This document shows, in pieces, positions 1 to 64,000 of a stretch of 64,000 nucleotides of DNA. The notes under the pieces are model-generated. The model searched no databases. It was given only the letters and a program-made list of their open reading frames with translations, and was not told the DNA's origin. The DNA is taken from the NCBI GenBank assembly GCA_033852165.1, contig JAWSUZ010000004.1:4692-68691 (forward strand). Direction: 5' to 3'. Each line of letters starts with the position of its first letter. Position 1 is the stretch's first letter. The DNA is from Agarilytica sp. (GTDB lineage: Bacteria; Pseudomonadota; Gammaproteobacteria; Pseudomonadales; Cellvibrionaceae). Both the position numbers and the translations under genes were made by a program.

Positions 1-2879
1 CCAGAACCGTCGGCGAAAGCGTAAAGGAAGTTTGTCGTCGCGCGGCCTGCTACTACATGTGCATAGTTGCTGGAGGTAAAGTCGCTACAGGGTTCCGGAG
101 TTGGTGTAGGAGTCGGAGTCGGAGTCGGAGTCGGTGTGGGAGTTGGTGTAGGAGTCGGAGTCGGTGTGGGAGTTGGTGTAGGAGTGGGTGTTCCACCGCC
201 CGCAGCATCGGTTGAACCATTCAGCGCAGAACTTTGCGCAGACTCATTTCCACTGGTATCTGTTGCCGATACGGTGAAGCTGTAAGTCGTGCTTTCCGTT
301 AACCCGCTAACAACGACTGAATTACTTGTGGAGGTTGTGTTTAACGTACCGTCCATATACAAGCTGTAAATAGAGAGGTCGATATCACTGACAACGTTCC
401 AAGTGAGAGTAATGCTTGTCTCGCTGGTATTACTGATGGCCAAACCGCTGGGTACGACAGGAGGAGTCGTATCGTTGCTGGTAAAGTCCGCACGGCGATT
501 ATTATCGAAGAAAAATTGCGTAACAAATGCCGGGTAATCAATTGTGGAATGGTTGGTGTATGCGCCGCCCGCTTCATCGTTACCTGCAGGCCATGCATGG
601 TCTAAACCTGTCACCATTATTTTCGATACGCGAACACCATTGACATCACTCCAGGTCTCTTCTGTACCGCCACCTGTTATGGGGTTTGACCCGCTGTCTT
701 TACTGACGTTATAGACATTTGCCATCGCTGCAGCGTCTAGCTCTGCATAGGCTTGACCGACCAGAAAATCCGAAGTGCCGTGAACGACTGACGTTAACTG
801 AGTGTTAAAATCGTTATCAGATGTCGAAAAGTTCAAGCAGGTATTTGCCACAGTGCTTGCGGTAGTGCCGCCAGGTACAGAACTAATTTGTCCGGAAGTC
901 GTGCCAATTGCTGGGCCTGCATTAATCCCAATACCGGCAAATATTTCAGGGGCTAAACAACCCATAACAAAGGTTTCACTGCCGCCAGAAGAAAGACCTG
1001 CAATATACACTTGGTCCGGATCAATATTGAGGCTGCTATTGGCGATTAAGCTATTAGCCAAATCAATCAAATTGTCGTCATGTCGGCTGGGGTTTGTTGA
1101 ACTGTGATTAGAGTCGTAATAATCCCAGCAAGCTGCAATCACACCACCATTAGGAGCCATTGGCGCAACCACAACCATTCCGTATTCGTCGGCTTCGTCT
1201 TCCCAGCCCCAGTTGTCTCGAACCACTTCGTTGTCTTGTGAACATCCGTGCAAGCTAATCATCAATGCGCGTTGGCCGTTGCTTGTGGCTGAGTTAGGTG
1301 TATAGATGTGAACTTCCATTCCATCTAAGTTGCCATCAGTTGTCCATTCGCCAGGGGTTGATGAACCGCCACCGGAACCACCGCCAGATCCGCCACCCGA
1401 ACCTCCGCCCACATTGGGATCAACGTCAGTCCATGAACCGTCTATTAATTCCCATAAAGTGAACGAATCGATGAAACCATACTTTTCGCCCATTGCCAGG
1501 TAGCCGTCTACGTCGAGTCGGCCCGCGGTATAGTGATCAGTTGCGGTTCCGGAAGCGCTAGGGGCGATGTATTCAAGGGCTGTTGTGGTGAAGTTAACCG
1601 TTGTAGACGCGGCAGATTCATTCTCACATTTATCCACAGATTTCGCATAAATACTGTAAGCGCTAGAAGGACTTAGGCCGGAAACTGTAATCGTATTGGT
1701 TGCAGAAAATCCTGCAGAGCTACCGTCGGTGTTATAAATGTTATAGCCTTTAAAGTCGGATTCAGAATTTACATCTGCGCCCAATATTGCGTATTTATCG
1801 TGTACATCATCAGCGCTCAAATTGGCTGGAACAGCTGGAGGCGTTGTATCGTTGGGATCTTCGCAAGCGCCGAATCCGCTTAATGTATAGTTCTCAAAAA
1901 ATGCCCAGATATATTCAGAAGCACTGGGGCCTTGGCCCTCTGCCCATAAAGGTGTGCTCGTATCGTCACCGGTCCAGTAATGGCCTTGGCCGTAGCTAGC
2001 CGAGTTACCGGCCACACCCGCGTAAAACATTGTTTTAACTAAAGGATCGCCTGCAGTATCGTTATACGTTGTGAGCGTGCAGCTAATGCCTTCGGTTGTA
2101 CAATCTTCGGTTCCATCAGAGCTGAGGTCTGCACCCCACACCGAAAGATGAGAGTCTCGAATTAATTGTCCGCCCGTAATCATCACCACGGTATCGTTAG
2201 AGGAATGCACAACCAGTGTTGGCACCGCACGCGCGTAGTTTAATTCGGCATTAATTTTATCAATATGAAATTGTAATGAATTAAATTGGTCGGCGGTGAC
2301 GGATGTTGAACCGTCGCCATAGGCTAGGGCTTCAACAGGAGCCATTGCAGCCCAATAGTCGTTGTAGGCAATGCCAGCCGCAACCGTCATGGCGCCACCG
2401 CTGGAGACACCGGTTATATAACGTCTTTCTGAATCGATGTTGTAATTGGATTCCACCTGAACGGCCATATTGTAAAGATCGTCGACCTCGCCGTTGCCAC
2501 CTTCTTGAACATGGTTTGAAAACCAGTAGCCCCAGCAATTTTCACTTCGATTTTCGGTAAAGCTAGTGACAAAAGGAAATACAACGATGACGTTATTTTG
2601 GTCTGCAACTAAATCTAAATTCCAAAGGTTACGTGCATCATCGTGATCCATCGCGCAGCCATGTAAGGCAAATATCATGGGAACCGCAGTGTTGCCATCG
2701 TACGATTGAGGTACATAAACCTTGTATTCCCGAGTGCGTGACCCGTTATAGGAATAATTCTCAACAGAACCACTACCCGTCATTAATTGTGCTGTAGCCG
2801 GTGAGGACGCAAAAACACCCAAAGTAACAGCGGTGAATAATTCTTTACGCCACTTAAACATCGATTTTAAAAACGTCAT
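1..2879 (-). CDS. phaZ: Extracellular short-chain-length PHA (PHB) depolymerase with two tandem catalytic domains; 3'-partial (runs off the window edge)
   Basis: Hand translation from ATG at 2879 is open for 959 codons to the edge. Signal peptide; CD1 with LHGC, GVSSG (2397-2411), HSSND, GHYW; FN3; SBD-like TATDHYTAGRL; Gly/Ser linker; CD2 with LHGC, GLSSG (984-998), HGTSD, DHAW; FN3; (TP)16; SBD-like SSNYAHVVAGRA. Confidence 0.92.
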   Translation of the reverse strand, partial: MTFLKSMFKWRKELFTAVTLGVFASSPATAQLMTGSGSVENYSYNGSRTREYKVYVPQSYDGNTAVPMIFALHGCAMDHDDARNLWNLDLVADQNNVIVVFPFVTSFTENRSENCWGYWFSNHVQEGGNGEVDDLYNMAVQVESNYNIDSERRYITGVSSGGAMTVAAGIAYNDYWAAMAPVEALAYGDGSTSVTADQFNSLQFHIDKINAELNYARAVPTLVVHSSNDTVVMITGGQLIRDSHLSVWGADLSSDGTEDCTTEGISCTLTTYNDTAGDPLVKTMFYAGVAGNSASYGQGHYWTGDDTSTPLWAEGQGPSASEYIWAFFENYTLSGFGACEDPNDTTPPAVPANLSADDVHDKYAILGADVNSESDFKGYNIYNTDGSSAGFSATNTITVSGLSPSSAYSIYAKSVDKCENESAASTTVNFTTTALEYIAPSASGTATDHYTAGRLDVDGYLAMGEKYGFIDSFTLWELIDGSWTDVDPNVGGGSGGGSGGGSGGGSSTPGEWTTDGNLDGMEVHIYTPNSATSNGQRALMISLHGCSQDNEVVRDNWGWEDEADEYGMVVVAPMAPNGGVIAACWDYYDSNHSSTNPSRHDDNLIDLANSLIANSSLNIDPDQVYIAGLSSGGSETFVMGCLAPEIFAGIGINAGPAIGTTSGQISSVPGGTTASTVANTCLNFSTSDNDFNTQLTSVVHGTSDFLVGQAYAELDAAAMANVYNVSKDSGSNPITGGGTEETWSDVNGVRVSKIMVTGLDHAWPAGNDEAGGAYTNHSTIDYPAFVTQFFFDNNRRADFTSNDTTPPVVPSGLAISNTSETSITLTWNVVSDIDLSIYSLYMDGTLNTTSTSNSVVVSGLTESTTYSFTVSATDTSGNESAQSSALNGSTDAAGGGTPTPTPTPTPTPTPTPTPTPTPTPTPTPTPTPEPCSDFTSSNYAHVVAGRATTNFLYAFADGS
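96..191 (-). repeat. Thr-Pro linker repeat, 16 x 6 nt, inside phaZ
   Basis: Degenerate hexamer array (ggagtc/ggtgtg/ggagtt) encoding (TP)16 on the minus strand. Confidence 0.95.
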
Positions 2880-3032
2880 ATTTAACAAGCCTCAAAGGAG
2901 AATAAAATGATTGCATGGGTAAAAGGTCAAACGCCCTCCCAGCGTATTATTTTTATTAATTATTTTTGGTGCGACAAAATGTGATTTGATATGCATAAAT
3001 CTACATAACGCTATTTAGATTAGTAGAGGATT

Positions 3033-3060
3033 TAGACCTAGGTCGTACGACTAAGGTCTA
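3033..3060. promoter_or_regulatory. 28-bp near-perfect palindrome made of two CrbR/ErdR-like boxes upstream of phaZ
   Basis: TAGAC-CTAG-GTCGT-ACGAC-TAAG-GTCTA. Each half resembles TAGAC-N4-GTCTA. About 155 bp upstream of the phaZ start. Confidence 0.6.
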
Positions 3061-3189
3061 GTGTCGAAAAGTAAATGTTGTGATACGCGAGGCGTGTTTA
3101 ATATTGATTTTGTTTGTCGGGGTTGCTGACAATACTTTTAAAGTCTAAAAAATTTAGTAATCAAAAAAAACGGCTAAAAATCAACCTTG

Positions 3190-3212
3190 GCATATCGATA
3201 GTATCGATATGC
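3190..3212. promoter_or_regulatory. Perfect 11-1-11 inverted repeat, candidate operator
   Basis: GCATATCGATA-G-TATCGATATGC in the AT-rich region upstream of phaZ. Confidence 0.45.
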
Positions 3213-3538
3213 TTGGCGAATGTTAAATCTATATATTCGATACCCTTCGAATTTGTTCGTATATACAAATGTTTTTTTATTACATGTAGGGAAAATATAA
3301 ATTTTTGGATTTTTGGGAATTTTAAAATAAATATGCTAAGGATATGGTGCACATTTTTGGCCCCTAACAGTTTATTGATAGGCTGTAGGTTTAGCAGATT
3401 AATTAAGGAGAATTTATTAATAAGTTGAATATAGGGAAGTTATTGGCAGTACTTTAAGCATGGAGCCAGGTTTAAATCTGGTACATAGGGGGATGGCCCC
3501 ATACGCAAAGTTACTTTGTACGAAATAATCCGTGTGTA

Positions 3539-4603
3539 CTATTGACCAAAGTTCGATGGGAGGTCGCGTTTGGGTTCTGTATTATCAGCATTGATTGTAC
3601 GGTTGCTCAGATACTTCGAGCCTGTATCAATTCGTTTTGCTATTGGCTTACTGGCAACGACTGCTGGATCAACAACAGTTGAGCTTAAGCTCGCTTTCCA
3701 GCCGGTAACTTGGCTTCTGCCTGCATCACTGTTTAGGTCTATCGGAAGAAGTTTGATATGGGCTTGGTTCCAACCCATCCCTACGGTTAACTCAGCGGCA
3801 TATTCTTTTCCTGCTTCGAGATCTGCCGACAAAATAGCGTAACGTTCAGACCGAGCAAGAAAGTCATAATGGCCGGGCTTCAATTTTACGGAAAAATACG
3901 CCCCGCCTTTTGTACTACCTACGTAACCCTCTTGGCTCCAAACGTCAAAGGCAATGCCGGAAATTAATTTACTCGGGCGGTAAAACCTTACAACGGCATG
4001 ATCCGAATCGGCGTTAAGCTCTTCCGTCGCATTGGTCATAATCGGGTAGGCCAAAGTACCGGGGTTGATGACGAGATTATCGTAGGCTGTGTTTTCTCTT
4101 TTTTCCGTTAGTGGCTCGACGGCACGTGTTTTCATTACCGTGGATTTACCCAAGTCTTCATCGAGAATTTCCGTTAGCCCGGTTGTTGCATAGCCAAATT
4201 TCGCGTAAACAATTTCGCCCGGCTTATTGTCGATCGCCATGTAGCCAAAACCTGCTGTGGCTTGTACGAAATGGAGCGTGTTTAAGCCTGCGTCCAGCTC
4301 TAGATAAACGTGACTGCCATTAGACAAGTCTGCAACGACGGCATCATCAACGGCTACCCACAATCCACGTGCACCACCTTGAAAATTACTACCACGAATA
4401 ACGTAAACCCCGGTTTTGTCTGCCGGTACTTCTGGTTCTTGAAAGTTTTGAACGAGTTCTGGGTCGACCTTGTATACCGTAGCCGCACAGCCTGTCATAA
4501 GCGCGCCAAATAAGGCGATAGCGATGACTCTGAGAAAAGAAAAACGGGTGAATTGTCGGAGGTATGAAGGTGATTGGCTTATTCTTGATAGCGTAATATT
4601 CAT
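3539..4603 (-). CDS. Lipoprotein with two DUF2846-like domains
   Basis: Lipobox-like LMTGC. Two repeats of the pattern V(Y/R)(V/F)(I/Y)R-x-S-(N/K)-(F/L)...; 354 aa. Confidence 0.6.
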   Translation of the reverse strand: MNITLSRISQSPSYLRQFTRFSFLRVIAIALFGALMTGCAATVYKVDPELVQNFQEPEVPADKTGVYVIRGSNFQGGARGLWVAVDDAVVADLSNGSHVYLELDAGLNTLHFVQATAGFGYMAIDNKPGEIVYAKFGYATTGLTEILDEDLGKSTVMKTRAVEPLTEKRENTAYDNLVINPGTLAYPIMTNATEELNADSDHAVVRFYRPSKLISGIAFDVWSQEGYVGSTKGGAYFSVKLKPGHYDFLARSERYAILSADLEAGKEYAAELTVGMGWNQAHIKLLPIDLNSDAGRSQVTGWKASLSSTVVDPAVVASKPIAKRIDTGSKYLSNRTINADNTEPKRDLPSNFGQ

Positions 4604-4999
4604 ATGTAGTGGCTTCTTGTTGTTTAAAAACAGAGTTTTGACTGGGCGCGTGTTGTCACAGCCTGTCGTTAATTTACTGACGAGAAAGTGGACTTTCCTT
4701 TCCTTGATGGCGCGTTATCGATGCAGCAGTTAGGAGGTTGGCGCGAAAGAGTAACAATCATTGTGAGGGGGAGATATTACAGACCATTACAGTCCGTTAT
4801 GCGTTGCAGGTACGGGTTACAGAGGCGTAAAATAATTGTGGTTTATGAGCCCATTTCCGTCTATTTTCTTCTATATTTAAAGATGCCCTAGGCCTTTTTT
4901 GGCCGGTATTATTCAAGGGGGAATGCAGACCAACCCGCTTGTGGCCCAGTTCACGCCCGATGTAAATGTCATGATTTATGAGTTGTAGTGAGAAGCAAT

Positions 5000-5383
5000 A
5001 TGACAAAGCCCCTTATACTAGCGGTAGATGATGAAGAACTTAATCTAAGGTTGATTCAAGCGGCGTTAGATCCGGCGTATGAGGTGATGACGGCCAGTTC
5101 AGGTGAGGAATGTTTAAAGCTGGTTAAGGATATTAAACCCGTATTGATCTTGCTCGATATCACAATGGATGGGGTGAGCGGGCATGAGGTGTGCGAGAAG
5201 CTACAAGCGGACGAAGCGACGGAATCTATCCCTATTGTGTTTATCACGGGCAGTGAAGAGACGCCTAACCGGATAAAAGCCTATGCCAATGGCGCTATTG
5301 GCTATATCCTCAAACCAATAGACCCGAAGAAATTACAAGGTAAAATCGACAAGCTATTGAAGGAGGCAAGCCAGACTTTGTAA
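5000..5383 (+). CDS. Single-domain response regulator (receiver only)
   Basis: LAVDDE, LILLDITM, FIT, YILKP receiver motifs; ATG at 5000. Confidence 0.9.
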   Translation: MTKPLILAVDDEELNLRLIQAALDPAYEVMTASSGEECLKLVKDIKPVLILLDITMDGVSGHEVCEKLQADEATESIPIVFITGSEETPNRIKAYANGAIGYILKPIDPKKLQGKIDKLLKEASQTL

Positions 5384-5431
5384 AGCCTGTCTTGGTAAAG
5401 CTTGTAGGAGCAAAAAACCCGACTGTAACAC

Positions 5432-6295
5432 CTACAAAAACTGACCTATCTTTTTTCTACATAGCTGTTCGGTTTTTTCCAGTAAGTGTTTTACACACCC
5501 AGACAAATGCATCAAATCTTCTTCTGTAACTCTAAAATTAGGGTCGTAGCGAGCGCCGATATAAGCATAATCCAGCAGCTCAAGACGTTCTTTCTGCGCC
5601 CTTGTATCGGTTGGGAATATATCGCTTAGCGATGGCTCGTGCTTCACGGCCATATGCAGAAGGTAATCCAGTAAGTGTTCGTGTGGATTGTATGCCGTGA
5701 ATACGAGAAGGATAGTTTTGTAGCAGCTTTCAGCGGTTTGGTGAAGATTAAAAATCGCTACTTTATGTTCGCTTGCTTCAATAGATAGTTTGTATATTCG
5801 ATAATAACTTTGAGCGCTGTTAAACCAATGATCAAAATAATCTTGAGCAATTCTCTGATTTTCTGCCGGTGTTAGTTCTCGTTTCTCCGCAAAGGCCGCA
5901 GTGCCTGTATCATAAAGTAAGCAACCCTCTTTTTTTACGTCGGTATAAAAATACTGGCCTTCTGCCAACTTTATATTAATTTCTTGAATATCGTGGGTAA
6001 TGATTCTGACGTGGGCGCTAAAGTTCTTGGCATTACAGATTTTTGATACCTTGTGCCACAGCTCTGTATCCGTAGCTGTTGTCTTATCTTGAGTGACGAC
6101 CAAAATATCGTAATCCGATTGGTGACCCGAACGTCTATCTGGCGCTAAATCCGATGCTTCCTTAAAATTCCCTCGCGCATAAGAACCAAATAAAATAACC
6201 TTTTCCACTCCAGAGCAGCCGTCACAAATAATATTGGCGACATGTTGAAGCTCTTTTTGTTTGTTTTTCGGGAGATGGGTGATCGTTGTTTTCAT
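5432..6295 (-). CDS. Fused minimal nucleotidyltransferase (MNT)-HEPN domain protein
   Basis: N-terminal ILFGSYARG...SDYDILVV (GS, DxD). C-terminal HEPN helical pattern FNLHQTAE..YK, H..L, LDYAYIGARY. Confidence 0.85.
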   Translation of the reverse strand: MKTTITHLPKNKQKELQHVANIICDGCSGVEKVILFGSYARGNFKEASDLAPDRRSGHQSDYDILVVTQDKTTATDTELWHKVSKICNAKNFSAHVRIITHDIQEINIKLAEGQYFYTDVKKEGCLLYDTGTAAFAEKRELTPAENQRIAQDYFDHWFNSAQSYYRIYKLSIEASEHKVAIFNLHQTAESCYKTILLVFTAYNPHEHLLDYLLHMAVKHEPSLSDIFPTDTRAQKERLELLDYAYIGARYDPNFRVTEEDLMHLSGCVKHLLEKTEQLCRKKIGQFL

Positions 6296-6435
6296 AGGGC
6301 CGGTCTAGGTCAGTGAAGGGTGATAATAAGATGAATCCATTCAGTCTGTCTCGTACTATGTGAGTATTTTCCTCAATTACGTTCTCTCAGTACTCAACGG
6401 CGTAGCAGCGACCACTGCATACGCCGGTGTGCCGA

Positions 6436-7449
6436 TTAAACCCCGTTGGCCGTTTGGCTTTTCGGAATGTAGGATTCCACTACACGAGGAAGTACCGCGA
6501 TCAATAGTGCCCGCACACGATGCCAGTATGCCGATAGTAACAAAAGCGCAGCACCCATAATCACTCCCGTGATTGCAAAGCTATACCCCACGCCGCCGTA
6601 GGTTTTGATAATGCTGGATAGTGCATAGATAACATAACCGAGGGATGAAATCATAAACGCACGGCGATCAACAGTGATGGAAATCGATGTCATGAATAAA
6701 TACAACACAATGATAATCGCCATACTCACTAAACTCTCCTCACCATTTAATATGCCTAAACTTGCAAATACAGGGTGAATAATCAACGGTGCTGAAAGCA
6801 GGTGAAGCCAAAACGCCACGTCCGATTTTCCCGTACGTCGTTCCGTATCAGAAGAATCCCAGACCATTGCCAAAACAAAGGTAATAAGTCCGCATACAAA
6901 CAACACGGCAAATAGTAAAGATTTTGAATCTGGAAGAAAATATGCCGTAGTCGCGGCTATAAACCCAATCGCGGTGGCCGTGCCAGCGGCAACGGTAATA
7001 GGAACGCTAAAACGCAGCCAGTGGCAATAAGCACTAGCAGTCGCAGCTGCGGCAGCCGCAACGATAAATACAGCCTCGGACGAAGAGCCCAACAGGCTGA
7101 GGCAGAGTTTAAATATACCGCCAATAAATGTGAGCAGTAACACAATCGCAGGAAGCGCCATTTTTCTTTTCAGAACAAAAAACTCAGCCAAGCCCCACGA
7201 TAAAACGCTAAAGCTAAAATAGCCCAAACTTTCATTTATGCCATTGAGTACCCACCAAGAACAAAAGAGTAGGAGAGTGCAAGCGATAACAACAAAAATA
7301 TCGTTAAAGCCGCCGATCAGCCTGAGACTTTCTTCGTCGGCTGGCGGCGTGAGTTGGGATGATGAAACCAGGTTTTTAAACTCGGAAACCGAGGTCTCGG
7401 TAAAAATTCCTTTTTCTACTGCGTGGTTGAGGTCTTGGTTTGTGTACAT
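6436..7449 (-). CDS. Conserved hypothetical polytopic membrane protein
   Basis: 337 aa with about 10 hydrophobic segments; N-terminal DEESLRLIGGFNDIFV motif. Confidence 0.75.
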   Translation of the reverse strand: MYTNQDLNHAVEKGIFTETSVSEFKNLVSSSQLTPPADEESLRLIGGFNDIFVVIACTLLLFCSWWVLNGINESLGYFSFSVLSWGLAEFFVLKRKMALPAIVLLLTFIGGIFKLCLSLLGSSSEAVFIVAAAAAATASAYCHWLRFSVPITVAAGTATAIGFIAATTAYFLPDSKSLLFAVLFVCGLITFVLAMVWDSSDTERRTGKSDVAFWLHLLSAPLIIHPVFASLGILNGEESLVSMAIIIVLYLFMTSISITVDRRAFMISSLGYVIYALSSIIKTYGGVGYSFAITGVIMGAALLLLSAYWHRVRALLIAVLPRVVESYIPKSQTANGV

Positions 7450-7711
7450 GGTTATTCTCTATTCGTGTGAAATTTCTGATTGTGATTTTTTATCGATAGT
7501 GAAGATACTTTTTTAATTCCTTCTATCATGGCGAGTGTGCTTTCTTGGGAGTCTCCACCACCACCACCAACAACAAAAGTGAACGGTATGGATAGGTCTG
7601 ACAGTTTACATGCAGCAAGTTCGTCTCGTGTGGCTGAGACGTTAATGCTTAATTGAAGTCTGCGAGGTACACGGTATCTCAAGCATGTAAAACCTATGAG
7701 GTTGGCACCGA

Positions 7712-7826
7712 GTCCGAGGGGCAGGGAAAGTGTTTTCATGACCTTCTGTTGCCATGGATGGCAACGGGGAGCGTACATGGATGTATTTACAGCGTGTCTT
7801 GAAAACACTTTCCCTGCCTCACGGAC
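7712..7826. repeat. REP/MITE-like nested palindrome
   Basis: 31-bp inverted arms (7712-7742 and 7796-7826, 3 mismatches) enclose the hairpins TTGCCATGGATGGCAA and TACATGGATGTA. Confidence 0.75.
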
Positions 7827-7855
7827 AGGCTAAGATGTCTGCACATCTTAGCCTG
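7826..7855. terminator. 13-bp stem hairpin downstream of gcvP
   Basis: CAGGCTAAGATGT-CTGC-ACATCTTAGCCTG. Confidence 0.55.
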
Positions 7856-7942
7856 CAACGTAACAAGACTAATCAATTATATAAACCTATATGAGATCTA
7901 CGAGAAATCGTTTAGCTGTTGACGCTCATTGGGGGGCGACCC

Positions 7943-10837
7943 TCAATCTTCCTGATAACTCTCAATAGAAGGGCAAGAACAAACCAAATTTCGATCCCCA
8001 TACACATTATCAATCCGATTCACCGTAGGCCAAACCTTATAATCCTTCAAATAAGACAAAGGCTGTCCCGCTTCCTCACGCGTGTAAGGCCGATCCCAAT
8101 CCGCGACCAAAACATCCTCCAAAGTATGCGGAGCATTCACCAAAGGATTATTGTCCTGCGGATATTCCGAACGCTCAACCGCATCAATCTCCTCCTTAAT
8201 CTTAATCATCGCATCACAAAAACGATCCAGCTCCATTTTCGACTCAGACTCAGTCGGCTCGATCATTAACGTACCCGCAACCGGAAAAGACATCGTCGGT
8301 GCATGGAAACCAAAATCCATCAAACGCTTCGCAATATCTTCCTCACTAATACCGCTGGACTCTTTTAGCGGGCGCAAATCCAATAAACACTCATGCGCAA
8401 CAAAACCATTTTTACCGCGATACAAAATCGGAAAATCATTACCCAAACGATGAGCCACATAGTTCGCATTAAGGATGGCAAGCTCAGTGGCCTTTTTCAT
8501 CCCCTTATTGCCCATCATCTTAATGTACATCCAGCTAATCGTGAGAATGCTGGCTGAACCCCAAGGTGCCGCTGAAATCGTACCGTTGCTTTCTGTAGTA
8601 CCTGGCAATTCTTGCTCAGGGTGTGACGGTAAGAAAGGCGCAAGATGAGATTTAACCCCAATTGGCCCCATGCCCGGTCCACCACCGCCGTGGGGAATGC
8701 AGAAAGTTTTATGTAAATTAAGATGAGAAACATCGCCGCCGAACTTACCGGGTGCGGCCAAGCCAACGAGTGCATTCATATTCGCACCGTCGATATACAC
8801 CTGAGCGCCGACAGAATGAATCAGCTCACAGATCGCTTTAATCTCTTCCTCAAATACACCGTGAGTCGATGGGTACGTCACCATCAAAGCGGCAATCGCA
8901 TCACCGTGTTGCTCGACTTTTTCTTTGAGATCGTCGATATCCACGTTGCCACTGTCATCACATTTGGTGACGATAACTTTCATTCCCACCATTTGCGCCG
9001 AAGCGGGGTTAGTCCCGTGAGCCGAGGCCGGGATTAAACAAATATTGCGCTGAGTTTGGCCTTGATGTTCAAAGTATTTCTTAATCGCAATAAGACCCGC
9101 GTATTCACCCTGCGAACCCGCATTGGGTTGCAGGCTAATCGCATCGTAACCGGTACAGGCCTGTAGCATATCGTCGAGCTGAGAAAATAATTGGCTATAA
9201 CCCGCCATTTGCTCAATAGGGGCAAAAGGGTGGATCTTGCCAAACTCAGGCCAGGTGACCGGAATCATTTCGGCAGTAGCGTTTAATTTCATCGTGCAGG
9301 AGCCGAGTGGAATCATCGCATGGTTCAATGCAATATCGCGGGACTCCAAACGCTTCAAGTAACGCAGCATTTCAGTTTCGCTTTGGTAGCGTGAAAAGAT
9401 CTCGTGCTGTAAGGCATTCTTTTCACGTTTTACATTGCTGGGTATCGCTTCGTAGCTTTTCGCTTTTTCGATTAGCGCGTCGATATCCAATTCAATATCA
9501 GAATCATTAAATAGGGCTAACAAGTTTTGAATATCTTCGATTGTGGTGCATTCGTTAATACTAATGCCCACGTGGGAACTATCGATTGCGCGAAGGTTAA
9601 TTTTGTTATTCAGCGCATTTTCGATAATCGTGTTTTGGCGATGATCGGTATCAATGCTAAGCGTATCGAAAAAGTGGGGGTGCTGTATGGCATAGCCCAG
9701 CTCTTGCAGTCCCATGGCTAAGATTTTAGTGAAAAGGTGAATGCGAGTCGCAATACGTTGCACCCCATCTGAACCGTGATACATGGCGTAAAAGACGCTC
9801 ATCAAAGCCAGTAAAACCTGCGAGGTACAGATATTGGAGTTGGCCTTTTCGCGGCGGATATGTTGCTCGCGGGTTTGCATTGCCATGCGCAACGCTTTGT
9901 TGCCACGGGCATCGATGGATACTCCGATGATGCGGCCTGGTGTTGCGCGCTTGTAGGATTCTCTAAACGCGTAAAAAGCAGCATGTGGGCCACCGGCGCC
10001 CATGGGAACCCCAAAGCGTTGGTTGCAGCCAACCACAATATCGGCACCGAGTTCACCGGGAGGTGTGAGCAGAACAAGGCTCATAATATCGGCTGCAACG
10101 ATAGCGAGTGCTTGCTTACTTTGGATCGCCTTGATGGTACTTTCGATGGGTTGGATAGCGCCCGTGGAGCCGGGGTATTGGATCAGTGCGCCGAACATTT
10201 CACTTTCTTGGTCGATATTGGCCGGATCGCCAACGATGACATCAAAGCCAAAATGCTCTGCACGTGTTTTTACAACGGCAATGGTTTGGGGATGGCAGTC
10301 TTGATCGATGAAGAAGGTATCGGATTTGTTTTTACGCGAAACCCGTTTAGCCATGGCCATCGCTTCCGCGGCGGCGGTGGCTTCATCGAGCATAGAGGCG
10401 TTGGCCATTTCCATGCCGGTGAGGTCGAGAACCATTTGCTGGAAGTTTAATAAGCCTTCCAGGCGACCTTGCGCGATTTCAGGCTGGTAAGGCGTATAGG
10501 CCGTGTACCAACCGGGGTTTTCGAGAACATTGCGGAGAATGACGTTGGGCACGTGTGTATCGTGGTAGCCCATACCAATGTAAGAGGTATGCACTGAATT
10601 TTTCTGGGCGATAGCACGAAGTTCGGCTAATGCCTCGTGTTCGGTTACGGGGTTACCCAGTGCCGAGGTGGTTTCTGAGCGTATGCCTGCGGGTACGGTC
10701 TTTTCGATTAATGCATCGACCGATGTTAGGCCCATGGCATCGAGCATGGCTTGGGTTTGCTTGGCATCGGGGCCTATATGGCGGCCGATAAATTCGTCTG
10801 AATGGATTACTTCTTCCAAGCCTGCTGGTACTGACAT
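7943..10837 (-). CDS. gcvP: Glycine dehydrogenase (decarboxylating), glycine cleavage P protein
   Basis: [52 protein letters not shown]. True start is ATG 10837, not 11275. Confidence 0.97.
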
Positions 10838-11015
10838 ACGTTCGATTCCTATGGCCAAAGCGAGGGCGCAGTATGCGCTGTGGGCGAATACTCCTAGCAA
10901 TTGGTCTGTTTTTAAGTCTAAAGGTGTGAAAAATAAGGGTGTAGAAACGCCGCGAAGTGTAGCAAAATACGGCCTAAATCGGTAATTTTTGTGCGAGTAA
11001 TAGAGGAGTAAATGC

Positions 11016-12116
11016 GTGTTTTCGACGACCAATCTCGTGATCTTATTGGCGTGTATATCGATATTTGCGCTTCGATCGTATAAGAAGGGACTTTGGAAGG
11101 TCGTTTTGGGCTTTGCCGGGTTTGCCTGTGCGTATCTGGTGAGTTTTATCGTCGCTCCGTTTTTAGGCGGATTGGCCCTTTCTAACGGAGCGAGTGGCAT
11201 TGCGGCGTTTTTGGTGGCGATGGGAGCCATCTTCTTTGTGATTTCCAGTTTGGTTTCGAGTGTTCCTGTGTACATGTACCCCTCGTTGAAAGATGTTTCG
11301 ATATCTCAGCGTTTAATGGGCGCGGTACTCGGTTCGGCGACGGGGGTCTTTTTTGCGATTATTTTGATTTGGTTAGTCTCGGCCATGTCATCGGCTATGG
11401 GGTTGAAACCGAAGGGCGAGGATGGTCTGTCTGTGGTGCCAGACTTTCTCAGCCAGACGTCGACGAAGATTGTGTCTGCGTTGGTGCATACAGGTGTGAG
11501 TTTGGTCGAAAAAGATGAATACAAGGCGAGTGCCACAGCTGCGTTTATTGCTGCGCCTCACGTATTCACTGAGGCGTTTACCGAAATTTCGAAATCATCC
11601 GAGTTAAAAGATTTTTGGGCGGATGGAAAATCTCAGTTTCTAATGGGGGAGGGGGATGTCGATCAGTTAATGCAAGAGCCAGCGTTTAACGCTTTTGCTA
11701 ATTCTTCCGGCGTACAAAAGTTGCTATTGGAAGGGAAACCAAAGGACGTATCGGCGAAAGATGCGGAGCGGTATTTAGCCACGCAGATGAGTTTTGTGTG
11801 GCGACGCATGCGGGATCTTCGGGGTGATGAGAGAGTGGCTGAAATTCTCGCGGATACTGAAGTGAAAGATTTGATCGCCAAACAAAACCCGATGCTTTTA
11901 TTATCCAATAAAAAAATACAGTCGTTAATCGGCATTGTGATGGAGACTCCGCTTGGGGAGTCAATAGAGCCGCCGAATATTGAAATCGTAAAAGCCCCTC
12001 CAGCGACAAAGCGTGTGATTTATAAATGGCGCGCTGACAGTGGTGAGATGCGTTATACCGATTTAAAAAACACGCCGGAAGACAAGCGTGGTTTAGCTGA
12101 AAAAATTATGCATTAG
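11016..12116 (+). CDS. CvpA-family membrane protein with long C-terminal extension ending in a DUF4124-like motif
   Basis: N-terminal CvpA pattern ([16 protein letters not shown]; [12 protein letters not shown]). C-terminal [15 protein letters not shown]. Confidence 0.65.
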
Positions 12117-12124
12117 GATTGAAT

Positions 12125-12670
12125 ATGAAAGAAAAAATTGGTGGGTGGAAGCAAAAGAGTGAAGAGACGGTTTACGAGAATAATTGGATTCGTGTGAGCC
12201 ATGATGAAGTTATTCGCCCCAATGGCAGCGAGGGTATTTACGGGGTTGTGCATTTTCAAAGTCAGGCGGTGGGAGTGGTGCCGATTGATGACGAGGGCAA
12301 TACGTGGTTGGTGAGTCAAAGTCGTTACACTTTGAATGAACGCACGTGGGAGATTCCTGAGGGAGGTTCGCCTTTGGGGGAAGACCCTTTGGAAACGGCG
12401 AAGCGAGAGCTAGAAGAGGAGGTGGGTTTGTGTGCGGCGGAGTGGGATTTGTTGTTGACCTTGCATACCTCAAATTCAGTTACGGATGAGGTGGGTTTTA
12501 TTTATGTGGCGAAGGGTTTGTCGTTAGGTAAACAGTGTTTGGAGGATACGGAAGATATCGTGGTGAAGAAGCTGCCTTTATCTGAGGCCATTGATATGGC
12601 GATGCGTGGGGAAATTACCGATGCGATGTCGTTGGCAGCTTTGTTTAAAGTGGCTTTGATGAAAGTGTGA
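12125..12670 (+). CDS. NUDIX hydrolase (ADP-ribose pyrophosphatase-like)
   Basis: Nudix box GGSPLGEDPLETAKRELEEEVG. Confidence 0.9.
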   Translation: MKEKIGGWKQKSEETVYENNWIRVSHDEVIRPNGSEGIYGVVHFQSQAVGVVPIDDEGNTWLVSQSRYTLNERTWEIPEGGSPLGEDPLETAKRELEEEVGLCAAEWDLLLTLHTSNSVTDEVGFIYVAKGLSLGKQCLEDTEDIVVKKLPLSEAIDMAMRGEITDAMSLAALFKVALMKV

Positions 12671-13104
12671 AAATCTATTTCAGTTTTCGTTGCTGTAAAG
12701 TTTTAACATTTGAGCGGGCGCTAACGGGGCACTATTATGGATGCCCTAGGCCTTGATATCACATGAAGTCCCTAGGAGGGGAGGCTTTTTTGGTAAGGCA
12801 CGCTATAAATGCCTCTTAGTATGATCGGCCGCAGTATTCTCAATCGCATGCTCGGCTCTGGCTGGCTTCCGGCTTCGGCCTAACTCCTACTGCCCGATAG
12901 ACGTCCTGCGCGATCTAATGCACCCCATTCACGGGGTCAATACGGTAGGCGGTCTTAGCCAAAGAGTATCCTTTCCTTTTGTTCTGCTAGTCCATAGCCC
13001 TGCATAATACCTAGAGAGATCTTCCCAATACACGCCGTAATATGACTATGTCCGATTGTGCTTTCTTGGATATACGTCCCGAAGTACTAGAGCGGACTGA
13101 AAAC

Positions 13105-13785
13105 TTACTGAGGAGTGATTGATAAAAATGGATTCACTATTTTTCCAATTAACCCTGTGAGCTTAACCGGACCTTCCGAGATCAAGAGACAAAGGCAGTC
13201 TTGATTCTGGGCGGCTATGGGTTTGTGGATTTCTCCTGGTTTCTGTTCGATGTAATCACCGGGTGCGTAAATCCCGTTAGCGTCTGAAAAGCTTCCTTCT
13301 AATACGAGTGTGACTTCCAGACCTGTATGGTCGTGTTCTGCAACTTTCCCGCCGCTTTTAATCTTGAGGAAGCGGACTTCATACTTGTTTTGACCGGAGG
13401 TCAATAAAGCTGATTTTAGTTTGGGTGTCAGGGATGACCATTTTAATGGTTTATTTTTGGGGACGAGTTTTTGAATGACTCTGGGGAGGTGGCGAGTGCG
13501 TTCGTCAAGAGCTTGTTCGTCCGGCTTTTTATCGTCGTTGGGATTAGTGGGAATTTGTTTGTTAGTTTTGATGCGCGTCATGAGTTGCTCAAAACTATTT
13601 TCTTTGACGCTAATGGGGTTTGCCTGCTGTAGGACGGAGCCGCCAACGGTGTTGTATTCCGCAACTTTTTGTTTGCATTCAGGGCAAAGTTCAAGATGGG
13701 CGGATACGGGAATGCTGAGTGCCCAGGCGAGGCTGCCTGCTGAAAATTCGGCTAATGTGTTATCGGTGGGGTGGTAGTTAGCCAT
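13105..13785 (-). CDS. chrR: ChrR-family anti-sigma factor (Zn-binding N-terminus plus cupin)
   Basis: H...SAHLELCPEC zinc motif; cupin EHDHTGLEVTLVLEGSFSD...H.P; directly downstream of an ECF sigma factor. Confidence 0.93.
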   Translation of the reverse strand: MANYHPTDNTLAEFSAGSLAWALSIPVSAHLELCPECKQKVAEYNTVGGSVLQQANPISVKENSFEQLMTRIKTNKQIPTNPNDDKKPDEQALDERTRHLPRVIQKLVPKNKPLKWSSLTPKLKSALLTSGQNKYEVRFLKIKSGGKVAEHDHTGLEVTLVLEGSFSDANGIYAPGDYIEQKPGEIHKPIAAQNQDCLCLLISEGPVKLTGLIGKIVNPFLSITPQ

Positions 13786-13790
13786 GGGGT

Positions 13791-14414
13791 TTACCTTGCT
13801 GAAAAAATTGAATGCGTTTGAAGTTTAAGTAGCCCGAGTCGGACGCGTGATTTAACGGTTCCGAGGGGGAGCTGTAGCTCATTTGCGATTTCGGTATGGG
13901 ATTTCCCTTCCATATAAACTTTTTTGATGCAGCGAGACTGTTCGGAAGGTAGGGAGCTTAAGAGCGCCGCAACTTCTTTTTCTTCTCGGTTTTGCTTCAT
14001 AAATACGAAGGGTTGGTTGTCTGTACTTTCGTCCCAAATATCTTCTGTTTCGACGGGGCTTGAGTTGATGTTGTGCTTGGCATATTTGCGAAGGTAGTCA
14101 ATTCTGGCGTTCCGAGCGATGGTGAATATCCATGTACTAGCTGAGGCGCGGGTCGGGTCAAAGTAGGGGGCTTTTTGCCATACTTTAATCATAACCTCTT
14201 GTACGAGTTCTTCTGCGGCCTCTTCTGCGAGGAAGGTTTTGCTGGATTGGCAGAACCCTTTCAGTAGTGGTGCAAAGTGAGCAAACACTTCTGCGAAGGC
14301 TTGCTCATCCTGTTGGCTGACGCGCTTGAGTAAAACGCTCCAATTGTCGTCTCGTACATGGTTGGGTACGAGCTTGGGTGTTTGATATTCGTCGTGTGCC
14401 ACTGAGTTAGCCAT
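13791..14414 (-). CDS. rpoE: ECF sigma factor of the RpoE-ChrR (ECF11-type, singlet oxygen) pair
   Basis: AEELVQEVMIKVWQKA, ASTWIFTIARNARID, GTVKSRVRLGL; adjacent chrR. Confidence 0.88.
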   Translation of the reverse strand: MANSVAHDEYQTPKLVPNHVRDDNWSVLLKRVSQQDEQAFAEVFAHFAPLLKGFCQSSKTFLAEEAAEELVQEVMIKVWQKAPYFDPTRASASTWIFTIARNARIDYLRKYAKHNINSSPVETEDIWDESTDNQPFVFMKQNREEKEVAALLSSLPSEQSRCIKKVYMEGKSHTEIANELQLPLGTVKSRVRLGLLKLQTHSIFSAR

Positions 14415-14518
14415 AGTAAGTGAATAAAGATCGATAGGTGATTATAGAGCCTATATTCCTTGGCCTAAACTCCTAAACTATAGGCGCTTACTTTTAGTTA
14501 CTTTGCTTCTTATGACTA

Positions 14519-14546
14519 TTTACGTACGTACTTGGCGTTTGGATGA
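14519..14546 (-). promoter_or_regulatory. RpoE(ChrR)-type promoter for rpoE-chrR
   Basis: Minus strand reads TCATCC-N16-CGTAAA. Confidence 0.6.
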
Positions 14547-14616
14547 CTGTATCTTGCTGAAATATTACGGGTTTTCAGCTGTTACGTCAGTGTTTCAACG
14601 TTGATCGATATGGTAT

Positions 14617-14644
14617 TGATCCAGAAGCCTGAAGTTGGCGTAAA
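14617..14644 (+). promoter_or_regulatory. RpoE(ChrR)-type promoter for the NTF2-like/SDR unit
   Basis: TGATCC-N16-CGTAAA, 27 nt before ATG 14672. Confidence 0.7.
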
Positions 14645-14671
14645 ACTTATCAAGTTGGAGAATTTTATCCT

Positions 14672-15067
14672 ATGTCTCAGCTGATTGATGACTTTTATCG
14701 AGACTTTTCAGTTTCAAGTCTGGTCAATCTTGATCGTTTATATACCGAAACGGCGGTGTTTGATGAAGGTCCGATTCATAAGAATCAAGGTCGGCAGGCG
14801 ATAGAGCGATTTCTTGTCTCTGTGATAAGGGAGTAATCGATTGTCGTTTTGAGTGTGAGAGCGTGGTTGAAGCTGAAAATACAGCTTTTATTGAATGGTT
14901 TATGTGTTTCCACAATGTGCGCCTAGGTAAGCATGAGGTTACCGTGGGTGGTATTAGCGTGATTCGCTTTGAAGAGAAGATTTTTGTTCACCGTGATTAT
15001 TACGACATGGGGGGTATATGAGCATGTTCCGATTTTAGGTCGGGCGGTTCTTAATTTGAAAGGATAA
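14672..15067 (+). pseudogene. Frameshifted NTF2/SnoaL-like family gene
   Basis: Three frame segments: MSQLIDDFY...LYTETAVF..PIH..QGRQAIER; then VIDCRFE..FIEWFM..IFVHRDYYDMG; then YEHVPILGRAVLNLKG. Shifts near 14810 (T run) and 15015 (G run). Confidence 0.75.
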
Positions 15068-15135
15068 GTTGGCCACGACGGTTTAATTTTATTTTAGATT
15101 TTTGTTCTAAGCGTGGTGTGAACGAATTGATGTGA

Positions 15136-15921
15136 GTGTATCGCGTGAGTAATAAGAATAACGAAAAACGTACTTTTTGGGTGACGGGGGCAAGCAGTGG
15201 CATTGGGCGAGAGCTGGTGCGCCTGCTAGCGATGCAGCGTCACTTTGTTTTTGTCAGTGCGTGCTCTGAAGATCCGTTGGCATTATTAGGTGATGCATAC
15301 CCTGAAAATATTTCTCTGATCCCTATGGATTTAACGTGTCCGCATAGTATTGAAAAAGCTGGGGCGATATTGAAGATGCATACAGATCATCTGGATACGT
15401 TAATTACGTGTGCTGGAGTGTGTGAGGTTGACGATGATTTGCGATTGTCGTCTGATGGTTTTGAGCGTGTGACGCGCAGAAATTATTTAGGGTCAGTGGA
15501 TGTGATACGCGTAGCGCTGCCTTTTTTACGTCAGTCTGAAAACTCTCCTCATATTGTGGGGGTGGGGAGTTTGTCTTCTGTGGTGCCTCTCCCTGGTATG
15601 GCGGCTTATGGAGCGTCTACAGCAGCGTTAGATTATTGTTTGCAAAGTTTAAAAATTGATTTGGCACACGAAAAAATTGATGTGTCAATTGTTCGACCGG
15701 GTTTCGTTGGCATGACTTTCGCTCAAGAAAATAATTTTGATCAGGTGTTGATGACGTCGAGTAAAAATGCGGCTGAAAAAATATTACATGTTTTACAATG
15801 CCGTCGACTCTTCTTTGATTTTCCGTTTCGGATCTCTTTCTCGCTTAAAATCATGCGAATTTTTCCGTCTATTTGGGTAAATTTAATCGCGCCTAAGTTT
15901 AGGCGGGCTGGGGGGCTGTGA
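15136..15921 (+). CDS. Short-chain dehydrogenase/reductase with altered catalytic motif
   Basis: TGASSGIG present; YxxxK reads YGAST. Confidence 0.8.
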   Translation: MYRVSNKNNEKRTFWVTGASSGIGRELVRLLAMQRHFVFVSACSEDPLALLGDAYPENISLIPMDLTCPHSIEKAGAILKMHTDHLDTLITCAGVCEVDDDLRLSSDGFERVTRRNYLGSVDVIRVALPFLRQSENSPHIVGVGSLSSVVPLPGMAAYGASTAALDYCLQSLKIDLAHEKIDVSIVRPGFVGMTFAQENNFDQVLMTSSKNAAEKILHVLQCRRLFFDFPFRISFSLKIMRIFPSIWVNLIAPKFRRAGGL

Positions 15922-16457
15922 GGAATATATTTTTTTGGGGGGGGGATGTTGATATTTGTTTAAATAAATATATCTATGGGTTTTAAGACTTTTTAAAATT
16001 ATTTTTTCAGGTTTTTGATTTTGCTCTGCGCAAACATTTTATATTTATTTTGGCCGTAAACTCGAAATGCAAATGGTAATAAAATAAATAATATTATTTT
16101 ATTAAATAGAAGTTATCCTATGGTTGATTACCTTTAAGTAATTTTGTGTGTGGAAAAATCACTGCATACAGGTGGGAGTTGGAATAGGTAATGTTATTCT
16201 TGGCTGCGAGCAGTCGTTGAGCGACTAAAAACTATTTTATTGGAAAATGTGGTGGATTCAGGAATTGATGATGTGTTTTTAGTTCTGGTATTTTATTTGT
16301 GTTTCTGACAGTTAGGGTTTAGCGAGCGCGTGATTAATGTTTCACATTTCTTATTCGCTAAACCAATATGTCGCGATTTTCCTAGGTTTGGGTCCGTTTC
16401 GCATGAAGCGTAGCATTGATTTTTCTGTTTCCCCTGTGAGGTTGTTCAAATCCCAAT

Positions 16458-16751
16458 CTACCAGTTGGATTGGGCATTTGCGATGGTGTTTGTCTGTGTT
16501 TCTTGCTTGCGCAGAAAAAATTTGGCGACTTTGTAATCCGATGTTGTTGCGCTTAATTTCGAAAAACAATCTCGTCTCGCTTGTTCTTGTGTGCGTGAGC
16601 AGTAGCTGCGCAGGGCTTTGTAGTCGCTGACAATTTGTTTGGCTGTGTCAGAACTGACTTTTAGTTGTTCTGATTGCGCATGGGATGCACCTAGCATGCT
16701 TGCAAGGATTATGGATGATATCCAAAGGATATTTTTGTTTCCGGTTTTCAT
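16458..16751 (-). CDS. Small secreted hypothetical protein
   Basis: Signal peptide (MKTGNKNILWISSIILASMLGASHA); mature part has two Cys. Confidence 0.65.
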   Translation of the reverse strand: MKTGNKNILWISSIILASMLGASHAQSEQLKVSSDTAKQIVSDYKALRSYCSRTQEQARRDCFSKLSATTSDYKVAKFFLRKQETQTNTIANAQSNW

Positions 16752-17268
16752 TCTGACTGCCTCTTAGTTTTGGTTGTCGTCAATCTCTATTTTTATTGTT
16801 TTTTTTATAGCGAGTTGGCGCAGTTCTGTTAGTTAACGGTTATCGTAAATCATGACGTTGTGTCGTGGCTGTGATCAATTCACCATACGCTTTTGTCTTT
16901 TACAAATAATATTATTTTTCGCGTTGTATTTGAACGATGTAACAGCTGTACATACTGTATTTGCATATTCCATTTTATCTTTTTCTATTAAATGTATATC
17001 CTTCTTGGTTATAGATTCTTGTATTACACTTATTGAAAATAAGTAAAAACAATTAACGGCGCCAATATATTGTCTGTTTTTTTTGATTCCGCAAAATGTT
17101 CGTTTTAATTTTTATTTCGTCAAATGTCTGTCGCATTAATCTCTTGTAATTACTTTGAAATGTTAGTGTCGAAAGTATTTACACACGAGAGCGATTAAAA
17201 AATAGCAAACAAATTGGATTTGTATAGAAAATTGTCAGCAAAAGACGTATTTATTTTTTAAAGAGGTT

Positions 17269-18174
17269 TTAAAGGCCAGAAATTATTTGGTTTCTGCCAT
17301 TTTCCTTGGCTTTGTAGAGTAGTTCGTCTGAACGTTGTAATGCGGTATCAAAATCTTCGTTGTCGCGTAACTCGGTAATGCCGATGCTGACAGTGATTGA
17401 AAAGTTATGCTCTTGAAATCTGATCGACATTTTTTCGCACATACTGCGAATGCGTTCGGCCAATATTTTTGCGCCTTCTAAGGTTGCATCAGGGGAGCAG
17501 ATGGCAAACTCCTCTCCGCCTAAGCGGCCAACAATGTCGTAGTTGCGTCTAGCGCCATGTATCGTATCAATTAAACTTTTTAATGCTATGTCGCCGGCGG
17601 CGTGTCCGTATGTGTCATTAATTTTTTTGAAAAAATCAATGTCGATCATCATGATCGATAGATGACGGTTGTGTCGGGATTTTTTTGAGGCTTCTTTTTT
17701 TGACAAAGTAAAAAAGTGGCGTCGATTATATATACCGGTTAAGAAGTCTGTGGTGGCGAGGGTATTTAATTCTATGTTGGCGTGTTCGAGTGCTTTTAAC
17801 GCTGCGGAAAGACGTAGAGCTGAGCGCATTCGAGCAGCGAGTACGGGGTAGTCGATGGGTTTGGTTACAAAATCATGAGCGCCAAGGTCGATAGCTTGAA
17901 CGATGCTGCTTTCTGTATCGCTGGCGGATACCATAATGACGGGGATATCTTTAGTGTCTTCATCGGCTTTGAGCGTTTCTAAAGTTTTGATGCCATCAAT
18001 ACCGGGCATGTGGATATCGAGCAAGATGATGTCTGGGGTGGGTTTAATTCGAGCGCGTTCTATGCAGGATTGACCATCGAGAGCGGGAATAACATCAAAA
18101 TTGTCATCTTCTAAATCAAAGGTGAGCAGGGTGATGTTGTCTTGTACATCATCGACGACGAGAACGTGTTTCAT
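17269..18174 (-). CDS. Response regulator diguanylate cyclase (REC-GGDEF)
   Basis: Receiver DD/D/K residues; GGEEF; RNYD I-site. Confidence 0.93.
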   Translation of the reverse strand: MKHVLVVDDVQDNITLLTFDLEDDNFDVIPALDGQSCIERARIKPTPDIILLDIHMPGIDGIKTLETLKADEDTKDIPVIMVSASDTESSIVQAIDLGAHDFVTKPIDYPVLAARMRSALRLSAALKALEHANIELNTLATTDFLTGIYNRRHFFTLSKKEASKKSRHNRHLSIMMIDIDFFKKINDTYGHAAGDIALKSLIDTIHGARRNYDIVGRLGGEEFAICSPDATLEGAKILAERIRSMCEKMSIRFQEHNFSITVSIGITELRDNEDFDTALQRSDELLYKAKENGRNQIISGL

Positions 18175-18220
18175 ATAGCAGCTGTAATAACGCGGATATT
18201 TTGAGTATAGGTTATATGTT

Positions 18221-18272
18221 TGACGGGTGACGGGTGACGGGTGACGGGTGACGGGTGACGGGTGACGGGTGA
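18221..18272. repeat. Heptamer tandem repeat (TGACGGG) x7 plus partial
   Basis: Perfect copies at 18221-18269 followed by TGA. Confidence 0.95.
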
Positions 18273-18427
18273 ATTAATAAATAGACCTGGCCTCGGTAAA
18301 TTATGTTTTCTAGGGTGCCCTCAGGCTGTGGCGGTGCGTGGTTTTAATCCAGTTTACTTATAAAGTAATTGGCTTCGCTATTCTTTTTTCGCACGAGTAT
18401 TTTTGGGGCTATCTAGTGGAAAGTAAC

Positions 18428-18859
18428 CTAGTGGTGAGTATTATGGGTGTTGAGGTAATCGAGTAAGGCTGTGCTGAATTGGTGAAGATCGCCGAGCGAG
18501 AAATTTTCAGCGTTCGGAAACAGCGCTTTTTGACTCGATGCTTCGATAAAACGATTTTTTCGTCGTCGAGTGGGGCTGGTGCTGAGGGCGATGTGGGTTA
18601 ATGTCCAGGCAATGGTCGTACGCCAATCCACATCTGTCATGGTGCAGTAATGGCTTTGGACGATGTTACGCAATAGCCAGGAGCTGGGAGTTTTGATATT
18701 GGGGTTGTCGGCTTCGATGTCTCGTGCGAGACCTCTTAAAATTCGGACTGTTTGTTTGATTTCGAGCCCGCTGGGTAATTGAGGCCCGGGGCTAGAAAGG
18801 GCAATGTGAACGCCAGTATTCGTAGTGTTATGTATCGAATGTATTGGTGAATTTTCCAC
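18428..18859 (-). CDS. Hypothetical protein resembling the C-terminal lobe of CdnE-type CD-NTases, without the catalytic lobe
   Basis: KQTVRILRGL, PSSWLL, FIEASSQKALFP..F...LLDYL match my recollection of the CdnE C-lobe pattern. No GS/DxD motif. Confidence 0.45.
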   Translation of the reverse strand: MENSPIHSIHNTTNTGVHIALSSPGPQLPSGLEIKQTVRILRGLARDIEADNPNIKTPSSWLLRNIVQSHYCTMTDVDWRTTIAWTLTHIALSTSPTRRRKNRFIEASSQKALFPNAENFSLGDLHQFSTALLDYLNTHNTHH

Positions 18860-18907
18860 TGTATGAGCAACCCCGCCATTAGTTAGTGCCCATTTACAAG
18901 CAGGTGT

Positions 18908-18959
18908 CTACTCGGCAACTGCTCCTGCGTTGCTCTACCTACTGCATCCTTGCAGTCGT
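18908..18959. repeat. REP-like element of the same family as 7712 and 40980
   Basis: CTCGGCAACTGCTCCTGCGTTGCTCTAC followed by hairpin ACTGCATCCTTGCAGT; a reverse-complement copy lies near 41030-41057. Confidence 0.75.
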
Positions 18960-19150
18960 ACGAACAAATTTAAAACGCCATCTTCACACGACTAAATATA
19001 GTTGCTTGGAATAACCAATCGCCCATATTTAGTGGTGTAAATCTGACACTTTAAATTCCTTCTCGCTACGACTCGGTTTATGGATGGGCACTAGTTAGTT
19101 GTTATTGAACTGGTTGGAACAAGGCGTCCTTGCCTTTAATAAATTACGTT

Positions 19151-20503
19151 TTACCAGTTTAAAGCACCGCCCGTCTGGTATTCGATTACACGGGTCTCAA
19201 AGAAATTCTTTTCTTTGCGCAAGTCCATAATTTCACTCATCCATGGGAAAGGGTTTTGTGCGCCGACATACGCTTCGGGCAAGCCTAATTGGGAAAGGCG
19301 GCGGTTCGCGATAAAGTGGAGATACTCTTCCATCATGGCGGCATTCATTCCCAAAACACCGCGCGGCATACTGTCGCGAGCGTAGGCAATTTCAAGCTCT
19401 GCACCTTCAAGAATCATTTGAACGGCTTCGGCTTGGAAGTCTTCAGTCCACAAATGTGGGTTTTCTAATTTAATTTGGTTAATAACATCGATGCCGAAAT
19501 TTAAGTGCATGGATTCGTCACGCAATATGTACTGGAATTGCTCTGCGATTCCGGTCATTTTATTACGACGGCCCATGGATAAAATTTGGGTAAACCCACA
19601 ATAAAAAAAGATGCCTTCGGTGACGGCGTAAAAGCCAATCAAATTACGCAGTAGTTCTTGATCTGTTTCTGGAGTGCCGGTATGAAAATCTGGTGCGCTA
19701 ATGCCTTGTGTATGCTTGATACTCCAGGCAGCTTTTTTCGATATCGAAGGAAGTTCTCGGTACATATTGAAAACTTCTTGCTCATCCATTGCCAGAGATT
19801 CAACGCAGTATTGATATGCGTGTGTGTGAATCGCTTCTTCAAATGCTTGGCGTAAAAGATATTGCCGAGCTTCTGGGTTGGTGATGTGCCGGTATACGGC
19901 AAGGACTAAATTGTTTGCAACCAGGGAATCTGCAGTAGAGAAATAACCGAGCGAGCGTTTCACAATACGACGCTCATCATCGGTTAAGCCATCGGGGTCT
20001 TTCCATAGTGCGATATCCGCTGTCATATTGACTTCTTGCGGCATCCAATGGTTGGCACAGCCATCGAGATACTTTTGCCATGCCCAATCGTATTTGAATG
20101 GGACAAGTTGGTTGAGGTCAGCGCGACAGTTAATCATGCGTTTATCATCAACTTCAATTCGCGCCGCCCCCATTTCTAACTCTTCCAAACCTGGGGCTGG
20201 GTCCAAATTAGCTATGGCCTCTTTTGCGCGCGCGACAGGGTCTGATATTTCAGATTTTGTGCTGCCAGTAGAGGTGGTTTTAGCCTCGGGCACTGCTTGT
20301 TGCTGTGCTGGTCTAGAAGGTTGGTTTTCTTCTGTTGCTGCCTCTACTTTTTTTTCTGCTTTAGCTGTGGTTTCTACTTTATGTTCAGCTTTTGCGTTTG
20401 TCTCAATCTCGGATTTGTTCAGTGAGTCGAGAGTTTGTTTATTTATTTCCGCTTTTTCTGTGCTGTTCTGCGCTGGCTCTTCGTAATCATCCCAACTTAA
20501 CAT
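19151..20503 (-). CDS. nrdB: Class Ia ribonucleotide reductase beta subunit with low-complexity N-terminal extension
   Basis: EEAIHTHAY (radical Tyr), [20 protein letters not shown]. Confidence 0.96.
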
Positions 20504-20610
20504 ATGAGTTTCTTCCTAATGTTTCGGTATATTTTATAGTCTTTATGTGTTGTGAGTTCGGGGCGAGTAAACTCGCCCATCGAACCACCCCCCACCTGTA
20601 GTCGTTTACC

Positions 20611-23505
20611 TTATTGGCACGCTTCGCAATCTGGCTCATCTATAGAGCAGGCTTTTGGCACTTCAGCTGGCCCCGCTGAGGCTTGGTTTTGAGTGTCTTG
20701 CTGTGCTGATACGGCGTTCAGGGAGCCTGTATCGATGGTAGACTTCTCTGTAGTTGTTGCTGCTAGGGCACGGAGGTAGTAGGTGGTTTTTAAGCCGCGA
20801 TACCAGGCCATGCGATAGGTGAGATCCAACTTTTTGCCGTTTGCACCAGCAATATAGAGGTTGAGGCTTTGGGCCTGATCGATCCATTTTTGGCGACGGC
20901 TGGCGGCATCGACTATCCATCGAGGCTCTACTTCAAAGGCTGTAGCGTAAAGTGCTTTAAGGTCGTCTGGGATTCGGTCTATTTTTAGCAGCGAACCTTC
21001 GTAGTATTTCAAGTCATTAACCATGACAGAATCCCACAATCCGCGTGCTTTCAAATCGTGTACAAGGTATGGGTTTACAACGGTAAATTCACCCGACAAG
21101 TTCGATTTAACGTACAGGTTTTGGTAGGTCGGCTCAACCGACTGGGATACTCCAGTGATGTTGGCAATAGTCGCCGTGGGCGCTATAGCCATAACATTTG
21201 AGTTACGCATGCCGTGTGTTTTAACGAGGTGGCGAAGCGAATCCCAATCCAGTGTGAAGGATTTATCCACTTCAATAAATTTACTTCCACGATGCTCTTC
21301 GAGTATGTCGAGTGAGTCGAGAGGTAATATGCCCTGGCTCCATAGTGAACCGTCGAAAGTGGAGTAGCTGCCGCGTTCGACGGCTAAATCACAGGAGGCT
21401 TTAATAGCGTTGTAGCTGATTAATTCCATGGAGCGGTCAGCGAAGTCGACGGCGTCTTGTCCGCTGTATGGTATGTGCATTTTATACAGGGAATCTTGGA
21501 AACCCATAATGCCAAGACCAATAGGGCGGTGACGCATATTCGATGTGCGTGCGGTTGGGACGGCGTAGTAGTTGATATCGATAACGTTATCGAGCATTCG
21601 AATCGCTGTTTTAACTGTTTTTGCGAGTTTCTCTTCGTCGATTTTACCGTCGATGACGTGCTGGGCCAAATTGACAGAGCCAAGGTTACATACGGCAATT
21701 TCTTCGTCTGGCTTGGTGTTCAGTGTGATTTCGGTACACAAGTTAGACGAGTGAACGACACCTGTGTGCTGTTGCGGGCTACGTAGGTTACAAACATCTT
21801 TAAATGTGATCCATGGGTGGCCTGTTTCGAAAAGCATGCCCAGCATTTTGCGCCAGAGATCGAGGGCTTTAATTTTTTTGCTGAGTTTGATTTCGCCAGC
21901 TTCGGCTTTACGCTCATACGCTTCATACTTCTCTTCAAACGGTTTGCCGTAAAGGTCGTGAAGTTCGGGGGCATCGTTGGGTGAAAACAATGTCCAGTCT
22001 TTGTCTTCAAAGACGCGCTTCATAAACAGGTCGGGTACCCAGTTGGCTGTATTCATGTCGTGTGTGCGGCGACGGTCATCACCTGTGTTTTTACGCAGTT
22101 CTAGGAATTCTTCGATATCCAAGTGCCAGGTTTCTAAATATGCACAAACAGCACCTTTACGTTTACCGCCTTGGTTGACCGCAACGGCTGTATCGTTGGC
22201 TACCTTCAAAAAGGGTACTACGCCTTGAGACTTACCGTTGGTGCCTTTTATGTAGGCCCCTAGGGAGCGTACGGGCGTCCAGTCATTGCCTAAGCCTCCA
22301 GCCCATTTAGATAACAAAGCGTTATCTTGCATTGCGCCGTAAATTCCGGCCAAGTCGTCGGGTATTGTTGTGAGGTAGCAGGATGATAATTGCGGACGAA
22401 GGGTGCCAGCGTTAAATAGTGTAGGGGTTGAACTCATGTAATCAAAAGAGGAGAGGAGTTCGTAGAATTCTACAGCGCGAGCATTTTTATTGTCTTCGTT
22501 TATGGATAGACCCATTGCAACGCGCATAAAAAAGACTTGAGGTAGTTCAATACGCGTTTCATTGCTGTGAATAAAGTAGCGGTCGTAAAGAGTCTGTAGG
22601 CCGAGGTAGGTAAATTGTAAATCGCGCTCTGGTAAAATGGCGTTACCTAGCATTTCGACATCAAAGCTTAAAAGCTCGGGTGAGAGCAATTCGAGTGCGA
22701 TACCTTTTTCGAGGTATGAGGCGAAAGCTTTGGGGTAGTGTTCACTCATTTGGGCCTGCGTTGCAGATTCAGCAACTTCCAAAAACGTGAGGGCTTCAGC
22801 ACGTAACTTGTCGAGTAGTAAGCGTGCGGTGGCAAAGGAGTAGTTGGGTTCTCTCTCAACTAAAGTTCGTGCCGCCATCACCAATGATATATTGACATCA
22901 TCAAATGAAACGCCGTCATATAGGTTGCGTAGGGCTTCTTTTAAAATGGCTTCAGCTTCGACTTCTTCGAGGTCTGCGCAGGCCTCTGCAACAATAACTT
23001 TAATTCGTTTTACATCGAGTGGCTGGCTTTCGCCGTTTGGCATAATGACGCTGATATTGGGTACGTCGAGATCAACCTTTGAATCATGACCATCTTCTTC
23101 TCGTAATTTTGCACGTTCGGATCGGTAGATAACGTAAGAGCGCGCGACTTGATGCTCGCCTGTCCGCATCATTGTTAATTCGACTTGGTCTTGCACTTCT
23201 TCGATATGGATAGTGCCGCCAGAAGGCATTCTGCGTTTGAAGGTGGCGGTAATCTGCGACGTGAGGCTTTCGACGAGTTCGTGAATACGGCTAGAAGCAG
23301 CTGCCGTGCCGCCTTCTACTGCAAGAAAGGCTTTGGTCATTGCGACAGTGATTTTTTCGATGTCGTAAGGCACTACTTTCCCGTTTCGCTTAATGACGCG
23401 AATTTGTCCTGGTGCAGTGGCCGCTAGTGCAGCGTTGCCGGTTTGAGCCGCGGATGAGGCGGTGATAGAAGAATTCCCTGTTTGTTCTATTTCACTGGTT
23501 TGCAT
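20611..23505 (-). CDS. nrdA: Class Ia ribonucleotide reductase alpha subunit with N-terminal ATP cones
   Basis: VIKRNG ATP cone, TPTLFNAGT, SSNLCTEI, C-terminal CxxxxxxCEAC. Start taken at ATG 23505. Confidence 0.96.
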   Translation of the reverse strand: MQTSEIEQTGNSSITASSAAQTGNAALAATAPGQIRVIKRNGKVVPYDIEKITVAMTKAFLAVEGGTAAASSRIHELVESLTSQITATFKRRMPSGGTIHIEEVQDQVELTMMRTGEHQVARSYVIYRSERAKLREEDGHDSKVDLDVPNISVIMPNGESQPLDVKRIKVIVAEACADLEEVEAEAILKEALRNLYDGVSFDDVNISLVMAARTLVEREPNYSFATARLLLDKLRAEALTFLEVAESATQAQMSEHYPKAFASYLEKGIALELLSPELLSFDVEMLGNAILPERDLQFTYLGLQTLYDRYFIHSNETRIELPQVFFMRVAMGLSINEDNKNARAVEFYELLSSFDYMSSTPTLFNAGTLRPQLSSCYLTTIPDDLAGIYGAMQDNALLSKWAGGLGNDWTPVRSLGAYIKGTNGKSQGVVPFLKVANDTAVAVNQGGKRKGAVCAYLETWHLDIEEFLELRKNTGDDRRRTHDMNTANWVPDLFMKRVFEDKDWTLFSPNDAPELHDLYGKPFEEKYEAYERKAEAGEIKLSKKIKALDLWRKMLGMLFETGHPWITFKDVCNLRSPQQHTGVVHSSNLCTEITLNTKPDEEIAVCNLGSVNLAQHVIDGKIDEEKLAKTVKTAIRMLDNVIDINYYAVPTARTSNMRHRPIGLGIMGFQDSLYKMHIPYSGQDAVDFADRSMELISYNAIKASCDLAVERGSYSTFDGSLWSQGILPLDSLDILEEHRGSKFIEVDKSFTLDWDSLRHLVKTHGMRNSNVMAIAPTATIANITGVSQSVEPTYQNLYVKSNLSGEFTVVNPYLVHDLKARGLWDSVMVNDLKYYEGSLLKIDRIPDDLKALYATAFEVEPRWIVDAASRRQKWIDQAQSLNLYIAGANGKKLDLTYRMAWYRGLKTTYYLRALAATTTEKSTIDTGSLNAVSAQQDTQNQASAGPAEVPKACSIDEPDCEACQ

Positions 23506-23912
23506 ATGTCTCGACTCGTAGATCATTGGTAATAAAAATACAACTCAATAGCAGGTTCCTGTGAAGAAATACTGCTGATGAATTTCGTTAGTAATTGTGT
23601 AAAAAGTGTGTGCCCGTGATACCGGTTGTTATTTTTGTCTACCGATAAATTTCTGTTTGGGCTTTTGTATTAGTTTTCGTCAATTTTTGTTGTGTGCGTT
23701 GCACGTATTTCTTGTTATATATCAATATCTCACGCTCGTTTTTTCGTGCTGTTTATGCAGAGTACTTCTGACTCTAGTTTCACGGCTTTCGTGCGTAATT
23801 TGGTTATTCCCTTAAAAACATGCCCTGGCGGGATGTTTTTCATTTGACGTTATCCGATTCTTCTGGGCGCGCTTTTCTGCGTAGTGCTAGATAGTGCCTG
23901 AAGTGGTCTAAA

Positions 23913-23959
23913 ACACCATATGTTGGGGTTTGTTTCGGATTAACTACAAGATAATGCGG
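23913..23959. promoter_or_regulatory. Tandem NrdR boxes
   Basis: ACACCATATGTTGGGG (23913-23928) and reverse complement CCGCATTATCTTGTAG (23944-23959), 31 bp apart. Confidence 0.8.
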
Positions 23960-23976
23960 TTTTGGGCGTTTTGCAA
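23948..23976 (-). promoter_or_regulatory. Sigma70 promoter of nrdAB
   Basis: TTGCAA-N17-TATCTT on the minus strand; the -10 lies inside NrdR box 2. Confidence 0.7.
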
Positions 23977-23998
23977 GGTGACTTTTACAGGGTTTACT

Positions 23999-24038
23999 TG
24001 TGGATAAAATGTGGGTATCTAGTGGATGAAGTGGACAC
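23999..24038. promoter_or_regulatory. DnaA box array upstream of the nrdA promoter
   Basis: Perfect TGTGGATAA (=TTATCCACA) at 23999, then degenerate TGTGGGTAT, AGTGGATGA and AGTGGACAC at 24010, 24021 and 24030. Confidence 0.7.
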
Positions 24039-24118
24039 TAACGTTATAGCTGGCGTGGAGCGGGAAAGGTAAGGTGACAGATGAGAAAAGTGGTGAAATA
24101 TAATATTTTCTTCTTTCA

Positions 24119-24152
24119 AACCGGCTTTTTTATAGCTTAAAAAAGCCGGTTC
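24119..24152 (-). terminator. Hairpin terminator after argF
   Basis: AACCGGCTTTTTT-ATAGCTT-AAAAAAGCCGGTT. Confidence 0.6.
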
Positions 24153-24186
24153 AAATACTGGGGGTGTCAAGATCAAATATTGGTGA

Positions 24187-25095
24187 TTAACTGTCCATCA
24201 AAAATAGTAACAGAGCCTTTTGAGCATGTAGGCGATTTTCGGCTTCGTCCCAGACAAATGAAATTTTTTCATCTTCAATAAGGTCGGCGCTAACTTCTTC
24301 ACCGCGATGTGCAGGCAGGCAGTGCATAAACATGGCGTTCGCTTGAGCGCGATCCATTAATTCATGATTGACTTGGTAGCCGGTAAATTTTTCCACCCGT
24401 TCTTGTTGTTCACTTTCTTGACCCATGCTGGCCCAAACGTCGGTTGCCACCCAGTCTGCGCCGATAACGGCTTTGGCTGGGTCTCGAATAATTTCTACAC
24501 GATCACTGTTGGCCTTAACGAGGGCTTCGTCGGGGTCAAATCCTTCTGGGCAGGCTATCTTTAATTCAAAGTCCCATTGCTTTGCGGCATTAATGTAGGA
24601 GTGGCACATGTTATTGCCATCTCCCACCCAGGCGACTGTCTTCCCTTGAACATTGCCGCGATGCTCGACGTAGGTTTGAATGTCGGCAAGTAGTTGGCAG
24701 GGATGGTAGCTGTCGGTGAGGGCGTTAATGACTGGAACGCGGGAAAACTGCGCGAAACGCTCAATAGTCGCGTGATCGAAGGTTCGAATCATGACGGCGT
24801 CGACCATGCGAGAAAGTACGCGTGCGGAGTCTTCTACGGGTTCGCCACGACCGAGCTGCGTATCGTTAGGCGATAGGAATATTGACCCCCCACCCAATTG
24901 AATCATACCGGCTTCAAAGGAGACGCGTGTGCGTGTTGAGGATTTCTCGAAGATTTTGCCGAGTACTCTTCCTTTTAACTTTTCTTCACGTTTGCCAGAT
25001 TTTAAATCGCTTTTGAGAGCAATTGCTTGGGTGATAACTTGCTGTAGCTCGCTTGGGCTGAAGTCCAGTAAGGTAAGGAAGTGTCGAGTGTCCAT
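24187..25095 (-). CDS. argF: Ornithine carbamoyltransferase
   Basis: [24 protein letters not shown]. Confidence 0.97.
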
Positions 25096-25113
25096 GATCT
25101 AACCTAAAAATTT

Positions 25114-26286
25114 TTAGTGGCTGAGAAATTCAGTAATGAGCGCCGAAACTTTTTCGACAATAGTTTGTGCCTGGTCATCAGAAAGAATAAGCGGAGGTAA
25201 AAGTCTCACGGTATTGCCGGCTGTGACGTTGATCAGTATTTCTTGGGCCTTGGCTTGCTCTACTAGGGCTGTGCATTCTCGATCGAGTTCGATTCCGATC
25301 ATCAGCCCTTTGCCGCGAATATTGGTTACTCCATCAAGAGAGCTAAGCTTTTCTGTGAAACCTTTGATTATGTCTTTCCCGAGTTTATCAACGTTATCGA
25401 GAAAGCCGGGGGCTGACAGTACTGTGACAACGGCGAGAGCAGCTCTAGTGGCTAGCGGGTTTCCGCCAAAGGTTGATCCGTGGTTACCGGGCTGGAGTAT
25501 ATTGGATGCGTCTCCACGGGTAAGGCATGCGCCTATGGGAACGCCATTGCCTAAGCCCTTCGCTGTTGTGACAACATCGGGAAGGATATTATCGTGCTGG
25601 TAAGCGAAGTATTTTCCTGTACGGCCATTGCCGGTTTGAATCTCATCCAGTATCAGTAGCCAGCCTTTTACGTCACATAATTTTCTGAGTTCGACAAGGT
25701 AGTCGCTTTTTGGAACATGTACGCCGCCTTCTCCTTGTATAGGTTCCACCATAATGGCGACTGTGCTTTCTGTGGATGCGCTGATAATTGCGTCGATATC
25801 ATCATAGGGAACGTGGTCGAAACCGGATAGTAAGGGTTCAAAACCCTGTTTGATCTTCGGGTTTCCAGTAGCGGTTAGTGTTGCCATGGTGCGTCCGTGA
25901 AAACTGCCAATGGCTGTGATCATGTGGGGGGTCTTAATGCCTTTGCTATTGCCGAATTTTCGGGCAATTTTGATGGCGGCTTCATTGGCTTCTGCACCGG
26001 AATTGGAAAAGAACACTTTGTCCATTCCTGATAGCTCGACTAAGGCTTGCCCAAGTTGTTGTTGGGGTTCGATATTGTATAAATTTGAGCAGTGGGTCAG
26101 CGTCGCTGCTTGCTCGCATATCGCCTGTGTTACGGCTGGGTGGCAGTGCCCCAAGCCGCAAACTGCAATTCCGGATACTGCATCTAAATAGCGGCGGCCA
26201 TCAGCGTCCCAAACGTAAGCGCCTTCGCCTTTTGTGAGGGTGGTTGTTCTATTGCCGTATGTATTCATAATTGCTGACGTAACCAT
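25114..26286 (-). CDS. argD: Acetylornithine aminotransferase
   Basis: NSGAEANE, FHGRT, DEIQTG, TAKGLGNG, GSTFGGNP; upstream of argF. Start taken at ATG 26286. Confidence 0.92.
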   Translation of the reverse strand: MVTSAIMNTYGNRTTTLTKGEGAYVWDADGRRYLDAVSGIAVCGLGHCHPAVTQAICEQAATLTHCSNLYNIEPQQQLGQALVELSGMDKVFFSNSGAEANEAAIKIARKFGNSKGIKTPHMITAIGSFHGRTMATLTATGNPKIKQGFEPLLSGFDHVPYDDIDAIISASTESTVAIMVEPIQGEGGVHVPKSDYLVELRKLCDVKGWLLILDEIQTGNGRTGKYFAYQHDNILPDVVTTAKGLGNGVPIGACLTRGDASNILQPGNHGSTFGGNPLATRAALAVVTVLSAPGFLDNVDKLGKDIIKGFTEKLSSLDGVTNIRGKGLMIGIELDRECTALVEQAKAQEILINVTAGNTVRLLPPLILSDDQAQTIVEKVSALITEFLSH

Positions 26287-26588
26287 AGTGTTATCTGTAT
26301 ACCTTGTGTAGGGTCCCAAATCTCAAGAACCCAAAACCAAAACAGGCAGCTAGGGCTGCCTGGTTAAGTTGCTAATCTTATAATCTATCTCGTTTTAGTT
26401 AAAGGGGTTAAATTCAGCTAAAGAGCAGTATTGCTGTGTAACTGGCGCAAAAATCACCGCTTAATACTGGTGAGGCTCTATTAAGGCTTAAGATTAAAAG
26501 TAAAGTACTAAAGTTGGTTTAACCTGTGGGTAGGGCTTGATGCTGAATACAGCGGTGTACTTGATGAATACTAGCTAGATGATGCTCG

Positions 26589-27029
26589 TTAGTGGCGTCG
26601 AGGGATATTACCTTCGAGGCATTGAGATATGACGTTGAGTAGGGCATCTTCATCGATAGGTTTGGTGATGACAAAGTCAGATCCGCTTTGAAGAATTGCT
26701 TCGCGTTCTTCCAGTATTGCATGGGCTGTAACGGCGATAATGGGGATGTTGGCTTGTCCCTCACCATTTCTAATGACTTCAATGGCTGTTCGACCATCCA
26801 TACCGGGTAAAGAAATATCCATGAGCACCAAGGAATAGTCGTTTTCATTGAGCATCTTGAGGCCGATCTCTGCAGTCTCGGCGCAGTCGACGTCGTAGTT
26901 CTCATCTTCCAATAGCCAGGTCGTAAACTCCGCATTATCGGGGTTATCTTCCACCATCAAAAAACGAGGGTTTGGCGTGTTTGTTTGGGTCACATCGGCA
27001 CCAGATTGTTGTGCTTCAGTACTGAGCAT
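26589..27029 (-). CDS. Single-domain response regulator
   Basis: MVEDN, LVLMDISLP, AVTAH, ITKP. Confidence 0.88.
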   Translation of the reverse strand: MLSTEAQQSGADVTQTNTPNPRFLMVEDNPDNAEFTTWLLEDENYDVDCAETAEIGLKMLNENDYSLVLMDISLPGMDGRTAIEVIRNGEGQANIPIIAVTAHAILEEREAILQSGSDFVITKPIDEDALLNVISQCLEGNIPRRH

Positions 27030-27497
27030 AAACCAAGAAAGTGACTCTCGCCACGCGGTGCTTGGGAATCACTAAAATACTCACCAGAAGTCTATATATG
27101 CAGTGCTAAGCATGGCTCTTTACTTCGTTGAGATACTGGGTTGGGAGTGTTTCTTTGTCTATAGAGTCGGTTTTTGCTTATGTTGAGTTTCCCGTCTTAT
27201 TTTGGTTTTAAAAAAGTGGTTGACGGTGTTTATAATGATATTTGCTGGCCTTTGAACGTTTGCCGGACAGCTGCAGCTGCGATAGAATACGAATAGTTGA
27301 GTAAAAAGCTTGGTTATAGCCCCTTCAGCTCCCTCATTTTGTCGGTTTGAATGGATATTGATGCCATTTAAATCCCGGCTAAACGGTGTGCAGAGCGAAT
27401 ATCACTCCAAAGCTCCCTTCAACCCAGACAAACCATTTTCTAGATCGTAATTCTCTAGATGTAAGATTAAAGCAGCAATAACGAGGTCGTATATCCC

Positions 27498-27833
27498 ATG
27501 GACATCATGGATACCATTAAGAAACAAATCGAAGATAATGCCATCATTCTTTATATGAAAGGCTCTCCTAATGCCCCGCAATGTGGGTTCTCGCAGAAAG
27601 CATCGCAAGCTGTTATGTCTTGCGGAGCGCGTTTTGCGTATGTGGATATTTTATCCAACCCTGAGATTCGTTCAGAATTGCCTAAATACGCCAACTGGCC
27701 GACTTTTCCACAGCTGTGGGTTAAAGGTGAATTGGTCGGTGGCTGTGACATCATTACTGAAATGCATGAGAACGGTGAGCTTAAAACTCTTGTGGACGAC
27801 GCTGATCCCGGCGAAGACGACTCAGCAGAATAA
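27498..27833 (+). CDS. grxD: Monothiol glutaredoxin Grx4
   Basis: CGFS, WPTFPQL, GGCDI. Confidence 0.97.
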   Translation: MDIMDTIKKQIEDNAIILYMKGSPNAPQCGFSQKASQAVMSCGARFAYVDILSNPEIRSELPKYANWPTFPQLWVKGELVGGCDIITEMHENGELKTLVDDADPGEDDSAE

Positions 27834-27850
27834 TTCACTCAATTTGTATC

Positions 27851-27893
27851 AAAGCACCTTAGCCTTTGCTTCTTAAAAGGCGGGTGCTTTTTT
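27851..27893 (+). terminator. Intrinsic terminator after grxD
   Basis: AAAGCACC...GCCTTT..AAAGGC..GGTGCTTTTTT. Confidence 0.7.
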
Positions 27894-27913
27894 GTTTCTA
27901 AGCATCCCACATT

Positions 27914-27986
27914 CCGAATCCCGAATCCCGAATCCCGAATCCCGTATCCCGAATCCCGAATCCCGTATCCCGTATCCCGTATCCCG
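27914..27986. repeat. Heptamer tandem repeat CCG(A/T)ATC x10
   Basis: 6 CCGAATC and 4 CCGTATC units, then CCG. Confidence 0.95.
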
Positions 27987-28010
27987 GCACTAAACTCCCT
28001 AAAACTTGTT

Positions 28011-28029
28011 GATATTAATTCTCATTACG
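28011..28029. promoter_or_regulatory. Fur box
   Basis: GATATTAATTCTCATTACG matches GATAATGATAATCATTATC at 13/19; a second overlapping AT-rich box follows. Confidence 0.7.
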
Positions 28030-28075
28030 ATTAATATTCGCATCATTGAAAATTACACGGTTTATTGGGGAAGAC

Positions 28076-29323
28076 ATGAGCAAATTGTTAGCGATTGGCG
28101 CGGTTGCGTTATTGGGTACGGCGTCGACTGCCTTTGCGGCACCTAGCCAAGAAGAAATGTGGAAAATCATTCAGCAACAACAAGCTGAAATTACGAGCCT
28201 TAAAGAAGAACAAAAGAAGACTGATGAAGCTGTAGCCGAAACAGATAAAAAAGTAGAAGCGACAGCGGATGCGATCGAAGCAACAGGCGGCAGTATTCCT
28301 AAATCTTTACAGTGGGCTACAAACACTACTGTAGGCGGTTACGGCGAGCACCACTACAGTAACTATAAAGATTCGGGCGCTCCGGGCGCAGTGGAAAAAA
28401 ACAGCTCTGTTGATGCGCATCGATATGTATTGTTTATCGGTCACAAATTCTCTGACACTGTTCGGTTCTTTTCTGAATTTGAACTTGAGCATGGTCTTGC
28501 TGGAGGTGGTACTGATGGAGAAGGTAATGCTGATAAACCTGGCGAAGTAGAGCTTGAGCAAGCTTACATTGAATGGGATTACTCAAATAACCATTCATTG
28601 GTTGTTGGTCAGTTCTTGGTGCCAGTAGGTATTCTTAATGAAACGCACGAGCCAAATACTTTTTATGGCGTTGAGCGTAATCTAGTCGAAAAAAATATCG
28701 TTCCGACCACGTGGTGGGAAAGTGGTGTTATGTTTAAAGGCCAGATCGCACCAGGTTTGAAGTATGATTTCGCTATCCACAGTGGTCTGCATAATGACGG
28801 TTTTAATATTCGAAAAGGTCGTCAAAAATCGGCTAAAGCAGTAGCGAACGATTTGGCGTATACCGGTCGTATTAAATACACGGGAGTTACAGGTTTAGAG
28901 GTAGCTGCGACACTTCAATACCAAGAAGATCTTACTCAGCGTGCCAATAATGAAGTGGGAGAGACTTCTTCTGCGACATTATTCGAAGCGCATGCGATCT
29001 ACAATGTTGGCGATTTCAGTGTTCGTGCTCTAATGGCTGAGTGGGATATTGATAGCGATGTAGCAGAAGATACAGGCCGAGATGAGCAATCTGGTTGGTA
29101 TATTGAGCCTTCTTATAAAGTTATGGATAACTTAGGTCTGTTCATCCGTTACAGTCGTTGGGATAATACTGCTGGCGCAACAGGTAGCGAAGCAAAGCGC
29201 GCTACTGACTACGGTCTTAACTATTGGTTGACCTCGCAAGTTGTCTTCAAAGTTGATTACCAAAATGCGCATGAAGATACTAGTGTCGATAGCCTCAATA
29301 TTGGTGTTGGCTGGTCCTTCTAA
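28076..29323 (+). CDS. Outer-membrane porin-like beta-barrel with N-terminal coiled coil (phosphate-selective porin-like)
   Basis: Signal peptide, IQQQQAEITSLKEEQ coil, GGYGEHHY, ELEQAYIEW, C-terminal GWSF. Confidence 0.75.
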   Translation: MSKLLAIGAVALLGTASTAFAAPSQEEMWKIIQQQQAEITSLKEEQKKTDEAVAETDKKVEATADAIEATGGSIPKSLQWATNTTVGGYGEHHYSNYKDSGAPGAVEKNSSVDAHRYVLFIGHKFSDTVRFFSEFELEHGLAGGGTDGEGNADKPGEVELEQAYIEWDYSNNHSLVVGQFLVPVGILNETHEPNTFYGVERNLVEKNIVPTTWWESGVMFKGQIAPGLKYDFAIHSGLHNDGFNIRKGRQKSAKAVANDLAYTGRIKYTGVTGLEVAATLQYQEDLTQRANNEVGETSSATLFEAHAIYNVGDFSVRALMAEWDIDSDVAEDTGRDEQSGWYIEPSYKVMDNLGLFIRYSRWDNTAGATGSEAKRATDYGLNYWLTSQVVFKVDYQNAHEDTSVDSLNIGVGWSF

Positions 29324-29351
29324 TTCTTGCTGAATTACAAGCAAGCAAGAT

Positions 29352-29376
29352 AAAAGGTGGCACTGCCACCTTTTTT
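29352..29376 (+). terminator. Hairpin between the porin and FMN-binding genes
   Basis: AAAAGGTGGC-ACT-GCCACCTTTTTT. Confidence 0.7.
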
Positions 29377-29395
29377 GCGTTGGACGATTTCATAA

Positions 29396-29926
29396 ATGAC
29401 AAAATATTGGTTTAGTTTTTTGCTGCTATTTCCGGCAATTGCGGTCTCGGAAGTTCTCAAGTCCTCAGAGCAGTTTATTGAAGAAGCTTTTGAATCTTCG
29501 CCAAAGCGCGAGGTTCTATGGCTTAATCAAGAGATAAAAGCTCAAGTCCGGAAAGAGATTGATTATCAGCTAAACCAATTGCGTGTGCGTTATTGGGCGC
29601 AGGGTTCGCGCACGGCATGGATTCTAGAAGAGGTTGGCAAGGAGGAGGTCATCACCATCGGTGTTGTTGTCGATAATGATAAAATCGAACACTTTAATGT
29701 ATTGGTCTACCGCGAAAGTCGTGGTGGAGAGATTAAACATAGCTTCTTTACCAAGCAGTTTATTGGCGCTGGCTTAAAGCTCGCGCGTAATAAAATGGGT
29801 TTGAGTGAGCGAATCGACGGTATAACTGGAGCCACTCTTTCCGTGCGCGCGACGAAAAAGGTCGCTACACTGGCGCTCTTTTTACACCAGCAAACCGATT
29901 ACGCCACCCATGTCGAGAAAAAGTAA
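29396..29926 (+). CDS. Exported FMN-binding domain protein
   Basis: Signal peptide; flavinylation motif DGITGAT. Confidence 0.85.
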   Translation: MTKYWFSFLLLFPAIAVSEVLKSSEQFIEEAFESSPKREVLWLNQEIKAQVRKEIDYQLNQLRVRYWAQGSRTAWILEEVGKEEVITIGVVVDNDKIEHFNVLVYRESRGGEIKHSFFTKQFIGAGLKLARNKMGLSERIDGITGATLSVRATKKVATLALFLHQQTDYATHVEKK

Positions 29927-30656
29927 GCTACGTCGCAACATCACCCTATGGCATAAACGAATAGGCTTAATTAGCGCCATATTTGTTTTCATTCTGAGCG
30001 CTACAGGATTCCTCCTTAATCACACGTCAGACTTCTCTCTCGATAGTCGCTATATCACTTCTTCTTGGCTGCTTAAGCTTTATTCCGTTGAGAGTCCTGA
30101 ACTTCGCTCGTATAAGCTGGGGGATGATTGGGTGAGTCAGGCGGGTGAATCGCTGTTTTTTAATGGTGAATACTTGTCTGATTGTGGTGGGCAGTTGGTT
30201 GGTGCAGTTAGCTTAAAAAATTATTGGGTTGCCGTTTGCAAAGAAAGTAGTGTTCTGTTTTCGTTTGAAAATAGTGTTATTGAAACTGTTGATGATGCGT
30301 TCGGATTACCTGTGCCCATTGCGAGGGCGGGTTTGTGCGGTACTTATGTCTGTGTAAGGAGCGGCGGGGGCGATATTCGGCTTAATTTTGAGTCGCTGGA
30401 ATGGGAGGGCGTGACTGACCAAAAAGTGCTTTGGTCTCGGCCTGGCCAGCTTCCGGGGGATATGGAGGCCGCTGTTGAATTGATGTCGAAGTCCAAGGTG
30501 ATTAGTGTAGAGAAGGTTGTTCTAGATCTTCATGCGGGTCGATTCTTTGGTTGGGCTAGTCAATTCCTTGTGGATGTTATGGCGTTGTGTTTTTGTTTGT
30601 TTGCTGGTTCTGGGGTTTATGTTTGGGCTTCAAAGCGTCAAAAAAAGAGTCTTTAG
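29910..30656 (+). CDS. PepSY-associated TM domain protein
   Basis: WHKRIGL..SATGFLLNH at the N-terminus and LDLHAGRFFG at the C-terminus; overlaps the FMN-binding gene. Confidence 0.8.
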   Translation: MSRKSKLRRNITLWHKRIGLISAIFVFILSATGFLLNHTSDFSLDSRYITSSWLLKLYSVESPELRSYKLGDDWVSQAGESLFFNGEYLSDCGGQLVGAVSLKNYWVAVCKESSVLFSFENSVIETVDDAFGLPVPIARAGLCGTYVCVRSGGGDIRLNFESLEWEGVTDQKVLWSRPGQLPGDMEAAVELMSKSKVISVEKVVLDLHAGRFFGWASQFLVDVMALCFCLFAGSGVYVWASKRQKKSL

Positions 30657-30991
30657 TCTTAATCTATTTGAGTGTGAGTAGCTATTCGTCTATTCCCTTC
30701 TCTGTCCAAAAAATAGCGTTACCTAGGTATGTTTAAAGGTCCGTGGCTTTGTCTGTAATCTTCAACTATCTTCATTTGTCCGCGTTATGATCAGAGTCGT
30801 TTAGGTTTTTCGGCGTACTCTTGATCTTCGTAATACCAAAAGTGTTTGCTTTGCTGCTATAGGGCGGAGTTTTGTTCGGGTTGCTCTAATAGGCAGGGAA
30901 GGAGCTTTGGTAGCTGCTGTCCAAGAAGGTAAAGGGCGAACTGGTCGTTGGGTTATGGGATTCGTATGGATAGAGGGTTTTACGCGCGAAT

Positions 30992-31016
30992 AAAAAGGGC
31001 GCCAATAGGCGCCCTT
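30992..31016 (-). terminator. Intrinsic terminator of the TonB-dependent receptor gene
   Basis: Minus strand AAGGGCGCC-TATT-GGCGCCCTTTTT. Confidence 0.75.
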
Positions 31017-31040
31017 AACAACTCTTACTTAGTTTGAGTA

Positions 31041-33407
31041 TTAATACTCATAGCCTAGAGTTAGAGTGATAGTGCGAGGATCGCCGTAGTAGCCGAGGAT
31101 TGCATCTTCGCCCGCTGTAGCTGGGAAGTTGTATCCGCCTGTACGATACTCTTCGTCAGCAAGGTTTTTGCCGCTAAGAATAGCTGTCCAGCTCTCTTCT
31201 GGAGATTTCCAAACTACGCTAGCATCGATTAGGTCATAGCTTTCCTGATCGATGATAGATTCAGTAGCTTCAAACATGCGAACATCATCACGGAATGAGT
31301 ATGCAATATTGAATTGCAAGCTGCCAGAGCTGCCAATATCGAGATTGTAAGAAGTTGCGAGTTGGAAGTTCATGTCGGGAGCGTTCTGCATGCCCCATGC
31401 TTCATAAAAAACACCATTCACAGTATTGTCGTTTGCTCGGTTTATGACGGTTAGTACTGGGTCGCCATCTCCGTTAACTGCACCGGTGGGAACTGTTTCG
31501 TCAACTGTGTCGAACTCGGCATCTAGCAGGCCTAGAGCCATGTTGATTGTCCAACTTTCAGTCGCTTGGAATGTAGCTTCAAGTTCAAGACCTTGGATTG
31601 TTGCTTCACCAGCGTTCACTACTGTCGACGAGAAGAATGATGGAGCGGGAGCCGGTGATTGAACAGTAACTTGCATGTCCGTGTAATCGGTATAGAAGAG
31701 TCCCAAGTTCAAGCGTAAGCGATTATCAAAGAGTTGAGTTTTTAGGCCTGTTTCATAAGTGACTACAGTTTCTGGGTCGAAACCTTCGACTGCATTTGGC
31801 TCAACAACTGCATCGGTACGCATATCAAATCCGCCAGACTTAAAGCCCTCAGAGTAAGATACGTATACTAAAGTCTCATCATTCAACTTGTAATCAAGTT
31901 TAATGGTGGGAGAAAACTCATTCCATGAATCATTCATGTCATTTTTATCAAAGTCTGTACGTGTAGCTACAAGCGTATCGTACTGGGCTAAGCCATGTGT
32001 TAAAGCTGAACCTTGGCTAGTTGTGCCTGGTATGGAGTTAGCTGTAACAATAAAGAATCGTTGAGCGAGTGCAGATTTTTCATCTCTTGTGTAGCGACCG
32101 CCGGCAGTTAGGGTTAATGAATCTGTGAAACTCCAGTTAACATTAACGTAAGCCCCGGTACTTTCGGTGTCAACTTCGCCGTTAACGCCGTTGCTGAATG
32201 CGCTGCCATCAAGAATTGCTCCTGAGAAATGACCAAATAGGGCATCAAATGCGCCAGTTGCAGTGCCGTCGTAGTAGAATAGGCCACCAACGATAGCAAG
32301 GCTATCCATTGTGTAGTTAATCTGTACTTCAGCTGTAGTTTGCTCGTCATTGTAAAATGCAGGAATGTCAAAAGAATCTAGTGGGGTACCGTCGAAGTCG
32401 ATAAACGTTTTAGTTGAGCCTGAGCGGTTAGCCAACACAAACTTTGATGAAAGTTCGTCGGTAATATCATATTGAACAGTTAAAGATACGCCTCGAGACA
32501 GAACTTCTTGCTCTTCAGTCATTCCACACTCTGAATCATAAACAGATTCGCGAGGTCCAAAAAATTCACCGTTAGGTCCGGCAACAGTGTTGTCCGCGAA
32601 ACGCGAACCACAACGGCTGTTTGAAGTATCTTCAAGAGCGTCAGCGGCTACGCGAATAAATAAAGAGTCGGTCGGAGAGTATTCAACAGAAGCTCGTGCC
32701 GCTTTAACGTCTTTATTGTAGTTTTCTTCTGTACGGTTGAAAGTTTGGTCAGCAGGGTCGTAGTCTTTATATTGAGTGCCGAAGCCGTCTCTTTTCAAGA
32801 TGCCAACTGCAAAGCCAAAATACAGCTCATCTTCGATAAGAGGTATTTGGTTAGCGACTTTAATGTCGTTTTGACCTGCAGTACCAACAGCAACTTTAAC
32901 GCTACCGCTGTGCTCGCCAGTCATTTTCTTAGTGATGTACTTAATCGCGCCACCAATGGTGTTTTTACCGTAAAGAGTACCTTGTGGTCCACGAAGGATT
33001 TCTAAACGCTCTAGATCCATAAGATCCATAACCGCGCCTTGAGGGCGAGCGATGTAAACGTCATCCAGATAAACACCGACGCCTGGCTCGAAACCCCAAA
33101 GAGGATCTTGTTGGCCGATACCACGGATGAACGCAGTAAGAGTAGAGTTAGTACCACGGCTAGCGCGCAATTGTGCGTTAGGAGTACTTTTTTCGATATC
33201 GATGATAGTTGATGCGCCAGCAGCTTCTAATTGAGCTGGAGAGAACGCAGTAATAGCAATAGGAACTTCTTGTAGGTTTTGCTCACGCTTCTGAGCAGTA
33301 ACAATAACTTCTTCTAGCTGAGGAGCTGCGAAAGTTGGTACCGAGATCGGTAACGCAATCGCCACTGCAACCGCAAGCGGATTTAAAAGTAATTTAGTTT
33401 TTTTCAT
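31041..33407 (-). CDS. TonB-dependent receptor
   Basis: Signal peptide, LEEVIVTAQKRE, plug motifs FIRGIGQ and LEILRGPQGTLYGKN, C-terminal LGYEY. Confidence 0.95.
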   Translation of the reverse strand: MKKTKLLLNPLAVAVAIALPISVPTFAAPQLEEVIVTAQKREQNLQEVPIAITAFSPAQLEAAGASTIIDIEKSTPNAQLRASRGTNSTLTAFIRGIGQQDPLWGFEPGVGVYLDDVYIARPQGAVMDLMDLERLEILRGPQGTLYGKNTIGGAIKYITKKMTGEHSGSVKVAVGTAGQNDIKVANQIPLIEDELYFGFAVGILKRDGFGTQYKDYDPADQTFNRTEENYNKDVKAARASVEYSPTDSLFIRVAADALEDTSNSRCGSRFADNTVAGPNGEFFGPRESVYDSECGMTEEQEVLSRGVSLTVQYDITDELSSKFVLANRSGSTKTFIDFDGTPLDSFDIPAFYNDEQTTAEVQINYTMDSLAIVGGLFYYDGTATGAFDALFGHFSGAILDGSAFSNGVNGEVDTESTGAYVNVNWSFTDSLTLTAGGRYTRDEKSALAQRFFIVTANSIPGTTSQGSALTHGLAQYDTLVATRTDFDKNDMNDSWNEFSPTIKLDYKLNDETLVYVSYSEGFKSGGFDMRTDAVVEPNAVEGFDPETVVTYETGLKTQLFDNRLRLNLGLFYTDYTDMQVTVQSPAPAPSFFSSTVVNAGEATIQGLELEATFQATESWTINMALGLLDAEFDTVDETVPTGAVNGDGDPVLTVINRANDNTVNGVFYEAWGMQNAPDMNFQLATSYNLDIGSSGSLQFNIAYSFRDDVRMFEATESIIDQESYDLIDASVVWKSPEESWTAILSGKNLADEEYRTGGYNFPATAGEDAILGYYGDPRTITLTLGYEY

Positions 33408-33715
33408 GATGCACACCTGTGTGGTTATCTATTAGTTGATGTTTTATTTTTTTGATGATGTGTTTATCCGGAGCATTCTAATGCTATTCCACTTCTTGCA
33501 GCAAGCTTAAATATCGTGTCTTTTTTAATTTACTGTTTACTAATAAATGATGCTCACGACGCACCTGCAGCAAATCTGATCATTAATTAACCTTATTTTT
33601 AATTTTCTACTGTTTTCTAAAATTCACTTCACTCAAGGTTGTAGCGGAACTACACTCATCACTCGTTAACACTATCTTTAACAATAAAAGTAAATAGATT
33701 TTTAAAAGGCCAATT

Positions 33716-35026
33716 ATGATTAGTGTGTTGGGATTAATAACGGCGCTTGTGTTGCTCGTAATTTTAACGATCCGCGGAATGAATTTGATGATTGCGGCGC
33801 CATTCTGTGCGATTCTTGTTGCATTGACCGGGGGTTTGCCAATTATTCCTGATGTTACGCAGACTCAAAGCTTTATTACTGTGTATATGGATGGCTTTGC
33901 TGGGTTCCTTGGCGCATGGTTCTTTATGTTCTTGCTGGGTTCTTTGTTCGGTAAGTTTATGGAAGAATCGGGCGCTGCCGATAAAATCGCGTTAACAATT
34001 GTTGATTGCCTGGGAATGAAAAACGCCGTTGCGGCAATTATTATTTCTTGCGCGATTATGACTTATGGCGGTGTTAGCTTATTTGTTGTGGCGTTTTCCG
34101 TTTACCCAATGGCTGTCAGCTTATTTAAAAAGGCGGACTTACCACGCCGGTTTATTCCTGCTGCGATGGCTTTTGGTTCTGTAACTTTTACGATGACTTC
34201 AGCGGGATCGCCAGAAATTCAAAACTGGATTCCGATTAAGTATCTGGGTACTACCCCGTATGCGGCATGGGAAGTTAGCTTGTTTGTCGCGATCTGTATG
34301 GCGTCTTTTGGCTTTTGGTGGCTAAGTCGTATGGTTAAAAGTGCTCTTGCTAAGGGGGAGACGTTTTCTGCGAGAAAGGATGACCCAGAGCCAAAGGACT
34401 TGGATTCCCTTCCTCCTTTTTGGGCTTCTATTGTTCCGATCATCACGGTATTGATTATCACGTTTATCTTTCATGAGGAATACGCGCAATATTCGCTGGT
34501 TATGTCTTTGGCCTCCGGCTGCCTGGCGGCTTGGTTTGTGACCCATCGCAGTATGGAGGGCTTGGATCGGGTTGTGGCACAGGGCACAACTGGAGCCGTT
34601 ATTGCGATTGCGAATACTTCGGCGGTTGTTGGTTTTGGGTCGGTAGCGAAAGTCTCACCGGCATTTGATATAGCGGTTGATGCTATTACTAGCTTGCCGG
34701 GCAACGAGCTGATTGGTGCGGCGATTGCGGTAACGTCTATTGCTGCTATGACGGGGTCAGCATCCGGTGGTCAGAGTATTGCGTTACCGGTATTGGCGCC
34801 ACACTATTTAGACGCCGGTGTTGATCCGGAGGCATTGCACCGAGTTGTGGCGATATCGTCCGGGGCTTTGGATAGTTTGCCTCATAACGGCTATGTGGTG
34901 ACTACAATTCGAGCAATTTGTCATGAGACACACAAGGCTGCATATGGCCCCATGGCCGCATTGACGGTGGTTATTCCTATGATGGGAACCATTTTAGCTC
35001 TTGCCTGCTTCATTCTATTTGACTAA
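33716..35026 (+). CDS. GntP-family permease, probable D-3-hydroxybutyrate permease
   Basis: LLGSLFGKFMEESGAA, LTYGGVSLFVV, AGSPEIQN, GSASGG, DSLPHNG; context. Confidence 0.88.
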   Translation: MISVLGLITALVLLVILTIRGMNLMIAAPFCAILVALTGGLPIIPDVTQTQSFITVYMDGFAGFLGAWFFMFLLGSLFGKFMEESGAADKIALTIVDCLGMKNAVAAIIISCAIMTYGGVSLFVVAFSVYPMAVSLFKKADLPRRFIPAAMAFGSVTFTMTSAGSPEIQNWIPIKYLGTTPYAAWEVSLFVAICMASFGFWWLSRMVKSALAKGETFSARKDDPEPKDLDSLPPFWASIVPIITVLIITFIFHEEYAQYSLVMSLASGCLAAWFVTHRSMEGLDRVVAQGTTGAVIAIANTSAVVGFGSVAKVSPAFDIAVDAITSLPGNELIGAAIAVTSIAAMTGSASGGQSIALPVLAPHYLDAGVDPEALHRVVAISSGALDSLPHNGYVVTTIRAICHETHKAAYGPMAALTVVIPMMGTILALACFILFD

Positions 35027-35240
35027 TTAGTTCCGTCACTAAGTGGACGGCCAATGCGAGCGCATTGAAAGCGCTATCTATGCACCGCTGGATATTGTTG
35101 CTTGGAATGACTAACGTGGTCATAACTGGCGGTGCAAATCCATTATGTTCAATCAGCTCTTGCTATACCCTTGTGGTATCGGCGGGTACCAGCTAACTGT
35201 ACATGAGAGTTTTGTTCGGTTAAGGTTTTCGGTAACTACG

Positions 35241-35279
35241 AAGCCGGTATTCAATTGCTTTGAATGCTGGCTTTTTTTT
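35241..35279 (+). terminator. Strong intrinsic terminator
   Basis: 14-bp stem AAGCCGGTATTCAA / TTGAATGCTGGCTT followed by a T run. Confidence 0.8.
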
Positions 35280-35363
35280 GTGCGCTAGAATTAAAGAAAT
35301 ACCGTTCCATGCGAGCAGGGCTTTAATTTTTCGTAGAGAGCTGTAATACGGAGTAACTAGTTT

Positions 35364-37412
35364 ATGGTGCTAAATAGTAAGGGCTATAGGCTGTCGTTAT
35401 TCGTCCTGTTTTCCGCGGTGATTTTTACGTCATGTGCTGTCTCACCTGTGAAGTCTAGCAACGGGCAAGCTCAACACCGTACGGCCTTTATGTTGGGGGG
35501 CGTCTCAAAGCTCTACTATGATGGAGAGTTTAATGACCTAGCCTATGGTGGCTTGGGTCTTGATGCTATTCGTAATGGTGAGGCGCCTGTTGTTTCCGAC
35601 CCGCTACGTCCTTCGATCTCTGATTTACGCCGTTTGGCGATCTATCACAATATTCGTTCATTGTCTGCGATGTCGGATAATGCCGGTTATGGCTCTCTTT
35701 ACGCCAATTTTGATCTAGCTGCTAGCCCGGTTAGCGGTTACGAATTTATTGCTCCTTTACTCTTTGATGATGGCCAAGTTGCCTCTGTTTTCATGCTTCA
35801 GGTACCCGATAATTTTGATTGGGACCATCCTTGCCTTATTTCGGCGGCGTCCTCCGCATCACGAGGAATATACGGAGCTATAGGGGTTGTAGGGCTTTGG
35901 GGCTTGGATAAAGGCTGTGCGGTGGTGCATTCTGACAAGGGCACTGGTACAGGGTTTTACTGGTTAAGTGATGATCAAACAGTTGATGTAAGTGGGCAGA
36001 TTAATAAGCCCAATGAAAATTCTCATTTTATTGTCGATAATGTCAAACAGTTTGCTCAGGCTTACCCAAACAGGGTCGCAACAAAGCATGCGCATAGCCA
36101 AAGAAATGTGGGGCGACACTGGGGAGGGGCAGTTCTATCGTCAATAGAGTACGCATTCGAGTTGCTCAATTCTGAATTTGGCGGACAGAAAAGGTTAACG
36201 CCGGAAAATACATTGGTGATTGGGGCGGGGATCTCGAACGGAGGAGGGGCTGTAGTTGTTGCTGCCGAACAGGATAAATCGCAATTTTTCGACGGGATAG
36301 TTTTGGCCGCGCCGAATATTCCGGTACCGGCTGGATATGAGTATCAATATAAAAGTGGCGAAGCAAGGAGTAGACGAGCTGCTCAGGAGACTCGTTCCCA
36401 CAGGGTGACCGTACTTGTCGAAGTGGGTTTTAATCTGGCGCTTTACTTGCCTTGCGCTGCTTTGTTTAGTGGAGAGCCCACCCATCCTGAGGGTCTGAAC
36501 GCTCATTGGCAGGCATTACTTGAAACGAGATGCAATAAACTCAAAGCTGCCGGTTTATTGTCTGGAAAGTCCTTTCGGGAGCAGAGCTTTGAATCTCTCC
36601 AGGTTTTAATACGTAGGGGGTATCCTGAAAGCGCAAATACCATGGCAACAACATTTGCACGCAATTTGTTATGGAATTCTTTAATGCTGAGCTACACCAG
36701 TGATTTGGGAGGGTATGGGGTTGGCGATCATTTATGTGATTACAGCTATGCCTATGCAAACTCCGAGGGGGAGCCTATCGTCACTCCTGATGAGGTAAAG
36801 GCGCTAGTTTTTGGTCGAACCCGGGGCAGCTTGCCAGCGTTGGGTATTCAGATTATGAACGACGCCAGTGCAGATGGCCCACGTGATCTTATGCATTCAG
36901 TTGATGCGGATGGTGTATTGGATTTGGGCTTTGATAATGTCATGTGCATGGAAAAACATTTGTTCTCTAAGCGTGTGCAAGACGGGTTAACGGCCATTCA
37001 AGCCTCAGGTAATTTGCAGGGGCTTCCCGCAATTATTGTGCATGGCGAAGCCGACAATATCATTCAGGTTAGAAATACGTCGCGAGCCTATGCCGTATTA
37101 AACTCTGAAGTGGAAGATAATTCTTCTTTGGTTTATTACGAGGTTAAAAATGCGCAGCATATTGACCGGCTGATTGATTACCCTCCATATAAAACGCAAT
37201 ACATCCCCTTGCAGTTCTATTTCGAAGAAGCGCTCGACTCTATGTATGAACACCTAACCGAAGGTACAGCTATTCCCGCGAGCCGTGAAATTTTAACGGT
37301 TCCGGCTACCGAGAAGGAAGAAAAGTTGACACGTAAAAATTTACCCTCTATTACTTCTGGTAATACGAACCCTATCGAAATTAAAAGTGGAGTTTTGGTT
37401 TTTGCCAATTAA
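35364..37412 (+). CDS. D-(-)-3-hydroxybutyrate oligomer hydrolase, probable lipoprotein
   Basis: Lipobox-like FTSC; RRLAIYHN, SSASRGIYGAIG, SDKGTG, ATKHAHSQ, ISNGGG, IIVHGEAD, QHID. Confidence 0.9.
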   Translation: MVLNSKGYRLSLFVLFSAVIFTSCAVSPVKSSNGQAQHRTAFMLGGVSKLYYDGEFNDLAYGGLGLDAIRNGEAPVVSDPLRPSISDLRRLAIYHNIRSLSAMSDNAGYGSLYANFDLAASPVSGYEFIAPLLFDDGQVASVFMLQVPDNFDWDHPCLISAASSASRGIYGAIGVVGLWGLDKGCAVVHSDKGTGTGFYWLSDDQTVDVSGQINKPNENSHFIVDNVKQFAQAYPNRVATKHAHSQRNVGRHWGGAVLSSIEYAFELLNSEFGGQKRLTPENTLVIGAGISNGGGAVVVAAEQDKSQFFDGIVLAAPNIPVPAGYEYQYKSGEARSRRAAQETRSHRVTVLVEVGFNLALYLPCAALFSGEPTHPEGLNAHWQALLETRCNKLKAAGLLSGKSFREQSFESLQVLIRRGYPESANTMATTFARNLLWNSLMLSYTSDLGGYGVGDHLCDYSYAYANSEGEPIVTPDEVKALVFGRTRGSLPALGIQIMNDASADGPRDLMHSVDADGVLDLGFDNVMCMEKHLFSKRVQDGLTAIQASGNLQGLPAIIVHGEADNIIQVRNTSRAYAVLNSEVEDNSSLVYYEVKNAQHIDRLIDYPPYKTQYIPLQFYFEEALDSMYEHLTEGTAIPASREILTVPATEKEEKLTRKNLPSITSGNTNPIEIKSGVLVFAN

Positions 37413-37415
37413 CGT

Positions 37416-40400
37416 ATGCTAAGCCAAGGTTATATTGCTCTCTGGTCGATTGGGTATCTGTGTATACTTTTTGTAATTGCGTTTTGGGGGGATAGTCTTC
37501 GGGAGCAGGCGATTCGCCGGTATAAGCCTATAATTATTGGTTTGGCGGTTACCGTTTATTGCAGTGCATGGAGCTTTCATGGTGTAGCTGCTCAGGCTGT
37601 TAGTAAAGGGTGGTATTTTCCTCCTACCTTTCTGGGGGCCATTCTATTGCTAGTCTTTTTCTGTCCCTTAATAAAAAAACTAATCGCGGAGAGTAAGCGA
37701 GCGAATATCACGTCCATTGCAGATTACCTGTCAGTGAGCTACGGAGGTTCCCGTACTCTCGGTGTTTTAATTACACTGGTTTCTATAGTGGTTTTGGTTC
37801 CTTATCTTGCTTTGCAATTGAAAGCGATTACTCAGAATTATCATTTGCTGGCAAGAGCTGAATTACCGTTTGATCAAGCTTTCACAGAAACCACCCACAT
37901 GGGTACGGCTTTTGTTGTTGCTCTCTTGTTGGGGGCTTTTGCCATGATTTTTGGCTCTCGCAACCAAGACGTTAGGGAGCATCATAATGGTTTAATGTTG
38001 GCTATTGCATTTGAATCGATAGTTAAGCTGGTGGCTTTTGTTGTATTGGCCTTGTTTGTATCGATGGTTATGTATGACGGCCTGGAAGATATTTTTTTCC
38101 AGGTGGCGCAAAATGATGTTTTGATGAAAGAACTCGTTGAGAGGCGTGAAGGTGATGGCGGTTACCTCACCGCCATGATATTGGGTTGTATTGCTATGGT
38201 GTGCTTGCCCAGACAGTTTCATGTGCTGGTTGTCGAGAGTGAAAATCCAAGTGATATTAATACCGTCCGCTGGCTTTTCCCTGTGTACCTGCTCGTTTTT
38301 GGTATGTGTGTTTTACCTGTAGCGTATGCGGGCATGCTGCTTTTTCATGACTTGGGAATTAGTTCTGACCAATATGTTTTAGGGATTCCACTAATTGCTG
38401 GCCGAGTTGACTTGGCTCTTCTAACCTATTTGGGTGGTTTTTCAGCGGCCAGTAGCATGGTGATTTTAGCTTGCGTTGCGATGTCGACAATGGCGTCTAA
38501 TGAGCTGGTTATCCCTTTTTTATCTCGCTTCAATTTAATTGATTTACAGAATAAAAATAGAGCGCATCGCACAATTAGAACGGTTCGTCGTTACGTTATT
38601 TTCACCTTGCTTTTGTTAGCGTATGGGTATTATCGATTACTTGGTAATCAGGCAAGTTTAGGTGCTATTGGCTTTTTGTCATTTTCTTTGGCCGCTCAAT
38701 TTTTCCCATGTTTGTTTTTCAGCTTGATATTAAAGTCAGATCGAAGGAGTGAATTGGCCGTTTCTGCAATTGTTGGTATTGCCGTGGGGTTAGGGGTTTG
38801 GTGTTACACCTTATTTCTTCCCGCGTTAGTGGATGCTGGGTTTCTTTCTCAGCAGTTTTTAGATGAAGGACCGTTTGGGGTTTCATGGTTGAGACCAACG
38901 GCGTTATTTGGCTTTGAGATTTTTAGTGATTTATCACATGGTGTGTTCTGGAGTTTATGGGCGAATGTAGTCAGTTTTATTTGCTTGTCGAAAAGTCCCT
39001 TAGCCTACTTTCGGGATGCGACGTTTAGCGAGGGGCGTGCAGCCACAATGCTTGAGTTAAAGTTATTATTGACGCGCTTTTTAGGCGTTGACCAGACTGA
39101 GTTAGCGTTGAAGGAATACCCTAAGTTGGCGGCTGCGCGCGGCTACGCAGATAGCGGCGATGTCAGCGTGGTCGAAAATATTCTTTCCGCTGTGGTGGGT
39201 TCAATATCAGCGCGAAATATTATTGAAACATCTTTTACGGGTGAAGCTGAAAATGAAAAGTTGCTGGATAAGGCCGCGCAAATATTTCAGTTTGGACGAG
39301 AATTGCTGCAGGAAAGTATCGATAATATTAGTCAGGGCATTAGCGTTGTTGATTCACAGTTAAAAATGGTTGCGTGGAATCGTGGTTATTTAGATATCTT
39401 TGAGTACCCGAAAGGCATGATGCACGTGGGCTGTAATGTGGCGGACTTACTTCGTTATAACGCAATATTAAATGGCCTGGAAGGGGGAGAGGTTCAGCAC
39501 TTTATTGATAAACGCTTGAAGTTAATGGCTTCAGGCAGTGCCTATATTCATATCTACACACATTACACTGGACGGGTATTGGAAATCCAAGGGGCTCCTA
39601 TGGGAGAGGGAGGTTTTGTAACAACCTTTACCGATATTAGTAACTATCAAGAAACGGTTAGCACGTTAGAGGAAACGAGGGCAACCCTAGAGTCTCGCGT
39701 GAAGGAACGGACAGAAGAACTGCAGTTAGCAAATCGAAAATTACGTGATGCAAACCATAAAAAAACACATTTTTTGGCTGCTGCTGGGCACGATTTGATT
39801 CAACCTCTAAATGCCGCAAAGTTGTTTGCCACAGCACTGACCCATAAAGTAAAGGACCCTGAAACCACAAAGCTTCTTCACAATTTAGATCACTCTCTTC
39901 ATTCTGCAGATGCGATTATTAGTGAGCTCCTAGCGATTGCGAAACTGGATTCCGGGGAAATGCAGGTCAACGCGAAAACATTTTGTATTGGGGATCTACT
40001 GCGTTCGCTGCATAAGGAATTTTCTATCATTGCGCAAAAGAAGAATATTGAACTGCGTTTTTGCTATAGCTCTTTGGCAGTGACAACGGATGAGCAGTTA
40101 TTGAAACGAATTTTGCAAAACCTTTTATCAAATGCTATTCGCTATACCAATACAGGTAAAGTGATCATTGGTTGTCGGCGGTCGAAAACCACCAGTTGCA
40201 TTGAGGTGTGGGACCAAGGAAAAGGCATTCCCGAAAAAGAGGAAGAGAATATATTCAAAGAGTTTCATCGAATAGATAAAAACGAGCAAGACGGTGGCTT
40301 AGGTCTGGGCTTAGCAACTGTGCAGCGTTTGTGTCAGTTACTCGAAGTGAAAATCAAAGTGGAGTCTAAGGTTGGCCAGGGCAGTGTGTTTCGTATCGTG

Positions 40401-40862
40401 CTGCCGCGCACAGAAAAACGATATGTGTCTGCGTTAGATGGCGATGAGCAGGCTTCTCCTCGTGAATCTGTTTTGTCGGGGATGAGGGTTCTGTGTATCG
40501 ATAATGAAAGTACTATTCTTGATGGTATGAAGGCTGTGTTGGAGACTTGGGGTTGTGTTTTTTATGGGGTGACGGAGTGGTCGGATATTTTACCGTGGGA
40601 GCCGGATGCTTTACTTGTGGATTTTCATTTAAACGACGGTATTACCGGTATTGAATTAGCTGAGCGATTTCACGCTAAATATGGGGATGTTAAGCCGATC
40701 GTGGTGATTTCTGCAGATCAGAATAATGATGTTAGAGAGCAGGCAAAGTCGCGGGCTTATTTCTTTTTAAGAAAGCCGCTCAAGGCGGCTTCTCTTTGGT
40801 CTGTGTTGGCGCGTATCAATGATATGAAAAGCCTTGAGGGAACCGTTGCTCCTCGTCAATAA
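37416..40862 (+). CDS. crbS: SLC5(SSS)-STAC-PAS-histidine kinase-receiver hybrid sensor (CrbS/MxtR type)
   Basis: VYCSAWSF, SIADYLS..YG, LPRQFHV; STAC-like LLTRFLG..SAVVGSISAR; PAS; AGHDLIQPLNAA; C-terminal receiver. Confidence 0.9.
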   Translation: MLSQGYIALWSIGYLCILFVIAFWGDSLREQAIRRYKPIIIGLAVTVYCSAWSFHGVAAQAVSKGWYFPPTFLGAILLLVFFCPLIKKLIAESKRANITSIADYLSVSYGGSRTLGVLITLVSIVVLVPYLALQLKAITQNYHLLARAELPFDQAFTETTHMGTAFVVALLLGAFAMIFGSRNQDVREHHNGLMLAIAFESIVKLVAFVVLALFVSMVMYDGLEDIFFQVAQNDVLMKELVERREGDGGYLTAMILGCIAMVCLPRQFHVLVVESENPSDINTVRWLFPVYLLVFGMCVLPVAYAGMLLFHDLGISSDQYVLGIPLIAGRVDLALLTYLGGFSAASSMVILACVAMSTMASNELVIPFLSRFNLIDLQNKNRAHRTIRTVRRYVIFTLLLLAYGYYRLLGNQASLGAIGFLSFSLAAQFFPCLFFSLILKSDRRSELAVSAIVGIAVGLGVWCYTLFLPALVDAGFLSQQFLDEGPFGVSWLRPTALFGFEIFSDLSHGVFWSLWANVVSFICLSKSPLAYFRDATFSEGRAATMLELKLLLTRFLGVDQTELALKEYPKLAAARGYADSGDVSVVENILSAVVGSISARNIIETSFTGEAENEKLLDKAAQIFQFGRELLQESIDNISQGISVVDSQLKMVAWNRGYLDIFEYPKGMMHVGCNVADLLRYNAILNGLEGGEVQHFIDKRLKLMASGSAYIHIYTHYTGRVLEIQGAPMGEGGFVTTFTDISNYQETVSTLEETRATLESRVKERTEELQLANRKLRDANHKKTHFLAAAGHDLIQPLNAAKLFATALTHKVKDPETTKLLHNLDHSLHSADAIISELLAIAKLDSGEMQVNAKTFCIGDLLRSLHKEFSIIAQKKNIELRFCYSSLAVTTDEQLLKRILQNLLSNAIRYTNTGKVIIGCRRSKTTSCIEVWDQGKGIPEKEEENIFKEFHRIDKNEQDGGLGLGLATVQRLCQLLEVKIKVESKVGQGSVFRIVLPRTEKRYVSALDGDEQASPRESVLSGMRVLCIDNESTILDGMKAVLETWGCVFYGVTEWSDILPWEPDALLVDFHLNDGITGIELAERFHAKYGDVKPIVVISADQNNDVREQAKSRAYFFLRKPLKAASLWSVLARINDMKSLEGTVAPRQ

Positions 40863-40974
40863 GTGGCAAAGGTTAATTTAACTGATGCTTTTCTTCAAAA
40901 ATCCTTGGCTTTCAAAAAACTTTAGGGTGTCTTTAAAAATTGTGATTTTTTGTGAGGGCAAGGAAATACCACGC

Positions 40975-41135
40975 GGACACTAGCATGGATGCCAGTGCCA
41001 GGTCGCAGCATTAGCGCAGGAAGCGCGTAAGTAGAATAACGCAGGAGCAGTTATCGAGGAAGCCCGGTCCGAGAGTCTCAGTGTACATGGTGTACACCGG
41101 AAATCGAGTACGGAGCCGATGCCGTCATCGCTAAA
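40975..41135. repeat. REP-like hairpin cluster between the convergent kinase and regulator genes
   Basis: ACTAGCATGGATGCCAGT, AACGCAGGAGCAGTT (reverse complement of 18917-18931), GTGTACATGGTGTACAC. Confidence 0.7.
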
Positions 41136-41157
41136 AAGTATTTTTTAGAAATGCCCT

Positions 41158-41802
41158 TTAGTCGTTAGCAGGACTTTCAAATTTTTGTGAAAGTAAAATA
41201 ACTTCAGTGCGTTTTCTCAAGCCCAATTTCCGTAAAATCGCGGTTACATGGGATTTGACTGTCGTTTCAGTAATGTCGAGTTCAAAGGCAATTTGTTTGT
41301 TTAGCATGCCTTGGCTGAGCATTGAAAAAACACGAAATTGGTGCGGCGTCAGTGAGGCAACGCGACGAGCTATGTCTTTCAGTTCCTCATCTTCTTCGCT
41401 TATTGTTTTATCAAACCAGGGTTTGCCTTGAAGAAGGTCGCCAATCACTTTTTCCAGTTCGTTTGCATCTAAAGATTTAGAAAGAAAGCCGATTGCGCCG
41501 AGCTGCTCTGCATGGCTGATCACTTTTTGACTATTGTCCCCAGAAATCATTGCAACAGGGACTTCGGGAAAGTAGCCGCGCAAATTGACTAAACCGGCAA
41601 ATCCGTTGGTCCCGGGCATATGCAGGTCGAGAAGTACAAGGTCGGGATCAACATCTGACTCCAAATAGCTGTGAACTTCTTTAATGGTGTTGCATGAAAT
41701 ACATTCAACTTTTTGGGGTAAATTACTAAAATTATTAATCGTTTGTATAAGTGCGCTACGAAACAGCGGGTGATCGTCCGCGATGATAATTTTTATTGTC
41801 AT
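41158..41802 (-). CDS. LuxR/NarL-family response regulator (CrbR/ErdR type)
   Basis: IIADDHPLFRSAL, LLDLHMPG..GF, LTPHQFRV...LNKQIAFEL..TVKSHVTAILRKL. Confidence 0.9.
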   Translation of the reverse strand: MTIKIIIADDHPLFRSALIQTINNFSNLPQKVECISCNTIKEVHSYLESDVDPDLVLLDLHMPGTNGFAGLVNLRGYFPEVPVAMISGDNSQKVISHAEQLGAIGFLSKSLDANELEKVIGDLLQGKPWFDKTISEEDEELKDIARRVASLTPHQFRVFSMLSQGMLNKQIAFELDITETTVKSHVTAILRKLGLRKRTEVILLSQKFESPAND

Positions 41803-42000
41803 TAGGGCCTCAAATTAATCTACGACTCTAAAATGGTCGACGATTCATCAGGGTTGGTGTCGAAATATATTTGTCTCAAAAAATTCTGGCTTACAGTATC
41901 GAATTACTGACGCTCAGAACGCTGAGGCGTAAGAGTACAGTGTCGGGGTATAGAGGCATAAAGTACAGCGCAAAATTTTGCGTGGCAATGGCTCAATGGC

Positions 42001-42921
42001 TTATGACTGTAAGGGTGTCGGGTTTGAGGAACGGGAGGATGGCCACATTTCAAGGATGACCTCCTCAAGCGCTTTAGCCGCTACAGATAACGGATAGCGC
42101 CGCCTTGTAATAATTCCTACTTTAGGTTGAATGGCAGAGCCTTCGATTTCTCGGCATATAGCCCCCATCTCTTCCATTTGTTCTTTGCATAATGCCGGGA
42201 CAGCGCTGACGCCTAAGCCTTTTGATACCAATCTGCCGATGGTTGCCAGCTGGTTGGTTTCAAACGAGACAGATAGGGATAAGGCATGCTTTGTCAGGGT
42301 ATTTTCGAGCAGTGTTCGCATATTGGCTGGCTTTTGGAGTGTGATAAACCCGGATTCTAAAAGAAACTTCCAGCTAATAGTGGAAGGGGCAAGGTTCTCC
42401 ATGGATCGTGGTAATACGGCAATAAAGCGATCTTGAAATATTGGAGTAAAACTCAAATCCTCACTCTTTCCCGGGTCAAATATTATCCCGATTTCGACTC
42501 GGCCGGATCTGACCAGTTCGAGTACTTGTTCCGCGACGACATCTTGAACGCTGATATTCACCGATGGGTGCTGTTTTTTGTATTCTACAAATACAAGGGG
42601 TAGCTGGTTACAGGCAAAAGAAGGCATAGCAGCAATTGAAATCTTTCCCCGTCTTAGTAAAAAGTGATTGCGCACATTTTCGATAGCGGTATCCCAGTCA
42701 TTTAAGAGCCTCTTGGCGACAGGCAGAAACTCCCTACCTTCTGGCGTCAATGAGAGCGTTCGTGTTGTTCGGGTGAGTAAGGGGCCGCCTATGTCCGTCT
42801 CTAGATTTTTGATCGATATGCTCAATGCTGGTTGAGATAAATTGATCGAGCTGCACGCTTCGGCAAAGCTCTGGCTGTTGGCAATGGCTACGAAAGCCCT
42901 TATTTGCTTGATTGTGCTCAT
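42001..42921 (-). CDS. LysR-family transcriptional regulator
   Basis: N-terminal HTH SFAEA...LSQPALSISIKNLE; divergent from bdhA. Confidence 0.93.
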   Translation of the reverse strand: MSTIKQIRAFVAIANSQSFAEACSSINLSQPALSISIKNLETDIGGPLLTRTTRTLSLTPEGREFLPVAKRLLNDWDTAIENVRNHFLLRRGKISIAAMPSFACNQLPLVFVEYKKQHPSVNISVQDVVAEQVLELVRSGRVEIGIIFDPGKSEDLSFTPIFQDRFIAVLPRSMENLAPSTISWKFLLESGFITLQKPANMRTLLENTLTKHALSLSVSFETNQLATIGRLVSKGLGVSAVPALCKEQMEEMGAICREIEGSAIQPKVGIITRRRYPLSVAAKALEEVILEMWPSSRSSNPTPLQS

Positions 42922-42933
42922 AACATGACCGGG

Positions 42934-42956
42934 ATTGATAAATAATATAAATCAAT
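42934..42956. promoter_or_regulatory. LysR recognition site (T-N11-A)
   Basis: ATTGAT-AAATAATATAA-ATCAAT immediately upstream of the LysR start. Confidence 0.7.
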
Positions 42957-43320
42957 TCATCAGATAAATAAAATTGATAAATATAAGGGATTACTGCATT
43001 CTTATCAAACTCATCATAATAAGAACATTTGCGCCGCTGTCATTACCAAAATATTTGTAATGATGGGCAATCTACAAGTGGTTTGTGGGTCGTTGGTGTG
43101 GAGAGGCTAATTCTCTCTCAGCTATATACTCACTAAACTGTCTGCTAACCCAGCTATTAATGCTGTAGAGTGCGGTGCTTCAACAATTGATGGTCTGTAT
43201 TGTATTCGGATTTCTCTGCTCGCTAATCAAATCAAGTGAGAAGGGGGTATCGTCAATGATAACTAAGAGTTTGCCTCATTCGAGGCACGTTAAATACACA
43301 TTAAACTAACGGGGCTAATA

Positions 43321-44079
43321 ATGAGCAAAACCGTATTTGTGACCGGAGCAGCCAGTGGTATCGGTCAATCAATCGCTGAAAGATTTGCAAAAGAGGGCCA
43401 TAAGGTCATCGTAAGTGACTTGAACATGGTGGGAGCACAAGACGTTTGTGACAAGCTAACCGCTGAAGGTCTTGCAGCTGAGCCTTATGAATTAGATGTT
43501 AGCAATATGGAAGCAATTGCAAAAGTGGGTACGGATTACCCTAATATTGATATCTTGGTTAACAACGCCGGTATCCAATTCGTAGCGAAAATCGAAGAAT
43601 TCCCAGCAGATCGCTGGAGTTTGTTGACCAATATTCTCTTGGTTGGTCCCGCTATGCTGACGCGTGCAGTCATTCCGGGAATGAAAGAACGAAACTATGG
43701 CCGAATTATCAATATCGGCTCAGTTCACGGCTTGATCGCATCGCCGTATAAAAGCGCCTATGTTGCAGCTAAGCATGGCCTGATAGGCTTTTCTAAAGTG
43801 ATCGCTTTAGAGACCGGTGAGTTCGATATCACAATCAATACTATTTGCCCTTCTTACGTTAAAACGCCTCTTGTTGAGAAGCAAATTGCTTCAACAGCTA
43901 AAGAGCATGGTATTAGTGAAGAAGAAGTGGTGAATAACATTATGTTAGCGCCTATGCCTAAGAAGGCATTTATTTCACTGGAAGAGCTTGCTGAAACAGC
44001 ATTGTTCTTGATGTCTCCAGCGGCGAGAAATATCACTGCTCAGACAATGGTTCTTGATGGTGGCTGGGTCGCTCGCTAG
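43321..44079 (+). CDS. bdhA: D-3-hydroxybutyrate dehydrogenase
   Basis: TGAASGIG, NNAGIQFV..IEEFP, SVHGLIASPYKSAYVAAKHG, CPSYVKTPLVEKQI. Confidence 0.93.
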   Translation: MSKTVFVTGAASGIGQSIAERFAKEGHKVIVSDLNMVGAQDVCDKLTAEGLAAEPYELDVSNMEAIAKVGTDYPNIDILVNNAGIQFVAKIEEFPADRWSLLTNILLVGPAMLTRAVIPGMKERNYGRIINIGSVHGLIASPYKSAYVAAKHGLIGFSKVIALETGEFDITINTICPSYVKTPLVEKQIASTAKEHGISEEEVVNNIMLAPMPKKAFISLEELAETALFLMSPAARNITAQTMVLDGGWVAR

Positions 44080-44166
44080 TTAGCGCTTGATAACCCTGGC
44101 GTTGTACGACAGTTTGTGCGACGTTAGGGATGTTAGTGATGTAGTGATAATAGTTAGGGTCTCAGC

Positions 44167-44400
44167 ATGAAATTTAACGTCGAATTGGATATTACACCTG
44201 CGGAAGTGAAAGAACTTTTCGAAGGCAATATGGATGTTTTGCAGCGTTCGCTTGTAGAGCTTTTTATGGGGCAAATGTCCCAAGTCAAATCCCCAAGCGC
44301 TGATATGGTGTCTTTCTGGCAATCCATGGCTGAAAAAAGTACCGCAATGTTTGAGCAGTATCAAAACACAACTAATGCTGCAGTTCCGCCAAAGAAATAA
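44167..44400 (+). CDS. Small hypothetical protein (DUF6489-like) between bdhA and phaC
   Basis: MKFNVELDITPAEVKELF start, amphipathic helices, 77 aa. Confidence 0.55.
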   Translation: MKFNVELDITPAEVKELFEGNMDVLQRSLVELFMGQMSQVKSPSADMVSFWQSMAEKSTAMFEQYQNTTNAAVPPKK

Positions 44401-44475
44401 ATACACTTCACATCCGTATCGTTCTCAAAGATTCGGCTCTTGCAATTTCCATCTCCAAACTCTCAGTGGTCTCCA

Positions 44476-46263
44476 ATGAATACAGAAGACAAGCACAAGA
44501 TTTTAGATTACGTCGATAAGTTTAGCGGCGTTTTTAACAATATGATGGAAGAAGTTACCCGGCGCTTGATGACGAATCAGTCGGATTCTAACTTTGAGAG
44601 CGTAATTAAAGTCCCAGATGTTAACTCTCAAGAGAAAGCTTCTAGTGTTAAAATTGACCCCAAGCGCTTTGTGAGCCAGCAGTTAAAATTTCTGGAAAAA
44701 CAAAAACAACTTTTGGAAAATGCCTCGAAGGTCTTTTTGGGGGAAGAGTTTGTTCCCGTTATTAAGTCAACCAAGGGCGATAAGCGATTTAGTGATGACG
44801 ACTGGACGGGTAACCCAGCATTTAACTATATCAAGCAAGCGTATTTACTCAATGCTGAATACATGAACCAGTTTGTCGATGCGCTTGAATTTGAAGATAA
44901 GAGTATTGAAGATCAGGTGCGCTTTTATACGCGGCAGTTTATTAATTCGATGTCTCCCACCAATTATGTTCTAACTAACCCTGAGGTTTGCAGAGAAATC
45001 CTTGCTACAGATGGGCAAAACCTGGTCAAAGGTATCGATAACTTCATGCGGGATCTAAAAGATAGCCCAAAGGAAGTGTTTAGGGTGACCCAGGTCAATA
45101 AAGATGCTTTTGAACTCGGGAAGGATTTAGCTTATACCCCTGGAAAGGTGATTTTTGAGAACGAATTGATTCAATTGATTCAATACACGCCAACGACAGA
45201 ATCTGTGTACGAAATACCGTTATTGCTCATTCCCCCCTTTATCAATAAGTACTACGTCCTGGATCTTGATCAAAAGAAATCCATGGTTGCCTGGTTAGTG
45301 GGGCAGGGTTTTACCGTTTTCATAGTTTCATGGATTAACCCGGACGACTCCTTTAGGGACTTTCCATTCGATGATTATATTAATAAGGGTGTAATTACAG
45401 CGCTAGATGTTGTTGAGCATATCAGTGGGCCAGAGGTTAATCTTGTTGGCTACTGTGTCGGCGGCACGCTTTTGGGGATTACCCAGTCTTACCTGACCAC
45501 TCAGGATGATACGCGTATAAAGTCCTTAACCTTTTTGGCGACTCTTTTTGACTTCTCTGAGCCAGGCGAAGTGGGTACTTACCTTACGAACCAGCTTATC
45601 CCAATGCTGGAAAAGTCCGTGACTGAAAAAGGTCTCCTTGACGGGCGAATACTCGGGCTTGGTTTTAGCTTACTACGGGAAAACAATCTGTTTTGGTCCT
45701 TCTTCATTGAAAACTATTTGAAAGGGAAGGATCCCGTCCCTTTCGATATCCTTTACTGGAACAGTGATTCGACGAATCTGCCGGCAGAGGCTTTTCTGTT
45801 TTACCTCAGCAATATGTACATTGGAAACAAGCTGATAGAAAAGGGTGGCGTGAGTATCAACAGCACGCCGATTGACCTTTCTACCATCAATGTGCCCAGT
45901 TATTGTCTGGCTGCGCAGGCTGACCACATCGTATTGTGGCAAGCGGCATATAAGAGCGCTAAGATCCTAGGCGGTGATGTCCGCTTTGTCTTGACCGAGT
46001 CTGGTCATGTTGCTGGGGTTGTAAATCCTGCAAGCAAAGGTAAATACGCTCACTGGGTCAGCGCTGAGATGCCTGATGATGCAGCTGGCTGGCTGGCTGG
46101 CGCAACTCAACAGGCCGGGTCTTGGTGGAATGACTGGAATGTCTGGCTAGAAGAGCGTTCAGGTAACAAGGTTAAAGCGAAAAAAATCGGTAATAAAAAA
46201 CGATATCCAGTGTTGGATTCTGCGCCTGGAAGCTATGTTAGGCGACGGCTGGATAACGATTAG
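44476..46263 (+). CDS. phaC: Class I PHA synthase
   Basis: DKRFSDDDW, TPGKVIFEN, PPFINKYYVLDL, GYCVGG, ADHIV, SGHVAG. Start taken at ATG 44476. Confidence 0.96.
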   Translation: MNTEDKHKILDYVDKFSGVFNNMMEEVTRRLMTNQSDSNFESVIKVPDVNSQEKASSVKIDPKRFVSQQLKFLEKQKQLLENASKVFLGEEFVPVIKSTKGDKRFSDDDWTGNPAFNYIKQAYLLNAEYMNQFVDALEFEDKSIEDQVRFYTRQFINSMSPTNYVLTNPEVCREILATDGQNLVKGIDNFMRDLKDSPKEVFRVTQVNKDAFELGKDLAYTPGKVIFENELIQLIQYTPTTESVYEIPLLLIPPFINKYYVLDLDQKKSMVAWLVGQGFTVFIVSWINPDDSFRDFPFDDYINKGVITALDVVEHISGPEVNLVGYCVGGTLLGITQSYLTTQDDTRIKSLTFLATLFDFSEPGEVGTYLTNQLIPMLEKSVTEKGLLDGRILGLGFSLLRENNLFWSFFIENYLKGKDPVPFDILYWNSDSTNLPAEAFLFYLSNMYIGNKLIEKGGVSINSTPIDLSTINVPSYCLAAQADHIVLWQAAYKSAKILGGDVRFVLTESGHVAGVVNPASKGKYAHWVSAEMPDDAAGWLAGATQQAGSWWNDWNVWLEERSGNKVKAKKIGNKKRYPVLDSAPGSYVRRRLDND

Positions 46264-46435
46264 ATCGGTTTTTTAGGATGAAATGACTCGAAAAACTAGG
46301 ATTTAGCGAAAAATCGTTCATACTTTTCTCATATCTCAATGAAGTGGTTATACTCACGGAGCGGAACAAGAAACCCTTTTGAATGTACCGATGTGCCTTA
46401 GGATTGGGCACATTACAGAGATATGAGATATACAC

Positions 46436-46900
46436 GTGATAACGATAAAAAAATACCCCAATCGACGCCTCTACGACACCTCGCAAAGCCAATACATTAA
46501 CCTTGAGACGATACGTGCTCTTGTGATGTCTCATAATGAATTTAAGGTCATTGACTCTAAAACCGAAACGGACCTGACCAAAAGCATACTCCTACAAATT
46601 ATCAGTGAGCAAGAAAATAACGATTCTCAGTCACTGCTTACAGAATCTGTACTCAAGCAGCTCATTCGTTTTTACGGCAGTGAGATGCAGGGCTTTCTTG
46701 GTCAGTATTTAGAGCAAAGTTTGTCCACCTTTATTGATCGTCAGGATACAATGCGCGGTGTGATGCAGGATATGATGGACGCCTCCCCTATGAATGTTTT
46801 CAATCAGATGATGGAGAAGAATATGTCCGTTTGGGGTAGCTTTCCATCACCTGAAGACCAAAAAGAAAAGCCAGACGACAACTCAGAAGATCCCGAATAA
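46436..46900 (+). CDS. phaR: PHA synthesis repressor
   Basis: IKKYPNRRLYDT...LLQIISEQE...LIRFYG. Confidence 0.95.
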   Translation: MITIKKYPNRRLYDTSQSQYINLETIRALVMSHNEFKVIDSKTETDLTKSILLQIISEQENNDSQSLLTESVLKQLIRFYGSEMQGFLGQYLEQSLSTFIDRQDTMRGVMQDMMDASPMNVFNQMMEKNMSVWGSFPSPEDQKEKPDDNSEDPE

Positions 46901-46941
46901 AGGCTCTCACCTATATAGCAATTAAGTATAGCTACGGTTTG

Positions 46942-47013
46942 TGCGTTGCAGCAAAACCCCTTGACGAGCCCTAGGCAGCTTCGTAAACTACGCTTGAATT
47001 TTGCATCGCAGCA
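46942..47013 (+). promoter_or_regulatory. Phasin-1 promoter flanked by two PhaR-type boxes
   Basis: TTGACG-N17-TAAACT (46961-46989); TGC-N3-GCAGCA at 46942 and 47002. Confidence 0.75.
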
Positions 47014-47059
47014 AAAGAAATCACACTACTGATATATAGAGACTACTGAGGAATATATA

Positions 47060-47374
47060 ATGTTAGATAAAATTTTAGAGCAAGCGCAAAAAGCATTCCA
47101 ACCCGATAACGATTTCGTTGCTCGTTCGACTAAAGCGTTCGAAGAAGCTACTGAAAAGCAAAAGACTTTTTTTGAAGGTATTGTCAGTGACAACATGGCC
47201 TTCGTTAAAGAGTTGAGTGCTCAGAAAGACTTTACTGGCTTCTGTGAGCTCCAAAAGTCATATATGCAAAACATCCAAGATAAAATAGCTGCAGCTTCTA
47301 AAGAAGCGTATGAAGCCTTGAGCTCCAGCCAAGAGCAGGCTGGTGGTTTTTTTAAGACAGCTACTACAGCTTAA
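47060..47374 (+). CDS. phaP: Phasin
   Basis: 104-aa amphipathic helical protein downstream of phaR with PhaR-type boxes. Confidence 0.8.
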   Translation: MLDKILEQAQKAFQPDNDFVARSTKAFEEATEKQKTFFEGIVSDNMAFVKELSAQKDFTGFCELQKSYMQNIQDKIAAASKEAYEALSSSQEQAGGFFKTATTA

Positions 47375-47430
47375 TTGAAAGATTTGCCTCCGTGCTATTT
47401 CTGATAGTGTCGAAGGATTTCTACCCGTTG

Positions 47431-47458
47431 AAAAGCCTCGTTTAAACCGAGGCTTTTT
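47431..47458 (+). terminator. Intrinsic terminator after phasin 1
   Basis: AAAAGCCTCG-TTTAAAC-CGAGGCTTTTT. Confidence 0.8.
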
Positions 47459-47507
47459 ACGTTCAGACGAGCTATTTTTAGAATCGTGACAGGCGTAACA
47501 TTTATGT

Positions 47508-47580
47508 TGCGACGCAGCGCACATGATTGACCTTTGGTTTTGGGTAGCATAGACTTGGGTCTAAATATTGCAGTGCAGCA
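47508..47580 (+). promoter_or_regulatory. Second PhaR-flanked promoter with a perfect TAGAC-N4-GTCTA over its -10
   Basis: TTGACC-N17-TAGACT (47527-47555); TGC-N3-GCAGC boxes at 47508 and 47569; TAGACTTGGGTCTA at 47550-47563. Confidence 0.7.
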
Positions 47581-47969
47581 GATGCGGTTTTAAGATTTTA
47601 GTTTTCACTAGTGAATGGGCGTTTTTTGTTTTGCAGATTTTTCATCGGTGACTCACTGCTTTTTATATCCCGCTAGCAGGTCTTTTGAAGTAAAAAGTCG
47701 CACTCAGTCACATCTTGGCGCGAGCGTCTTTTTGGTATGAAGCGTTGTTGATTTAGTGCTGGAATGGTCGTCGAGATTGACTATTATTGGTCGTATGTTT
47801 TGAGGTTGTGAGACAGCTACGAGATGGTTGTGAAAGAGCTTCGAAATAGATGAGCTGCAGGTGAAGTGCAGTCCGTATTAATCTAGGTAGCCTACAGCCC
47901 CATTAAACTGACCTACTATGATCTACAAAATAGAACAGTAAAACAGCAATTTTAAGAGGAGCGAATGTT

Positions 47970-48476
47970 ATGTACGGTAAAGTATTTGAGCAAGCCGGTT
48001 CATTTTTTAAGCCAATGGCTGAAATTATTGAGTTGAACACGGAAATTTTTGAGTCGTTGAGAACCAAACAGACTGATTTTGTGCAAGAAGTTGTTGCTGA
48101 TAGTATTGAGTATGCGAAGGGTTTTAGTCAGCCCAGCGCCGACATTGATACTTTTGTTGGTGCTCAGCAAGCGTACTGGGAAGGTATAAGGGCTAAATTA
48201 ACGTCAAATGCACAAGATAGCTTAGAGCTTATCACTGATGCGCGTGGCAAAGTGGGAGGTTTGATTAAGGGGGCATGGGACGCAAATGCTGTCGCAGTCA
48301 CTGATGTTGCCAATACAGCTGAACCTGTTGATGTTGCCAATGTAGCTGAATCTGTTGATGTTGCCAATGCAGCTGAACCCGTTAAGGCTCCGTCTAAGAA
48401 AAAGCTTACCGGGAAGAAAGCGGCTCTTAAGGCTAAAGCGGCAAAAGCAACGGCAGAGTCAGGCATCTCTGAGTAG
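47970..48476 (+). CDS. Phasin with repeat-containing, Lys/Ala-rich C-terminal tail
   Basis: Phasin-like N-terminus; 3 x DVANxAE(P/S)V; KKKLTGKKAALKAKAAK. Confidence 0.72.
   Translation: MYGKVFEQAGSFFKPMAEIIELNTEIFESLRTKQTDFVQEVVADSIEYAKGFSQPSADIDTFVGAQQAYWEGIRAKLTSNAQDSLELITDARGKVGGLIKGAWDANAVAVTDVANTAEPVDVANVAESVDVANAAEPVKAPSKKKLTGKKAALKAKAAKATAESGISE
48303..48383 (+). repeat. 27-nt coding tandem repeat x3
   Basis: GATGTTGCCAAT...GCTGAA.C.GTT at 48303, 48330 and 48357. Confidence 0.9.
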
Positions 48477-48501
48477 TTGCTGCTTAGCTTCGTCTCTCTA
48501 G

Positions 48502-48532
48502 AAAAGGCCCGTTGAGATAACGGGCCTTTTTT
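48502..48532. terminator. Bidirectional terminator between phasin 2 and phaB
   Basis: AAAAGGCCCGTT-GAGAT-AACGGGCCTTTTTT. Confidence 0.85.
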
Positions 48533-48596
48533 GTTTTAAGCAATACTATTGGTTTTTAGTCTGGTACGTATTATCCGTGGGTTGAATATCTGCCCC

Positions 48597-49319
48597 TTAA
48601 TACATATGCTGGCCACCGTTTATCGATAACGTTGAACCGGTGATAAAACCGGCATTGTCAGCCACCAGAAACTCTACACCTCTGGCTATTTCGTCAGCTT
48701 CTCCTAGTCTACCGACGGGGATTTTCGCAATTATTTTTTCGAGTACTTTTTCCGGAACTGCTCGCACCATGTCTGTAGAAATATAGCCGGGAGCAATAGC
48801 GTTTACCGTGATGTCTTTGCCTGCACCTTCTTGGGCTAAAGCCTTCGTAAAGCCGTGTATCCCCGACTTGGCTGCGGCATAGTTCACTTGCCCATACTGT
48901 CCTGCTTGGCCGTTGACTGAGCCGATATTCACAATACGTCCAAAGCCATGCTTGCGCATACTGTCTATGACATTGCGGCACATGTTAAAGCATGAGCCGA
49001 GGTTAGTGTCGAGTACGGATTGCCAGCATTCTGGGCTCATTTTGTGAATGGTGCCGTCACGCGTGATACCTGCATTGTTGATAAGAATTTCGATGCGACC
49101 GAGGTCGGCTGTAATTTGTGCTACAGCTTCAGCACAGGCGTGGAAGTTAGAGACATCGAATTTATATACAGGAATTCCGTACTTGTCTTTAAATGCGGCG
49201 GCGGTTTGATCGTCCCCTCCATAGCTTGCTGCGACTGTGTATCCATCCTCTTTAAGACGAACGGAAATGGCTTCTCCGATACCGCGGGTTCCACCAGTGA
49301 CTAGAGCGACTCTGCTCAT
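48597..49319 (-). CDS. phaB: Acetoacetyl-CoA reductase
   Basis: TGGTRGIG, NNAGITRD, GQAGQYGQVNYAAAKSG, INGGQHMY. Confidence 0.95.
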   Translation of the reverse strand: MSRVALVTGGTRGIGEAISVRLKEDGYTVAASYGGDDQTAAAFKDKYGIPVYKFDVSNFHACAEAVAQITADLGRIEILINNAGITRDGTIHKMSPECWQSVLDTNLGSCFNMCRNVIDSMRKHGFGRIVNIGSVNGQAGQYGQVNYAAAKSGIHGFTKALAQEGAGKDITVNAIAPGYISTDMVRAVPEKVLEKIIAKIPVGRLGEADEIARGVEFLVADNAGFITGSTLSINGGQHMY

Positions 49320-49752
49320 AAGGTTCTCCTAAGGTTTTGTCTGAAATCAGTTTAAATATAGTGGTGACTGAGTTGCCAGTCGTTAAAAGTGGCAAAGTGA
49401 CACCGTTTGAATTGTGCTGTGCGTTCGCGAATGGCAGTCAACTTGTCCTCAAGTTGGCTCGGTGAAAAAGAGCGAGTTTCGCTCGTTTAAACCTGTGTCA
49501 ATCGTTCAAATATACTTCTAGCTTTCAAAGCAAAACTTAAAACAATACAAAGTAAAACTTAAGAAAGTAGAAATAGCGCAGAGCTGTCCCCCTTAGAGTC
49601 GTCAGATGTTACAGGAATTGATATCGATTTAAACGAATTGCAGTAAATATTGACGCCTGTTTCAATAGCTTTGGCGCTTAGGAATCATATGTTTGTGTTT
49701 TTGTGAACTTGCCCCAATATTGCTCTTTCTTTATTGCTATCACGAGATGTGA

Positions 49753-50610
49753 ATGATGAATCCTAATATCGTCGAAATTACGCCTGAAAACTCTCAAACT
49801 TTATTGGTGGAGGAGTCCTATAAGCGACTCGTATTAATCGATTTTTGGGCAAGCTGGTGTGAGCCGTGTAAAAACTTGATGCCGATATTGGAAGCGTTAG
49901 CGGAAGAGTATGCTGGCCGGTTTTTATTGGCGAAAGTTGATTCTGAGGCAAATCAAGGTATTGCGAGTCAGTTTGGTGTACGCAGCTTACCTACGGTTAT
50001 GTTAATGAAGGACGGTCAGCCTGTTGATGGTTTTACGGGATTGAAGCCGGAGTCTGAGATTCGTGAACTGTTGGATAAGCTACTTCCCAAGCCTTGGGAT
50101 CTGAAATTTAATGAAGCTTCGGCCCATATTCAGCAAGGGGAGTGGGATCAGGCTTATATTCTGCTGAAGGAGGCTTATGACCTTTCGGGGCAGCAGGGCA
50201 ATATAGCCATTACCTTAACTGGTGTATTGACTCAGCTTAAGCGCTATAGCGAAGCTGATAGTATTCTTTCGCTGGTCAAGATGGCCGATCAAGATACTCT
50301 CTATGAGCAGGTGAAAGCTGAGCTGGAGTTGGCTCAGCAGGCGCAAAAAGCACCTGAATTACAAGCGCTTGAGGACCAGTTTGCGCAGACGCCAGAGGAT
50401 AAGACTGTCGCATTTCAGTTGGCGGTTCAATACAGTCAAAACGAATTCAAAAAAGAAGCGCTGTCACTTCTGTATGACATCATTAGGGAGGATCTTAATT
50501 ATCAAGAGGGAGAGGCCAAAAAAATCTACTTAGACATTTTGGCTGTATTGGGAAAGGGTGATCCGATTGCGATTGCGTTTCAACGAAAGCTCTTTACCTT
50601 GCTCTACTAA
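49753..50610 (+). CDS. cnoX: Thioredoxin-TPR chaperedoxin (YbbN/CnoX)
   Basis: DFWASWCEPC; TPR-like helices; C-terminal RKLFTLLY. Confidence 0.88.
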   Translation: MMNPNIVEITPENSQTLLVEESYKRLVLIDFWASWCEPCKNLMPILEALAEEYAGRFLLAKVDSEANQGIASQFGVRSLPTVMLMKDGQPVDGFTGLKPESEIRELLDKLLPKPWDLKFNEASAHIQQGEWDQAYILLKEAYDLSGQQGNIAITLTGVLTQLKRYSEADSILSLVKMADQDTLYEQVKAELELAQQAQKAPELQALEDQFAQTPEDKTVAFQLAVQYSQNEFKKEALSLLYDIIREDLNYQEGEAKKIYLDILAVLGKGDPIAIAFQRKLFTLLY

Positions 50611-50835
50611 AGCGTGTGACGACCTACTCAGCAGAGTCGTTATGGTGACCTGCTTAATAGGAGGTCACTAATTGATAGGTCCATATCAATAACCTGGATT
50701 TCCTTGGTATCAGTGGCATAATGGCTCGCCTTTTTGCTGCTCCTAGCAAGTGACTTTAGGCTTTACTCTAGGCTTTACGTTTTTTCAAAACTTTAGTATA
50801 AATTTTCCAAAGCTTTACTAAAACTGAGGACAACA

Positions 50836-51951
50836 ATGCAACCTGAACTGAAACCCCAAAATCCGAATTTTTCATCTGGTCCGTGTAGTAAGCGCCCTGG
50901 ATACAGTGTTAACAACTTAAAACTTGATACTCTTGGTCGTTCTCACCGCTCTTCTGTCGGTAAAGAAGCCTTGGCTTTAGCGTGTAGCGATACGGCCGAA
51001 ATGCTTGGCTTGCCTGAAGGTTATCGTGTCGGGGTTGTGGCGGGTTCTGACACCGGAGCTATGGAAATGGCGATGTGGTCTTTACTTGGCGAGCGTGGCG
51101 TTGACGTATTGTCGTGGGAATCATTCGGCAAAGGTTGGGTGACGGATATCACCAAGCAGTTAAAACTCGACGATGTGCGCTCTATGGAGGCTGCTTACGG
51201 CCAATTGCCAGATTTAAGCGCCGTGGACTTTGCACGTGACGTTGTCTTTACGTGGAACGGTACAACCTCTGGTGTAAAAGTGCCTAATGGTGATTGGATT
51301 GCCGATGACCGCGAAGGTCTTACAATATGTGATGCGACCTCAGCAGTTTTTGCGATGGAGATTCCGTGGGATAAAATTGATGTGGCTACGTTCAGCTGGC
51401 AGAAAGCTCTAGGCGGAGAAGGTGCTCACGGTATGCTGATCTTGAGCCCTCGTGCAGTAGCAAGGCTGGAGAGCTATACACCCGCTTGGCCAATGCCGAA
51501 AATTTTCCGTATGACAAAAGGCGGAAAATTGATTGAGGGGATATTCAAAGGCGCTACGATCAATACACCTTCAATGTTGTGTGTTGCGGATTATCTGGAT
51601 GCATTGAGCTGGATCAAAAATATTGGCGGTGTGAAGGCCAGCATTGAAAAGTCACAAGCAAACTTAGCGGTTATCGAAAAATTCGTAGCTAAAAATGACT
51701 GGATCGACTTTTTAGCCGAATCCAGCGAAATCAATTCTAACACCAGTATTTGTTTAACCCTTAAAGCTGAGCCAGATCAAGTTAAAGAAATGGTGAAGCT
51801 CTTAGATAAAGAAGGTGTTGCCTTTGATATCGGCGCATATCGTGATGCGCCAGCGGGTATTCGTATCTGGGGTGGGGCGACTGTAGAAGCTTCTGATTTG
51901 GAAAAGTTGATGCCTTGGATGACGTGGGCATACGAGCAAGTTACACAATAA
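50836..51951 (+). CDS. serC: Phosphoserine aminotransferase (Methanosarcina-type)
   Basis: [43 protein letters not shown]. Confidence 0.93.
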
Positions 51952-51986
51952 ACAATCTATTAACCTTAACTGTGTGAAGATTAACT

Positions 51987-53162
51987 ATGTTTCAGATTCG
52001 TACCTATAACAAAATTTCAGATAAAGGGCTAAGCCGTTTCGACGATACATACAACGTTGGATCGGATATTGAAAACCCTCAAGCATTGCTACTACGCAGT
52101 CAAAAATTGCACGATGAAAGCTTGCCTGATTCGGTCATGGCCGTTGCAAGAGCGGGAGCGGGAACTAACAATATTCCAGTAGATGAATACAGTAAAAAGG
52201 GAATCGTCGTATTTAACACGCCTGGAGCCAATGCGAATGCAGTTAAAGAGCTCGTTTTGTCCGGGTTGTTGCTGAGCTCGCGTGGCATCATGCAAGGAAA
52301 GTCTTTCGTTGATACCTTGGGTGAAATGACAGATGCAGCAGAAATGTCAAAGTTGCTCGAAAAAGAAAAAAAGCGTTTTGCCGGTAGTGAATTGGCGGGC
52401 AAAACTCTGGGTGTTATTGGTCTTGGTGCTATTGGTTCAATGGTCGCTGATGCGGCGCTAGCGTTGGGCATGGATGTGCTGGGTTTTGATCCTGCGTTGT
52501 CAGTCGAGGCGGCATGGCGCTTATCCAGTGACGTAAGGCGAATGGAGAGTGTTGAGGCCCTGTTGGCAGAAGTCGATTTTCTTTCATTGCACGTACCAGC
52601 AATTCCAGCCACGAAGCATATGATCAATGCTGATACCTTGAGCTTGATGAAACCCACTGCGGCGATTATGAATTTTGCTCGGGATGCTATTGTCGATGCT
52701 CAGGCGGTTGTTCATGCGCTCGATAATGAAAAGCTCCGTCAGTATGTTTGTGATTTCCCAGAACCTTGCTTGATTAATCACTCTAAAGTTGTTGCGCTAC
52801 CGCATATTGGTGCGAGTACTGCGGAGGCTGAAGAAAACTGTGCGGTGATGGCGGTTAATCAGCTGCGTGATTATCTTGAAGACGGCAATATCGTCAATTC
52901 CGTCAATTTTCCGCAAACCGCAATGTCTCGTGGCGATACAGCTTGCCGTATTACCTTTACCAATGAAAATGTTTCGGGTGTGCTGGGGCATGTACTATCC
53001 GTATTTGCCGACAGCGATGTAAATGTCGTGGATATGGTGAATAAAAGCCGGAATAATGTGGCTTACAATATTTTGGATTTGGCCAGTCGTCCGTGTGACG
53101 AACTGATTCAAAACCTCAAAAATGTAGAGCACGTTATCTCTTTGAGGGTACTTTGTAGTTAA
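51987..53162 (+). CDS. serA: D-3-phosphoglycerate dehydrogenase with C-terminal ACT domain
   Basis: RAGAGTNN, GLGAIG, PHIGAST.EAEEN, ACT domain. Confidence 0.9.
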   Translation: MFQIRTYNKISDKGLSRFDDTYNVGSDIENPQALLLRSQKLHDESLPDSVMAVARAGAGTNNIPVDEYSKKGIVVFNTPGANANAVKELVLSGLLLSSRGIMQGKSFVDTLGEMTDAAEMSKLLEKEKKRFAGSELAGKTLGVIGLGAIGSMVADAALALGMDVLGFDPALSVEAAWRLSSDVRRMESVEALLAEVDFLSLHVPAIPATKHMINADTLSLMKPTAAIMNFARDAIVDAQAVVHALDNEKLRQYVCDFPEPCLINHSKVVALPHIGASTAEAEENCAVMAVNQLRDYLEDGNIVNSVNFPQTAMSRGDTACRITFTNENVSGVLGHVLSVFADSDVNVVDMVNKSRNNVAYNILDLASRPCDELIQNLKNVEHVISLRVLCS

Positions 53163-53275
53163 TCCTCTGATTTTTATCAGAATATTGACTAAGGCTGTTA
53201 AATTTCGCTTGAAAACTTGTTTGAAGTTGCGATAATGCGCAGCCCTCGGAATGAGTTTAATTCCGTTGTTTTAAT

Positions 53276-53388
53276 GGTGGCCCAATTGGTCCCCTCGCGA
53301 CAATTCGCTGTGAACTCCGCCAGGCCTGGAAGGGAGCAACGGTAGCAGTATAATTGGGCGCCGGGGTGTGGCTGGTTGGGTCTCCTCC
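53276..53388 (+). ncRNA. ffs: Signal recognition particle 4.5S RNA
   Basis: Core CCAGGCCTGGAAGGGAGCAAC (GNRA-capped helix 8); long hairpin; located upstream of dnaX. Confidence 0.92.
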
Positions 53389-53578
53389 ATCTTTAGTAAC
53401 TTTTTTATTCACGGTTGTTGTTTAATTTATCGTTACTGTTTAGATTTAGAGCGATTCACTAGGATCGACCTTTCTAGAAAGATCTACCGTTACAACTTCA
53501 TCCACGCCGTACACTTCCGTTTGCGTTATAATTCGACGCTTACAAGACTAATCTTTAGGTTTCAAGGTTCGATAATCG

Positions 53579-55690
53579 ATGAGCTATCAGGTGTTGGCCC
53601 GCAAGTGGCGCCCTCGTATATTCCGTGAAATGGTTGGCCAAGAGCACGTGCTCAAAGCGCTAATTAATGCACTCGATCATAATCGACTGCATCACGCGTA
53701 CTTATTTACTGGGACGCGCGGGGTCGGTAAAACTACGATTGCGCGAATTCTGGCAAAGTGTCTTAACTGTGAAACAGGCGTGAGTTCTGAACCGTGTGGC
53801 GAATGCTCGGCTTGTAATGAAATTGCTGAAGGGCGATTCGTTGATTTAATTGAAGTGGATGCGGCTTCGCGCACCAAGGTTGAAGATACCCGTGAATTGC
53901 TCGATAACGTCCAATACGCGCCAACGCGTGGTCGCTATAAAATATACTTGATCGATGAAGTTCATATGCTCTCCAATCACAGTTTCAACGCCTTGTTGAA
54001 AACTCTGGAAGAGCCGCCCGACCATGTAAAGTTCTTGCTGGCGACAACCGATCCGCAGAAGCTGCCTGTCACGATTCTTTCGCGTTGCTTGCAGTTTAAT
54101 CTCAAAAATATGAGTTCGGAACGTATTGTTGGGCATTTGCAGCACGTCCTAACCAAAGAAGCCATTCCCTTTGAGGAAGCTGCACTGTGGCCACTATCAA
54201 GGTCGGCGGATGGCAGTATGCGCGATGCGCTTAGTCTGACGGACCAAGCAATAGCCTTTGGCGGCGGTAAAGTACTCGAATCCGAAGTCAGCATTATGCT
54301 TGGGTCTATCGATCGCGTATTGATTGAAGAAATTATGCAGGCATTAGTTGCTGCAGATGGTCCAGCCGTCTTGGCTGCTGTGGCAAAATTTGCTGAGCAT
54401 GCGCCAGATTATGATGCGGCCTTGGCGGATTTGCTCACGCTCTTGCATCGTATTGCGATTGCCCAAGCCTTGCCTGAAGCCCTGGATAATAGTTATGGCG
54501 ATCGCGCTCAGATATTAAAATTTGCCAGTGAGCTTACGCCGGAAGACGTGCAAATGTTTTATCAAACGACTCTAATTGGCCGCAGGGACTTGTCCTTGGC
54601 TTCTGACCCTAGGATGGGGGTCGAAATGACGTTGCTAAGAATGTTGACGTTTAAGCCTCAAGGCCTTGTTGATGTGCCGACCACGTCGCTGCCTAACTCG
54701 GGTGCTCAAAACCAAGAAAAGCTTGTGGCGGAGGCCGCCGTCCCGATAAAAAAGCCGATAGTTGAGCCGGGAAAGCCCGCGCTCGATGGTAATACTCCCG
54801 GCGGAAGGGCTGTTTTGTCTTCTCTCGTTGGTGAGGATGTGCCAAGGCAAGAGCTGGTAACGCCAGAACAGTCAGTCCAAGAAAAGCCAATAGAACCCAA
54901 TACCGGTTCTATTGATAGAGCGGTTGCAAGCGCTCTTAAAAACGGAAGTGGTTCAGAGCTCTCTGATCAGGGTCGAAGTTCTCCTGCCGCGTCTAGCGAG
55001 ACCCCATTAGCTGTATGTTCTAAACCTTCGGAGCCTCAAGGTACGCGGGAACCGACTGTCGTTGAAAGTAAAGAGCCGCCGAGAGTGGAAGCTCCCTCTC
55101 CTGTGGCTCAGATTGCCTCGAAACCTCAGCATTCGACAAGTCCGCAGCTAAAATCAGTAACAAAAAACAATGTGACCAGGCTGCAAGAACTGGTGGCCTC
55201 TGTAGTACCTTCGGTCGCATCATTACCTGAACCGAATCAGTCTAGCCCGAACACACAAAAACCTGCAGAATTACCTAAACAGAAAATGGGTTTAGATTCC
55301 TTTGCGCCGAACAACTGGATTTCGGTCTACCAGCAGTTAGAAATAAAAGGCATTGTTCAAAGCACAGTCGCGAATTGTGTCATGGTAGGTCGCGAAGATA
55401 ACCATGTTCAGTTTATATTAGACCAAGATAAAACCAGTTTATACGACCCGTCTCACGCTCAACGTATAGCCGATTATTTGAGTGATTATTTTGCTCATCC
55501 CGTTCGTGTGGATATTCAGCTGTCCTCTATTCCCGAGGGTATGGAAACTCCCGCAGAGCATAATGATCGGGTACGTAAAGAAAAGCATGCTCACGCCTTG
55601 GCAACATTGAGAGATGACCCCGTGGTGCAAACGTTTGAACGTGAATTCGGTGCAAAATTGCAAGAACAAACAGTGAAATATCCATCTTAA
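53579..55690 (+). CDS. dnaX: DNA polymerase III subunit tau/gamma
   Basis: MSYQVLARKWRP, GTRGVGKT, DEVHML, SRC. Confidence 0.98.
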   Translation: MSYQVLARKWRPRIFREMVGQEHVLKALINALDHNRLHHAYLFTGTRGVGKTTIARILAKCLNCETGVSSEPCGECSACNEIAEGRFVDLIEVDAASRTKVEDTRELLDNVQYAPTRGRYKIYLIDEVHMLSNHSFNALLKTLEEPPDHVKFLLATTDPQKLPVTILSRCLQFNLKNMSSERIVGHLQHVLTKEAIPFEEAALWPLSRSADGSMRDALSLTDQAIAFGGGKVLESEVSIMLGSIDRVLIEEIMQALVAADGPAVLAAVAKFAEHAPDYDAALADLLTLLHRIAIAQALPEALDNSYGDRAQILKFASELTPEDVQMFYQTTLIGRRDLSLASDPRMGVEMTLLRMLTFKPQGLVDVPTTSLPNSGAQNQEKLVAEAAVPIKKPIVEPGKPALDGNTPGGRAVLSSLVGEDVPRQELVTPEQSVQEKPIEPNTGSIDRAVASALKNGSGSELSDQGRSSPAASSETPLAVCSKPSEPQGTREPTVVESKEPPRVEAPSPVAQIASKPQHSTSPQLKSVTKNNVTRLQELVASVVPSVASLPEPNQSSPNTQKPAELPKQKMGLDSFAPNNWISVYQQLEIKGIVQSTVANCVMVGREDNHVQFILDQDKTSLYDPSHAQRIADYLSDYFAHPVRVDIQLSSIPEGMETPAEHNDRVRKEKHAHALATLRDDPVVQTFEREFGAKLQEQTVKYPS
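54730..54786 (+). other. Candidate programmed -1 ribosomal frameshift signal in dnaX
   Basis: GGAGG (54730-54734); in-frame A AAA AAG (54748-54754); hairpin 54762-54786; -1-frame TGA at 54763-54765. Confidence 0.75.
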
Positions 55691-55707
55691 AATTATAGGA
55701 GATCGTT

Positions 55708-56031
55708 ATGTTTAATGACCTTGGCGATATCATGAAACAAGCCCAACAAATGCAATCCAAAATGGCGGATATGCAAAAAGAGTTGGCAAATAAAGAAGTA
55801 ATTGGCGAGGCCGGCGCTGGTCTTGTGAAAGTTACGATGACGGGCCGGCACGACCTCAGTAAAGTGACGATAGACCCGAGCTTAATGTCAGAAGACAAAG
55901 AGATGTTAGAGGACTTATTGGCGGCGGCGGTCAACGATGCTGTACGAAGAGTCGAAGAGTCTAATAAAGAACTCATGAGCCAAATGACCGGGGGTATGCA
56001 GATGCCACCGGGCTTCAAAATGCCATTTTAG
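55708..56031 (+). CDS. ybaB: YbaB/EbfC nucleoid-associated protein
   Basis: [25 protein letters not shown]; between dnaX and recR. Confidence 0.95.
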
Positions 56032-56046
56032 TGCTTAGACAATAAT

Positions 56047-56640
56047 ATGTTTTCCCCCTTAATTGATCAGCTTATTCGTGCATTACGCAAGCTTCCCGGT
56101 GTTGGCCCTAAATCGGCGCAACGTATGGCGTTTCATTTGTTGGAATATGACCGGCAAGCGGCAGAAAATTTAGCACAAGCTTTGTCAGAGGCGGCTTCCT
56201 CGGTTCAGCGCTGTGAAAAATGTCGTACCCTAACGGAAGAGAAGATGTGCGCTATATGCATTAACGTAAAGCGGGATCATAGTATTTTATGTGTGGTTGA
56301 AACACCTGCAGATGTCGTGGCGTTAGAGCAGTCGGGCACTTTTTCTGGCCAATACTTTGTCTTACATGGTCGGCTTTCTCCTATTGATGGCATTGGCCCG
56401 AAAGAGATTGGCATTGCCGAACTGGAACAGCGTTTAGCTGACGGGGCTATTAAGGAGCTTATCGTTGCCACGAACCCTACAATGGAGGGGGAGGCGACTT
56501 CACATTACATAAACGAACGTGCCAAGGCATATTCGGTAAAAGTTACACGTATTGCCCACGGTGTCCCCATAGGCAGTGAACTGGAATATATTGATGGCGG
56601 CACGTTGGCACACGCCCTTAATAGTCGGCGGGAAATATAG
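56047..56640 (+). CDS. recR: Recombination mediator RecR
   Basis: [12 protein letters not shown]4 zinc finger, Toprim [11 protein letters not shown]. Confidence 0.97.
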
Positions 56641-56652
56641 GCAGACAACTTA

Positions 56653-57798
56653 ATGTCGGAAAATTTATTACAGCAAGAAGTCGTGTGGGTGGACCAAGAT
56701 GATGCCCTTGAGAAAGTGTGTGAAGCCTGGCAAGACAAGCCACTGCTAGCGCTTGATACGGAGTTTATGCGTTCGAGCACCTATTACCCAATTGCCGGGC
56801 TTATTCAGGTGAATGACGGCGAAAAAAATTACCTTATTGATCCGACGAAAATAACGGATTTCTATCCCTTCGCTGAAATTCTCGATAACGAGAACATCGT
56901 TAAAGTATTGCATTCATGCTCCGAAGATCTAGAAGTCTTTCAGCATGCTCTGGATTGTTTACCTCAAAATATTTTCGATACGCAGGTGGCGGGAGCTTTA
57001 GCAGGATATGGTTTTTCGGTCGGTTTTGGGAAGCTAGCTCTTGCAGTACTGGATGTCGATTTACCGAAAAGTGAAACGCGCTCGGACTGGTTGCAGCGAC
57101 CACTCAGTCAGTCTCAAATACACTATGCTGCACTGGATGTGGAGTACCTATTTACCTTGGCGAATAGCTTAATGGTACAGCTTAATGAACAGCAACGATT
57201 GCCGTGGGCTATGGAAGACAGTCAGCGGATGGTTGATAACTTTTTTGTAAACCAGGACCCTGATCGCACTTATCTAAAGTTTAAGTCTGCATGGAAACTC
57301 GATGAACAACAGTTGGCGATACTAAAGGTGCTCAGCCGCTGGCGCGAAGACGAGGCCCAGGCTAAAGACATTCCCCGAAATCGACTCGTTAAAGAATCGG
57401 CTATTTATTCGATTGCTTTAACGAAACCAACGGCTGAAGGGCAGTTGTATTCCATTGACGGTTTGACCAGTCGTATGATTCGCAGTTATGGTGACAAGTT
57501 TTTATCGATCGTAGAGGATGTGCTCGCGTTACCGAGCGACCATCTTCCCGCGCGATTACCGAGGCCGCTATGTTCTGAAGAGCGAAATGTACTTGATAAG
57601 CTAAAGCAAGTCGTTCTCGCTAAGGCAGAAGAAATGTCCTTGCCGAGTGAAGTGTTGATGCGCAAAAAAGACTATGAAGAAATATTGATTACTGCACGGG
57701 ATCAGGTTTACCGGGTGCCAACAAAACTGCACGGTTGGCGTAAAAATGTTATCGCGGAAAAAGTTGTAGAGACTGTTCAGCAGCTCGCTAGTAAATAA
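56653..57798 (+). CDS. rnd: Ribonuclease D
   Basis: ALDTEF, HSCSEDLE, FDTQVA, YAALDV, HRDC region. Confidence 0.95.
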   Translation: MSENLLQQEVVWVDQDDALEKVCEAWQDKPLLALDTEFMRSSTYYPIAGLIQVNDGEKNYLIDPTKITDFYPFAEILDNENIVKVLHSCSEDLEVFQHALDCLPQNIFDTQVAGALAGYGFSVGFGKLALAVLDVDLPKSETRSDWLQRPLSQSQIHYAALDVEYLFTLANSLMVQLNEQQRLPWAMEDSQRMVDNFFVNQDPDRTYLKFKSAWKLDEQQLAILKVLSRWREDEAQAKDIPRNRLVKESAIYSIALTKPTAEGQLYSIDGLTSRMIRSYGDKFLSIVEDVLALPSDHLPARLPRPLCSEERNVLDKLKQVVLAKAEEMSLPSEVLMRKKDYEEILITARDQVYRVPTKLHGWRKNVIAEKVVETVQQLASK

Positions 57799-57844
57799 TG
57801 CCCAAGCAGGCCGAATCGCTCGGTAAGAAAGCAAGGTTGATAGA

Positions 57845-58135
57845 ATGAAAAAAATTGTACAAATTTACAGAAGCAAGAAAAAAGAAGGTGCGTATATCTA
57901 CGTTGAAAAAGGTAAAGACCTGACGACCTTACCGGCGGCGCTGTTACAGCAAACCGGGAAGCTAGAGCTAGCGATGACGATAGCGCTGACGCCAGAAAAG
58001 AAGCTTGCCAATGCCAACGCAACAAACGTATTAGCTGGTATAGAAGAGAACGGTTTTTACTTGCAAATGCCACCGCTTCCTGAAGAATATATGCAGAAAA
58101 TACAAAACGATAAACTCTTCGACCAGCCAAAATAA
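57845..58135 (+). CDS. ycgL: YcgL domain protein
   Basis: IYRSKKK...YIYV, GFYLQMPP. Confidence 0.9.
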   Translation: MKKIVQIYRSKKKEGAYIYVEKGKDLTTLPAALLQQTGKLELAMTIALTPEKKLANANATNVLAGIEENGFYLQMPPLPEEYMQKIQNDKLFDQPK

Positions 58136-58136
58136 T

Positions 58137-58580
58137 ATGTCCGATATTGCATTTTGGAAGAAAAAAGAACTGCATGAAATGACTCGCGAAGAGTGGGAGT
58201 CATTATGTGATGGCTGTGCGAAGTGTTGTTTGCATAAGCTAGAAGACGAAGATACGGGCGAGGTTTACTACACCGATGTGTATTGCCAATATCTTGATCA
58301 TCATAATTGCTCGTGCGGCGATTATAAAAACCGAACGACTCTTGTGCCTAATTGCATTACATTGACGCCGAAAAATGTATTCGAGCATGATTGGTTACCG
58401 CAGACCTGTGCGTATAAATTATTGGCCGAGGGGAAAGGCCTTTATGACTGGCACCCGCTTGTGAGTGGAAACCCTGAAAGTGTGCATGAGTCCAGTATGT
58501 CGCTTCGTCATCGGGGGATCAGCGAAGAGCATGTACATCCTGATGATATGGAAGAACGTGTTATTCATTGGGTCGTCTGA
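58137..58580 (+). CDS. ycgN: YcgN-family cysteine cluster protein
   Basis: EWESLCDGCAKCCLHKLED, WLPQTCAY. Confidence 0.9.
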   Translation: MSDIAFWKKKELHEMTREEWESLCDGCAKCCLHKLEDEDTGEVYYTDVYCQYLDHHNCSCGDYKNRTTLVPNCITLTPKNVFEHDWLPQTCAYKLLAEGKGLYDWHPLVSGNPESVHESSMSLRHRGISEEHVHPDDMEERVIHWVV

Positions 58581-58589
58581 AGATTCCCT

Positions 58590-59255
58590 ATGAAAAATAT
58601 AGCGAGTAAAAGGTCTTACGGCATAAAAAAAATCGCCATACTTATTTGCTTAGCTGTTTTTGTTAGCTCGGTAGGCTGCGCTAGTTTACTCAAGCCGAAA
58701 CTAAAGCAACGCCTGGTCAATATTCAACCGGGCGACTATCAGCTCGACCCCAATCATTCAACGATATTGTTTAAAGTTGACCACATGGGGTTTTCAAAAT
58801 ACGTTGGCCGCTTTAATAAATTTGATGCCAGTTTATTTTTAGACCCGGTTAATATCGAAAATTCGCGTCTTGAAGCTATTGTGGATATGACCAGTGTAGA
58901 CGTGAACAATAAAAAATTTGAACGCGCGTTAAAAGGTCGATTTTGGTTTAATACTGAAGCGTATCCGCAGGGGATATTTAAGACCCTTTCAGCACGTAAA
59001 ATCGATGAAAACCACGTTATATTTCTGGGTGAATTAACTTTTTTGGGCGTGCCACAGCAAATAGAGCTACTGGTTTCGGTCAATGGTGCCGCTAACAACC
59101 TGTTAACCGGAAAGTACACCTTAGGTTTTTCAGCCTCGACTCAGTTTTCCCGTTCTGTATTTGGCTTGGATAAGTATGTCCCGGCTATTGGTGATGAGGT
59201 GGAACTGGAAATCCATGCGGAATTTCAAAAGAACAGTGAGAAGCACAGTGAATAA
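58590..59255 (+). CDS. YceI-family protein
   Basis: YQLDPNHSTILFKVDHMGFS..GRF, GDEVELEIHAEF. Confidence 0.9.
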   Translation: MKNIASKRSYGIKKIAILICLAVFVSSVGCASLLKPKLKQRLVNIQPGDYQLDPNHSTILFKVDHMGFSKYVGRFNKFDASLFLDPVNIENSRLEAIVDMTSVDVNNKKFERALKGRFWFNTEAYPQGIFKTLSARKIDENHVIFLGELTFLGVPQQIELLVSVNGAANNLLTGKYTLGFSASTQFSRSVFGLDKYVPAIGDEVELEIHAEFQKNSEKHSE

Positions 59256-59454
59256 TGATGAAGTAAATGAACTTCAATCTCGTTTGGCATTTCAAGAAGA
59301 TTTGTTGAATAGCTTGAATGCTCAAGTGGCTAGGCAAGGGCAGGATATTGCGAGTTTGCAGGCGCAGATTCAGCATGTTTACAAAAAAATGACTTCACAG
59401 GCGACGGGTACGGATGATAGTGCGGGTATTGATGAGCCGCCACCGCATTATTGA
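59248..59454 (+). CDS. slyX: SlyX family protein
   Basis: ELQSRLAFQEDLLNSLN...EPPPHY; start at GTG 59248. Confidence 0.9.
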   Translation: MNNDEVNELQSRLAFQEDLLNSLNAQVARQGQDIASLQAQIQHVYKKMTSQATGTDDSAGIDEPPPHY

Positions 59455-59582
59455 TGAGTCAGTATGAGAAACGGTATGTTCCCGCCTTTTGTTATCTCCT
59501 GTTTTTCATCCTGATAGCAAATATGACTTTTCGGTTCGAGCAGTTAGAATAGTCAGTCACTAGATTCGGTACAGATATCAGT

Positions 59583-59927
59583 ATGTTCACACACGAAGAA
59601 TACATTTGGGCTTGGATTGTCTATCTATTGGGCGCAGCGGTCTGCATGGCTGTTTTTTGGCATTTGACGCGAAAGATTGCCTGGCGTGAGGTGCGCGACG
59701 TTTTGCGGATTGGTGCTGGAGTCTTTATGCTTGTTCCCTGGTCTAGCAGTGAGGGAGGTGGATATCTATCGCCCGCTTGGATTGTCTGTATCCTTGAAGG
59801 AATGTTTGAAGGTCCTGGCGCATTTTGGCGTGCGGGAACCCCATTGATTATTGCTCTTATTGTGGCCCTTGCACTTTCGAGTGCTGTTTATCTCTTTCTT
59901 TGGCTTCGCGTTCGACGGGCGGCTTAA
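59583..59927 (+). CDS. Small membrane protein, hypothetical
   Basis: Three hydrophobic segments; YLSPAWIV motif. Confidence 0.7.
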   Translation: MFTHEEYIWAWIVYLLGAAVCMAVFWHLTRKIAWREVRDVLRIGAGVFMLVPWSSSEGGGYLSPAWIVCILEGMFEGPGAFWRAGTPLIIALIVALALSSAVYLFLWLRVRRAA

Positions 59928-60141
59928 TTTTTCTGGCCTACGCTCTGTTTTAGACCGGCTCTAGTCGATTTTGACTGAGATGCCTAAGCTCCATAAGGAA
60001 TTAAACGTCTCTATTTTCGGCAAAAACGGCCTAAAGCTGCTATAACTATCTAATAATAATGGCTTTTATTCCTGTTTGATTACCGATCAGCTCTGTTAAA
60101 TTAAGCCACACCATAAACCGCTCTTAGAAAGTCTGGGGATT

Positions 60142-62589
60142 TTGAAGCGTAACGCCCAAATGATGTTCAAGCGTCAATTATTGTTCAGTGTATTCCTTGT
60201 GATTTGCTGCCTTCCCTCTGTGAGTGTTGGTCAAGCAGACAGACTTGTGCTGCCTCCCGATGTACGGTTAGTGATTGATGTTTCCGGCAGCATGAAGCTT
60301 AACGATCCCAAAAACCTACGCCAGCCCGCTGTTGATCTCTTAGTTCAGCTTTTACCCGAAGGGAGTAAATCGGGTATTTGGACCTTTGGCCGTTGGGTCA
60401 ATATGTTGGTCAAGCATCAAAAGGTGGATGATGCATGGCGTGAGGGCGCTGATTCTAAATCGGATCAAATAAATTCCTTAGGTTTGTTTACCAACATCGG
60501 GGACGCGCTAGAAAAAGCGGCATACGGAATCAATCCTACCAACAATAAATATCGTAGCAGTATTATTTTACTGACGGACGGTATGGTCGACATTAGTAAA
60601 GATAGGGGCGTGAACCGACGTGAATGGCGTCGTATTGTGGATGAGGTTTTACCTCGCTTGGAAGACGCGGGCGTTGTCATTCACACCATCGCGTTATCGG
60701 ACAATGCCGATATTGATCTTCTTAATAAACTTTCACTCAGTACCGATGGAATATCAGCTGTAGCCCACTCAGCTGATGACTTGATGCGTATTTTCCTTAA
60801 GGCGTTTGACGCATCGGCTCCAATGGAGCAAGTTCCCCTTTCTGAAGAAGGTTTTTTGATTGATGCCAGCGTGGAGGAATTCACCGCACTGATTTTCAGA
60901 AAGAATAAGAAAGAGTTGACGCAATTAGTCGGCCCAGATCAGCAAGTGATGACGGCAAAAAGCTCATCCAAATATATAAAATGGTATAGGGCAGCTAAAT
61001 ACGACTTGATAACGGTGAAACAGCCTTTGCAAGGGCGTTGGCAGGTGCTGGCTGAAATGGACCCGGATAGCCGTATTACGGTGGTCAGCAATCTGAATTT
61101 ACGTGTAAGTGCTTTGCCAAACAATATCTTAAAGGGGCAGCAAGAAAGCGTATCGCTTGTGCTACAGGAAGACGGAGCGACCATTGCGCGCGAAGAATTT
61201 TTGTCGCTTATGGATATTTCCGCAGAGTTAATTGGTGGTAAGGACGAATTTGATTTACGAGAGCTTTGGAGTCAAACCCTAGAAACTACCTATCCGCCGA
61301 CTAATGGTGTTTTTGACTTTGAACTGCCTACATTTAATAAAGAAGGTATTTATCAGCTCACCATTACCGTAGATGGAAAGAGTTTTATCCGAGAATTTTC
61401 CCATCAATTTACAACGCGCCAACCCTTTTCGGCTGACCTTAAAGAAGATGTTAGAGGCGGTCAAACGTCCTACACATTGACTGCGCGTGTATTTGATACG
61501 GATGTCGTGGTTAACGATACAAAAATCGTTGCAACAATCATATCTCCTAATGGTCGGAAAAAAATTAGACCCTTAAGGGCTTCAGGCCTGGACACGTGGA
61601 AAACGACTATTCGCCCTCAATCAGAGGGTGAATATATCGCAAAGATAAAAATACGTGGGAAAAATGAGGACGGAGGGGATTTTGAGCAGAATATTGATCC
61701 TATTCGATTCAATTATTCTATCGATCAAGGCTTTATAGAAGAGGAAGAGCCCTTCTTTGAGGAAGAAGAGCCCGAACCGGAACCGACTGAAGAGCCTGCT
61801 CCTACTCCAGAGCCTGTAGAAGAGGACGAGAAAAATGAAGATGAGGTCGGGTCGGAAAAGCCTCAAGAGGAAATGCCTGGCTGGTTATTATATTCCGTAT
61901 TGGGGTTATCCAATGTATTGCTATTTGGCCTGGGCTTTATGTTGTTCAGAAAAATATTACGTGGCGGAAATAATGAGGAAATTCTCGATCAGTTTTCGGA
62001 AGCCAACGTTGAGCAAGAGGTAGAAGAAGCGGCAAAGGCAGAGGCCGAAGATGAGTTAGAAGAAGAGCCGCCAATGGAAGATATCGATCCGGTGGTAGAT
62101 GACATAGACCCGGAACCGGAGCCTGTACGTGAAGTAACGGAAACATTCGATGAGTTGGGTGAGGATGACTTAGATCCTGAAGGCGAAATGGAAATGCCGA
62201 TGGACGATGATTTAATGGCTGACGTAGAAGAGGTTGTTGAAGTTCCAGATCCAGATCCAGGTCCAGACCCAGAGCCGTCTGCAGAAACTGAAGTCATTGA
62301 AATGCCCATGGAAGAAGCAGGAGTTGAAACCCCTGTGGAGGAAGAAGACTCCATGGACGCTTTGGATGACCTTGATCAAATGGCTGTGGATGCAGAAGAG
62401 GCCAGCGAAGCGCCAGTCGAAGAGGAAGAGGAAGAAGAGGAGGAGGAAGATATGGTCTCCGCTATGCTCAAAGCACAAGGTTTAGATTTGGCAGAGGATG
62501 AGCTGGATGATGCGATTTCATCGTTGATAGATGAACTTGAAAATGACGATAGTTTTGAAGATCTAGGGGAAGAACCACCGGAGAAATAG
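60142..62589 (+). CDS. VWA-domain membrane-anchored protein with very acidic cytoplasmic tail
   Basis: Signal peptide; MIDAS-like DVSGSM, LLTDG; beta-rich domains; one TM (WLLYSVLGLSNVLLFGLGFMLF); about 190-aa D/E-rich tail. Start may be ATG 60160. Confidence 0.8.
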   Translation: MKRNAQMMFKRQLLFSVFLVICCLPSVSVGQADRLVLPPDVRLVIDVSGSMKLNDPKNLRQPAVDLLVQLLPEGSKSGIWTFGRWVNMLVKHQKVDDAWREGADSKSDQINSLGLFTNIGDALEKAAYGINPTNNKYRSSIILLTDGMVDISKDRGVNRREWRRIVDEVLPRLEDAGVVIHTIALSDNADIDLLNKLSLSTDGISAVAHSADDLMRIFLKAFDASAPMEQVPLSEEGFLIDASVEEFTALIFRKNKKELTQLVGPDQQVMTAKSSSKYIKWYRAAKYDLITVKQPLQGRWQVLAEMDPDSRITVVSNLNLRVSALPNNILKGQQESVSLVLQEDGATIAREEFLSLMDISAELIGGKDEFDLRELWSQTLETTYPPTNGVFDFELPTFNKEGIYQLTITVDGKSFIREFSHQFTTRQPFSADLKEDVRGGQTSYTLTARVFDTDVVVNDTKIVATIISPNGRKKIRPLRASGLDTWKTTIRPQSEGEYIAKIKIRGKNEDGGDFEQNIDPIRFNYSIDQGFIEEEEPFFEEEEPEPEPTEEPAPTPEPVEEDEKNEDEVGSEKPQEEMPGWLLYSVLGLSNVLLFGLGFMLFRKILRGGNNEEILDQFSEANVEQEVEEAAKAEAEDELEEEPPMEDIDPVVDDIDPEPEPVREVTETFDELGEDDLDPEGEMEMPMDDDLMADVEEVVEVPDPDPGPDPEPSAETEVIEMPMEEAGVETPVEEEDSMDALDDLDQMAVDAEEASEAPVEEEEEEEEEEDMVSAMLKAQGLDLAEDELDDAISSLIDELENDDSFEDLGEEPPEK

Positions 62590-62624
62590 GAGGCGCTTTT
62601 TGTCGAGAGCCTGTGTTCGCCCTC

Positions 62625-64000
62625 CTAACGCGCTAAATACTCAGTTAAGCCTTGCTGTTGATCAGAGGATAATCTTAGACCTAAATACGTTCTTCTCCAT
62701 AGAATATCTTCAGCCGTCTCGGCCCATTCATTTTTTCTTAAATAGTCAACTTCTCGTTGATATAGACCTTCTCCAAAATGCAGTCCCATATCGTGCTGTG
62801 AATCACAATTGTTGAGAATCTGGATGGCGTTTGTGCCGTAAGTGAGGACTAAACGACTTACTGTTTCGTGATCTAAAAAACCGTAATGACGAATGAGCTG
62901 CTGGAAAACATACTCAATTGTTCTATCTTCAAAATTCCCGCCCGGCAACGCTTCATTTATATATGCTGGATTTCGTTTGGCATTGGTAAAGACTTCTAGA
63001 ATATCTAAAGCCTGCTCAGCAATTTTTCGAAACTGAACTAAATTATTACCAAATAAGTTGAGCAGGGGCGCGGCATTGCCTGGATTATTTAAATCGAGCA
63101 GGGTGGTGTTGGTTGAGGCTAACTTCTGAATGCTGGGATCTTCAGCCATCGGATGAGATGACCATTGGTAATGGATAATATCTTCTTTTTTGAGTGCTTT
63201 GTGGGTGTTTTGATTCCAGAGTAATAAAAGCTCGTTAATCGCTCGTTCTTTATCTTTTTCGTCGTCGCTATCCGAAATTATAGGGCCGATGCAAAGGTGT
63301 CGATTATCAAAATTTTGAGCGTAGACGAGAGATCTATTTTCTCTCTGGAATACAGCAGCCGAACGCCAATTTTGTTTGTAACTGACGTAGATATAAACGG
63401 AGTTTAAGCGCGCAGCTGAGCTACGACTGTGGACGCCTAATACGTCTTTTAACAGATCGTTTGAATGGCAGCCGGTGCAGTTAATCAATATGTTGGCTTG
63501 GTAAGTGACTCGCTGTTTGGATTGTTGATCTTCTACCTTAAGGCCCCAAGTTCCATGTCCGCGTTCCGCGTGAATCAATTTGTGGTGGTTTAAAGTCTGT
63601 GAATTTTCGTCTTTGTGTAATTGCTGGACTAATGCAATCACAATGCGTGTGTAGTTAATGGAATATTCACGTACTGGCGTTTTTGAAAGCGCTTCGCCCC
63701 TGAAACTATGCTGCAGAAGAGAACCTTCGGTTTCGGTTGTCGCTACAGTGTCACCGGCCTCTTCCAAGTCAGTAGTTTTGAGCTTCTGAAGACGATTATA
63801 GATCTTGGCTCCAATGTGAACTTTTTTTGCAGATCGTAACTGCAGAGCTTGGACAATATACGCATTAATAGGCCGGACTAAATGCGGCGCTTTTTGATAT
63901 AGCGCATCCAAAGCGTCTCGGTTTGCGATTACATCGGGAAATTGTAAGTTTTCCAAAAGGTTTAGGCCCGCACCCACTACATCTGCTGGCGAGCACGACG
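62625..64000 (-). CDS. Divergent GlpD (glycerol-3-phosphate dehydrogenase)-like protein; 5'-partial
   Basis: C-terminal LHFGEGLYQREVDYL..EWA..AEDILWRRT.LGL. The frame is open to the window edge. Confidence 0.75.
   Translation of the reverse strand, partial: SCSPADVVGAGLNLLENLQFPDVIANRDALDALYQKAPHLVRPINAYIVQALQLRSAKKVHIGAKIYNRLQKLKTTDLEEAGDTVATTETEGSLLQHSFRGEALSKTPVREYSINYTRIVIALVQQLHKDENSQTLNHHKLIHAERGHGTWGLKVEDQQSKQRVTYQANILINCTGCHSNDLLKDVLGVHSRSSAARLNSVYIYVSYKQNWRSAAVFQRENRSLVYAQNFDNRHLCIGPIISDSDDEKDKERAINELLLLWNQNTHKALKKEDIIHYQWSSHPMAEDPSIQKLASTNTTLLDLNNPGNAAPLLNLFGNNLVQFRKIAEQALDILEVFTNAKRNPAYINEALPGGNFEDRTIEYVFQQLIRHYGFLDHETVSRLVLTYGTNAIQILNNCDSQHDMGLHFGEGLYQREVDYLRKNEWAETAEDILWRRTYLGLRLSSDQQQGLTEYLAR

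What the first reader, a model, noticed from the sequence alone, without database searches (positions are those of the whole stretch)
1..2879. Hidden giant PHB depolymerase with two complete catalytic domains
Seen: the ORF track misses this gene because it has no stop in the window. Hand translation gives one open frame of >=959 codons: signal peptide, CD1 (LHGC; GVSSG; HSSND; GHYW), FN3, substrate-binding-domain-like motif, GGGSGGGSGGGSGGGSS linker, CD2 (LHGC; GLSSG; HGTSD; DHAW), FN3, (TP)16, second SBD-like motif. There is no second signal peptide at the junction. Established: extracellular scl-PHA depolymerases are normally SP-one catalytic domain-linker-SBD; tandem SBDs are known. Inference: two divergent type-1 catalytic modules, each with its own linker and binding domain, are joined in one chain. 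This could give endo/exo synergy or different PHA copolymer preferences. I know of no characterised enzyme with this layout.
Basis: partly seen in the sequence, partly recalled or inferred. Interest (0 to 1): 0.88.

Follow-up and report, generated by a model that had tools for sequence, protein, structure and literature searches.

The report
Two-headed secreted PHB bioplastic depolymerase
A deep-sea plastic-film bacterium encodes one secreted 104-kDa protein with two different, intact PHB (bioplastic) depolymerase catalytic domains; it is real, one of ten such genes in this genome, belongs to a family shared by marine PHA-degrading bacteria, and I found no paper describing this layout.

Summary
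On the minus strand an open frame runs from the ATG at window 2879 off the left edge. The contig continues, and the stop lies 29 codons beyond, giving 988 aa (104 kDa).

- Each catalytic module alone passes NCBIfam's curated type-1 scl-PHA depolymerase cut-off (185 and 187 bits against 150).
- The oxyanion-motif His and Cys and the Ser-Asp-His triad are invariant in both modules in 39 of 39 tandem proteins.
- dN/dS is 0.02-0.04 for both modules.

The gene is not an assembly artefact: orthologs on 0.96-1.5 Mb contigs have the same fusion. It is not unique either. This genome has 10 tandem genes, six of them in one array. The family occurs in Agarilytica, Alteromonadaceae and QZLD01-order MAGs from PHA plastispheres, and other tandem layouts exist elsewhere.

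The genome matches MAG AMN13_PHB_gam1 of Omura et al. 2024, which lists 28 'exPhaZ' genes but does not describe tandem domains. I found no paper that does.

The internal 'SBD-like' segment is not demonstrably an SBD. The C-terminal one is. This scan already reported an ortholog on other DNA (e1-5198983).

Verdict: an uncharacterised architectural variant of a known enzyme kind.

The parts
2787..2879 (-). Start codon (ATG 2877-2879) and Sec-type signal peptide, residues 4-34 (basic n-region, hydrophobic core, PATAQ end)
   Evidence: Read from the sequence. The mature N-terminus (L/I)MTGSG is conserved in the orthologs. The AF2 model has low confidence for residues 1-36. No signal-peptide predictor was available.
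2890..2893 (-). Shine-Dalgarno GAGG, 10 nt upstream of the ATG
   Evidence: Read from the sequence.
1854..2783 (-). CD1, residues 36-345: type-1 scl-PHA depolymerase catalytic domain with H76/C78, S162 (window 2403-2405), D232 and H303
   Evidence: NF050058 185 bits against a cut-off of 150, model positions 4-276 of 276. PDB 8DAJ, E 3.9e-34, with the HGC, GxSxG and GH motifs aligned. Residues invariant in 39 of 39 proteins.
1566..1853 (-). FN3a, residues 346-441: fibronectin type III linker domain
   Evidence: Pfam fn3 at 19.4 bits (below the cut-off of 25), E 0.0012. The model shows a beta-sandwich of strands with pLDDT about 80-90.
1410..1565 (-).
   Evidence: No Pfam or NCBIfam hit. Not significantly similar to the SBD. 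It recurs after CD1-FN3 in all relatives and again before the SBD in the orthologs. dN/dS 0.03-0.08.
1359..1409 (-). Gly/Ser linker GGGSGGGSGGGSGGGSS, residues 494-510: the junction between the two halves
   Evidence: Disordered in the model. No stop or frameshift. Orthologs have an equivalent G/S/T linker in frame.
471..1343 (-). CD2, residues 516-806: type-1 scl-PHA depolymerase catalytic domain with H547/C549, S633 (window 990-992), D707 and H764
   Evidence: NF050058 187.4 bits and TIGR01840 188 bits. Sits in the clade that holds the canonical Paucimonas and Janthinobacterium enzymes. Residues invariant in 39 of 39 proteins.
195..470 (-). FN3b, residues 807-898
   Evidence: Pfam fn3 37 bits, E 3.6e-9. 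pLDDT about 90-95.
96..191 (-). (TP)16 linker, residues 900-931
   Evidence: Exactly 16 repeats. Disordered in the model.
1..89 (-). [quoted passage not shown] The rest, and the stop codon, lie 87-90 nt beyond the window's left edge (L009:4604-4690).
   Evidence: It is 66-71% identical to the C-terminal 58 aa of canonical CD-FN3-SBD depolymerases of Paucimonas lemoignei and Janthinobacterium. Terminal Cys pair C934/C990 conserved.
2880..3538 (.). AT-rich (33-38% GC) 659-bp upstream intergenic region containing the 28-bp palindrome at 3033-3060
   Evidence: The palindrome half-sites are found upstream of this gene only, among 24 PhaZ-like genes. The promoter scan was not above chance.

Best explanation
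This is a genuine single gene for a secreted protein of about 100 kDa. Its layout is: signal peptide, CD1, FN3, small module X, Gly/Ser linker, CD2, FN3, (TP)16, C-terminal PHB-binding domain.

Both heads are intact alpha/beta-hydrolase PHB depolymerase domains of the type-1 order (oxyanion-hole motif HGC, then lipase-box Ser, then Asp, then His), but they belong to two deeply separated subfamilies. CD1 resembles the Lihuaxuella thermophila enzyme. CD2 resembles the classical Gram-negative enzymes.

Proposed mechanism. The C-terminal SBD anchors the chain on the polyester surface. Two flexible linkers let both heads work on neighbouring chains, which raises local catalytic density and probably combines two specificities. 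The released 3HB oligomers would be taken up and split by the receptor, permease, 3HB-oligomer hydrolase and dehydrogenase encoded 30-40 kb away in the same window.

Shown: the architecture, the intact catalytic residues, purifying selection on both heads, conservation of the fusion, and the PHA-linked ecology.
Inferred: that both heads are active, that they share one SBD in cis, and that they are functionally complementary.
For: - One open frame.
- Each CD passes the curated cut-off on its own.
- The HGC-motif His and Cys and the Ser-Asp-His triad are invariant in both CDs in 27 sequences and in 39 of 39.
- dN/dS among orthologs is 0.023-0.032 for CD1 and 0.034-0.040 for CD2, and dN to our gene is equal for both (about 0.16).
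- CD1 aligns to the solved PHB depolymerase 8DAJ (E 3.9e-34). The fold match to 9BYU/8DAJ has target TM-score 0.85-0.86.
- The model has confident domains, disordered linkers and pTM 0.41, i.e. beads on a string.
- The same fusion occurs in three congeners on 0.96-1.5 Mb contigs.
- 10 tandem paralogs in this genome.
- N-terminal and C-terminal domains form two separate clades with broadly matching sub-clades, which fits one old fusion followed by duplication.
- SBDb is 66-71% identical to the SBDs of canonical enzymes.
- Single-CD1 relatives keep a true SBD besides X.
- The window also holds a 3HB-oligomer hydrolase (498 bits), GntP permease, TonB receptor, SDR and PhaC.
- The genome's statistics match MAG AMN13_PHB_gam1, which had 359x coverage on a P3HB film and 28 exPhaZ.
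Against: - There is no biochemical, transcript or proteome evidence.
A search for independently assembled fragments spanning the junction found none.
- NF050058 is only a 'hypothetical equivalog' model, and the fold is shared with CE1 feruloyl and acetyl-xylan esterases, so PHA specificity of each head is inferred.
- Complementarity of the heads rests only on their divergence and co-retention.
- The signal peptide was judged by eye.
Confidence: 0.7

Rival explanations
1. Precursor that is cut. The Gly/Ser linker is cleaved after secretion, releasing two independent enzymes of about 50 kDa: CD1-FN3-X and CD2-FN3-SBD. The fusion would then serve only co-expression and co-secretion.
For: The two halves are almost equal in size (49.5 and 50.0 kDa). 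They are separated by a disordered 17-residue G/S linker. Single-CD1 proteins exist as free-standing genes.
Against: The free-standing CD1-FN3-X proteins nearly always also carry a true C-terminal SBD. A released CD1-FN3-X half would therefore lack the binding domain that its stand-alone relatives keep. Linkers of this kind are ordinary flexible tethers in secreted multidomain enzymes (general knowledge). There is no cleavage motif and no data.
Confidence: 0.15
2. One head is a pseudo-enzyme. Only one domain hydrolyses, and the other serves as an extra polymer-binding or chain-feeding module.
For: Catalytically dead PHB-depolymerase-like domains are reported elsewhere in this scan (notes listed, unchecked). 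CD1 and CD2 are very divergent (29% identity).
Against: The HGC-motif His and Cys and the Ser-Asp-His triad are invariant in both heads in 39 of 39 tandem proteins. dN/dS is equally low in both. A binding-only domain would be free to lose its triad.
Confidence: 0.08
3. Not a PHA enzyme. The heads are CE1-type carbohydrate esterases (feruloyl or acetyl-xylan esterase) of a polysaccharide degrader, misnamed by homology.
For: Pfam PF10503 and the fold are shared with feruloyl and acetyl-xylan esterases. Cellvibrionaceae are polysaccharide degraders (Omura et al. text).
Against: PHB depolymerase structures are clearly the best fold and sequence matches (E 1e-22 against 1e-13, target TM-score 0.85 against 0.73-0.79). 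The tail is a PHB-depolymerase-type SBD and there is no CBM. 3HB-oligomer hydrolase and PhaC genes lie in the same window. The MAG bloomed on PHB films and not on other plastics. The large-genome congener G084 has no match.
Confidence: 0.05
4. Assembly chimera or two adjacent genes merged at the repetitive linker.
For: This is a short-read MAG with about 24 paralogous genes and repeated linker DNA. In the first tree the CD1 and CD2 placements looked incongruent.
Against: No exact 31-mer of the gene occurs elsewhere in the genome, and there are no orphan half-genes at contig ends. Orthologs with the same CD1 (78-80% identity) and the same CD2 (80%) in one frame lie on contigs of 0.96-1.5 Mb in three other MAGs. 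The incongruence vanished once the orthologs were added.
Confidence: 0.02

Closest known systems
Canonical extracellular scl-PHA depolymerases with a type-1 catalytic domain (for example the Paucimonas lemoignei enzyme WP_165973762.1; layout signal peptide, CD, Fn3 or Thr-rich linker, SBD, as summarised in PMC11893044)
   Same: CD2 sits in the same clade at about 40% identity. It has the Fn3 linker, a Thr/Pro-rich linker and a C-terminal SBD that is 66% identical, and the same order of oxyanion motif, Ser, Asp and His.
   Different: Canonical enzymes have one catalytic domain. This protein adds a complete second head (CD1-FN3-X) of another subfamily in front of the canonical unit.
Lihuaxuella thermophila PHB depolymerase (PDB 8DAJ / 9BYU)
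   Same: It is the best solved relative of CD1 by sequence (E 3.9e-34, residues 53-334), and the best fold match of the model (target TM-score 0.85-0.86). The HGC, GxSxG and GH motifs align with the catalytic residues given for that enzyme in PMC11893044.
   Different: That enzyme is a single 300-aa domain. Here the homologous domain is the N-terminal head of a multidomain chain.
PHB depolymerases with tandem substrate-binding domains (Pseudomonas stutzeri; Ohura et al. 1999, cited in PMC11893044)
   Same: Module duplication within a PHB depolymerase, with flexible linkers.
   Different: There the binding domain is doubled. Here the catalytic domain is doubled.
Multi-catalytic-domain polysaccharide degraders of marine bacteria (for example the two-domain alginate lyase AlyC8 of Vibrio sp. 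C42, PMC9781882, seen; multi-domain glycanases of Cellvibrionaceae, from my own knowledge)
   Same: Works like these: two catalytic modules for one insoluble or polymeric substrate, joined by low-complexity linkers in one secreted chain.
   Different: Unrelated folds and substrates. This is an analogy only, not membership.
The 'exPhaZ' gene sets of Agarilytica, Colwellia and QZLD01 MAGs in Omura et al. 2024 (PMC10817984)
   Same: Almost certainly the same genome (AMN13_PHB_gam1: 5,420,529 bp, 125 scaffolds, 44.7% GC, against 5,420,404 b, 125 contigs, 44.7% here). The paper reports 28 exPhaZ in it.
   Different: The paper's text and its 45 held supplements contain no mention of 'catalytic domain', 'tandem' or 'two catalytic'. 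The tandem-head architecture is not described there.

Membership tests
Extracellular scl-PHA depolymerase, catalytic domain type 1 (NCBIfam NF050058 / TIGR01840 / Pfam PF10503) | Profile score above the curated cut-off for each catalytic module taken alone | tested here: met
   CD1 scores 185.0 bits and CD2 187.4 bits against a cut-off of 150. TIGR01840 gives 137.9 and 188 bits against 107.85.
Extracellular scl-PHA depolymerase, catalytic domain type 1 (NCBIfam NF050058 / TIGR01840 / Pfam PF10503) | Type-1 order: oxyanion-hole motif (HGC) N-terminal to the lipase box GxSxG, then Asp, then His | tested here: met
   CD1: H76/C78, S162, D232, H303. CD2: H547/C549, S633, D707, H764. CD1 aligns motif for motif with 8DAJ.
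Extracellular scl-PHA depolymerase, catalytic domain type 1 (NCBIfam NF050058 / TIGR01840 / Pfam PF10503) | N-terminal secretion signal | tested here: inconclusive
   A typical n-h-c region is read by eye at residues 4-34, with a conserved mature N-terminus in the orthologs. No predictor was available.
Extracellular scl-PHA depolymerase, catalytic domain type 1 (NCBIfam NF050058 / TIGR01840 / Pfam PF10503) | Linker domain (Fn3, Thr-rich or cadherin-like) between the CD and the SBD | tested here: met
   FN3b scores 37 bits, followed by (TP)16. FN3a is weaker at 19 bits.
Extracellular scl-PHA depolymerase, catalytic domain type 1 (NCBIfam NF050058 / TIGR01840 / Pfam PF10503) | C-terminal substrate-binding domain | tested here: met
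   Residues 934-991 are 66-71% identical to the C-termini of canonical Paucimonas and Janthinobacterium enzymes. No Pfam model hit this domain. Binding itself was not tested.
Extracellular scl-PHA depolymerase, catalytic domain type 1 (NCBIfam NF050058 / TIGR01840 / Pfam PF10503) | One catalytic domain per chain (canonical four-part layout, PMC11893044) | tested here: not met
   There are two complete catalytic domains in one frame. This is the point of difference, so I file it as an architectural variant.
Extracellular scl-PHA depolymerase, catalytic domain type 1 (NCBIfam NF050058 / TIGR01840 / Pfam PF10503) | Hydrolysis of denatured PHB to 3HB monomers and oligomers | not testable with these tools
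   Indirect only: the PHB-film bloom of the MAG and the 3HB-oligomer hydrolase locus in the window.
PHB-depolymerase substrate-binding domain (for the internal module X, residues 442-493) | Detectable homology to the SBD profile | tested here: not met
   hhalign of a 54-sequence X profile against an 81-sequence SBD profile gives probability 0.75% and E 0.075. The predicted secondary structure differs after the first strand and helix.
CE1 carbohydrate esterases (feruloyl / acetyl-xylan esterase) | Best sequence or fold match to CE1 esterases, and association with carbohydrate-binding modules | tested here: not met
   CE1 structures rank below the PHB depolymerase (E 1e-13 against 1e-22). No CBM was detected.

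The most novel reading that the evidence does not exclude
The two heads are functionally complementary, for example endo against exo, crystalline against amorphous regions, or 3HB against co-monomer linkages. Tethered to one shared binding domain, they would give intramolecular synergy. On this reading the tandem-head family, expanded to 10 genes here and shared across MAGs labelled Agarilytica, Alteromonadaceae and QZLD01 (possibly by horizontal transfer), is a hallmark adaptation of marine and deep-sea PHA specialists, and it helps explain why these taxa dominate PHA plastispheres.
Probability: 0.3. Interest if true: 0.72.

Novelty: new variant of a known kind. Interest (0 to 1): 0.55.

Why it matters
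PHB/PHA is a leading marine-degradable plastic, and its breakdown rate in the sea depends on secreted depolymerases. The only layout described in the reviews I read is one catalytic domain plus a binding domain.

A conserved, strongly selected family with two different catalytic heads is concentrated in the bacteria that bloom on PHA films on the deep-sea floor. That points to an enzyme design that has not been studied. It offers a directly testable question (does tethering two heads give synergy on a solid polyester?) and ready-made scaffolds for engineering better polyester-degrading enzymes.

It also means that gene counts such as '28 exPhaZ' understate the number of catalytic units. I count about 34 in this genome.

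Tried and rejected
1. Mosaic or recombinant origin. The first tree put CD1 among single-domain proteins and CD2 among tandem C-domains. After adding the three orthologs, the two trees agreed. I withdrew the idea. The single-CD1 proteins nested beside this lineage look like products of CD2 loss.

2. Chimeric assembly. Rejected on three grounds: the k-mer test, the absence of orphan halves and the orthologs on large contigs.

3. Independent fragments spanning the junction. The search for homologous proteins on residues 400-640 gave no near-identical hit, so the test was uninformative.

5. Internal module X as an SBD. The profile comparison was not significant.

6. Promoter and terminator scan. 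Not above the shuffled expectation.

7. Upstream palindrome as a shared regulon signal of the PhaZ paralogs. The half-sites occur upstream of this gene only.

8. Exact look-up of this protein in the 15-billion-protein collection. Absent.

9. Six literature searches for tandem or dual catalytic-domain PHB depolymerases. No description was found. The library lacks most subscription-journal papers, so absence is not proof.
Full report
OBSERVATION.

With open ends allowed, the minus strand of window 3-2888 is one frame of 962 codons without a stop. The window is G000:C98:4692-68691. I fetched the contig's left part (L009), and the frame ends 29 codons beyond the window edge: L009:4604-7579, 991 codons from a TTG. 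The ATG at window 2879 has GAGG 10 nt upstream and is the likely start. That gives 988 aa, a 104-kDa precursor, about 100.6 kDa mature, and pI 4.05.

WHAT THE PARTS ARE.

- Scanned separately, residues 36-350 score 185 bits and residues 516-806 score 187 bits on NCBIfam NF050058. This is the model for the extracellular type-1 catalytic domain of short-chain-length PHA depolymerases, with a cut-off of 150. Both stretches cover almost the whole 276-position model.
- The two heads are only 29% identical to each other over the 148 residues that align.
- Pfam finds Esterase_PHB twice and fn3 twice.
- CD1's best solved relative is the Lihuaxuella thermophila PHB depolymerase 8DAJ (E 3.9e-34), with the HGC, GxSxG and GH motifs aligned.
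- An AlphaFold2 model built on a 27-sequence family alignment has confident domains, disordered linkers (1-36, 494-510, 898-933) and pTM 0.41, i.e. beads on a string. Its best fold matches are 9BYU and 8DAJ (target TM-score 0.85-0.86, E 1e-22), ahead of CE1 feruloyl and acetyl-xylan esterases (E 1e-13).
- The C-terminal 58 residues are 66-71% identical to the C-termini of canonical CD-FN3-SBD depolymerases of Paucimonas lemoignei and Janthinobacterium. This is a true PHB-depolymerase binding domain.
- The internal 'SBD-like' segment (module X, 442-493) is a conserved module with no Pfam or NCBIfam match. It has no significant profile similarity to the SBD (hhalign probability 0.75%). I treat it as a module of unknown function.

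IS THE FUSION REAL?

Three other lines settle the question.

1. No 31-mer of the gene occurs elsewhere in the genome, and no orphan half-genes lie at contig ends.
2. Three other genomes of the same genus carry an ortholog. These are the MAGs Agarilytica sp. PHBVgamm1, PHBVgamm3 and PHBVgamm4, with contigs of 0.96-1.5 Mb. Each ortholog has the same CD1 (78-80% identity) and the same CD2 (80%) in one uninterrupted frame of 1048-1067 aa.
3. The same layout is found in at least 27 database clusters.

ARE BOTH HEADS LIKELY ACTIVE?

In an alignment of 39 tandem proteins, the His and Cys of the oxyanion-hole motif HGC and the Ser, Asp and His of the triad are invariant in both heads. Among the three orthologs, dN/dS is 0.023-0.032 for CD1 and 0.034-0.040 for CD2. 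dN between our gene and the orthologs is the same for both heads, about 0.16. Both heads are therefore under equally strong purifying selection and have evolved together.

FAMILY AND HISTORY.

This genome has 10 tandem genes. Six form a head-to-tail array on C97:934-22676. The others are on C9, C15, C43 and C98. There are also about 14 single-head relatives, which makes about 34 catalytic domains in all.

In a tree of 134 domains, all N-terminal heads form one clade and all C-terminal heads form another, with broadly matching sub-clades. This fits one old fusion followed by duplication. An apparent mosaic placement of our gene disappeared when the orthologs were added. Single-CD1 proteins (CD1-FN3-X-SBD) nest beside our lineage, which suggests secondary loss of CD2.

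Those single-CD1 proteins keep a true SBD in addition to X. This suggests that X does not replace an SBD, and that in the tandem proteins the single C-terminal SBD serves both heads.

Within 151 genomes sampled from the family, one-frame tandem matches occur only in genus g1. They are absent from its 7.1-Mb member G084. Named records, however, show the same family on large contigs in three other groups:
- an Alteromonadaceae MAG (803-kb contig);
- the MAGs that Omura et al. assign to order QZLD01 (58-291-kb contigs);
- a Microflora Danica gammaproteobacterial MAG.

It also occurs on short contigs binned as Colwellia, where mis-binning cannot be excluded.

Among 50%-identity representatives of 1.8 billion proteins, further tandem layouts exist: CD2 then CD1 (P0142), CD1-SBD-CD2 (P0143), CD2-X-CD2 (P0146), and distant CD1-like then CD2 (P0187, P0201, P0271, P0043, P0044). 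Each shows two NF050058 stretches. Tandem heads are therefore rare, roughly ten among about 800 strong hits, but they recur.

CONTEXT.

The genome's size, contig number and GC content are 5,420,404 b, 125 contigs and 44.7%. These match MAG AMN13_PHB_gam1 of Omura et al. 2024 (5,420,529 bp, 125 scaffolds, 44.7%). That MAG was assembled from a P3HB film at an abyssal site, where it reached 359x coverage, and it is listed with 28 'exPhaZ'. The paper notes that Agarilytica, Colwellia and QZLD01 each encode more than 10 secretable PHA depolymerases. Neither its text nor its held supplements mention tandem catalytic domains.

The same window holds a TonB-dependent receptor, a GntP permease, a 3HB-oligomer hydrolase (PF10605, 498 bits), a hybrid sensor kinase, LuxR and LysR regulators, an SDR and a PhaC. 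This supports PHB as the physiological substrate.

MECHANISM (inferred).

Secretion follows the signal peptide. The C-terminal SBD adsorbs to the polyester surface. The Gly/Ser and (TP)16 linkers and the two FN3 spacers let a Lihuaxuella-type head and a classical head attack the same patch. Oligomers are then imported and hydrolysed by the downstream locus.

Rivals and my estimates of their likelihood:
- post-secretory cleavage into two enzymes (0.15);
- one dead head (0.08);
- a carbohydrate esterase (0.05);
- an assembly artefact (0.02).

COMPARISON AND NOVELTY.

A 2025 review describes the usual e-PHAscl depolymerase as signal peptide, one catalytic domain, linker and SBD, and lists tandem SBDs but no tandem CDs. 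Six literature searches found no description of a two-CD PHB depolymerase. The library lacks most subscription-journal papers.

This scan already reported an ortholog on other DNA with the same conclusion (e1-5198983, a 1059-aa protein, the length of L011).

The gene is public and annotated generically. It is one member of a sizeable family. Multi-catalytic chains are familiar from polysaccharide degraders (for example PMC9781882).

I therefore rate it a new, uncharacterised architectural variant of a known enzyme kind. It is of real interest for polyester biodegradation, but it is not categorically new.

Noticed in passing
G000:C97:934-22676 (outside the window); also C9:844-3651, C15:41136-44351, C43:9327-12248: There is a head-to-tail array of six tandem-head PHB depolymerase genes on one strand, plus three more elsewhere. 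With about 14 single-head relatives, the genome has roughly 34 PHB-depolymerase catalytic domains.
   Followed up: partly
window 31041-46263: PHB-product utilisation cluster: TonB-dependent receptor, GntP permease, 3HB-oligomer hydrolase (PF10605, 498 bits), hybrid sensor kinase with PAS_7, LuxR-type response regulator, LysR regulator, SDR (bdhA-like) and a PhaC synthase.
   Followed up: partly
window 3033-3060: A 28-bp palindrome (two TAGAC-N4-GTC-type units) lies about 155 bp upstream of the gene. Its half-sites occur 51 times in the genome but upstream of none of the other 23 PhaZ-like genes. It is therefore not a shared signal of the paralog family.
   Followed up: partly
window 1410-1565; L010-L012 (a second copy before the SBD): Module X is a conserved module of about 55 aa (T-x-x-H-Y-x-A-G-R-L ... 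W-x-D-x-D-P-N) with no Pfam or NCBIfam family. It always follows CD1-FN3, and in the orthologs a second copy sits just before the C-terminal SBD. Function unknown; possibly an accessory binding module.
   Followed up: partly
G000:C77:74858-76687, C77:89465-91339, C116:3274-5109; P0029-P0033: Single-head proteins (CD1-FN3-X-SBD) nest next to this gene's tandem lineage in the CD1 tree (SH-aLRT 95). This suggests secondary loss of CD2 rather than an ancestral single state.
   Followed up: partly
P0142, P0143, P0146, P0187, P0201, P0271, P0043, P0044: Other tandem-head layouts occur in unrelated database proteins: reversed order (CD2 then CD1), CD1-SBD-CD2, two CD2-type heads, and distant CD1-like then CD2. 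Each has two NF050058 stretches. The organisms were not identified.
   Followed up: partly
L014, L016, L020, L041 (Colwellia MAG); L018 (Alteromonadaceae MAG); L024, L025, L031, L032, L042 (MAGs assigned to QZLD01 by Omura et al.): The same tandem family (54-63% identity on the large contigs) occurs in MAGs of other gammaproteobacterial groups taken from PHA plastispheres. This hints at horizontal spread among PHA specialists. The Colwellia contigs are short (2-20 kb), so mis-binning is possible.
   Followed up: partly
G084 (same genus, 7.1 Mb, 4 contigs): The largest genome of the genus has no match to this protein at E <= 1e-30. The PHB depolymerase expansion therefore marks only part of the genus.
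   Followed up: no
window 3539-4603 (-): The upstream neighbour on the same strand is a 354-aa protein with a weak DUF2846 match (42 bits) and a hydrophobic N-terminus. A 659-bp AT-rich spacer separates it from the depolymerase gene.
   Followed up: no

Follow-up and report, generated by a model that had tools for sequence, protein, structure and literature searches.

The 28-bp palindrome that precedes phaZ, the gene for a secreted PHB depolymerase of Agarilytica sp., is probably a tandem operator of the CrbR/ErdR type, through which a response regulator encoded 38 kb away (41158-41802), driven by an SLC5-type sensor kinase, would activate phaZ. Because this regulator is the sole member of its family in the genome and is encoded in a 3-hydroxybutyrate (3HB) uptake locus, PHB breakdown products probably switch the depolymerase on. 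All coordinates (Table 1) refer to the window, that is, the complete stretch of 64,000 nucleotides that was analyzed.

Table 1. Window features relevant to the putative phaZ operator and to the 3HB locus
Feature	Position	Strand	Remarks
Secreted two-domain short-chain PHA/PHB depolymerase (phaZ)	3..2879	-	Pfam Esterase_PHB + fn3; presumed regulated gene
Candidate -10 hexamer TAGATT	2998..3003	-	poor -35; direct reading of sequence
Putative tandem operator, two ACTU-type units	3033..3060	.	14 bp centre to centre; direct reading
Promoter-proximal unit TAGAC-CTAG-GTCGT	3033..3046	.	towards phaZ: ACGAC-CTAG-GTCTA
Promoter-distal unit ACGAC-TAAG-GTCTA	3047..3060	.	towards phaZ: TAGAC-CTTA-GTCGT
TonB-dependent receptor, divergent from permease	31041..33416	-	domain search
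GntP-family permease, presumed 3HB importer	33716..35026	+	domain search and conserved neighbourhood
3HB-oligomer hydrolase	35364..37412	+	Pfam 3HBOH, 498 bits; single copy in genome
SLC5-type transporter-like hybrid histidine kinase (CrbS/MxtR/CbrA architecture)	37416..40862	+	PAS_7, HisKA, HATPase_c, REC; presumed sensor
NarL/LuxR-type response regulator, ErdR/CrbR family	41158..41802	-	REC + GerE; presumed box binder

Read directly, positions 3033-3060 are TAGACCTAGGTCGTACGACTAAGGTCTA, with two arms, TAGACCTAGGTCGT and ACGACTAAGGTCTA, that form a 28-bp palindrome in which 12 of the 14 arm positions pair. Each of the two directly adjoining 14-bp units carries a perfect GAC-N4-GTC core. The original prediction had described this palindrome exactly, in sequence as well as in position, and the near edge of the box lies 154 nt upstream of the phaZ ATG (2879, minus strand). 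The site recognized by CrbR/ErdR, denoted ACTU, has the consensus (G/T)AC-N4-GTC and forms an imperfect inverted repeat, GACNNNNGTC or TACNNNNGTC (PMC5715377; bioRxiv 10.64898/2026.09.07.749794), and both window units, GAC-CTAG-GTC and GAC-TAAG-GTC, conform to this core. Published sites include TAATACTAAGGTCGTCT, TACGACTAAAGTCTAAA and CTAGACTTACGTCCAAT, with spacers such as TAAG and TTAC (PMC5715377; bioRxiv 10.64898/2026.09.07.749794). Judged by its sequence, the box fits the published site very well, spacers included. The consensus TAGAC-N4-GTCTA, from which the CrbR-type box had been proposed, is close to the published one and of the correct CrbR/ErdR type, although stricter than (G/T)AC-N4-GTC. 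In the promoter of acs from P. fluorescens, the ACTU site was mapped at -52 to -36, just upstream of the promoter -35 (PMC5715377), and binding of ErdR has since been shown by EMSA (bioRxiv 10.64898/2026.09.07.749794). If the hexamer TAGATT is the -10 element of phaZ, the centre of the proximal unit would fall near -49, close to the published acs geometry, but this assignment is speculative; a consensus promoter scan of the minus strand near the box detected no strong promoter.

Single copies of the motif are common. Searched as TAGACNNNNGTCTA with at most 2 mismatches, one unit is not rarer than chance in the window (15 matches versus 17.6 expected), and the bare GAC-N4-GTC core shows no intergenic enrichment in the genome (102 of 585 sites, compared to an intergenic genome share of 15.8%). 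Many TGTGAC...GTCACA matches among the bare-motif sites are CRP-like sites. Given these chance-level counts and the CRP-like matches, the motif carries information only when it is extended or in tandem. For the extended word AGAC-Y-W-W-N-GTC, 40% of the occurrences (21 of 53) are intergenic, as opposed to 12-17% for control words, and 28-bp palindromes with at least 12 of 14 positions paired occur twice in the window, compared to 0.2 +/- 0.4 in 20 shuffles. A genome-wide scan, which had been proposed together with the original prediction, detected the strict tandem GAC-N4-GTC-N(2-10)-GAC-N4-GTC exactly once in the 5.4-Mb genome, before phaZ at 3033-3060; by our own estimate from base composition, about 0.2 strict tandems with 4-bp spacing are expected per genome. 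The 650-bp intergenic region around the box is single-copy, which rules out a repeat or a mobile element.

Comparison with five sister genomes (G001-G005) provides a positive control. All five encode orthologs of the 3HB-linked kinase/regulator pair, and G001 and G005 encode a second pair in addition, paralogous to the first (identity of 36-37% for the kinase and 44% for the regulator); G002 has a weaker, partial version of it. The neighbours of the second pair in G001 and G005 are acs-2, a DUF4212/VC_2705-type symporter and a DUF294/CBS/cNMP protein, joined in G005 by an exonuclease; together with acs-2, the symporter and the DUF294 protein, the second pair is a classical acetate module. Strict tandem GAC-N4-GTC boxes are present in G005 (four) and G001 (three), and none was detected in G002, G003 or G004. 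Six of the seven are located at acetate-type loci: boxes at acs-2 and at the symporter/kinase junction are found in both G001 and G005, and further ones in the interval between greA and a cNMP-binding protein and in that separating a DcaP porin from a Cache chemoreceptor. Predicted or tested ACTU sites of P. fluorescens precede acs, the actP operon, greA/PFLU5625 and a chemoreceptor (PMC5715377). Thus, with six of seven sister boxes at the same kinds of genes, the tandem ACTU box specifically marks CrbR-type control in this genus.

The window box closely resembles these acetate boxes. The acs-2 box of G005 contains CGACCTTAGTCGA, in which core and spacer equal those of the distal window unit. 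When a weight matrix was built from eight sister acetate-locus sites only, the two window units scored 18.6 and 16.7 bits, which places them 2nd and 5th when all intergenic sites in this genome are ranked. Counting against the operator reading, the two units of the window box are spaced by 14 bp, compared to 17-19 bp in all other tandems seen in the genus.

The genome analyzed here lacks a second kinase, a second regulator and acs-2. Its acs gene (C8:88364, acs-1 type) has no box upstream, as is the case for acs-1 in all six species, where no box was detected within about 400 bp of the start, and a VC_2705-type symporter encoded on contig C20 has neither a neighbouring kinase nor a tandem box. 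In this genome, the box precedes a PHB depolymerase gene instead of acetate-utilisation genes such as acs or actP. With the acetate pair, acs-2 and an acs box all absent, the phaZ box is the sole strict tandem, and the sole regulator of the family is that of the 3HB locus. The idea that an acetate-sensing system had been repurposed is accordingly better recast in terms of two paralogous SLC5-kinase/regulator pairs within the genus, one beside acs-2 and the symporter and the other beside 3HB genes, of which this genome keeps only the 3HB-linked one.

The phaZ gene runs off the start of the window and comprises 992 codons in the genome contig. Its product matches the NCBIfam model of extracellular type 1 scl-PHA depolymerases (NF050058) in two stretches with 358 bits (cut-off 150), and its N-terminus, MTFLKSMFKWRKELFTAVTLGVFASSPATAQ, can be read directly as a putative signal peptide. 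The phaZ orthologs of G001, G004 and G005 (71-72% identical) are preceded, at the matching position, by a single degenerate site with 0-2 core mismatches (GACCTTAGTG, GACCTTGGTA and CACCTTGGCG), so that the core of the distal unit, GACCTTAGTC, is retained in weakened form in the orthologous promoters. Conservation of the motif upstream of orthologous phaZ genes, on which the original prediction had been staked, is therefore partial: one degenerate site is kept in all three genomes, but the double box is absent. The single weak sites imply that the double box is lineage-specific, and its lack of conservation in the orthologs counts against the operator reading.

Related sites recur upstream of at least five other PHB-esterase genes. 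This genome encodes about 24 Esterase_PHB genes, and among 32,831 8-mers, CCTTAGTC/GACTAAGG ranks top for enrichment upstream of 23 PHB-esterase genes, with CCTTAGTC found in 4 of 23 cases versus 10 of ~2,930 (p 5.9e-7, or about 0.02 when corrected for 32,831 words). Half of the 12 intergenic ACCTT[AG]GTC (ACCTTRGTC) sites lie upstream of PHB-esterase genes, mostly 150-190 bp before the start codon. Two of these six, on contigs C79 and C80, are near-identical copies situated about 470 bp away from the start, and another of the 12 precedes a TonB receptor. The PHB-esterase upstream regions that contain the word have no other homology with each other, which indicates that selection, and not a recent duplication, has kept the word. 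Several of the PHB-esterase sites are double, with the second unit 18-19 bp away, and double sites with the same 18-19 bp distance precede orthologous PHB-esterase paralogs in G003 and G004, both without the acetate module. In the paralog sites, the two units are parted by 8-9 unpaired bases, and variation preserves the GAC/GTC cores, not the pairing of the stem. Against the operator reading, the majority of the ~24 PHB-esterase genes, among them the six arrayed in tandem on contig C97, show no good site upstream. The TAC-N4-GTA variant is intergenic at 34 of its 178 sites in this genome, with no intergenic or PHB enrichment, and only one such site is close to an ACTU-like site of a PHB gene (C77b). 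A metagenome scan for GACNNNNGTCGTACGACNNNNGTC yielded 120 unrelated contigs, many with a perfect palindrome that is repeated; in a few contigs, ACTU-like boxes lie between small ORFs and a Toprim-like protein. None of the 120 contigs carries phaZ, so that they offer no orthologous promoters.

The presumed binder of the box has its best NCBIfam match in ErdR (NF041830), followed by NarL (107 bits); the ErdR score of 214 bits is below the cut-off of 390, which counts against the operator reading, whereas ErdR-like proteins of Halopseudomonas reach 367-370 bits. With REC and GerE domains present and the score under the cut-off, this regulator is, from its sequence, a relative within the ErdR family and not an equivalog. 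It is the only ErdR-like regulator of this genome, the next-best protein scoring 84 bits on the same model. The HTH region is identical to that of the Halopseudomonas ErdR-like proteins in 37 of 56 residues, and conservation with near-canonical ErdR extends to the recognition helix, TVK(S/A)HVTAI. All eight aligned regulators have T181, V182, K183 and H185, whereas V186 and A188 are common to the window regulator and the Halopseudomonas proteins but variable in the other rows. By analogy with NarL, the lysine and the subsequent residues of this helix presumably contact bases. The conserved helix supports the predicted recognition of an ACTU-like site by this regulator.

The kinase gene starts 3 nt past the stop codon of the oligomer hydrolase gene, and the regulator gene is convergent to it. 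The encoded protein consists of 1148 residues, of which 7-473, the SLC5-like membrane domain, match the solved PDB chain 10ed_A, annotated as "histidine kinase" (E 8e-45); we take this chain to be the recently reported CbrA transceptor (PMC13022988). A Pfam search of the kinase yielded no SSF match. Over residues 1-1133, the protein is 37-39% identical to Halopseudomonas kinases encoded beside ErdR-like regulators, and this full-length alignment suggests an equal architecture; the C-terminal part matches a NahK/ErcS-type domain with 377 bits. The tree of 11 kinases is star-like and does not decide whether the 3HB-linked pairs group into one subfamily.

The 3HB locus is located about 28-41 kb from the box and includes, beyond the regulator gene, genes for a LysR regulator, an SDR (bdhA-like) and PhaC. 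The kinase/regulator pair adjoins a TonB receptor and a GntP permease also in G001, G003, G005 and Alteromonas sp. C1M14. Across these three sister genomes, for which the locus was examined, a LysR regulator is likewise among the neighbours, joined by the hydrolase in G003 and by scoAB in G005. In Alteromonas sp. C1M14, where the kinase/regulator/receptor/permease locus is similar, no Esterase_PHB gene was found, so that this genome affords no independent promoter test. The closest public relative of the locus is in the MAG Agarilytica sp. BHT04_PHB_gam1. No ACTU site was detected within the 3HB locus, which has different conserved elements, and this, too, counts against the operator reading. 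The receptor/permease intergenic region contains AGCATTCTAATGCT at 33472-33485 and GCGGAACTACAC near 33644, which four species share and which occur only once in this genome; these elements could be the true operator of the 41158-41802 regulator or that of the LysR protein. Two weaker half-sites that had been proposed here do not hold up as ACTU sites: the one at 33635-33655 is a different palindrome, TGTAG-N5-CTACA, and the one at 41820-41842 is GAC-N9-GTC, with the wrong spacing.

Under the operator reading, two dimers of the phosphorylated regulator would bind the two adjoining GAC-N4-GTC units and, by analogy with CrbR, would activate the promoter with a weak -35 just downstream, from which the secreted PHB depolymerase would be expressed. 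The regulator would be driven by the SLC5-type kinase encoded directly behind the 3HB-oligomer hydrolase; the kinase, through this co-location, may report 3HB flux, and the signal is likely to be 3-hydroxybutyrate itself or a related short acid released from PHB. The result would be a product-induced positive loop, in which basal depolymerase releases oligomers, these are processed via the TonB receptor, the hydrolase and the GntP permease, and the kinase and the regulator then raise depolymerase production.

Several other explanations of the box have to be considered. Strict tandem boxes elsewhere are confined to genomes with the acetate-type pair, which counts against the operator reading and implies that the box could belong to a regulator lost here. 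Thus, it might be a relic operator of an acetate-type CrbR that disappeared along with acs-2, now left with no cognate binder or subject to weak cross-talk. In line with such an origin, the window units are nearer to the acetate-locus boxes (CGAC...GTCG/GTCTAA) than to the TAC/GTA variants before the phaZ paralogs, and the 3HB locus lacks ACTU sites. We nevertheless deem a relic very unlikely: not one of the four GAC/GTC triplets carries a mismatch, even though neither this genome nor its closest relative, G003, has the acetate module, the loss of which was therefore not recent; the phaZ orthologs of species that have the acetate regulator carry weak single sites, the opposite of what a relic predicts; and G003 and G004, neither of which has the acetate pair, carry ACTU-like double sites before phaZ paralogs.

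The box could also be the operator of a different factor, of the NarL/LuxR type (C123:79466 or C87:3476), the LysR type or an XRE-like repressor, with the 3HB regulator binding the elements at 33472-33485 and ~33644 instead. The genome does encode further GerE-type regulators, the receptor/permease region has its own elements, which recur in four species and are absent from the rest of the genome, and unrelated contigs from metagenomes contain GAC-N4-GTCGTACGAC-N4-GTC palindromes that separate small divergent ORFs by a Toprim-like protein, which means that other proteins can use such sequences. However, the remaining regulators score at most 84 bits on the ErdR model, the motif resembles ACTU in its core, its spacing and its spacer as well as the canonical-regulon boxes of this genus, and the 3HB-locus regulator has a recognition helix conserved with that of ErdR, all of which makes a different binder unlikely. 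Finally, the palindrome might have no protein partner at all, being either a chance occurrence or an RNA hairpin in a long phaZ 5' leader, with a role in attenuation, processing or stability. In favour of this reading, RNA folding of the box region predicts a hairpin (-13.3 kcal/mol), 154 nt separate the box from the start codon, and a single unit is not rarer than chance. On neither strand is the stem followed by a T-run, which rules out a terminator. The absence of a T-run also argues against a function in RNA more generally, ranks of 2 and 5 under an independently trained matrix are not explained by chance, the same word is enriched before other PHB-esterase genes, and the units of the paralog sites, 8-9 unpaired bases apart, keep the GAC/GTC cores but not the stem pairing. 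A box with no protein partner is, in our estimate, highly improbable.

Beyond the operator reading, a wider scenario is possible but tentative. In this scenario, the SLC5 kinase would be a 3HB transceptor that, together with the CrbR-like regulator, forms a positive loop over part of the depolymerase arsenal; the ACTU code would have been inherited after loss of the acetate paralog, and the new double box would reflect a regulon takeover. Agarilytica is reported to dominate PHA plastispheres on the deep-sea floor and to encode more than 10 secretable depolymerases, in a paper the text of which mentions neither two-component systems nor transcriptomes (PMC10817984). In the literature searched, we found neither a sensor nor a regulator named for secreted PHB depolymerases and, in papers on SLC5/STAC kinases, no mention of hydroxybutyrate. 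The parts, namely, an ACTU operator, a CrbS/R-like system and a PHB depolymerase, are all of known kinds; the wiring between them is not known from this literature and would be new. A concrete triple of operator, regulator and sensor turns the question of how marine bacteria sense bioplastic into one that can be tested at the bench. If correct, the proposed wiring would add a fourth signal class, a polymer-derived hydroxy-acid, to those of SLC5/STAC sensor kinases, would exemplify an operator code moving between paralogous regulons, and would place part of a large secreted depolymerase arsenal in a marine plastic-degrading genus under control of the 3HB pair.

Among known systems, RpuS/RpuR (pyruvate, Sinorhizobium) and CbrA/CbrB (Pseudomonas) share with the 3HB pair the fusion of an SLC5 domain to a histidine kinase (PMC9100948, PMC13022988) and control over how a small organic acid or an amino acid is taken up or used. 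They differ in their regulators and operators, CbrB being sigma-54 dependent, and none of them is tied to a polymer-degrading exoenzyme. The acetate CrbS/R module of G001 and G005 has tandem GAC-N4-GTC boxes with similar flanks, but these are spaced 17-18 bp start to start, as opposed to 14 bp here. With CrbS/CrbR (MxtR/ErdR) of Pseudomonas and Vibrio, the system described here shares the inverted repeat (G/T)AC-N4-GTC upstream of the putatively regulated promoter, with window spacers TAAG and CTTA that agree with the published TAATACTAAGGTCGTCT and TACGACTAAAGTCTAAA, a LuxR/NarL-type regulator with an equal recognition helix, and a kinase with an SLC5-like domain, PAS, HK and REC. Unlike in CrbS/CrbR, the site is a tandem with two units only 14 bp apart, and the regulator scores 214 bits, under the ErdR model cut-off of 390. 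The targets of CrbS/CrbR are acs, actP or prp, whereas the presumed target here is a secreted PHB depolymerase, with acs devoid of a box, and the location of the pair within a 3HB-oligomer uptake locus makes 3HB, rather than acetate, its likely signal.

The region upstream of phaZ, the secreted two-domain PHB depolymerase gene, contains a second palindrome in addition to the main box, the pair of ACTU-type units (GAC-N4-GTC) that precedes the gene (see table for all positions). Arrays of ATATCGA(T/A) units occupy the equivalent relative position before the phaZ orthologs of three sister genomes (G001, G004 and G005), and ATCGAT is present in 10 of the 24 upstream regions of PHB-esterase genes, compared to 303 of 2,933 overall (p = 6e-5). 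A second regulator, distinct from the one proposed for the main box, probably uses this element. The only other 28-bp palindrome in the window with at least 12/14 pairing, AGGCTAAGATGTctgcACATCTTAGCCT, looks like a terminator hairpin.

The genome that holds the window (G000) encodes approximately 24 proteins with the Esterase_PHB domain (for example, C97:955-22679 and on contigs C77, C15, C9 and C43), including six large two-domain depolymerases encoded in tandem on C97 and several single-domain paralogs of about 600 residues each. This expansion is equally present in the sister genomes.

Positions of the features discussed (window coordinates unless a contig or locus is named)
Feature	Position	Setting
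Second palindrome, GCATATCGATAgTATCGATATGC	3190-3212 (and 3236-3253)	some 130 bp beyond the main box, farther from phaZ
28-bp palindrome, AGGCTAAGATGTctgcACATCTTAGCCT	7827-7854	between two minus-strand genes
AGCATTCTAATGCT	33472-33485	56 bp ahead of the TonB receptor start
GCGGAACTACAC	33644-33655	72 bp ahead of the GntP start
GC-rich structured stretch	40950-41140	where the kinase and regulator genes converge
ATTGATAAATATAA	42922-43320; L111:11712-11908; L112	LysR/bdhA (or LysR/scoA) divergent region
Good single ACTU-like sites	G000:C43:29178, C83:22476, C103:101189	before three TonB-dependent receptors
Complete acetate module	L109 (G005:C2:404000-420000) and L110 (G001:C6)	

Within the 3HB locus, AGCATTCTAATGCT and GCGGAACTACAC, each unique in G000 and both retained in four Agarilytica-like genomes, are candidates for operators or promoter elements that act locally. 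ATTGATAAATATAA, conserved across three species, is likely a LysR box that governs 3HB catabolism and is distinct from the ACTU sites. The GC-rich stretch looks REP-like; a similar inverted repeat lies upstream of the C20 symporter (L113:13760-13870).

Elsewhere in G000, the three TonB-dependent receptors preceded by single ACTU-like sites, one of which is the top-scoring intergenic site of the genome (21 bits), may be further members of the main-box regulon. Among the metagenome loci compared, three (L153, L163 and L198) have 28-bp boxes of ACTU-like form, located between small ORFs and a Toprim-like protein. A dispersed repeat, the perfect 30-bp palindrome TACGACATCGGTCGTACGACCGATGTCGTA, is found in L123, L126, L132 and some 30 further metagenome loci; most of its many contigs come from a handful of related metagenomes (Ga0056115 and others).

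The acetate module of the sister species, detected in G005 and G001 and not found in G000, G003 or G004, comprises acs-2, a DcaP porin, a CrbR-like regulator, an SLC5 kinase, the DUF4212 and VC_2705 symporter, a DUF294/CBS/cNMP protein and an exonuclease, with tandem ACTU boxes 17-18 bp apart. The genome of Alteromonas sp. C1M14 encodes no Esterase_PHB protein. Its locus L104 (NZ_JAHKQF010000013.1) pairs an SLC5 kinase with a convergent regulator, next to a TonB receptor and a GntP permease (62% identical), with an alpha/beta hydrolase and an SDR as further neighbours; it is a comparable locus of the 3HB type in a different order.

Follow-up and report, generated by a model that had tools for sequence, protein, structure and literature searches.

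The window analysed here is a stretch of 64,000 nt from Agarilytica sp. (GCA_033852165.1 JAWSUZ010000004.1:4692-68691). Its positions 31041-44079 hold a TonB-dependent receptor divergent from a GntP-family permease, a 3-hydroxybutyrate (3HB) oligomer hydrolase (3HBOH), a hybrid sensor kinase, a LuxR-type and a LysR-type regulator, and the dehydrogenase BdhA (Table 1). All open reading frames listed in the preliminary description of this locus were recovered with identical boundaries.

Table 1. Features of the locus and PHB-related genes elsewhere in the window
Feature	Position	Strand	Family or domain assignment
Secreted PHB depolymerase, two catalytic domains	3..2888	-	Pfam Esterase_PHB x2 + fn3
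TonB-dependent receptor	31041..33416	-	Pfam Plug + TonB_dep_Rec barrel
Shared receptor/permease divergent promoter region	33417..33715		
GntP-family permease	33716..35026	+	PF02447
3HB-oligomer hydrolase (3HBOH), lipoprotein (predicted)	35364..37412	+	PF10605
SLC5/STAC-PAS-HisKA-HATPase-REC hybrid sensor kinase	37416..40862	+	CrbS/CbrA/RpuS family
LuxR/NarL-type response regulator, ErdR/CrbR-related	41158..41802	-	Pfam Response_reg + GerE
LysR-type regulator, divergent from bdhA	42001..42921	-	Pfam HTH_1 + LysR_substrate
BdhA, 3-hydroxybutyrate dehydrogenase	43321..44079	+	TIGR01963
Class I PhaC	44440-46263		TIGR01838, 697 bits (cut-off 623)
PhaR	46436-46900		Pfam PHB_acc_N/PHB_acc
Phasin	47970-48476		Pfam Phasin_2
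SDR	48597-49319	-	Pfam adh_short

The receptor has both a plug domain (PF07715, 61.8 bits against a cut-off of 23.9, E = 1e-16) and a barrel (PF00593, 146.7 bits against 27, E = 2.5e-42). Its start is likely the ATG at 33407, giving a protein of 788 residues, the length also of the database copy. In translation it begins with a signal peptide, a hydrophobic leader ending in AAP, followed by a TonB-box-like QLEEVIVTA, and it has no N-terminal signalling extension. A terminator follows the gene at 31016-30995, and a PepSY_TM/FMN_bind pair adjoins it.

The permease belongs to the GntP family (55.2 bits against a cut-off of 22.5) and scores far under the cut-off of TIGR00791 (38.8 against 292.75). 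Its gene is monocistronic, with a strong terminator at 35240-35274. Module homologues in other genomes are 61-96% identical, and public sources call them just "GntP family permease"; PA2004 is annotated "probable D-beta-hydroxybutyrate permease" (PMC3003667). Annotation and context make the permease a candidate inner-membrane importer of 3HB.

The hydrolase covers positions 8-685 of the 688 in PF10605 (497.6 bits against a cut-off of 27, E = 7e-149). Its G-x-S-x-G serine motif reads GISNG, and this serine (S291) and the His and Asp columns are invariant; no solved structure matches the protein by sequence. Activity on 3HB oligomers is predicted from the family, whose founders we take to be the extracellular 3HB-oligomer hydrolase of Ralstonia pickettii T1 and the intracellular PhaY/PhaZ2 of Ralstonia eutropha, enzymes that share the full-length domain and the serine hydrolase motif. 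A hydrophobic N-terminus leads to the lipobox FTSC, with F at position -3 where L is canonical; relatives carry LSGC, FTSC, LYGC or SIAC, and the Cys is kept in four relatives and in most of 80 homologues. The residue at +2 is Ala, so anchoring in the outer membrane is probable, and the enzyme is probably an exported, outer-membrane-anchored lipoprotein. The literature searched describes neither a lipoprotein form nor a receptor partner of a PF10605 enzyme.

BdhA passes the PHB_DH model TIGR01963 with 342.5 bits (cut-off 307.05). The neighbouring LysR gene occurs only in Agarilytica loci (G001-G004 and L134) and is missing from those of other genera. Directly 3' of bdhA (44440..49319) lie genes of PHB synthesis and granules, encoding PhaC, PhaR, phasin and an SDR, which the preliminary description had left out.

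Recurrence of the module

Among 41 relatives, five encode 3HBOH, and in all five its gene is about 2 kb from the best receptor homologue, so the proposed linkage of receptor orthologues to 3HB genes stood up. The arrangement receptor(-)/GntP(+)/3HBOH(+)/kinase(+)/regulator(-) is found again, with gene order and orientation unchanged, in at least 13 genomes. Carriers include Agarilytica, Exilibacterium, Pseudoteredinibacter and other Cellvibrionaceae, together with the alphaproteobacterial Emcibacter and Paremcibacter (Emcibacteraceae) and unclassified MAGs; the synteny search that had been suggested thus finds the five-gene module in two proteobacterial classes. Four of the five genes also lie on a TARA scaffold. 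The PepSY, FMN and porin genes upstream are not kept with the receptor, the PepSY neighbours recurring in one close relative only. As partner enzymes for 3HB, Agarilytica has BdhA and L134 a CoA transferase. The module-linked hydrolases (n = 15) fall on one side of a single branch (support 98), with 68 others on the opposite side, which suggests one origin. These gene neighbourhoods support the view that the receptor is functionally tied to 3HB genes.

Two congeners depart from the pattern: G001 and G004 have the receptor, permease and kinase, have 3HBOH nowhere in the genome, and carry a secreted Esterase_PHB protein beside the receptor instead.

The host is a marine Agarilytica-like specialist in PHB degradation. 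Its genome has 34 Esterase_PHB domain matches, against 16-37 in congeners and 0 in most relatives, and Agarilytica has been enriched on deep-sea PHA (PMC10817984). The dual depolymerase in the window, which had been counted as the first member of the pathway, falls outside the locus, 28 kb away with housekeeping genes between. Doubt also attaches to the idea that uptake is "selfish", since the complete module occurs in G002 (A. rhodophyticola) and G018, both without any Esterase_PHB match; a module in genomes without depolymerases looks like scavenging instead.

Sensor kinase, regulator and operator

The kinase gene begins 3 nt past the hydrolase stop codon and is translationally close-coupled to it; the genome has only this one copy. 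Some 13 transmembrane segments make up the N-terminus of the protein, and this domain matches the SLC5-STAC region of CbrA (CbrXA, PDB 10ED) with E = 3.7e-45 in phmmer and 1e-81 with a profile, while Pfam SSF gives no match to the kinase. The rest consists of PAS_7 (635-746), HisKA (783-847), HATPase_c (892-999) and Response_reg (1025-1129). The LuxR-type regulator adjoins the kinase in all module loci and is presumed to be its partner. Its best NCBIfam match is ErdR (NF041830), at 214.2 bits under a cut-off of 390, which makes it a related paralogue of ErdR/CrbR and not an equivalog.

The receptor/permease intergenic region carries a palindrome of the CrbR/ErdR type in 10 of the 12 other module loci. 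Copies of this palindrome, TAKACCWWGGTMTA, number 14 in 5 kb of DNA between receptor and permease genes and five in 242 kb of flanks; it fits the validated CrbR/ErdR site GAC/TAC-N4-GTC. No such box is found in the receptor/permease promoter of the window itself, where the blocks conserved in four Agarilytica genomes include AGCATTCTAATGCT and GTAGCGGAACTAC. Boxes of this type do occur elsewhere in the window, at 47550 and, as a double box that fits the published GAC-N4-GTC, at 3033-3060 near the dual depolymerase. The same intergenic region has no Fur box, as had been noted at first reading; its best match, 11 of 19 positions, is at background level.

The pair resembles CrbS/CrbR (MxtR/ErdR), CbrA/CbrB and RpuS/RpuR (PMC5715377, PMC9100948, PMC13488458, bioRxiv 10.64898/2026.09.07.749794) in the order of its kinase domains, in the N-terminal SLC5-STAC homology, in its LuxR-type regulator and, at the other module loci, in the operator. 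It differs from them in being embedded in a module for 3HB oligomers rather than controlling acs/actP, and in a regulator that stays so far under the ErdR cut-off.

The receptor and its relatives

The siderophore, haem and B12 classes were considered for the receptor and rejected, as every NCBIfam model stays below its cut-off (TIGR01783, 148.7 against 223.5; TIGR01785, 110.7 against 316.9; TIGR01779, 73 against 600). These scores and the lack of a Fur box count against an iron role. The best PDB match is the plug of the pesticin receptor; in automatic JGI annotation homologues appear as "iron complex outermembrane receptor protein", and the automatic name of one homologue is "Pesticin receptor".

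Module-linked receptors do not form a clade, the label switching six times on the tree, and between close species the receptor barrel has been exchanged at one fixed locus. The nearest relatives of the window's receptor, at 55-62% identity, sit in cassettes with a TetR regulator (PsrA-like, below cut-off), an SSF protein and an alpha/beta-hydrolase, in hosts that include SAR86 and Pseudohongiella. These cassettes contain no 3HB-specific gene, their hydrolases being generic alpha/beta proteins, and PHB-depolymerase-family esterases are present in two of the TetR/SSF/receptor cassettes. Around same-clade receptor homologues, an Esterase_PHB domain lies within 5 kb in 14 of 52 cases, where 2.3 are expected. 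In G014 an esterase passing the scl-PHA depolymerase cut-off follows 17 nt after the receptor. A second cluster exists on C77, where three receptors and an ECF sigma/FecR pair accompany two PHB-depolymerase-type esterases and a carboxylesterase. By gene context, 3HB oligomers are the candidate substrate of the receptor.

Proposed pathway and comparison with known systems

Gene context suggests that the module most likely captures and burns soluble products of PHB breakdown. With moderate confidence we read the locus as a dedicated module for uptake and catabolism of exogenous PHB hydrolysis products, in four steps. Soluble 3HB oligomers, released by the many secreted depolymerases of the host or by its neighbours, would cross the outer membrane through the receptor. 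The lipoprotein 3HBOH would then cut the oligomers within the periplasm or on the outer membrane's inner face; here the enzyme family and export signal are seen directly, and location and substrate are putative. The GntP-family permease would bring in 3HB, and BdhA, a clear member of its family, would oxidise it to acetoacetate. The sensor kinase, co-transcribed with the hydrolase, would together with the ErdR-like regulator most likely sense 3HB or a related short monocarboxylate, and the pair would most likely activate the divergent receptor and permease promoters. The operator found in other genera would have been replaced at that promoter in this Agarilytica clade, and the LysR regulator added. 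Of the uptake reading first put forward, the tie of the receptor to 3HB genes and the recurrence of the module stand; a strict polysaccharide utilisation locus (PUL) and a depolymerase within the locus do not, and the "selfish" label is doubtful.

Several observations count against the four-step reading: receptors 55-62% identical to this one lie in cassettes that have no 3HB-specific gene, G001 and G004 lack 3HBOH, the module-linked receptors are not a clade, and the CrbR-type box is missing from the window's promoter. In addition, porins admit molecules as small as 3HB dimers to tetramers, for which a TonB receptor is therefore not indispensable.

An alternative that we hold rather unlikely retains PHB scavenging and gives the receptor a different cargo, the 3HB monomer or some other small hydroxy- or keto-acid present around the cell at very low concentration, with the hydrolase on the cell surface, acting before the receptor. 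It would account for the receptor's constant association with the kinase and the inner-membrane carboxylate permease rather than with the hydrolase (G001 and G004 do without 3HBOH), and for relatives that pair with an SSF symporter; the +2 Ala of the hydrolase is compatible with outer-membrane, possibly surface, anchoring. However, an acid of 104 Da passes general porins by diffusion, and in G001 and G004 the hydrolase's place beside the receptor is taken by the secreted Esterase_PHB protein. Marinobacter, moreover, has no receptor and combines this lipoprotein with a transporter that uses a periplasmic binding protein, an arrangement that fits periplasmic hydrolysis. Its locus (for example in M. 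salarius R9SW1, L082) shares with ours the PF10605 lipoprotein 3HBOH, an adjacent monomer transporter and BdhA; it differs in the lack of a TonB receptor, in uptake by TRAP DctPQM, in a sigma-54 activator with a PAS domain as regulator, in the inclusion of an AMP-forming CoA ligase (acetyl-CoA-synthetase-type domains), and in hydrolases that lie on the opposite side of the tree branch from the module-linked ones. The Marinobacter locus illustrates, as far as its predicted functions go, how oligomers can be hydrolysed outside the cytoplasm and the monomer then taken up.

It is also possible, and in our judgement quite unlikely, that the receptor clade carries broader hydrophobic esters or acyl compounds, such as fragments of other polyesters or lipids, with 3HB as one of several uses; the label "3HB-oligomer receptor" would then be too narrow. 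The cassettes of the nearest relatives in SAR86, Pseudohongiella and others agree with this, as do the carboxylesterase in the C77 cluster and the barrel swap at a fixed locus. Set against them are module partners specific for 3HB, namely 3HBOH with BdhA (Agarilytica) or the CoA transferase (L134), and the PHB-depolymerase-family esterases in two of those very cassettes. Very improbable, finally, is a receptor that is unrelated (an iron or cofactor importer, a neighbour by history) or a locus that serves turnover of the cell's own PHB beside phaC/phaR: the automatic iron-receptor and pesticin-receptor names, the pesticin receptor plug, the adjacent PepSY_TM/FMN_bind pair and the PHB synthesis genes immediately downstream point that way, but they face the absent Fur box, receptor models far under their cut-offs, PepSY neighbours kept in just one close relative, receptor synteny with 3HB genes across two classes, an apparently exported hydrolase and a shared operator in the divergent promoter of other genera.

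The locus had been called PUL-like, and in the strict SusC/SusD sense that does not hold: the receptor reaches 36.6 bits with TIGR04056 (cut-off 368), and the genes beside it encode GntP and PepSY_TM proteins and nothing SusD-like. Proteobacteria have TonB-receptor utilisation loci of their own, such as the CUT loci of Xanthomonas, among them the SuxA sucrose locus. By its predicted functions our locus fits this pattern instead of the SusC/SusD one. Like CUT loci and PULs it clusters an outer-membrane TonB receptor with an inner-membrane transporter, a putatively non-cytoplasmic degradative enzyme and a dedicated regulator. Unlike them it would serve a polyester oligomer and not a carbohydrate (its enzymes are an esterase, 3HBOH, and BdhA, with no glycoside hydrolase in the locus), and its regulator is an SLC5/STAC transporter-kinase rather than of the LacI, HTCS or ECF type.

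The TonB receptor PegB, from a PEG-degradation operon of sphingomonads, has been proposed to bring soluble polymer chains into the periplasm for enzymes there (PMC11644497). By description it is alike in being a TonB receptor proposed for the soluble chains of a synthetic or industrial polymer; it is unlike in that the polymer is a polyether and not a polyester, and the enzymes and regulators differ. PHB itself has been predicted once before as the substrate of a TonB transporter, in Alteromonas macleodii ATCC 27126, where MASE_06600 was given the predicted substrate "polyhydroxybutyrate" from its adjacency to a PHB depolymerase (Manck et al. 2020, PMC7190382). Transcripts of this marine gammaproteobacterial transporter, linked like ours to PHB, rise under carbon limitation and not under iron limitation (PMC7190382). 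The prediction for MASE_06600 is one line of a table, and neither an oligomer hydrolase nor a permease or sensor is described with it (PMC7190382), whereas the association reported here, compared with it by description, is replicated in two classes and accompanied by an operator.

Gene content, linkage and genomic setting of the module

The genes and coordinates named in the preliminary description were matched exactly by the ORF list (see table). The kinase gene starts 3 nt past the hydrolase stop codon. The receptor carries a signal peptide and a TonB box; judging from the 788-aa length of the database copy, translation probably begins at the ATG at 33407. Strong terminators lie 3' of the receptor and 3' of the permease, so that the transcription units would be receptor, permease, hydrolase-kinase, regulator plus LysR, and bdhA. 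An Rfam search of positions 27000-50000 of the window matched no RNA family. Just upstream of the locus, at 28046-30656, is a plus-strand trio encoding a porin O/P-like protein, an FMN_bind protein and a PepSY_TM protein.

Genes of the locus in the window, with the basis of each assignment
Feature	Coordinates	Strand	Basis
TonB-dependent receptor	31041-33416	-	Pfam + NCBIfam
GntP-family permease, divergent from receptor	33716-35026	+	Pfam + NCBIfam
3HB-oligomer hydrolase (3HBOH), PF10605 full-length	35364-37412	+	Pfam + NCBIfam
Hybrid kinase, PAS_7/HisKA/HATPase/receiver	37416-40862	+	Pfam + NCBIfam
LuxR/NarL-type response regulator	41158-41802	-	Pfam + NCBIfam
LysR regulator	42001-42921	-	Pfam + NCBIfam
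BdhA	43321-44079	+	above TIGR01963 cut-off

The possibility raised earlier that receptor orthologues might prove unlinked to 3-hydroxybutyrate (3HB) genes was not borne out. The 3HBOH gene occurs in 5 of 41 genomes (the window's own and its relatives), with the best receptor homologue about 2 kb away in all five, and 20-kb stretches from three Cellvibrionaceae genera share the order receptor(-)/GntP(+)/3HBOH(+)/kinase(+)/regulator(-). A scan for 3HBOH relatives, taking one genome per species, gave 80 loci, nine with the full five-gene order and three more, broken by contig ends, with the rest of it; carriers include Emcibacter, Paremcibacter and unclassified alphaproteobacterial MAGs. Receptor homologues led to two extra cases, a 79%-identical copy (locus L134) and a TARA ocean scaffold. 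A single branch (support 98) separates the 15 module-linked sequences from all other hydrolases in an 83-member tree, and they divide into one gammaproteobacterial and one alphaproteobacterial subclade. Given this conserved order and the hydrolase tree, the module behaves as a unit of one origin in two classes, and it is well supported by comparative genomics. Two Agarilytica congeners, G001 and G004, have a receptor/permease/kinase/regulator/LysR/BdhA/PhaC locus and no 3HBOH anywhere in the genome; instead, a secreted Esterase_PHB-family gene adjoins the receptor, convergent with it (L039 ~3190-4700, L041 ~17350-18780).

The hydrolase has the lipobox reported from the sequence, its hydrophobic leader ending in FTSC. 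A Cys follows the hydrophobic leader in the hydrolases of all four relatives and in most of 80 homologues, those of Marinobacter and Burkholderiales among them. No sequence match of the hydrolase to solved structures was obtained, and our literature search found no paper on a lipoprotein 3HBOH. In Marinobacter salarius R9SW1 (L082 9866-19565) the genes after the lipoprotein 3HBOH encode a PAS-domain sigma-54 activator, a TRAP DctPQM transporter, BdhA and an AMP-forming, acetyl-CoA synthetase-type CoA ligase. Across nearly all Marinobacter loci, the distance from 3HBOH to the downstream BdhA gene is about 5 kb. This locus shows a general theme, hydrolysis outside the cytoplasm and then monomer uptake, without a receptor; a TonB receptor is what the Cellvibrionaceae and alphaproteobacterial module adds. 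The alternative receptor-less 3HB-oligomer locus is also present at about 35 other Marinobacter loci.

With 34 Esterase_PHB domain matches, the window's 5.4-Mb genome has a greatly enlarged PHB depolymerase family. The congeners sampled, which include the MAG Agarilytica sp. BHT04_PHB_gam1 and A. rhodophyticola, differ in this respect: four (G001, G003, G004, G005) have 16-37 matches, the cultured A. rhodophyticola (G002) has the full module and no match, and most other relatives have 0-3. By tblastn, the window's genome has about 25 loci resembling the dual depolymerase (3-2888, minus strand), among them six two-domain depolymerase genes in tandem on one contig (C97:955-22319). The GntP-like permease has seven paralogues there by the same search. 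Agarilytica has been enriched on deep-sea-floor PHA films and credited with more than 10 secretable depolymerases, in a report that mentions neither TonB receptors nor oligomer hydrolases (PMC10817984).

Sensor kinase and promoter boxes

Residues 1-530 of the kinase contain about 13 hydrophobic segments and have no Pfam match (SSF included). This N-terminal domain matches one PDB entry, 10ED (E 3.7e-45, improving to 1e-81 with a seven-sequence profile), a structure of the SLC5-STAC portion of CbrA, a transceptor of Pseudomonas (PMC13488458). The kinase therefore belongs to the SLC5/STAC family, an assignment for which 10ED is the sole basis, pairwise BLASTP against an SSF symporter being uninformative. 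Studied members of the family (CrbS/MxtR, CbrA, RpuS) are associated with acetate, propionate, pyruvate or histidine (PMC5715377, PMC9100948, bioRxiv 10.64898/2026.09.07.749794). The kinase is present in single copy in the window's genome. The top model for the regulator is ErdR, at 214 bits and below the cut-off of 390. Judged by sequence, the pair is a paralogue of the acetate system and not that system itself.

A count of k-mers shared among the stretches between receptor and permease in 13 module loci yielded a palindrome, TAKACCWWGGTMTA. When at most two mismatches are allowed, 14 copies lie in 5 kb of receptor/permease intergenic DNA versus five in 242 kb of flanks, an enrichment that is partly circular because the motif comes from the same regions. 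The palindrome is found between receptor and permease in 10 of 12 other module loci, is common to alpha- and gammaproteobacterial ones, and fits the published CrbR/ErdR site (GAC or TAC-N4-GTC, e.g. TACGACTAAAGTCTAAA and CTTGACCAAGGTCGATT), which was validated by reporter mutation and EMSA. Of the evidence that the two-component system of the module itself would drive both receptor and permease, this box is the strongest. At the receptor/permease promoter of the window and its PHB-specialist congeners the CrbR-type box is absent; four Agarilytica genomes have other conserved blocks there, plus a gained LysR gene. A whole-genome search with the Agarilytica-specific blocks AGCATTCTAATGCT and GTAGCGGAACTAC defined no wider regulon.

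Elsewhere in the window, a double palindromic box of the CrbR/ErdR type (GAC-N4-GTC with TA flanks) lies at 3033-3060, about 150 bp upstream of the dual depolymerase, and a perfect TAGAC-N4-GTCTA lies at 47550-47563, 420 bp upstream of the phasin gene. Across the whole genome, a scan for the box upstream of depolymerases returned only the window's own depolymerase and the phasin; under looser settings, three of the tandem copies on C97 joined them. This enrichment at depolymerase promoters is too weak for a depolymerase regulon under the box.

The receptor barrel and the receptor family

The DNA of the window is colinear with that of an Agarilytica MAG (L032) at 83-89% identity, except at 30645-32936, which covers the barrel of the receptor (about aa 160-791). 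Identity between the two receptors is 97% in the signal peptide, 74% in the plug and 32-43% in the barrel, while neighbouring proteins are 82-98% identical and the promoter is retained despite the barrel difference. Within one genus, the same slot holds three very different receptor alleles. By these alignments the barrel is replaced in place, and either a shift in substrate or phage pressure could lie behind this.

In a tree of 33 homologues, every module-linked receptor falls inside one 26-member clade (support 99). A dedicated module subfamily was considered and set aside: the module-linked receptors are not monophyletic within that clade, the label changing six times on the tree across two clades in which unlinked paralogues are interspersed. 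An Esterase_PHB domain lies within 5 kb of 14 of 52 receptor homologues in six genomes, versus 2.3 expected; the genomes are related and thus not independent, but the count draws on at least five distinct types of locus. In two copies of the SSF-symporter cassette described below, at locus L136 and in another relative, G014, an esterase of the PHB-depolymerase family is inserted beside the receptor; in G014 an esterase above the scl-PHA depolymerase cut-off follows 17 nt after the receptor. Members of the clade also occur in a second polyester-flavoured cluster of the window's genome (C77:74855-91258, equal to L124 1355-17758), which runs from a PHB-depolymerase-type esterase through two TonB receptors with N-terminal extensions and an ECF sigma factor with its FecR anti-sigma to a third receptor, a COesterase-family carboxylesterase and another PHB-depolymerase-type esterase. 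The arrangement resembles trans-envelope signalling coupled to polyester hydrolases.

Outside the genus, the sequences closest to the window's receptor (55-62% identity; SAR86, Pseudohongiella and others) sit in a TetR / SSF symporter-receptor-alpha/beta hydrolase cassette in which a 3HB-specific gene is absent. The TetR is PsrA-like, below cut-off, and the alpha/beta hydrolase is about 287 aa long without an obvious signal peptide. These hydrolases were rejected as PHA enzymes, the best NCBIfam i_nPHAscl scores being 51-78 bits against a cut-off of 300, and their assignment is generic only. One cassette has an Esterase_PHB-like gene just upstream. This four-gene cassette, with TetR divergent, is widespread in marine gammaproteobacteria (loci L130, L131, L132, L133, L035 and L038).

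A candidate route for polyester oligomers

PHA bioplastics are promoted because they are degradable in the sea. To our knowledge, how degraders retain soluble depolymerase products in open water has not been described. The module suggests a concrete, testable uptake route, with an energised outer-membrane importer, an exported oligomer hydrolase, a monomer permease and a transporter-like sensor. Oligomers would pass the outer membrane through the receptor and be cleaved by the lipoprotein hydrolase; the released 3HB would enter through the GntP-family permease and be oxidised by BdhA, and the SLC5/STAC system, probably sensing 3HB, would turn the transport genes on. We hold this pathway to be somewhat more likely than not, and the best-supported explanation of the observed gene families, export signal, conserved linkage, operator in other genera and polyester-rich genomic setting; the substrates of receptor and permease, the compartment of the hydrolase and the ligand of the kinase are inferred.

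One rival reading is that the receptor imports the monomer, the product that the permease would carry inward in the favoured pathway. Another is a broader ester specificity; the common theme of the receptor's clade is a receptor accompanied by an esterase and a transporter for carboxylates, and the clade's ties are not to PHB alone. Last, the receptor may be unrelated, or the locus may serve internal PHB turnover: genes for a class I PHB synthase, PhaR, a phasin and an SDR, omitted from the preliminary description, lie directly 3' of bdhA, and the linkage of receptor to hydrolase stands on the other side. An iron importer was rejected. As first reported, the receptor promoter has no Fur box (the best match in the shared promoter region, 11/19, is at background level), iron-family models score below cut-off, and the PepSY_TM/FMN_bind/porin neighbours are not co-conserved, being kept only in the closest relative and elsewhere unlinked to the receptor.

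Parts of the oligomer-uptake proposal as first worded need amending. The dual depolymerase, then counted with the pathway, sits 28 kb off, with genes for a glycine cleavage system P-protein (gcvP-type), ribonucleotide reductase and arginine biosynthesis between. Uptake had been termed "selfish", and since the module also occurs in genomes without an Esterase_PHB match (A. rhodophyticola, Pseudoteredinibacter), "scavenging" fits better. Nor is the locus a PUL in the strict sense, its architecture being that of proteobacterial TonB-receptor utilisation loci and unlike that of SusC/SusD PULs.

Our literature search found no characterised receptor for 3HB oligomers. The substrate of one carbon-responsive Alteromonas TBDT was predicted as "polyhydroxybutyrate" owing to a neighbouring depolymerase (Manck et al. 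2020, PMC7190382), and a 2026 paper proposes that a receptor beside a lipoprotein polyesterase may import degradation products (PMC13533575). PegB is an analogous proposal for PEG. A more ambitious reading, to which we give somewhat less than even chances, is a polyester-utilisation system combining active TonB import of 3-hydroxyalkanoate oligomers, an SLC5/STAC "transceptor" kinase with 3HB as its ligand, and barrel exchange between close species at a fixed slot, matching polyester fragments or escaping phage. If true, no TonB receptor would have been linked to a breakdown product of a bioplastic before, and the CrbS family would gain its first ligand assignment of this sort. The module makes 3HB a candidate ligand for an SLC5/STAC kinase; for most members of that family, as far as we know, the signal has yet to be assigned. 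The hypothesis is readily testable in cultured Agarilytica, A. rhodophyticola being a cultured carrier. The module may also provide a marker set for PHA-degrading potential in metagenomes, and for PHA-scavenging potential as well, because it is found in depolymerase-free genomes.

In one module copy (L134 1-872) two CoA-transferase subunit genes, placed after the LysR gene, stand in for bdhA; the CoA-transferase would supply acetoacetate activation for the same pathway. The homologue in the window's genome is on contig C8, where it adjoins a BdhA-like SDR.

Follow-up and report, generated by a model that had tools for sequence, protein, structure and literature searches.

The hybrid sensor kinase and the convergent regulator encoded in the window (the whole 64,000-nt stretch of Agarilytica sp. 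DNA that was analysed) have probably split from the acetate/short-chain-acid systems CrbS/CrbR and now function as a sensor of extracellular PHB utilisation. Comparative genomics suggests that the kinase reports the breakdown product 3-hydroxybutyrate (3HB), not acetate, and the pair is a candidate for regulating the use of extracellular PHB. The kinase is a putative new functional variant within the SLC5/STAC family.

While the initial annotation treated the locus as free of context, it in fact lies inside a PHB/3HB gene cluster. A TonB-dependent outer-membrane receptor (31041..33416, minus strand; Pfam Plug and TonB_dep_Rec_b-barrel) is divergent from a permease of the GntP/ion-transporter superfamily (33716..35026, plus strand; Pfam GntP_permease, 6e-15), which is a candidate 3HB importer. 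On the other side are a 3-hydroxybutyrate dehydrogenase (Bdh; 43321..44079, plus strand; TIGR01963, 342 bits against a cut-off of 307), a class I PhaC, PhaR and a phasin (44440..47374, plus strand; TIGR01838 at 697 bits, TIGR01848 and TIGR01841) and a second phasin (47970-48476). The LysR regulator divergent from bdh (42001..42921, minus strand) is found solely in loci of the genus to which Agarilytica sp. belongs. Finally, an extracellular short-chain-length (scl) PHA depolymerase (3..2888, minus strand), in which two catalytic domains are combined with fn3 linkers, is truncated by the left end of the window; it matches NCBIfam NF050058 (e_dPHAscl_type1) in two stretches with 358 bits (cut-off 150) and TIGR01840 with 313 bits, and Pfam detects Esterase_PHB and fn3 domains.

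The kinase is directly preceded by a 3HB-oligomer hydrolase gene whose product has a predicted lipoprotein leader (35364..37412, plus strand; PF10605, E 7e-149). The hydrolase stop codon TAA occupies positions 37410-37412 and the kinase ATG is at 37416, hence the open reading frames and the junction letters TAA-CGT-ATG bear out the 3-nt gap originally claimed. The Pfam 3HBOH model (PF10605) covers positions 8-685 of the 688 in the hydrolase with a score of 497.6 bits (cut-off 27), the lipoprotein-type leader ends in Cys24, a nearly invariant column across the orthologues, and the candidate catalytic residues S291 (within ISNGG), D564 and H599 are invariant in the 10 orthologues compared. By these features the protein is a full-length member of the 3HB-oligomer hydrolase family with Ser/Asp/His candidates and a predicted activity, and it is like the Ralstonia pickettii and Acidovorax enzymes on which PF10605 was founded in its full-length match and secretion leader. 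Between the permease and the hydrolase lies an intrinsic-terminator-like hairpin with a 15-bp stem and a T run (35240..35274, plus strand); the gap between the two genes is merely 9-13 nt in most other genera.

The kinase itself (37416..40862, plus strand; 1148 aa) is a CrbS-like SLC5-STAC-PAS-HisKA-HATPase-REC hybrid sensor kinase of a group termed here clade A. Its PAS_7, HisKA, HATPase_c and REC domains are all detected by Pfam, whereas the Pfam SSF model gives no match to the N-terminus even at E<=1. A 19-sequence profile of kinase residues 1-620, however, aligns with the SLC5-STAC structure of CbrA (PDB 10ed_A) at E 2.3e-108 (query 3-616, chain 6-592), and the 30 best PDB matches of an AlphaFold (AF2) model with a pLDDT of 82.6 are all SLC5 transporters (NIS, SGLT, SMCT1, CHT1, SiaT, vSGLT) at TM 0.5-0.6. 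The profile and the model thus identify the N-terminus as a predicted 13-TM SLC5 (solute:sodium symporter, LeuT-fold) domain. The profile alignment extends over the STAC region, which in CbrA comprises residues about 518-590 (PMC13488458), and the kinase model has helices at 545-607; the predicted STAC four-helix domain is accordingly placed between the transporter and the PAS domain, an assignment that rests on the profile because the single-sequence alignment of the kinase with CbrA ends at residue 473. Next, the N, G1 and G2 boxes are found together with His792, Asp1069 and Lys1120, the latter three residues being kept in 41/41 relatives, so that the protein is by its motifs a hybrid kinase of the CrbS/MxtR kind, with PAS-HisKA-HATPase and a C-terminal receiver with intact His, Asp and Lys. 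The architecture proposed in the initial annotation is therefore upheld by the Pfam domains, the CbrA-structure profile and the fold matches alike.

The association of the kinase with the hydrolase is not confined to the window. In an order-level genome scan that included 101 Cellvibrionaceae genomes, the hydrolase is directly upstream of the kinase and co-oriented with it in 13/13 hydrolase-bearing genomes from 6 genera, and this adjacency is conserved far beyond chance, although the counts overstate independence because the compared genomes are related. Over the 13 pairs the hydrolase identity drops as low as 34% and the kinase identity as low as 43%. The full block, consisting of the TonB receptor, the divergent permease-hydrolase-kinase genes and the regulator, is present in all 13 hydrolase-bearing loci, the window included, and stays constant across the 6 genera while the neighbouring genes vary. 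In a 14th clade-A locus (G055) the hydrolase has been lost and all other parts of the block are kept; the receptor holds the same position in 14/14 clade-A loci, and the permease is 65-96% identical across all 14. A genome of another family has receptor, kinase, regulator and permease (65% identity) with bdh nearby and likewise without the hydrolase. In clade C, a related group of loci, Abhydrolase_3 and MFS genes are found where clade A has 3HBOH and GntP. Of the 80 best hydrolase relatives from other genomes, just the two in Cellvibrionaceae loci adjoin an SLC5 kinase gene, and the others, which come from Marinobacter, many Betaproteobacteria and elsewhere, do so in no case, which indicates that the hydrolase-SLC5 kinase coupling is lineage-specific.

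The phylogeny places the kinase apart from the acetate-related systems. The receptor-linked kinases (19 in all, from clade A, clade C and a single locus of another family) group together with 100% SH-aLRT, and without exception their genes lie within modules for the uptake of 3HB or esters. Outside this clade fall the acs-linked kinases of the same and other families of the order, defined as those with a genuine acs orthologue (57-71% identical to the Agarilytica sp. acs) in the same locus. The window kinase is thus not an orthologue of acs-linked CrbS in the sense of sharing its clade in this tree. The comparison had been suggested together with the initial designation of the kinase as a CrbS paralog, of which the separate lineage stands and the notion of a second copy in this genome does not: the clade-A kinase is the sole CrbS-type kinase in the Agarilytica sp. 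genome, the other SLC5 kinase being the CbrA of a CbrA/CbrB pair (C16). In contrast, 11/14 clade-A genomes also hold a canonical CrbS kinase-regulator pair, with acs adjoining in most, and the acs genes beside these canonical pairs have 2-4 CGACYWWTGTCTAA-type ACTU boxes.

The inferred ligand pocket differs between the two lineages as well. Alignment with the CbrA structure (PMC13488458) was used to locate the pocket positions. Two of these are kept across the CrbS-like family: the Ser (or Thr) that contacts the carboxylate at the TM2 break (S50 in the window kinase) and the Na2-site Lys (K204). At other pocket positions, clades A and C have T at 71, G at 257, A at 253, A at 51 and S/M at 53, where the acs-linked CrbS kinases have I, A/S, Q/E, S and T, respectively.

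These results bear on the simplest alternative, that the kinase is an ordinary CrbS/MxtR responding to acetate and short-chain fatty acids or to their metabolic consequence, the organism's one CrbS, which sits in a 3HB locus merely because 3HB catabolism feeds acetyl-CoA. Its lone status in the genome, the sole ErdR-like regulator beside it, the CrbS architecture and the shared operator core GAC-N4-GTC would all fit such a role, and so would the reported control of several short-chain acids by MxtR/ErdR and the stabilisation of an orthologue by acetate through valerate (bioRxiv 10.64898/2026.09.07.749794). The alternative is nevertheless unlikely. As initially noted, neither acs nor actP is present in the window; the single acs of the genome sits on another contig, the 400 nt upstream of it contain no KAC-N4-GTM (ACTU-type) box, and nothing in the genome scores above the family cut-off for ActP, so an acetate regulon is not evident in Agarilytica sp. 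Furthermore, the separate canonical pairs in the 11 clade-A genomes, the monophyly of the clade, the altered inferred pocket and the presence of the clade-A operator at PHB and 3HB genes instead of acs (see below) all argue against it. Canonical MxtR/ErdR is reported to govern several short-chain acids and may read a metabolic state and not one ligand (bioRxiv 10.64898/2026.09.07.749794), and by analogy the clade-A kinase could also read a metabolic state instead of a single ligand.

The nature of the signal allows for another variant, in which the system does serve the PHB pathway and responds to something other than periplasmic 3HB in the SLC5 pocket: 3HB in dimeric or oligomeric form, the flux carried by the permease or the SLC5 domain, or acetoacetate, acetoacetyl-CoA or 3HB-CoA as cytoplasmic metabolites detected by the PAS domain. 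This carries a small though appreciable probability. The PAS_7 domain is present and well conserved, histidine binding by CbrA has been proposed for the PAS and SLC5 domains alike (PMC13488458), and the tight link to the oligomer hydrolase (13/13) and to a TonB receptor suggests that the imported species are oligomers. Against it, the two lineages devoid of the hydrolase, represented by G055 and the other-family locus, keep the kinase, permease and receptor, for which reason monomer sensing fits better than oligomer sensing, and the clade-specific changes concentrate in the pocket positions examined, a comparison confined to the SLC5 domain. Sensing of monomeric 3HB by the SLC5 domain is the preferred reading.

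The predicted partner of the kinase is a REC+LuxR/GerE response regulator of an ErdR/CrbR-like, clade-A subtype (41158..41802, minus strand). Its best NCBIfam model is ErdR (NF041830) with 214 bits, under the 390-bit cut-off; it is the only ErdR-like regulator over 100 bits in the Agarilytica sp. genome, and its HTH bears a clade-specific signature. The convergent arrangement across a REP cluster described earlier is confirmed: the spacer to the kinase measures 295 nt and contains a copy of a dispersed, REP-like repeat of about 52 nt (approximately 41009..41060), which has 47 further blastn matches elsewhere in the genome, many of which form tandem arrays that repeat about every 69 nt.

A palindrome, TAKACCWWGGTMTA, is found in the receptor|permease spacer of 10/14 clade-A loci, with two copies in nine and one copy in one, and once in the receptor|kinase spacer of 4/4 clade C loci, and no other sites of >=18 bits occur within these 15-19 kb loci. 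It is a close variant of the ACTU box, the published and experimentally defined CrbR/ErdR site (PMC5715377), with which it has the core GAC-N4-GTC in common; the clade-A operator is symmetric, TAKACC-WW-GGTMTA, as opposed to the ACTU form CGACY-WW-TGTCTAA. The similarity to the ACTU box and the co-occurrence assign the palindrome to the clade-A regulator as a putative binding site, and the data support a clade-A system with a predicted regulator subtype and operator variant of its own.

The operator also appears to extend to the depolymerases. Using a PWM built from the spacers of other genera only, sites of >=12 bits are found upstream of 5/28 depolymerase paralogues in Agarilytica sp. where 0.25 are expected (Poisson P about 7e-6); four of these lie between -167 and -187 and the fifth at -299. 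That no more than 5 of the 28 paralogues have such a site nevertheless counts against the proposed role. The truncated depolymerase in the window is preceded by a double operator of two abutting TAGAC-N4-GTC-type palindromes (3033..3060; PWM 13.4 and 9.9 bits) about 167-181 nt upstream of its ATG, three depolymerase paralogues carry sites at a similar distance (-168 to -187), and the two operator-bearing paralogues that were examined score 155 and 173 bits with NF050058, both above the cut-off of 150. The only depolymerase homologue of G021 is preceded by two sites (16.2 bits each), that of Simiduia litorea by one (16.7 bits), and a depolymerase paralogue in G008 likewise has an upstream site, so that, counting Agarilytica sp., four genomes show the palindrome in front of genes for extracellular PHA depolymerases. 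Between the phasin genes lies a perfect palindrome, TAGACTTGGGTCTA (47550..47563; PWM 11.1 bits), which is a possible further operator, although a single site of this kind is not above chance by itself. Loose patterns (KAC-N4-GTM, or the 14-mer with 2 mismatches) occur across the whole window at chance frequency and were rejected, and for this reason single sites are not taken as evidence, only PWM enrichment and positional clustering. Apart from the depolymerases, the genes behind the top genome-wide PWM matches (MatE, DEAD helicase, SSF transporter, FHA, GGDEF-EAL and MarR) form no coherent set; they were rejected as regulon members, and the regulon is consequently not cleanly defined.

At the sensor's own locus, no site of >=4 bits is present in any spacer from 33417 to 47059, and in Agarilytica sp. 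and its two closest relatives, G008 and G055, neither the receptor|permease spacer nor any other spacer of the locus contains the operator. The related locus of the other family (G125) likewise has no strong operator under the clade-A PWM. Other conserved elements were observed at the Agarilytica sp. locus, namely an AGCATT-CT-AATGCT palindrome, a GCGGAACTACAC block and two TTTAATTT..ACTGTTT..CTAA repeats.

It may be considered whether the palindrome is bound by a different regulator and the pair controls something else, with the synteny reflecting a co-inherited mobile catabolic island. The three genomes that keep the pair in a locus devoid of the operator would agree with this, as would some high-scoring sites that precede unrelated genes. 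Such an explanation is still highly improbable, as the regulator is the only transcription factor common to all 14 clade-A loci, clade C and the related other-family locus, the palindrome closely resembles the defined site of the paralogous regulator (PMC5715377), and the block is kept in 6 genera though the flanking genes differ.

If the pair is indeed a PHB sensor, the following scheme can be envisaged. First, secreted scl-PHA depolymerases would free 3HB oligomers, which would enter the periplasm via the TonB-dependent receptor and be converted to 3HB by the lipoprotein 3HB-oligomer hydrolase. The GntP-type permease would then import 3HB for Bdh, while periplasmic 3HB would be bound by the SLC5 domain of the kinase, a transceptor in the manner of CbrA with histidine. 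The signal would pass via STAC-PAS to His792, and the phosphoryl group would subsequently be transferred to the regulator. Finally, the phosphorylated regulator on TAKACCWWGGTMTA palindromes would activate the depolymerase genes and, in most genera, also the receptor gene and the permease-hydrolase-kinase operon, creating a positive feedback. The feedback loop, deduced from other genera, may not run in Agarilytica sp., where the operator is absent from the locus and a strong predicted terminator splits the permease from the hydrolase and kinase. In this scheme we infer the ligand (3HB, an oligomer or another compound), the direction of regulation and the substrate of the receptor.

A wider reading, somewhat less than an even prospect, is that clades A and C together represent previously undescribed polyester/ester utilisation loci of marine Gammaproteobacteria, in which the kinase would read a hydrolase-released carboxylate and induce the importer, hydrolase, permease and depolymerases, the module having been re-tooled at least once by a swap of hydrolase and permease with the operator kept. 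In the literature searched (CrbS/hydroxybutyrate, oligomer hydrolase/histidine kinase, depolymerase/two-component/TonB), no account of this arrangement was found, nor any regulator dedicated to oligomer uptake or to the expression of extracellular PHB depolymerases; a Cupriavidus PHB two-component preprint was set aside as a precedent, as it concerns an unrelated VsrBC-like system. If true, the proposal would provide the first known dedicated signal-transduction system for extracellular PHB degradation and a naturally occurring pair of sensors that are almost identical but differ in their ligands. Where a clade-A copy, linked to 3HB as a single defined product, and an acetate-linked copy occur in the same cell, as in Simiduia litorea KMM 9504, their few pocket differences make them a clean system in which to compare ligand binding, exchange specificities and study the insulation of paralogous pathways. 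The locus provides a candidate sensor, regulator and operator and a TonB-dependent polyester-oligomer route that bear on marine bioplastic turnover, and the kinase-regulator pair could become a 3HB biosensor.

The overall logic of the locus, with a depolymerase, a TonB importer, a periplasmic hydrolase, a permease and a product sensor, is akin to that of the Bacteroidota PULs with SusC/D and hybrid two-component systems, but this is an analogy only: the predicted substrate is a polyester instead of a glycan, a transporter-kinase fusion takes the place of the periplasmic-domain HTCS as the sensor, and there is no SusD. A precedent is RpuS/RpuR of Sinorhizobium fredii, where one genome has an additional SLC5/STAC kinase, paired with a LuxR regulator, that is specialised for another monocarboxylate, pyruvate, and controls the adjoining transporter gene, MctP (PMC9100948); it belongs to another lineage, has another target and, unlike the window system, has no hydrolase, TonB receptor or polymer link. 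CbrA of Pseudomonas (PDB 10ed) is homologous to the window kinase over the full length of SLC5-STAC and has the Y-x-S-x-W motif of TM2 and the lysine of the Na2 site in common with it, but CbrA has no REC domain, a sigma-54 activator as partner and histidine as ligand (PMC13488458). The closest likeness is to CrbS/CrbR (MxtR/ErdR, AcmS/R) of Vibrio, Pseudomonas and Acinetobacter, which has the same SLC5-STAC-PAS-HisKA-HATPase-REC order, an adjacent NarL/LuxR-type partner, the operator core and a monocarboxylate-related role. The window system is set apart by its separate clade, a partner under the ErdR cut-off, the symmetric operator and the changed inferred pocket (T71, G257, A253), and while CrbS/CrbR is tied to acs/actP, the clade-A pair is tied to a TonB receptor, a GntP permease, a 3HB-oligomer hydrolase and PHA depolymerases.

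The 3HB-oligomer hydrolase gene (35364-37412, plus strand; full-length Pfam 3HBOH match, E 7e-149) and the 1148-codon hybrid sensor kinase gene behind it on the same strand are, as the initial annotation stated, separated by 3 nt, with the hydrolase TAA followed by CGT and then the kinase ATG at 37416 in both the ORF map and the sequence. The pair is embedded in a complete PHB/3HB cluster, a context absent from that annotation. A TonB-dependent receptor gene on the minus strand (31041-33416) diverges from a GntP-type permease gene (33716-35026) that is followed by a strong hairpin terminator, and past the permease come the hydrolase, the kinase, the regulator, a LysR gene, 3HB dehydrogenase, class I PhaC, PhaR and two phasins. 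The left edge of the window (3-2888) holds an extracellular scl-PHA depolymerase of at least 962 codons with two catalytic domains (NCBIfam, 358 bits against a cut-off of 150). The hydrolase itself is predicted to be a lipoprotein, since its leader ends in a Cys whose alignment column is nearly invariant among the orthologues.

Pfam recognizes PAS_7, HisKA, HATPase_c and receiver domains in the kinase, and its His792, Asp1069 and Lys1120 and the N, G1 and G2 boxes are all intact. The Pfam SSF model gives no match in the N-terminal 620 residues; a 19-sequence profile of the N-terminus aligns with both domains of the newly determined SLC5-STAC structure from Pseudomonas CbrA (E 2.3e-108; PDB 10ed, PMC13488458), and the 30 best structural neighbours of its AlphaFold model (pLDDT 82.6) are all SLC5 transporters. 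These results agree with the SLC5-STAC-PAS-HK-REC architecture proposed earlier. The convergent LuxR-type regulator is likewise present as a REC+LuxR gene facing the kinase (41158-41802), for which the best curated model is ErdR at 214 bits, under the 390-bit cut-off. The REP cluster reported in the 295-nt spacer between the two genes is real, because an element of about 52 nt (41009-41060) gives 47 additional matches in the rest of the genome. This REP/BIME-like element often occurs in tandem arrays that repeat every 69 nt or so, as at C27:1792-2050 and C37:4929-5115.

The association of the hydrolase with the kinase is conserved within the Cellvibrionaceae. The hydrolase was found in 13 of 101 sampled genomes of the family, representing six genera, and in all 13 it is co-oriented with and directly upstream of the best kinase match, within a common block of receptor | permease-hydrolase-kinase | regulator. 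A fourteenth locus, in G055, lacks the hydrolase alone, which is lost there. In most other genera 9-13 nt separate permease and hydrolase, and all loci but one have fewer than about 110 nt between hydrolase and kinase. Outside the family, the hydrolase turned up among 300 genomes of the order in a Marinobacter-like genus and in one further genome, in no case beside the kinase, and of the 80 top-ranking hydrolase loci in other genomes only two, both from Cellvibrionaceae, have the kinase as a neighbour. In the Marinobacter loci (L056-L098) the hydrolase is the first of four genes in a conserved row without a sensor kinase; after these come a Bdh-like gene and a remote relative of acs (26-28% identity) that may encode an acetoacetyl-CoA synthetase.

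Another 23 kinases (33-38% identity) form a second set; most of them adjoin a regulator and about half also acs, in many cases accompanied by DUF485 and ActP-sized genes, which is the published CrbS/R arrangement. Both kinds of kinase are carried by 11 of the 14 genomes with the block. Four further genomes (G039, G079, G099 and G047; loci L023-L026, e.g. L024:5296-14669) have a sister kinase in the order receptor | kinase-MFS-Abhydrolase_3 | regulator, with a TonB receptor, an MFS transporter, an Abhydrolase_3 esterase and a LuxR regulator. These kinases (clade C), those of the 14 block loci (clade A) and the kinase of G125, a genome from another family of the same order, form one clade with 100% SH-aLRT, and the kinases at loci with a true acs orthologue, from Cellvibrionaceae and ten other families, fall outside it; the receptor-linked clade of the window kinase is separate from acs-linked CrbS. 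The G125 kinase is sister to clades A and C, and its locus (L159:3400-11836) reads receptor-kinase-regulator-permease with bdh nearby; the receptor, regulator and permease are 49%, 50% and 65% identical to the window proteins, and the hydrolase was not found in this genome.

The designation of the window kinase as a paralog did not hold within its own genome, where it is the sole full-length CrbS-type kinase, with no second copy. The genome has one acs and one ErdR-like regulator, no ActP above cut-off, and no box of the CrbR/ErdR type (ACTU) in the acs promoter (C8, 87862-88262), and it looks as if the acetate switch has been lost in this lineage. Canonical CrbS/CrbR is absent also from the sister species G008, whereas 11 sister genomes keep the acetate set whole. 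The only other SLC5 kinase is in a CbrA/CbrB-like pair (L009:9140-13679, contig C16), a 988-residue SLC5-STAC-PAS-HK protein matching the CbrA structure at E 6e-145 and a sigma-54 activator; as in Pseudomonas, a gluQ-like gene lies on one side of the pair and pcnB on the other. A 2022 review describes CbrAB as unique to Pseudomonadaceae, but here the pair is present in a Cellvibrionaceae genome.

The ligand pocket, as mapped by homology, also distinguishes the two groups of kinases. The histidine contacts of CbrA and its Na2-site lysine (PMC13488458) were transferred by alignment to the CrbS-like kinases. The TM2 Y-x-S/T-x-W motif, whose Ser in CbrA is in contact with the carboxylate of the substrate (PMC13488458), the Na2-site lysine (K204 in the window kinase) and an arginine, R266, at the position of CbrA His257 are kept in all CrbS-like proteins. 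Clades A and C consistently differ from acs-linked CrbS at positions 51, 53, 69, 71, 72, 253 and 257, for instance with T71/G257 against I71/A-or-S257, changes which would fit a different, somewhat larger hydroxy-acid ligand.

A putative operator is shared by the two clades. Ten clade-A loci have the 14-bp palindrome TAKACCWWGGTMTA between receptor and permease, twice in nine and once in one, and apart from it these spacers cannot be aligned. The acs promoters at canonical loci carry two to four boxes of type CGACYWWTGTCTAA, matching the ACTU motif required for activation by CrbR (PMC5715377); the GAC-N4-GTC core is common to both, whereas inner and outer positions differ, and the operator differences between clades parallel clade-specific differences in the HTH region of the regulators. 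Among the loci scanned, a PWM derived from the spacers of clade A reaches at least 18 bits at two places only, the receptor|permease spacer of clade-A loci and the receptor|kinase spacer in each of the four clade-C loci, where the same palindrome occurs once (19.8 bits); the PWM detected no strong operator at the G125 locus. The kinase locus itself has no operator in the window genome, G008 and G055, where the receptor|permease spacer (window 33417-33715) contains other conserved elements in its place: an AGCATT-CT-AATGCT palindrome close to the start of the receptor gene, a conserved GCGGAACTACAC block and two direct repeats TTTAATTT..ACTGTTT..CTAA. The spacer between the phasin genes contains a perfect palindrome, TAGACTTGGGTCTA (47550-47563), which at 11.1 bits under the PWM is by itself not above chance.

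The scl-PHA depolymerase family is strikingly expanded in the window genome, with about 28 distinct genes by tblastn, many having two catalytic domains, located on C97 (five tandem copies, ~955-22319), C9, C43, C15, C77, C116, C109 and other contigs as well as at window 3-2888. G008 has 31 matches, two other members of the family have one each and two have none. The PWM, derived from the spacers of other genera, was also run on DNA independent of them. Sites of at least 12 bits lie upstream of 5 of the 28 paralogues (0.25 expected, P ~7e-6), four at -167 to -187 and one at -299, and one of the five cases is a double box at window 3033-3060. In G021 and Simiduia litorea, each with a single depolymerase homologue, that gene is also preceded by sites, and in G008 one paralogue is. 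The sites mark only a minority of the paralogues in the window genome, and several high-scoring ones elsewhere in it stand before unrelated genes.

Gene content, synteny and operator placement support a chain from depolymerase to sensor, in which the products of the secreted depolymerase would pass via the TonB receptor to the lipoprotein hydrolase, and the resulting 3HB would be read by the SLC5 domain of the kinase; we infer both this ligand and the sign of regulation. In the lineage of the window genome, G008 and G055, expression of the sensor may be constitutive, with the depolymerases alone under its control. The SLC5/STAC systems already described comprise CrbS/R (acetate and, recently, propionate), CbrA/B (histidine) and RpuS/R (pyruvate), and full-text literature searches returned no member tied to a 3HB-oligomer hydrolase, a TonB receptor or PHB depolymerases. 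We rate the window kinase system as functionally new among SLC5/STAC systems and otherwise within the known type.
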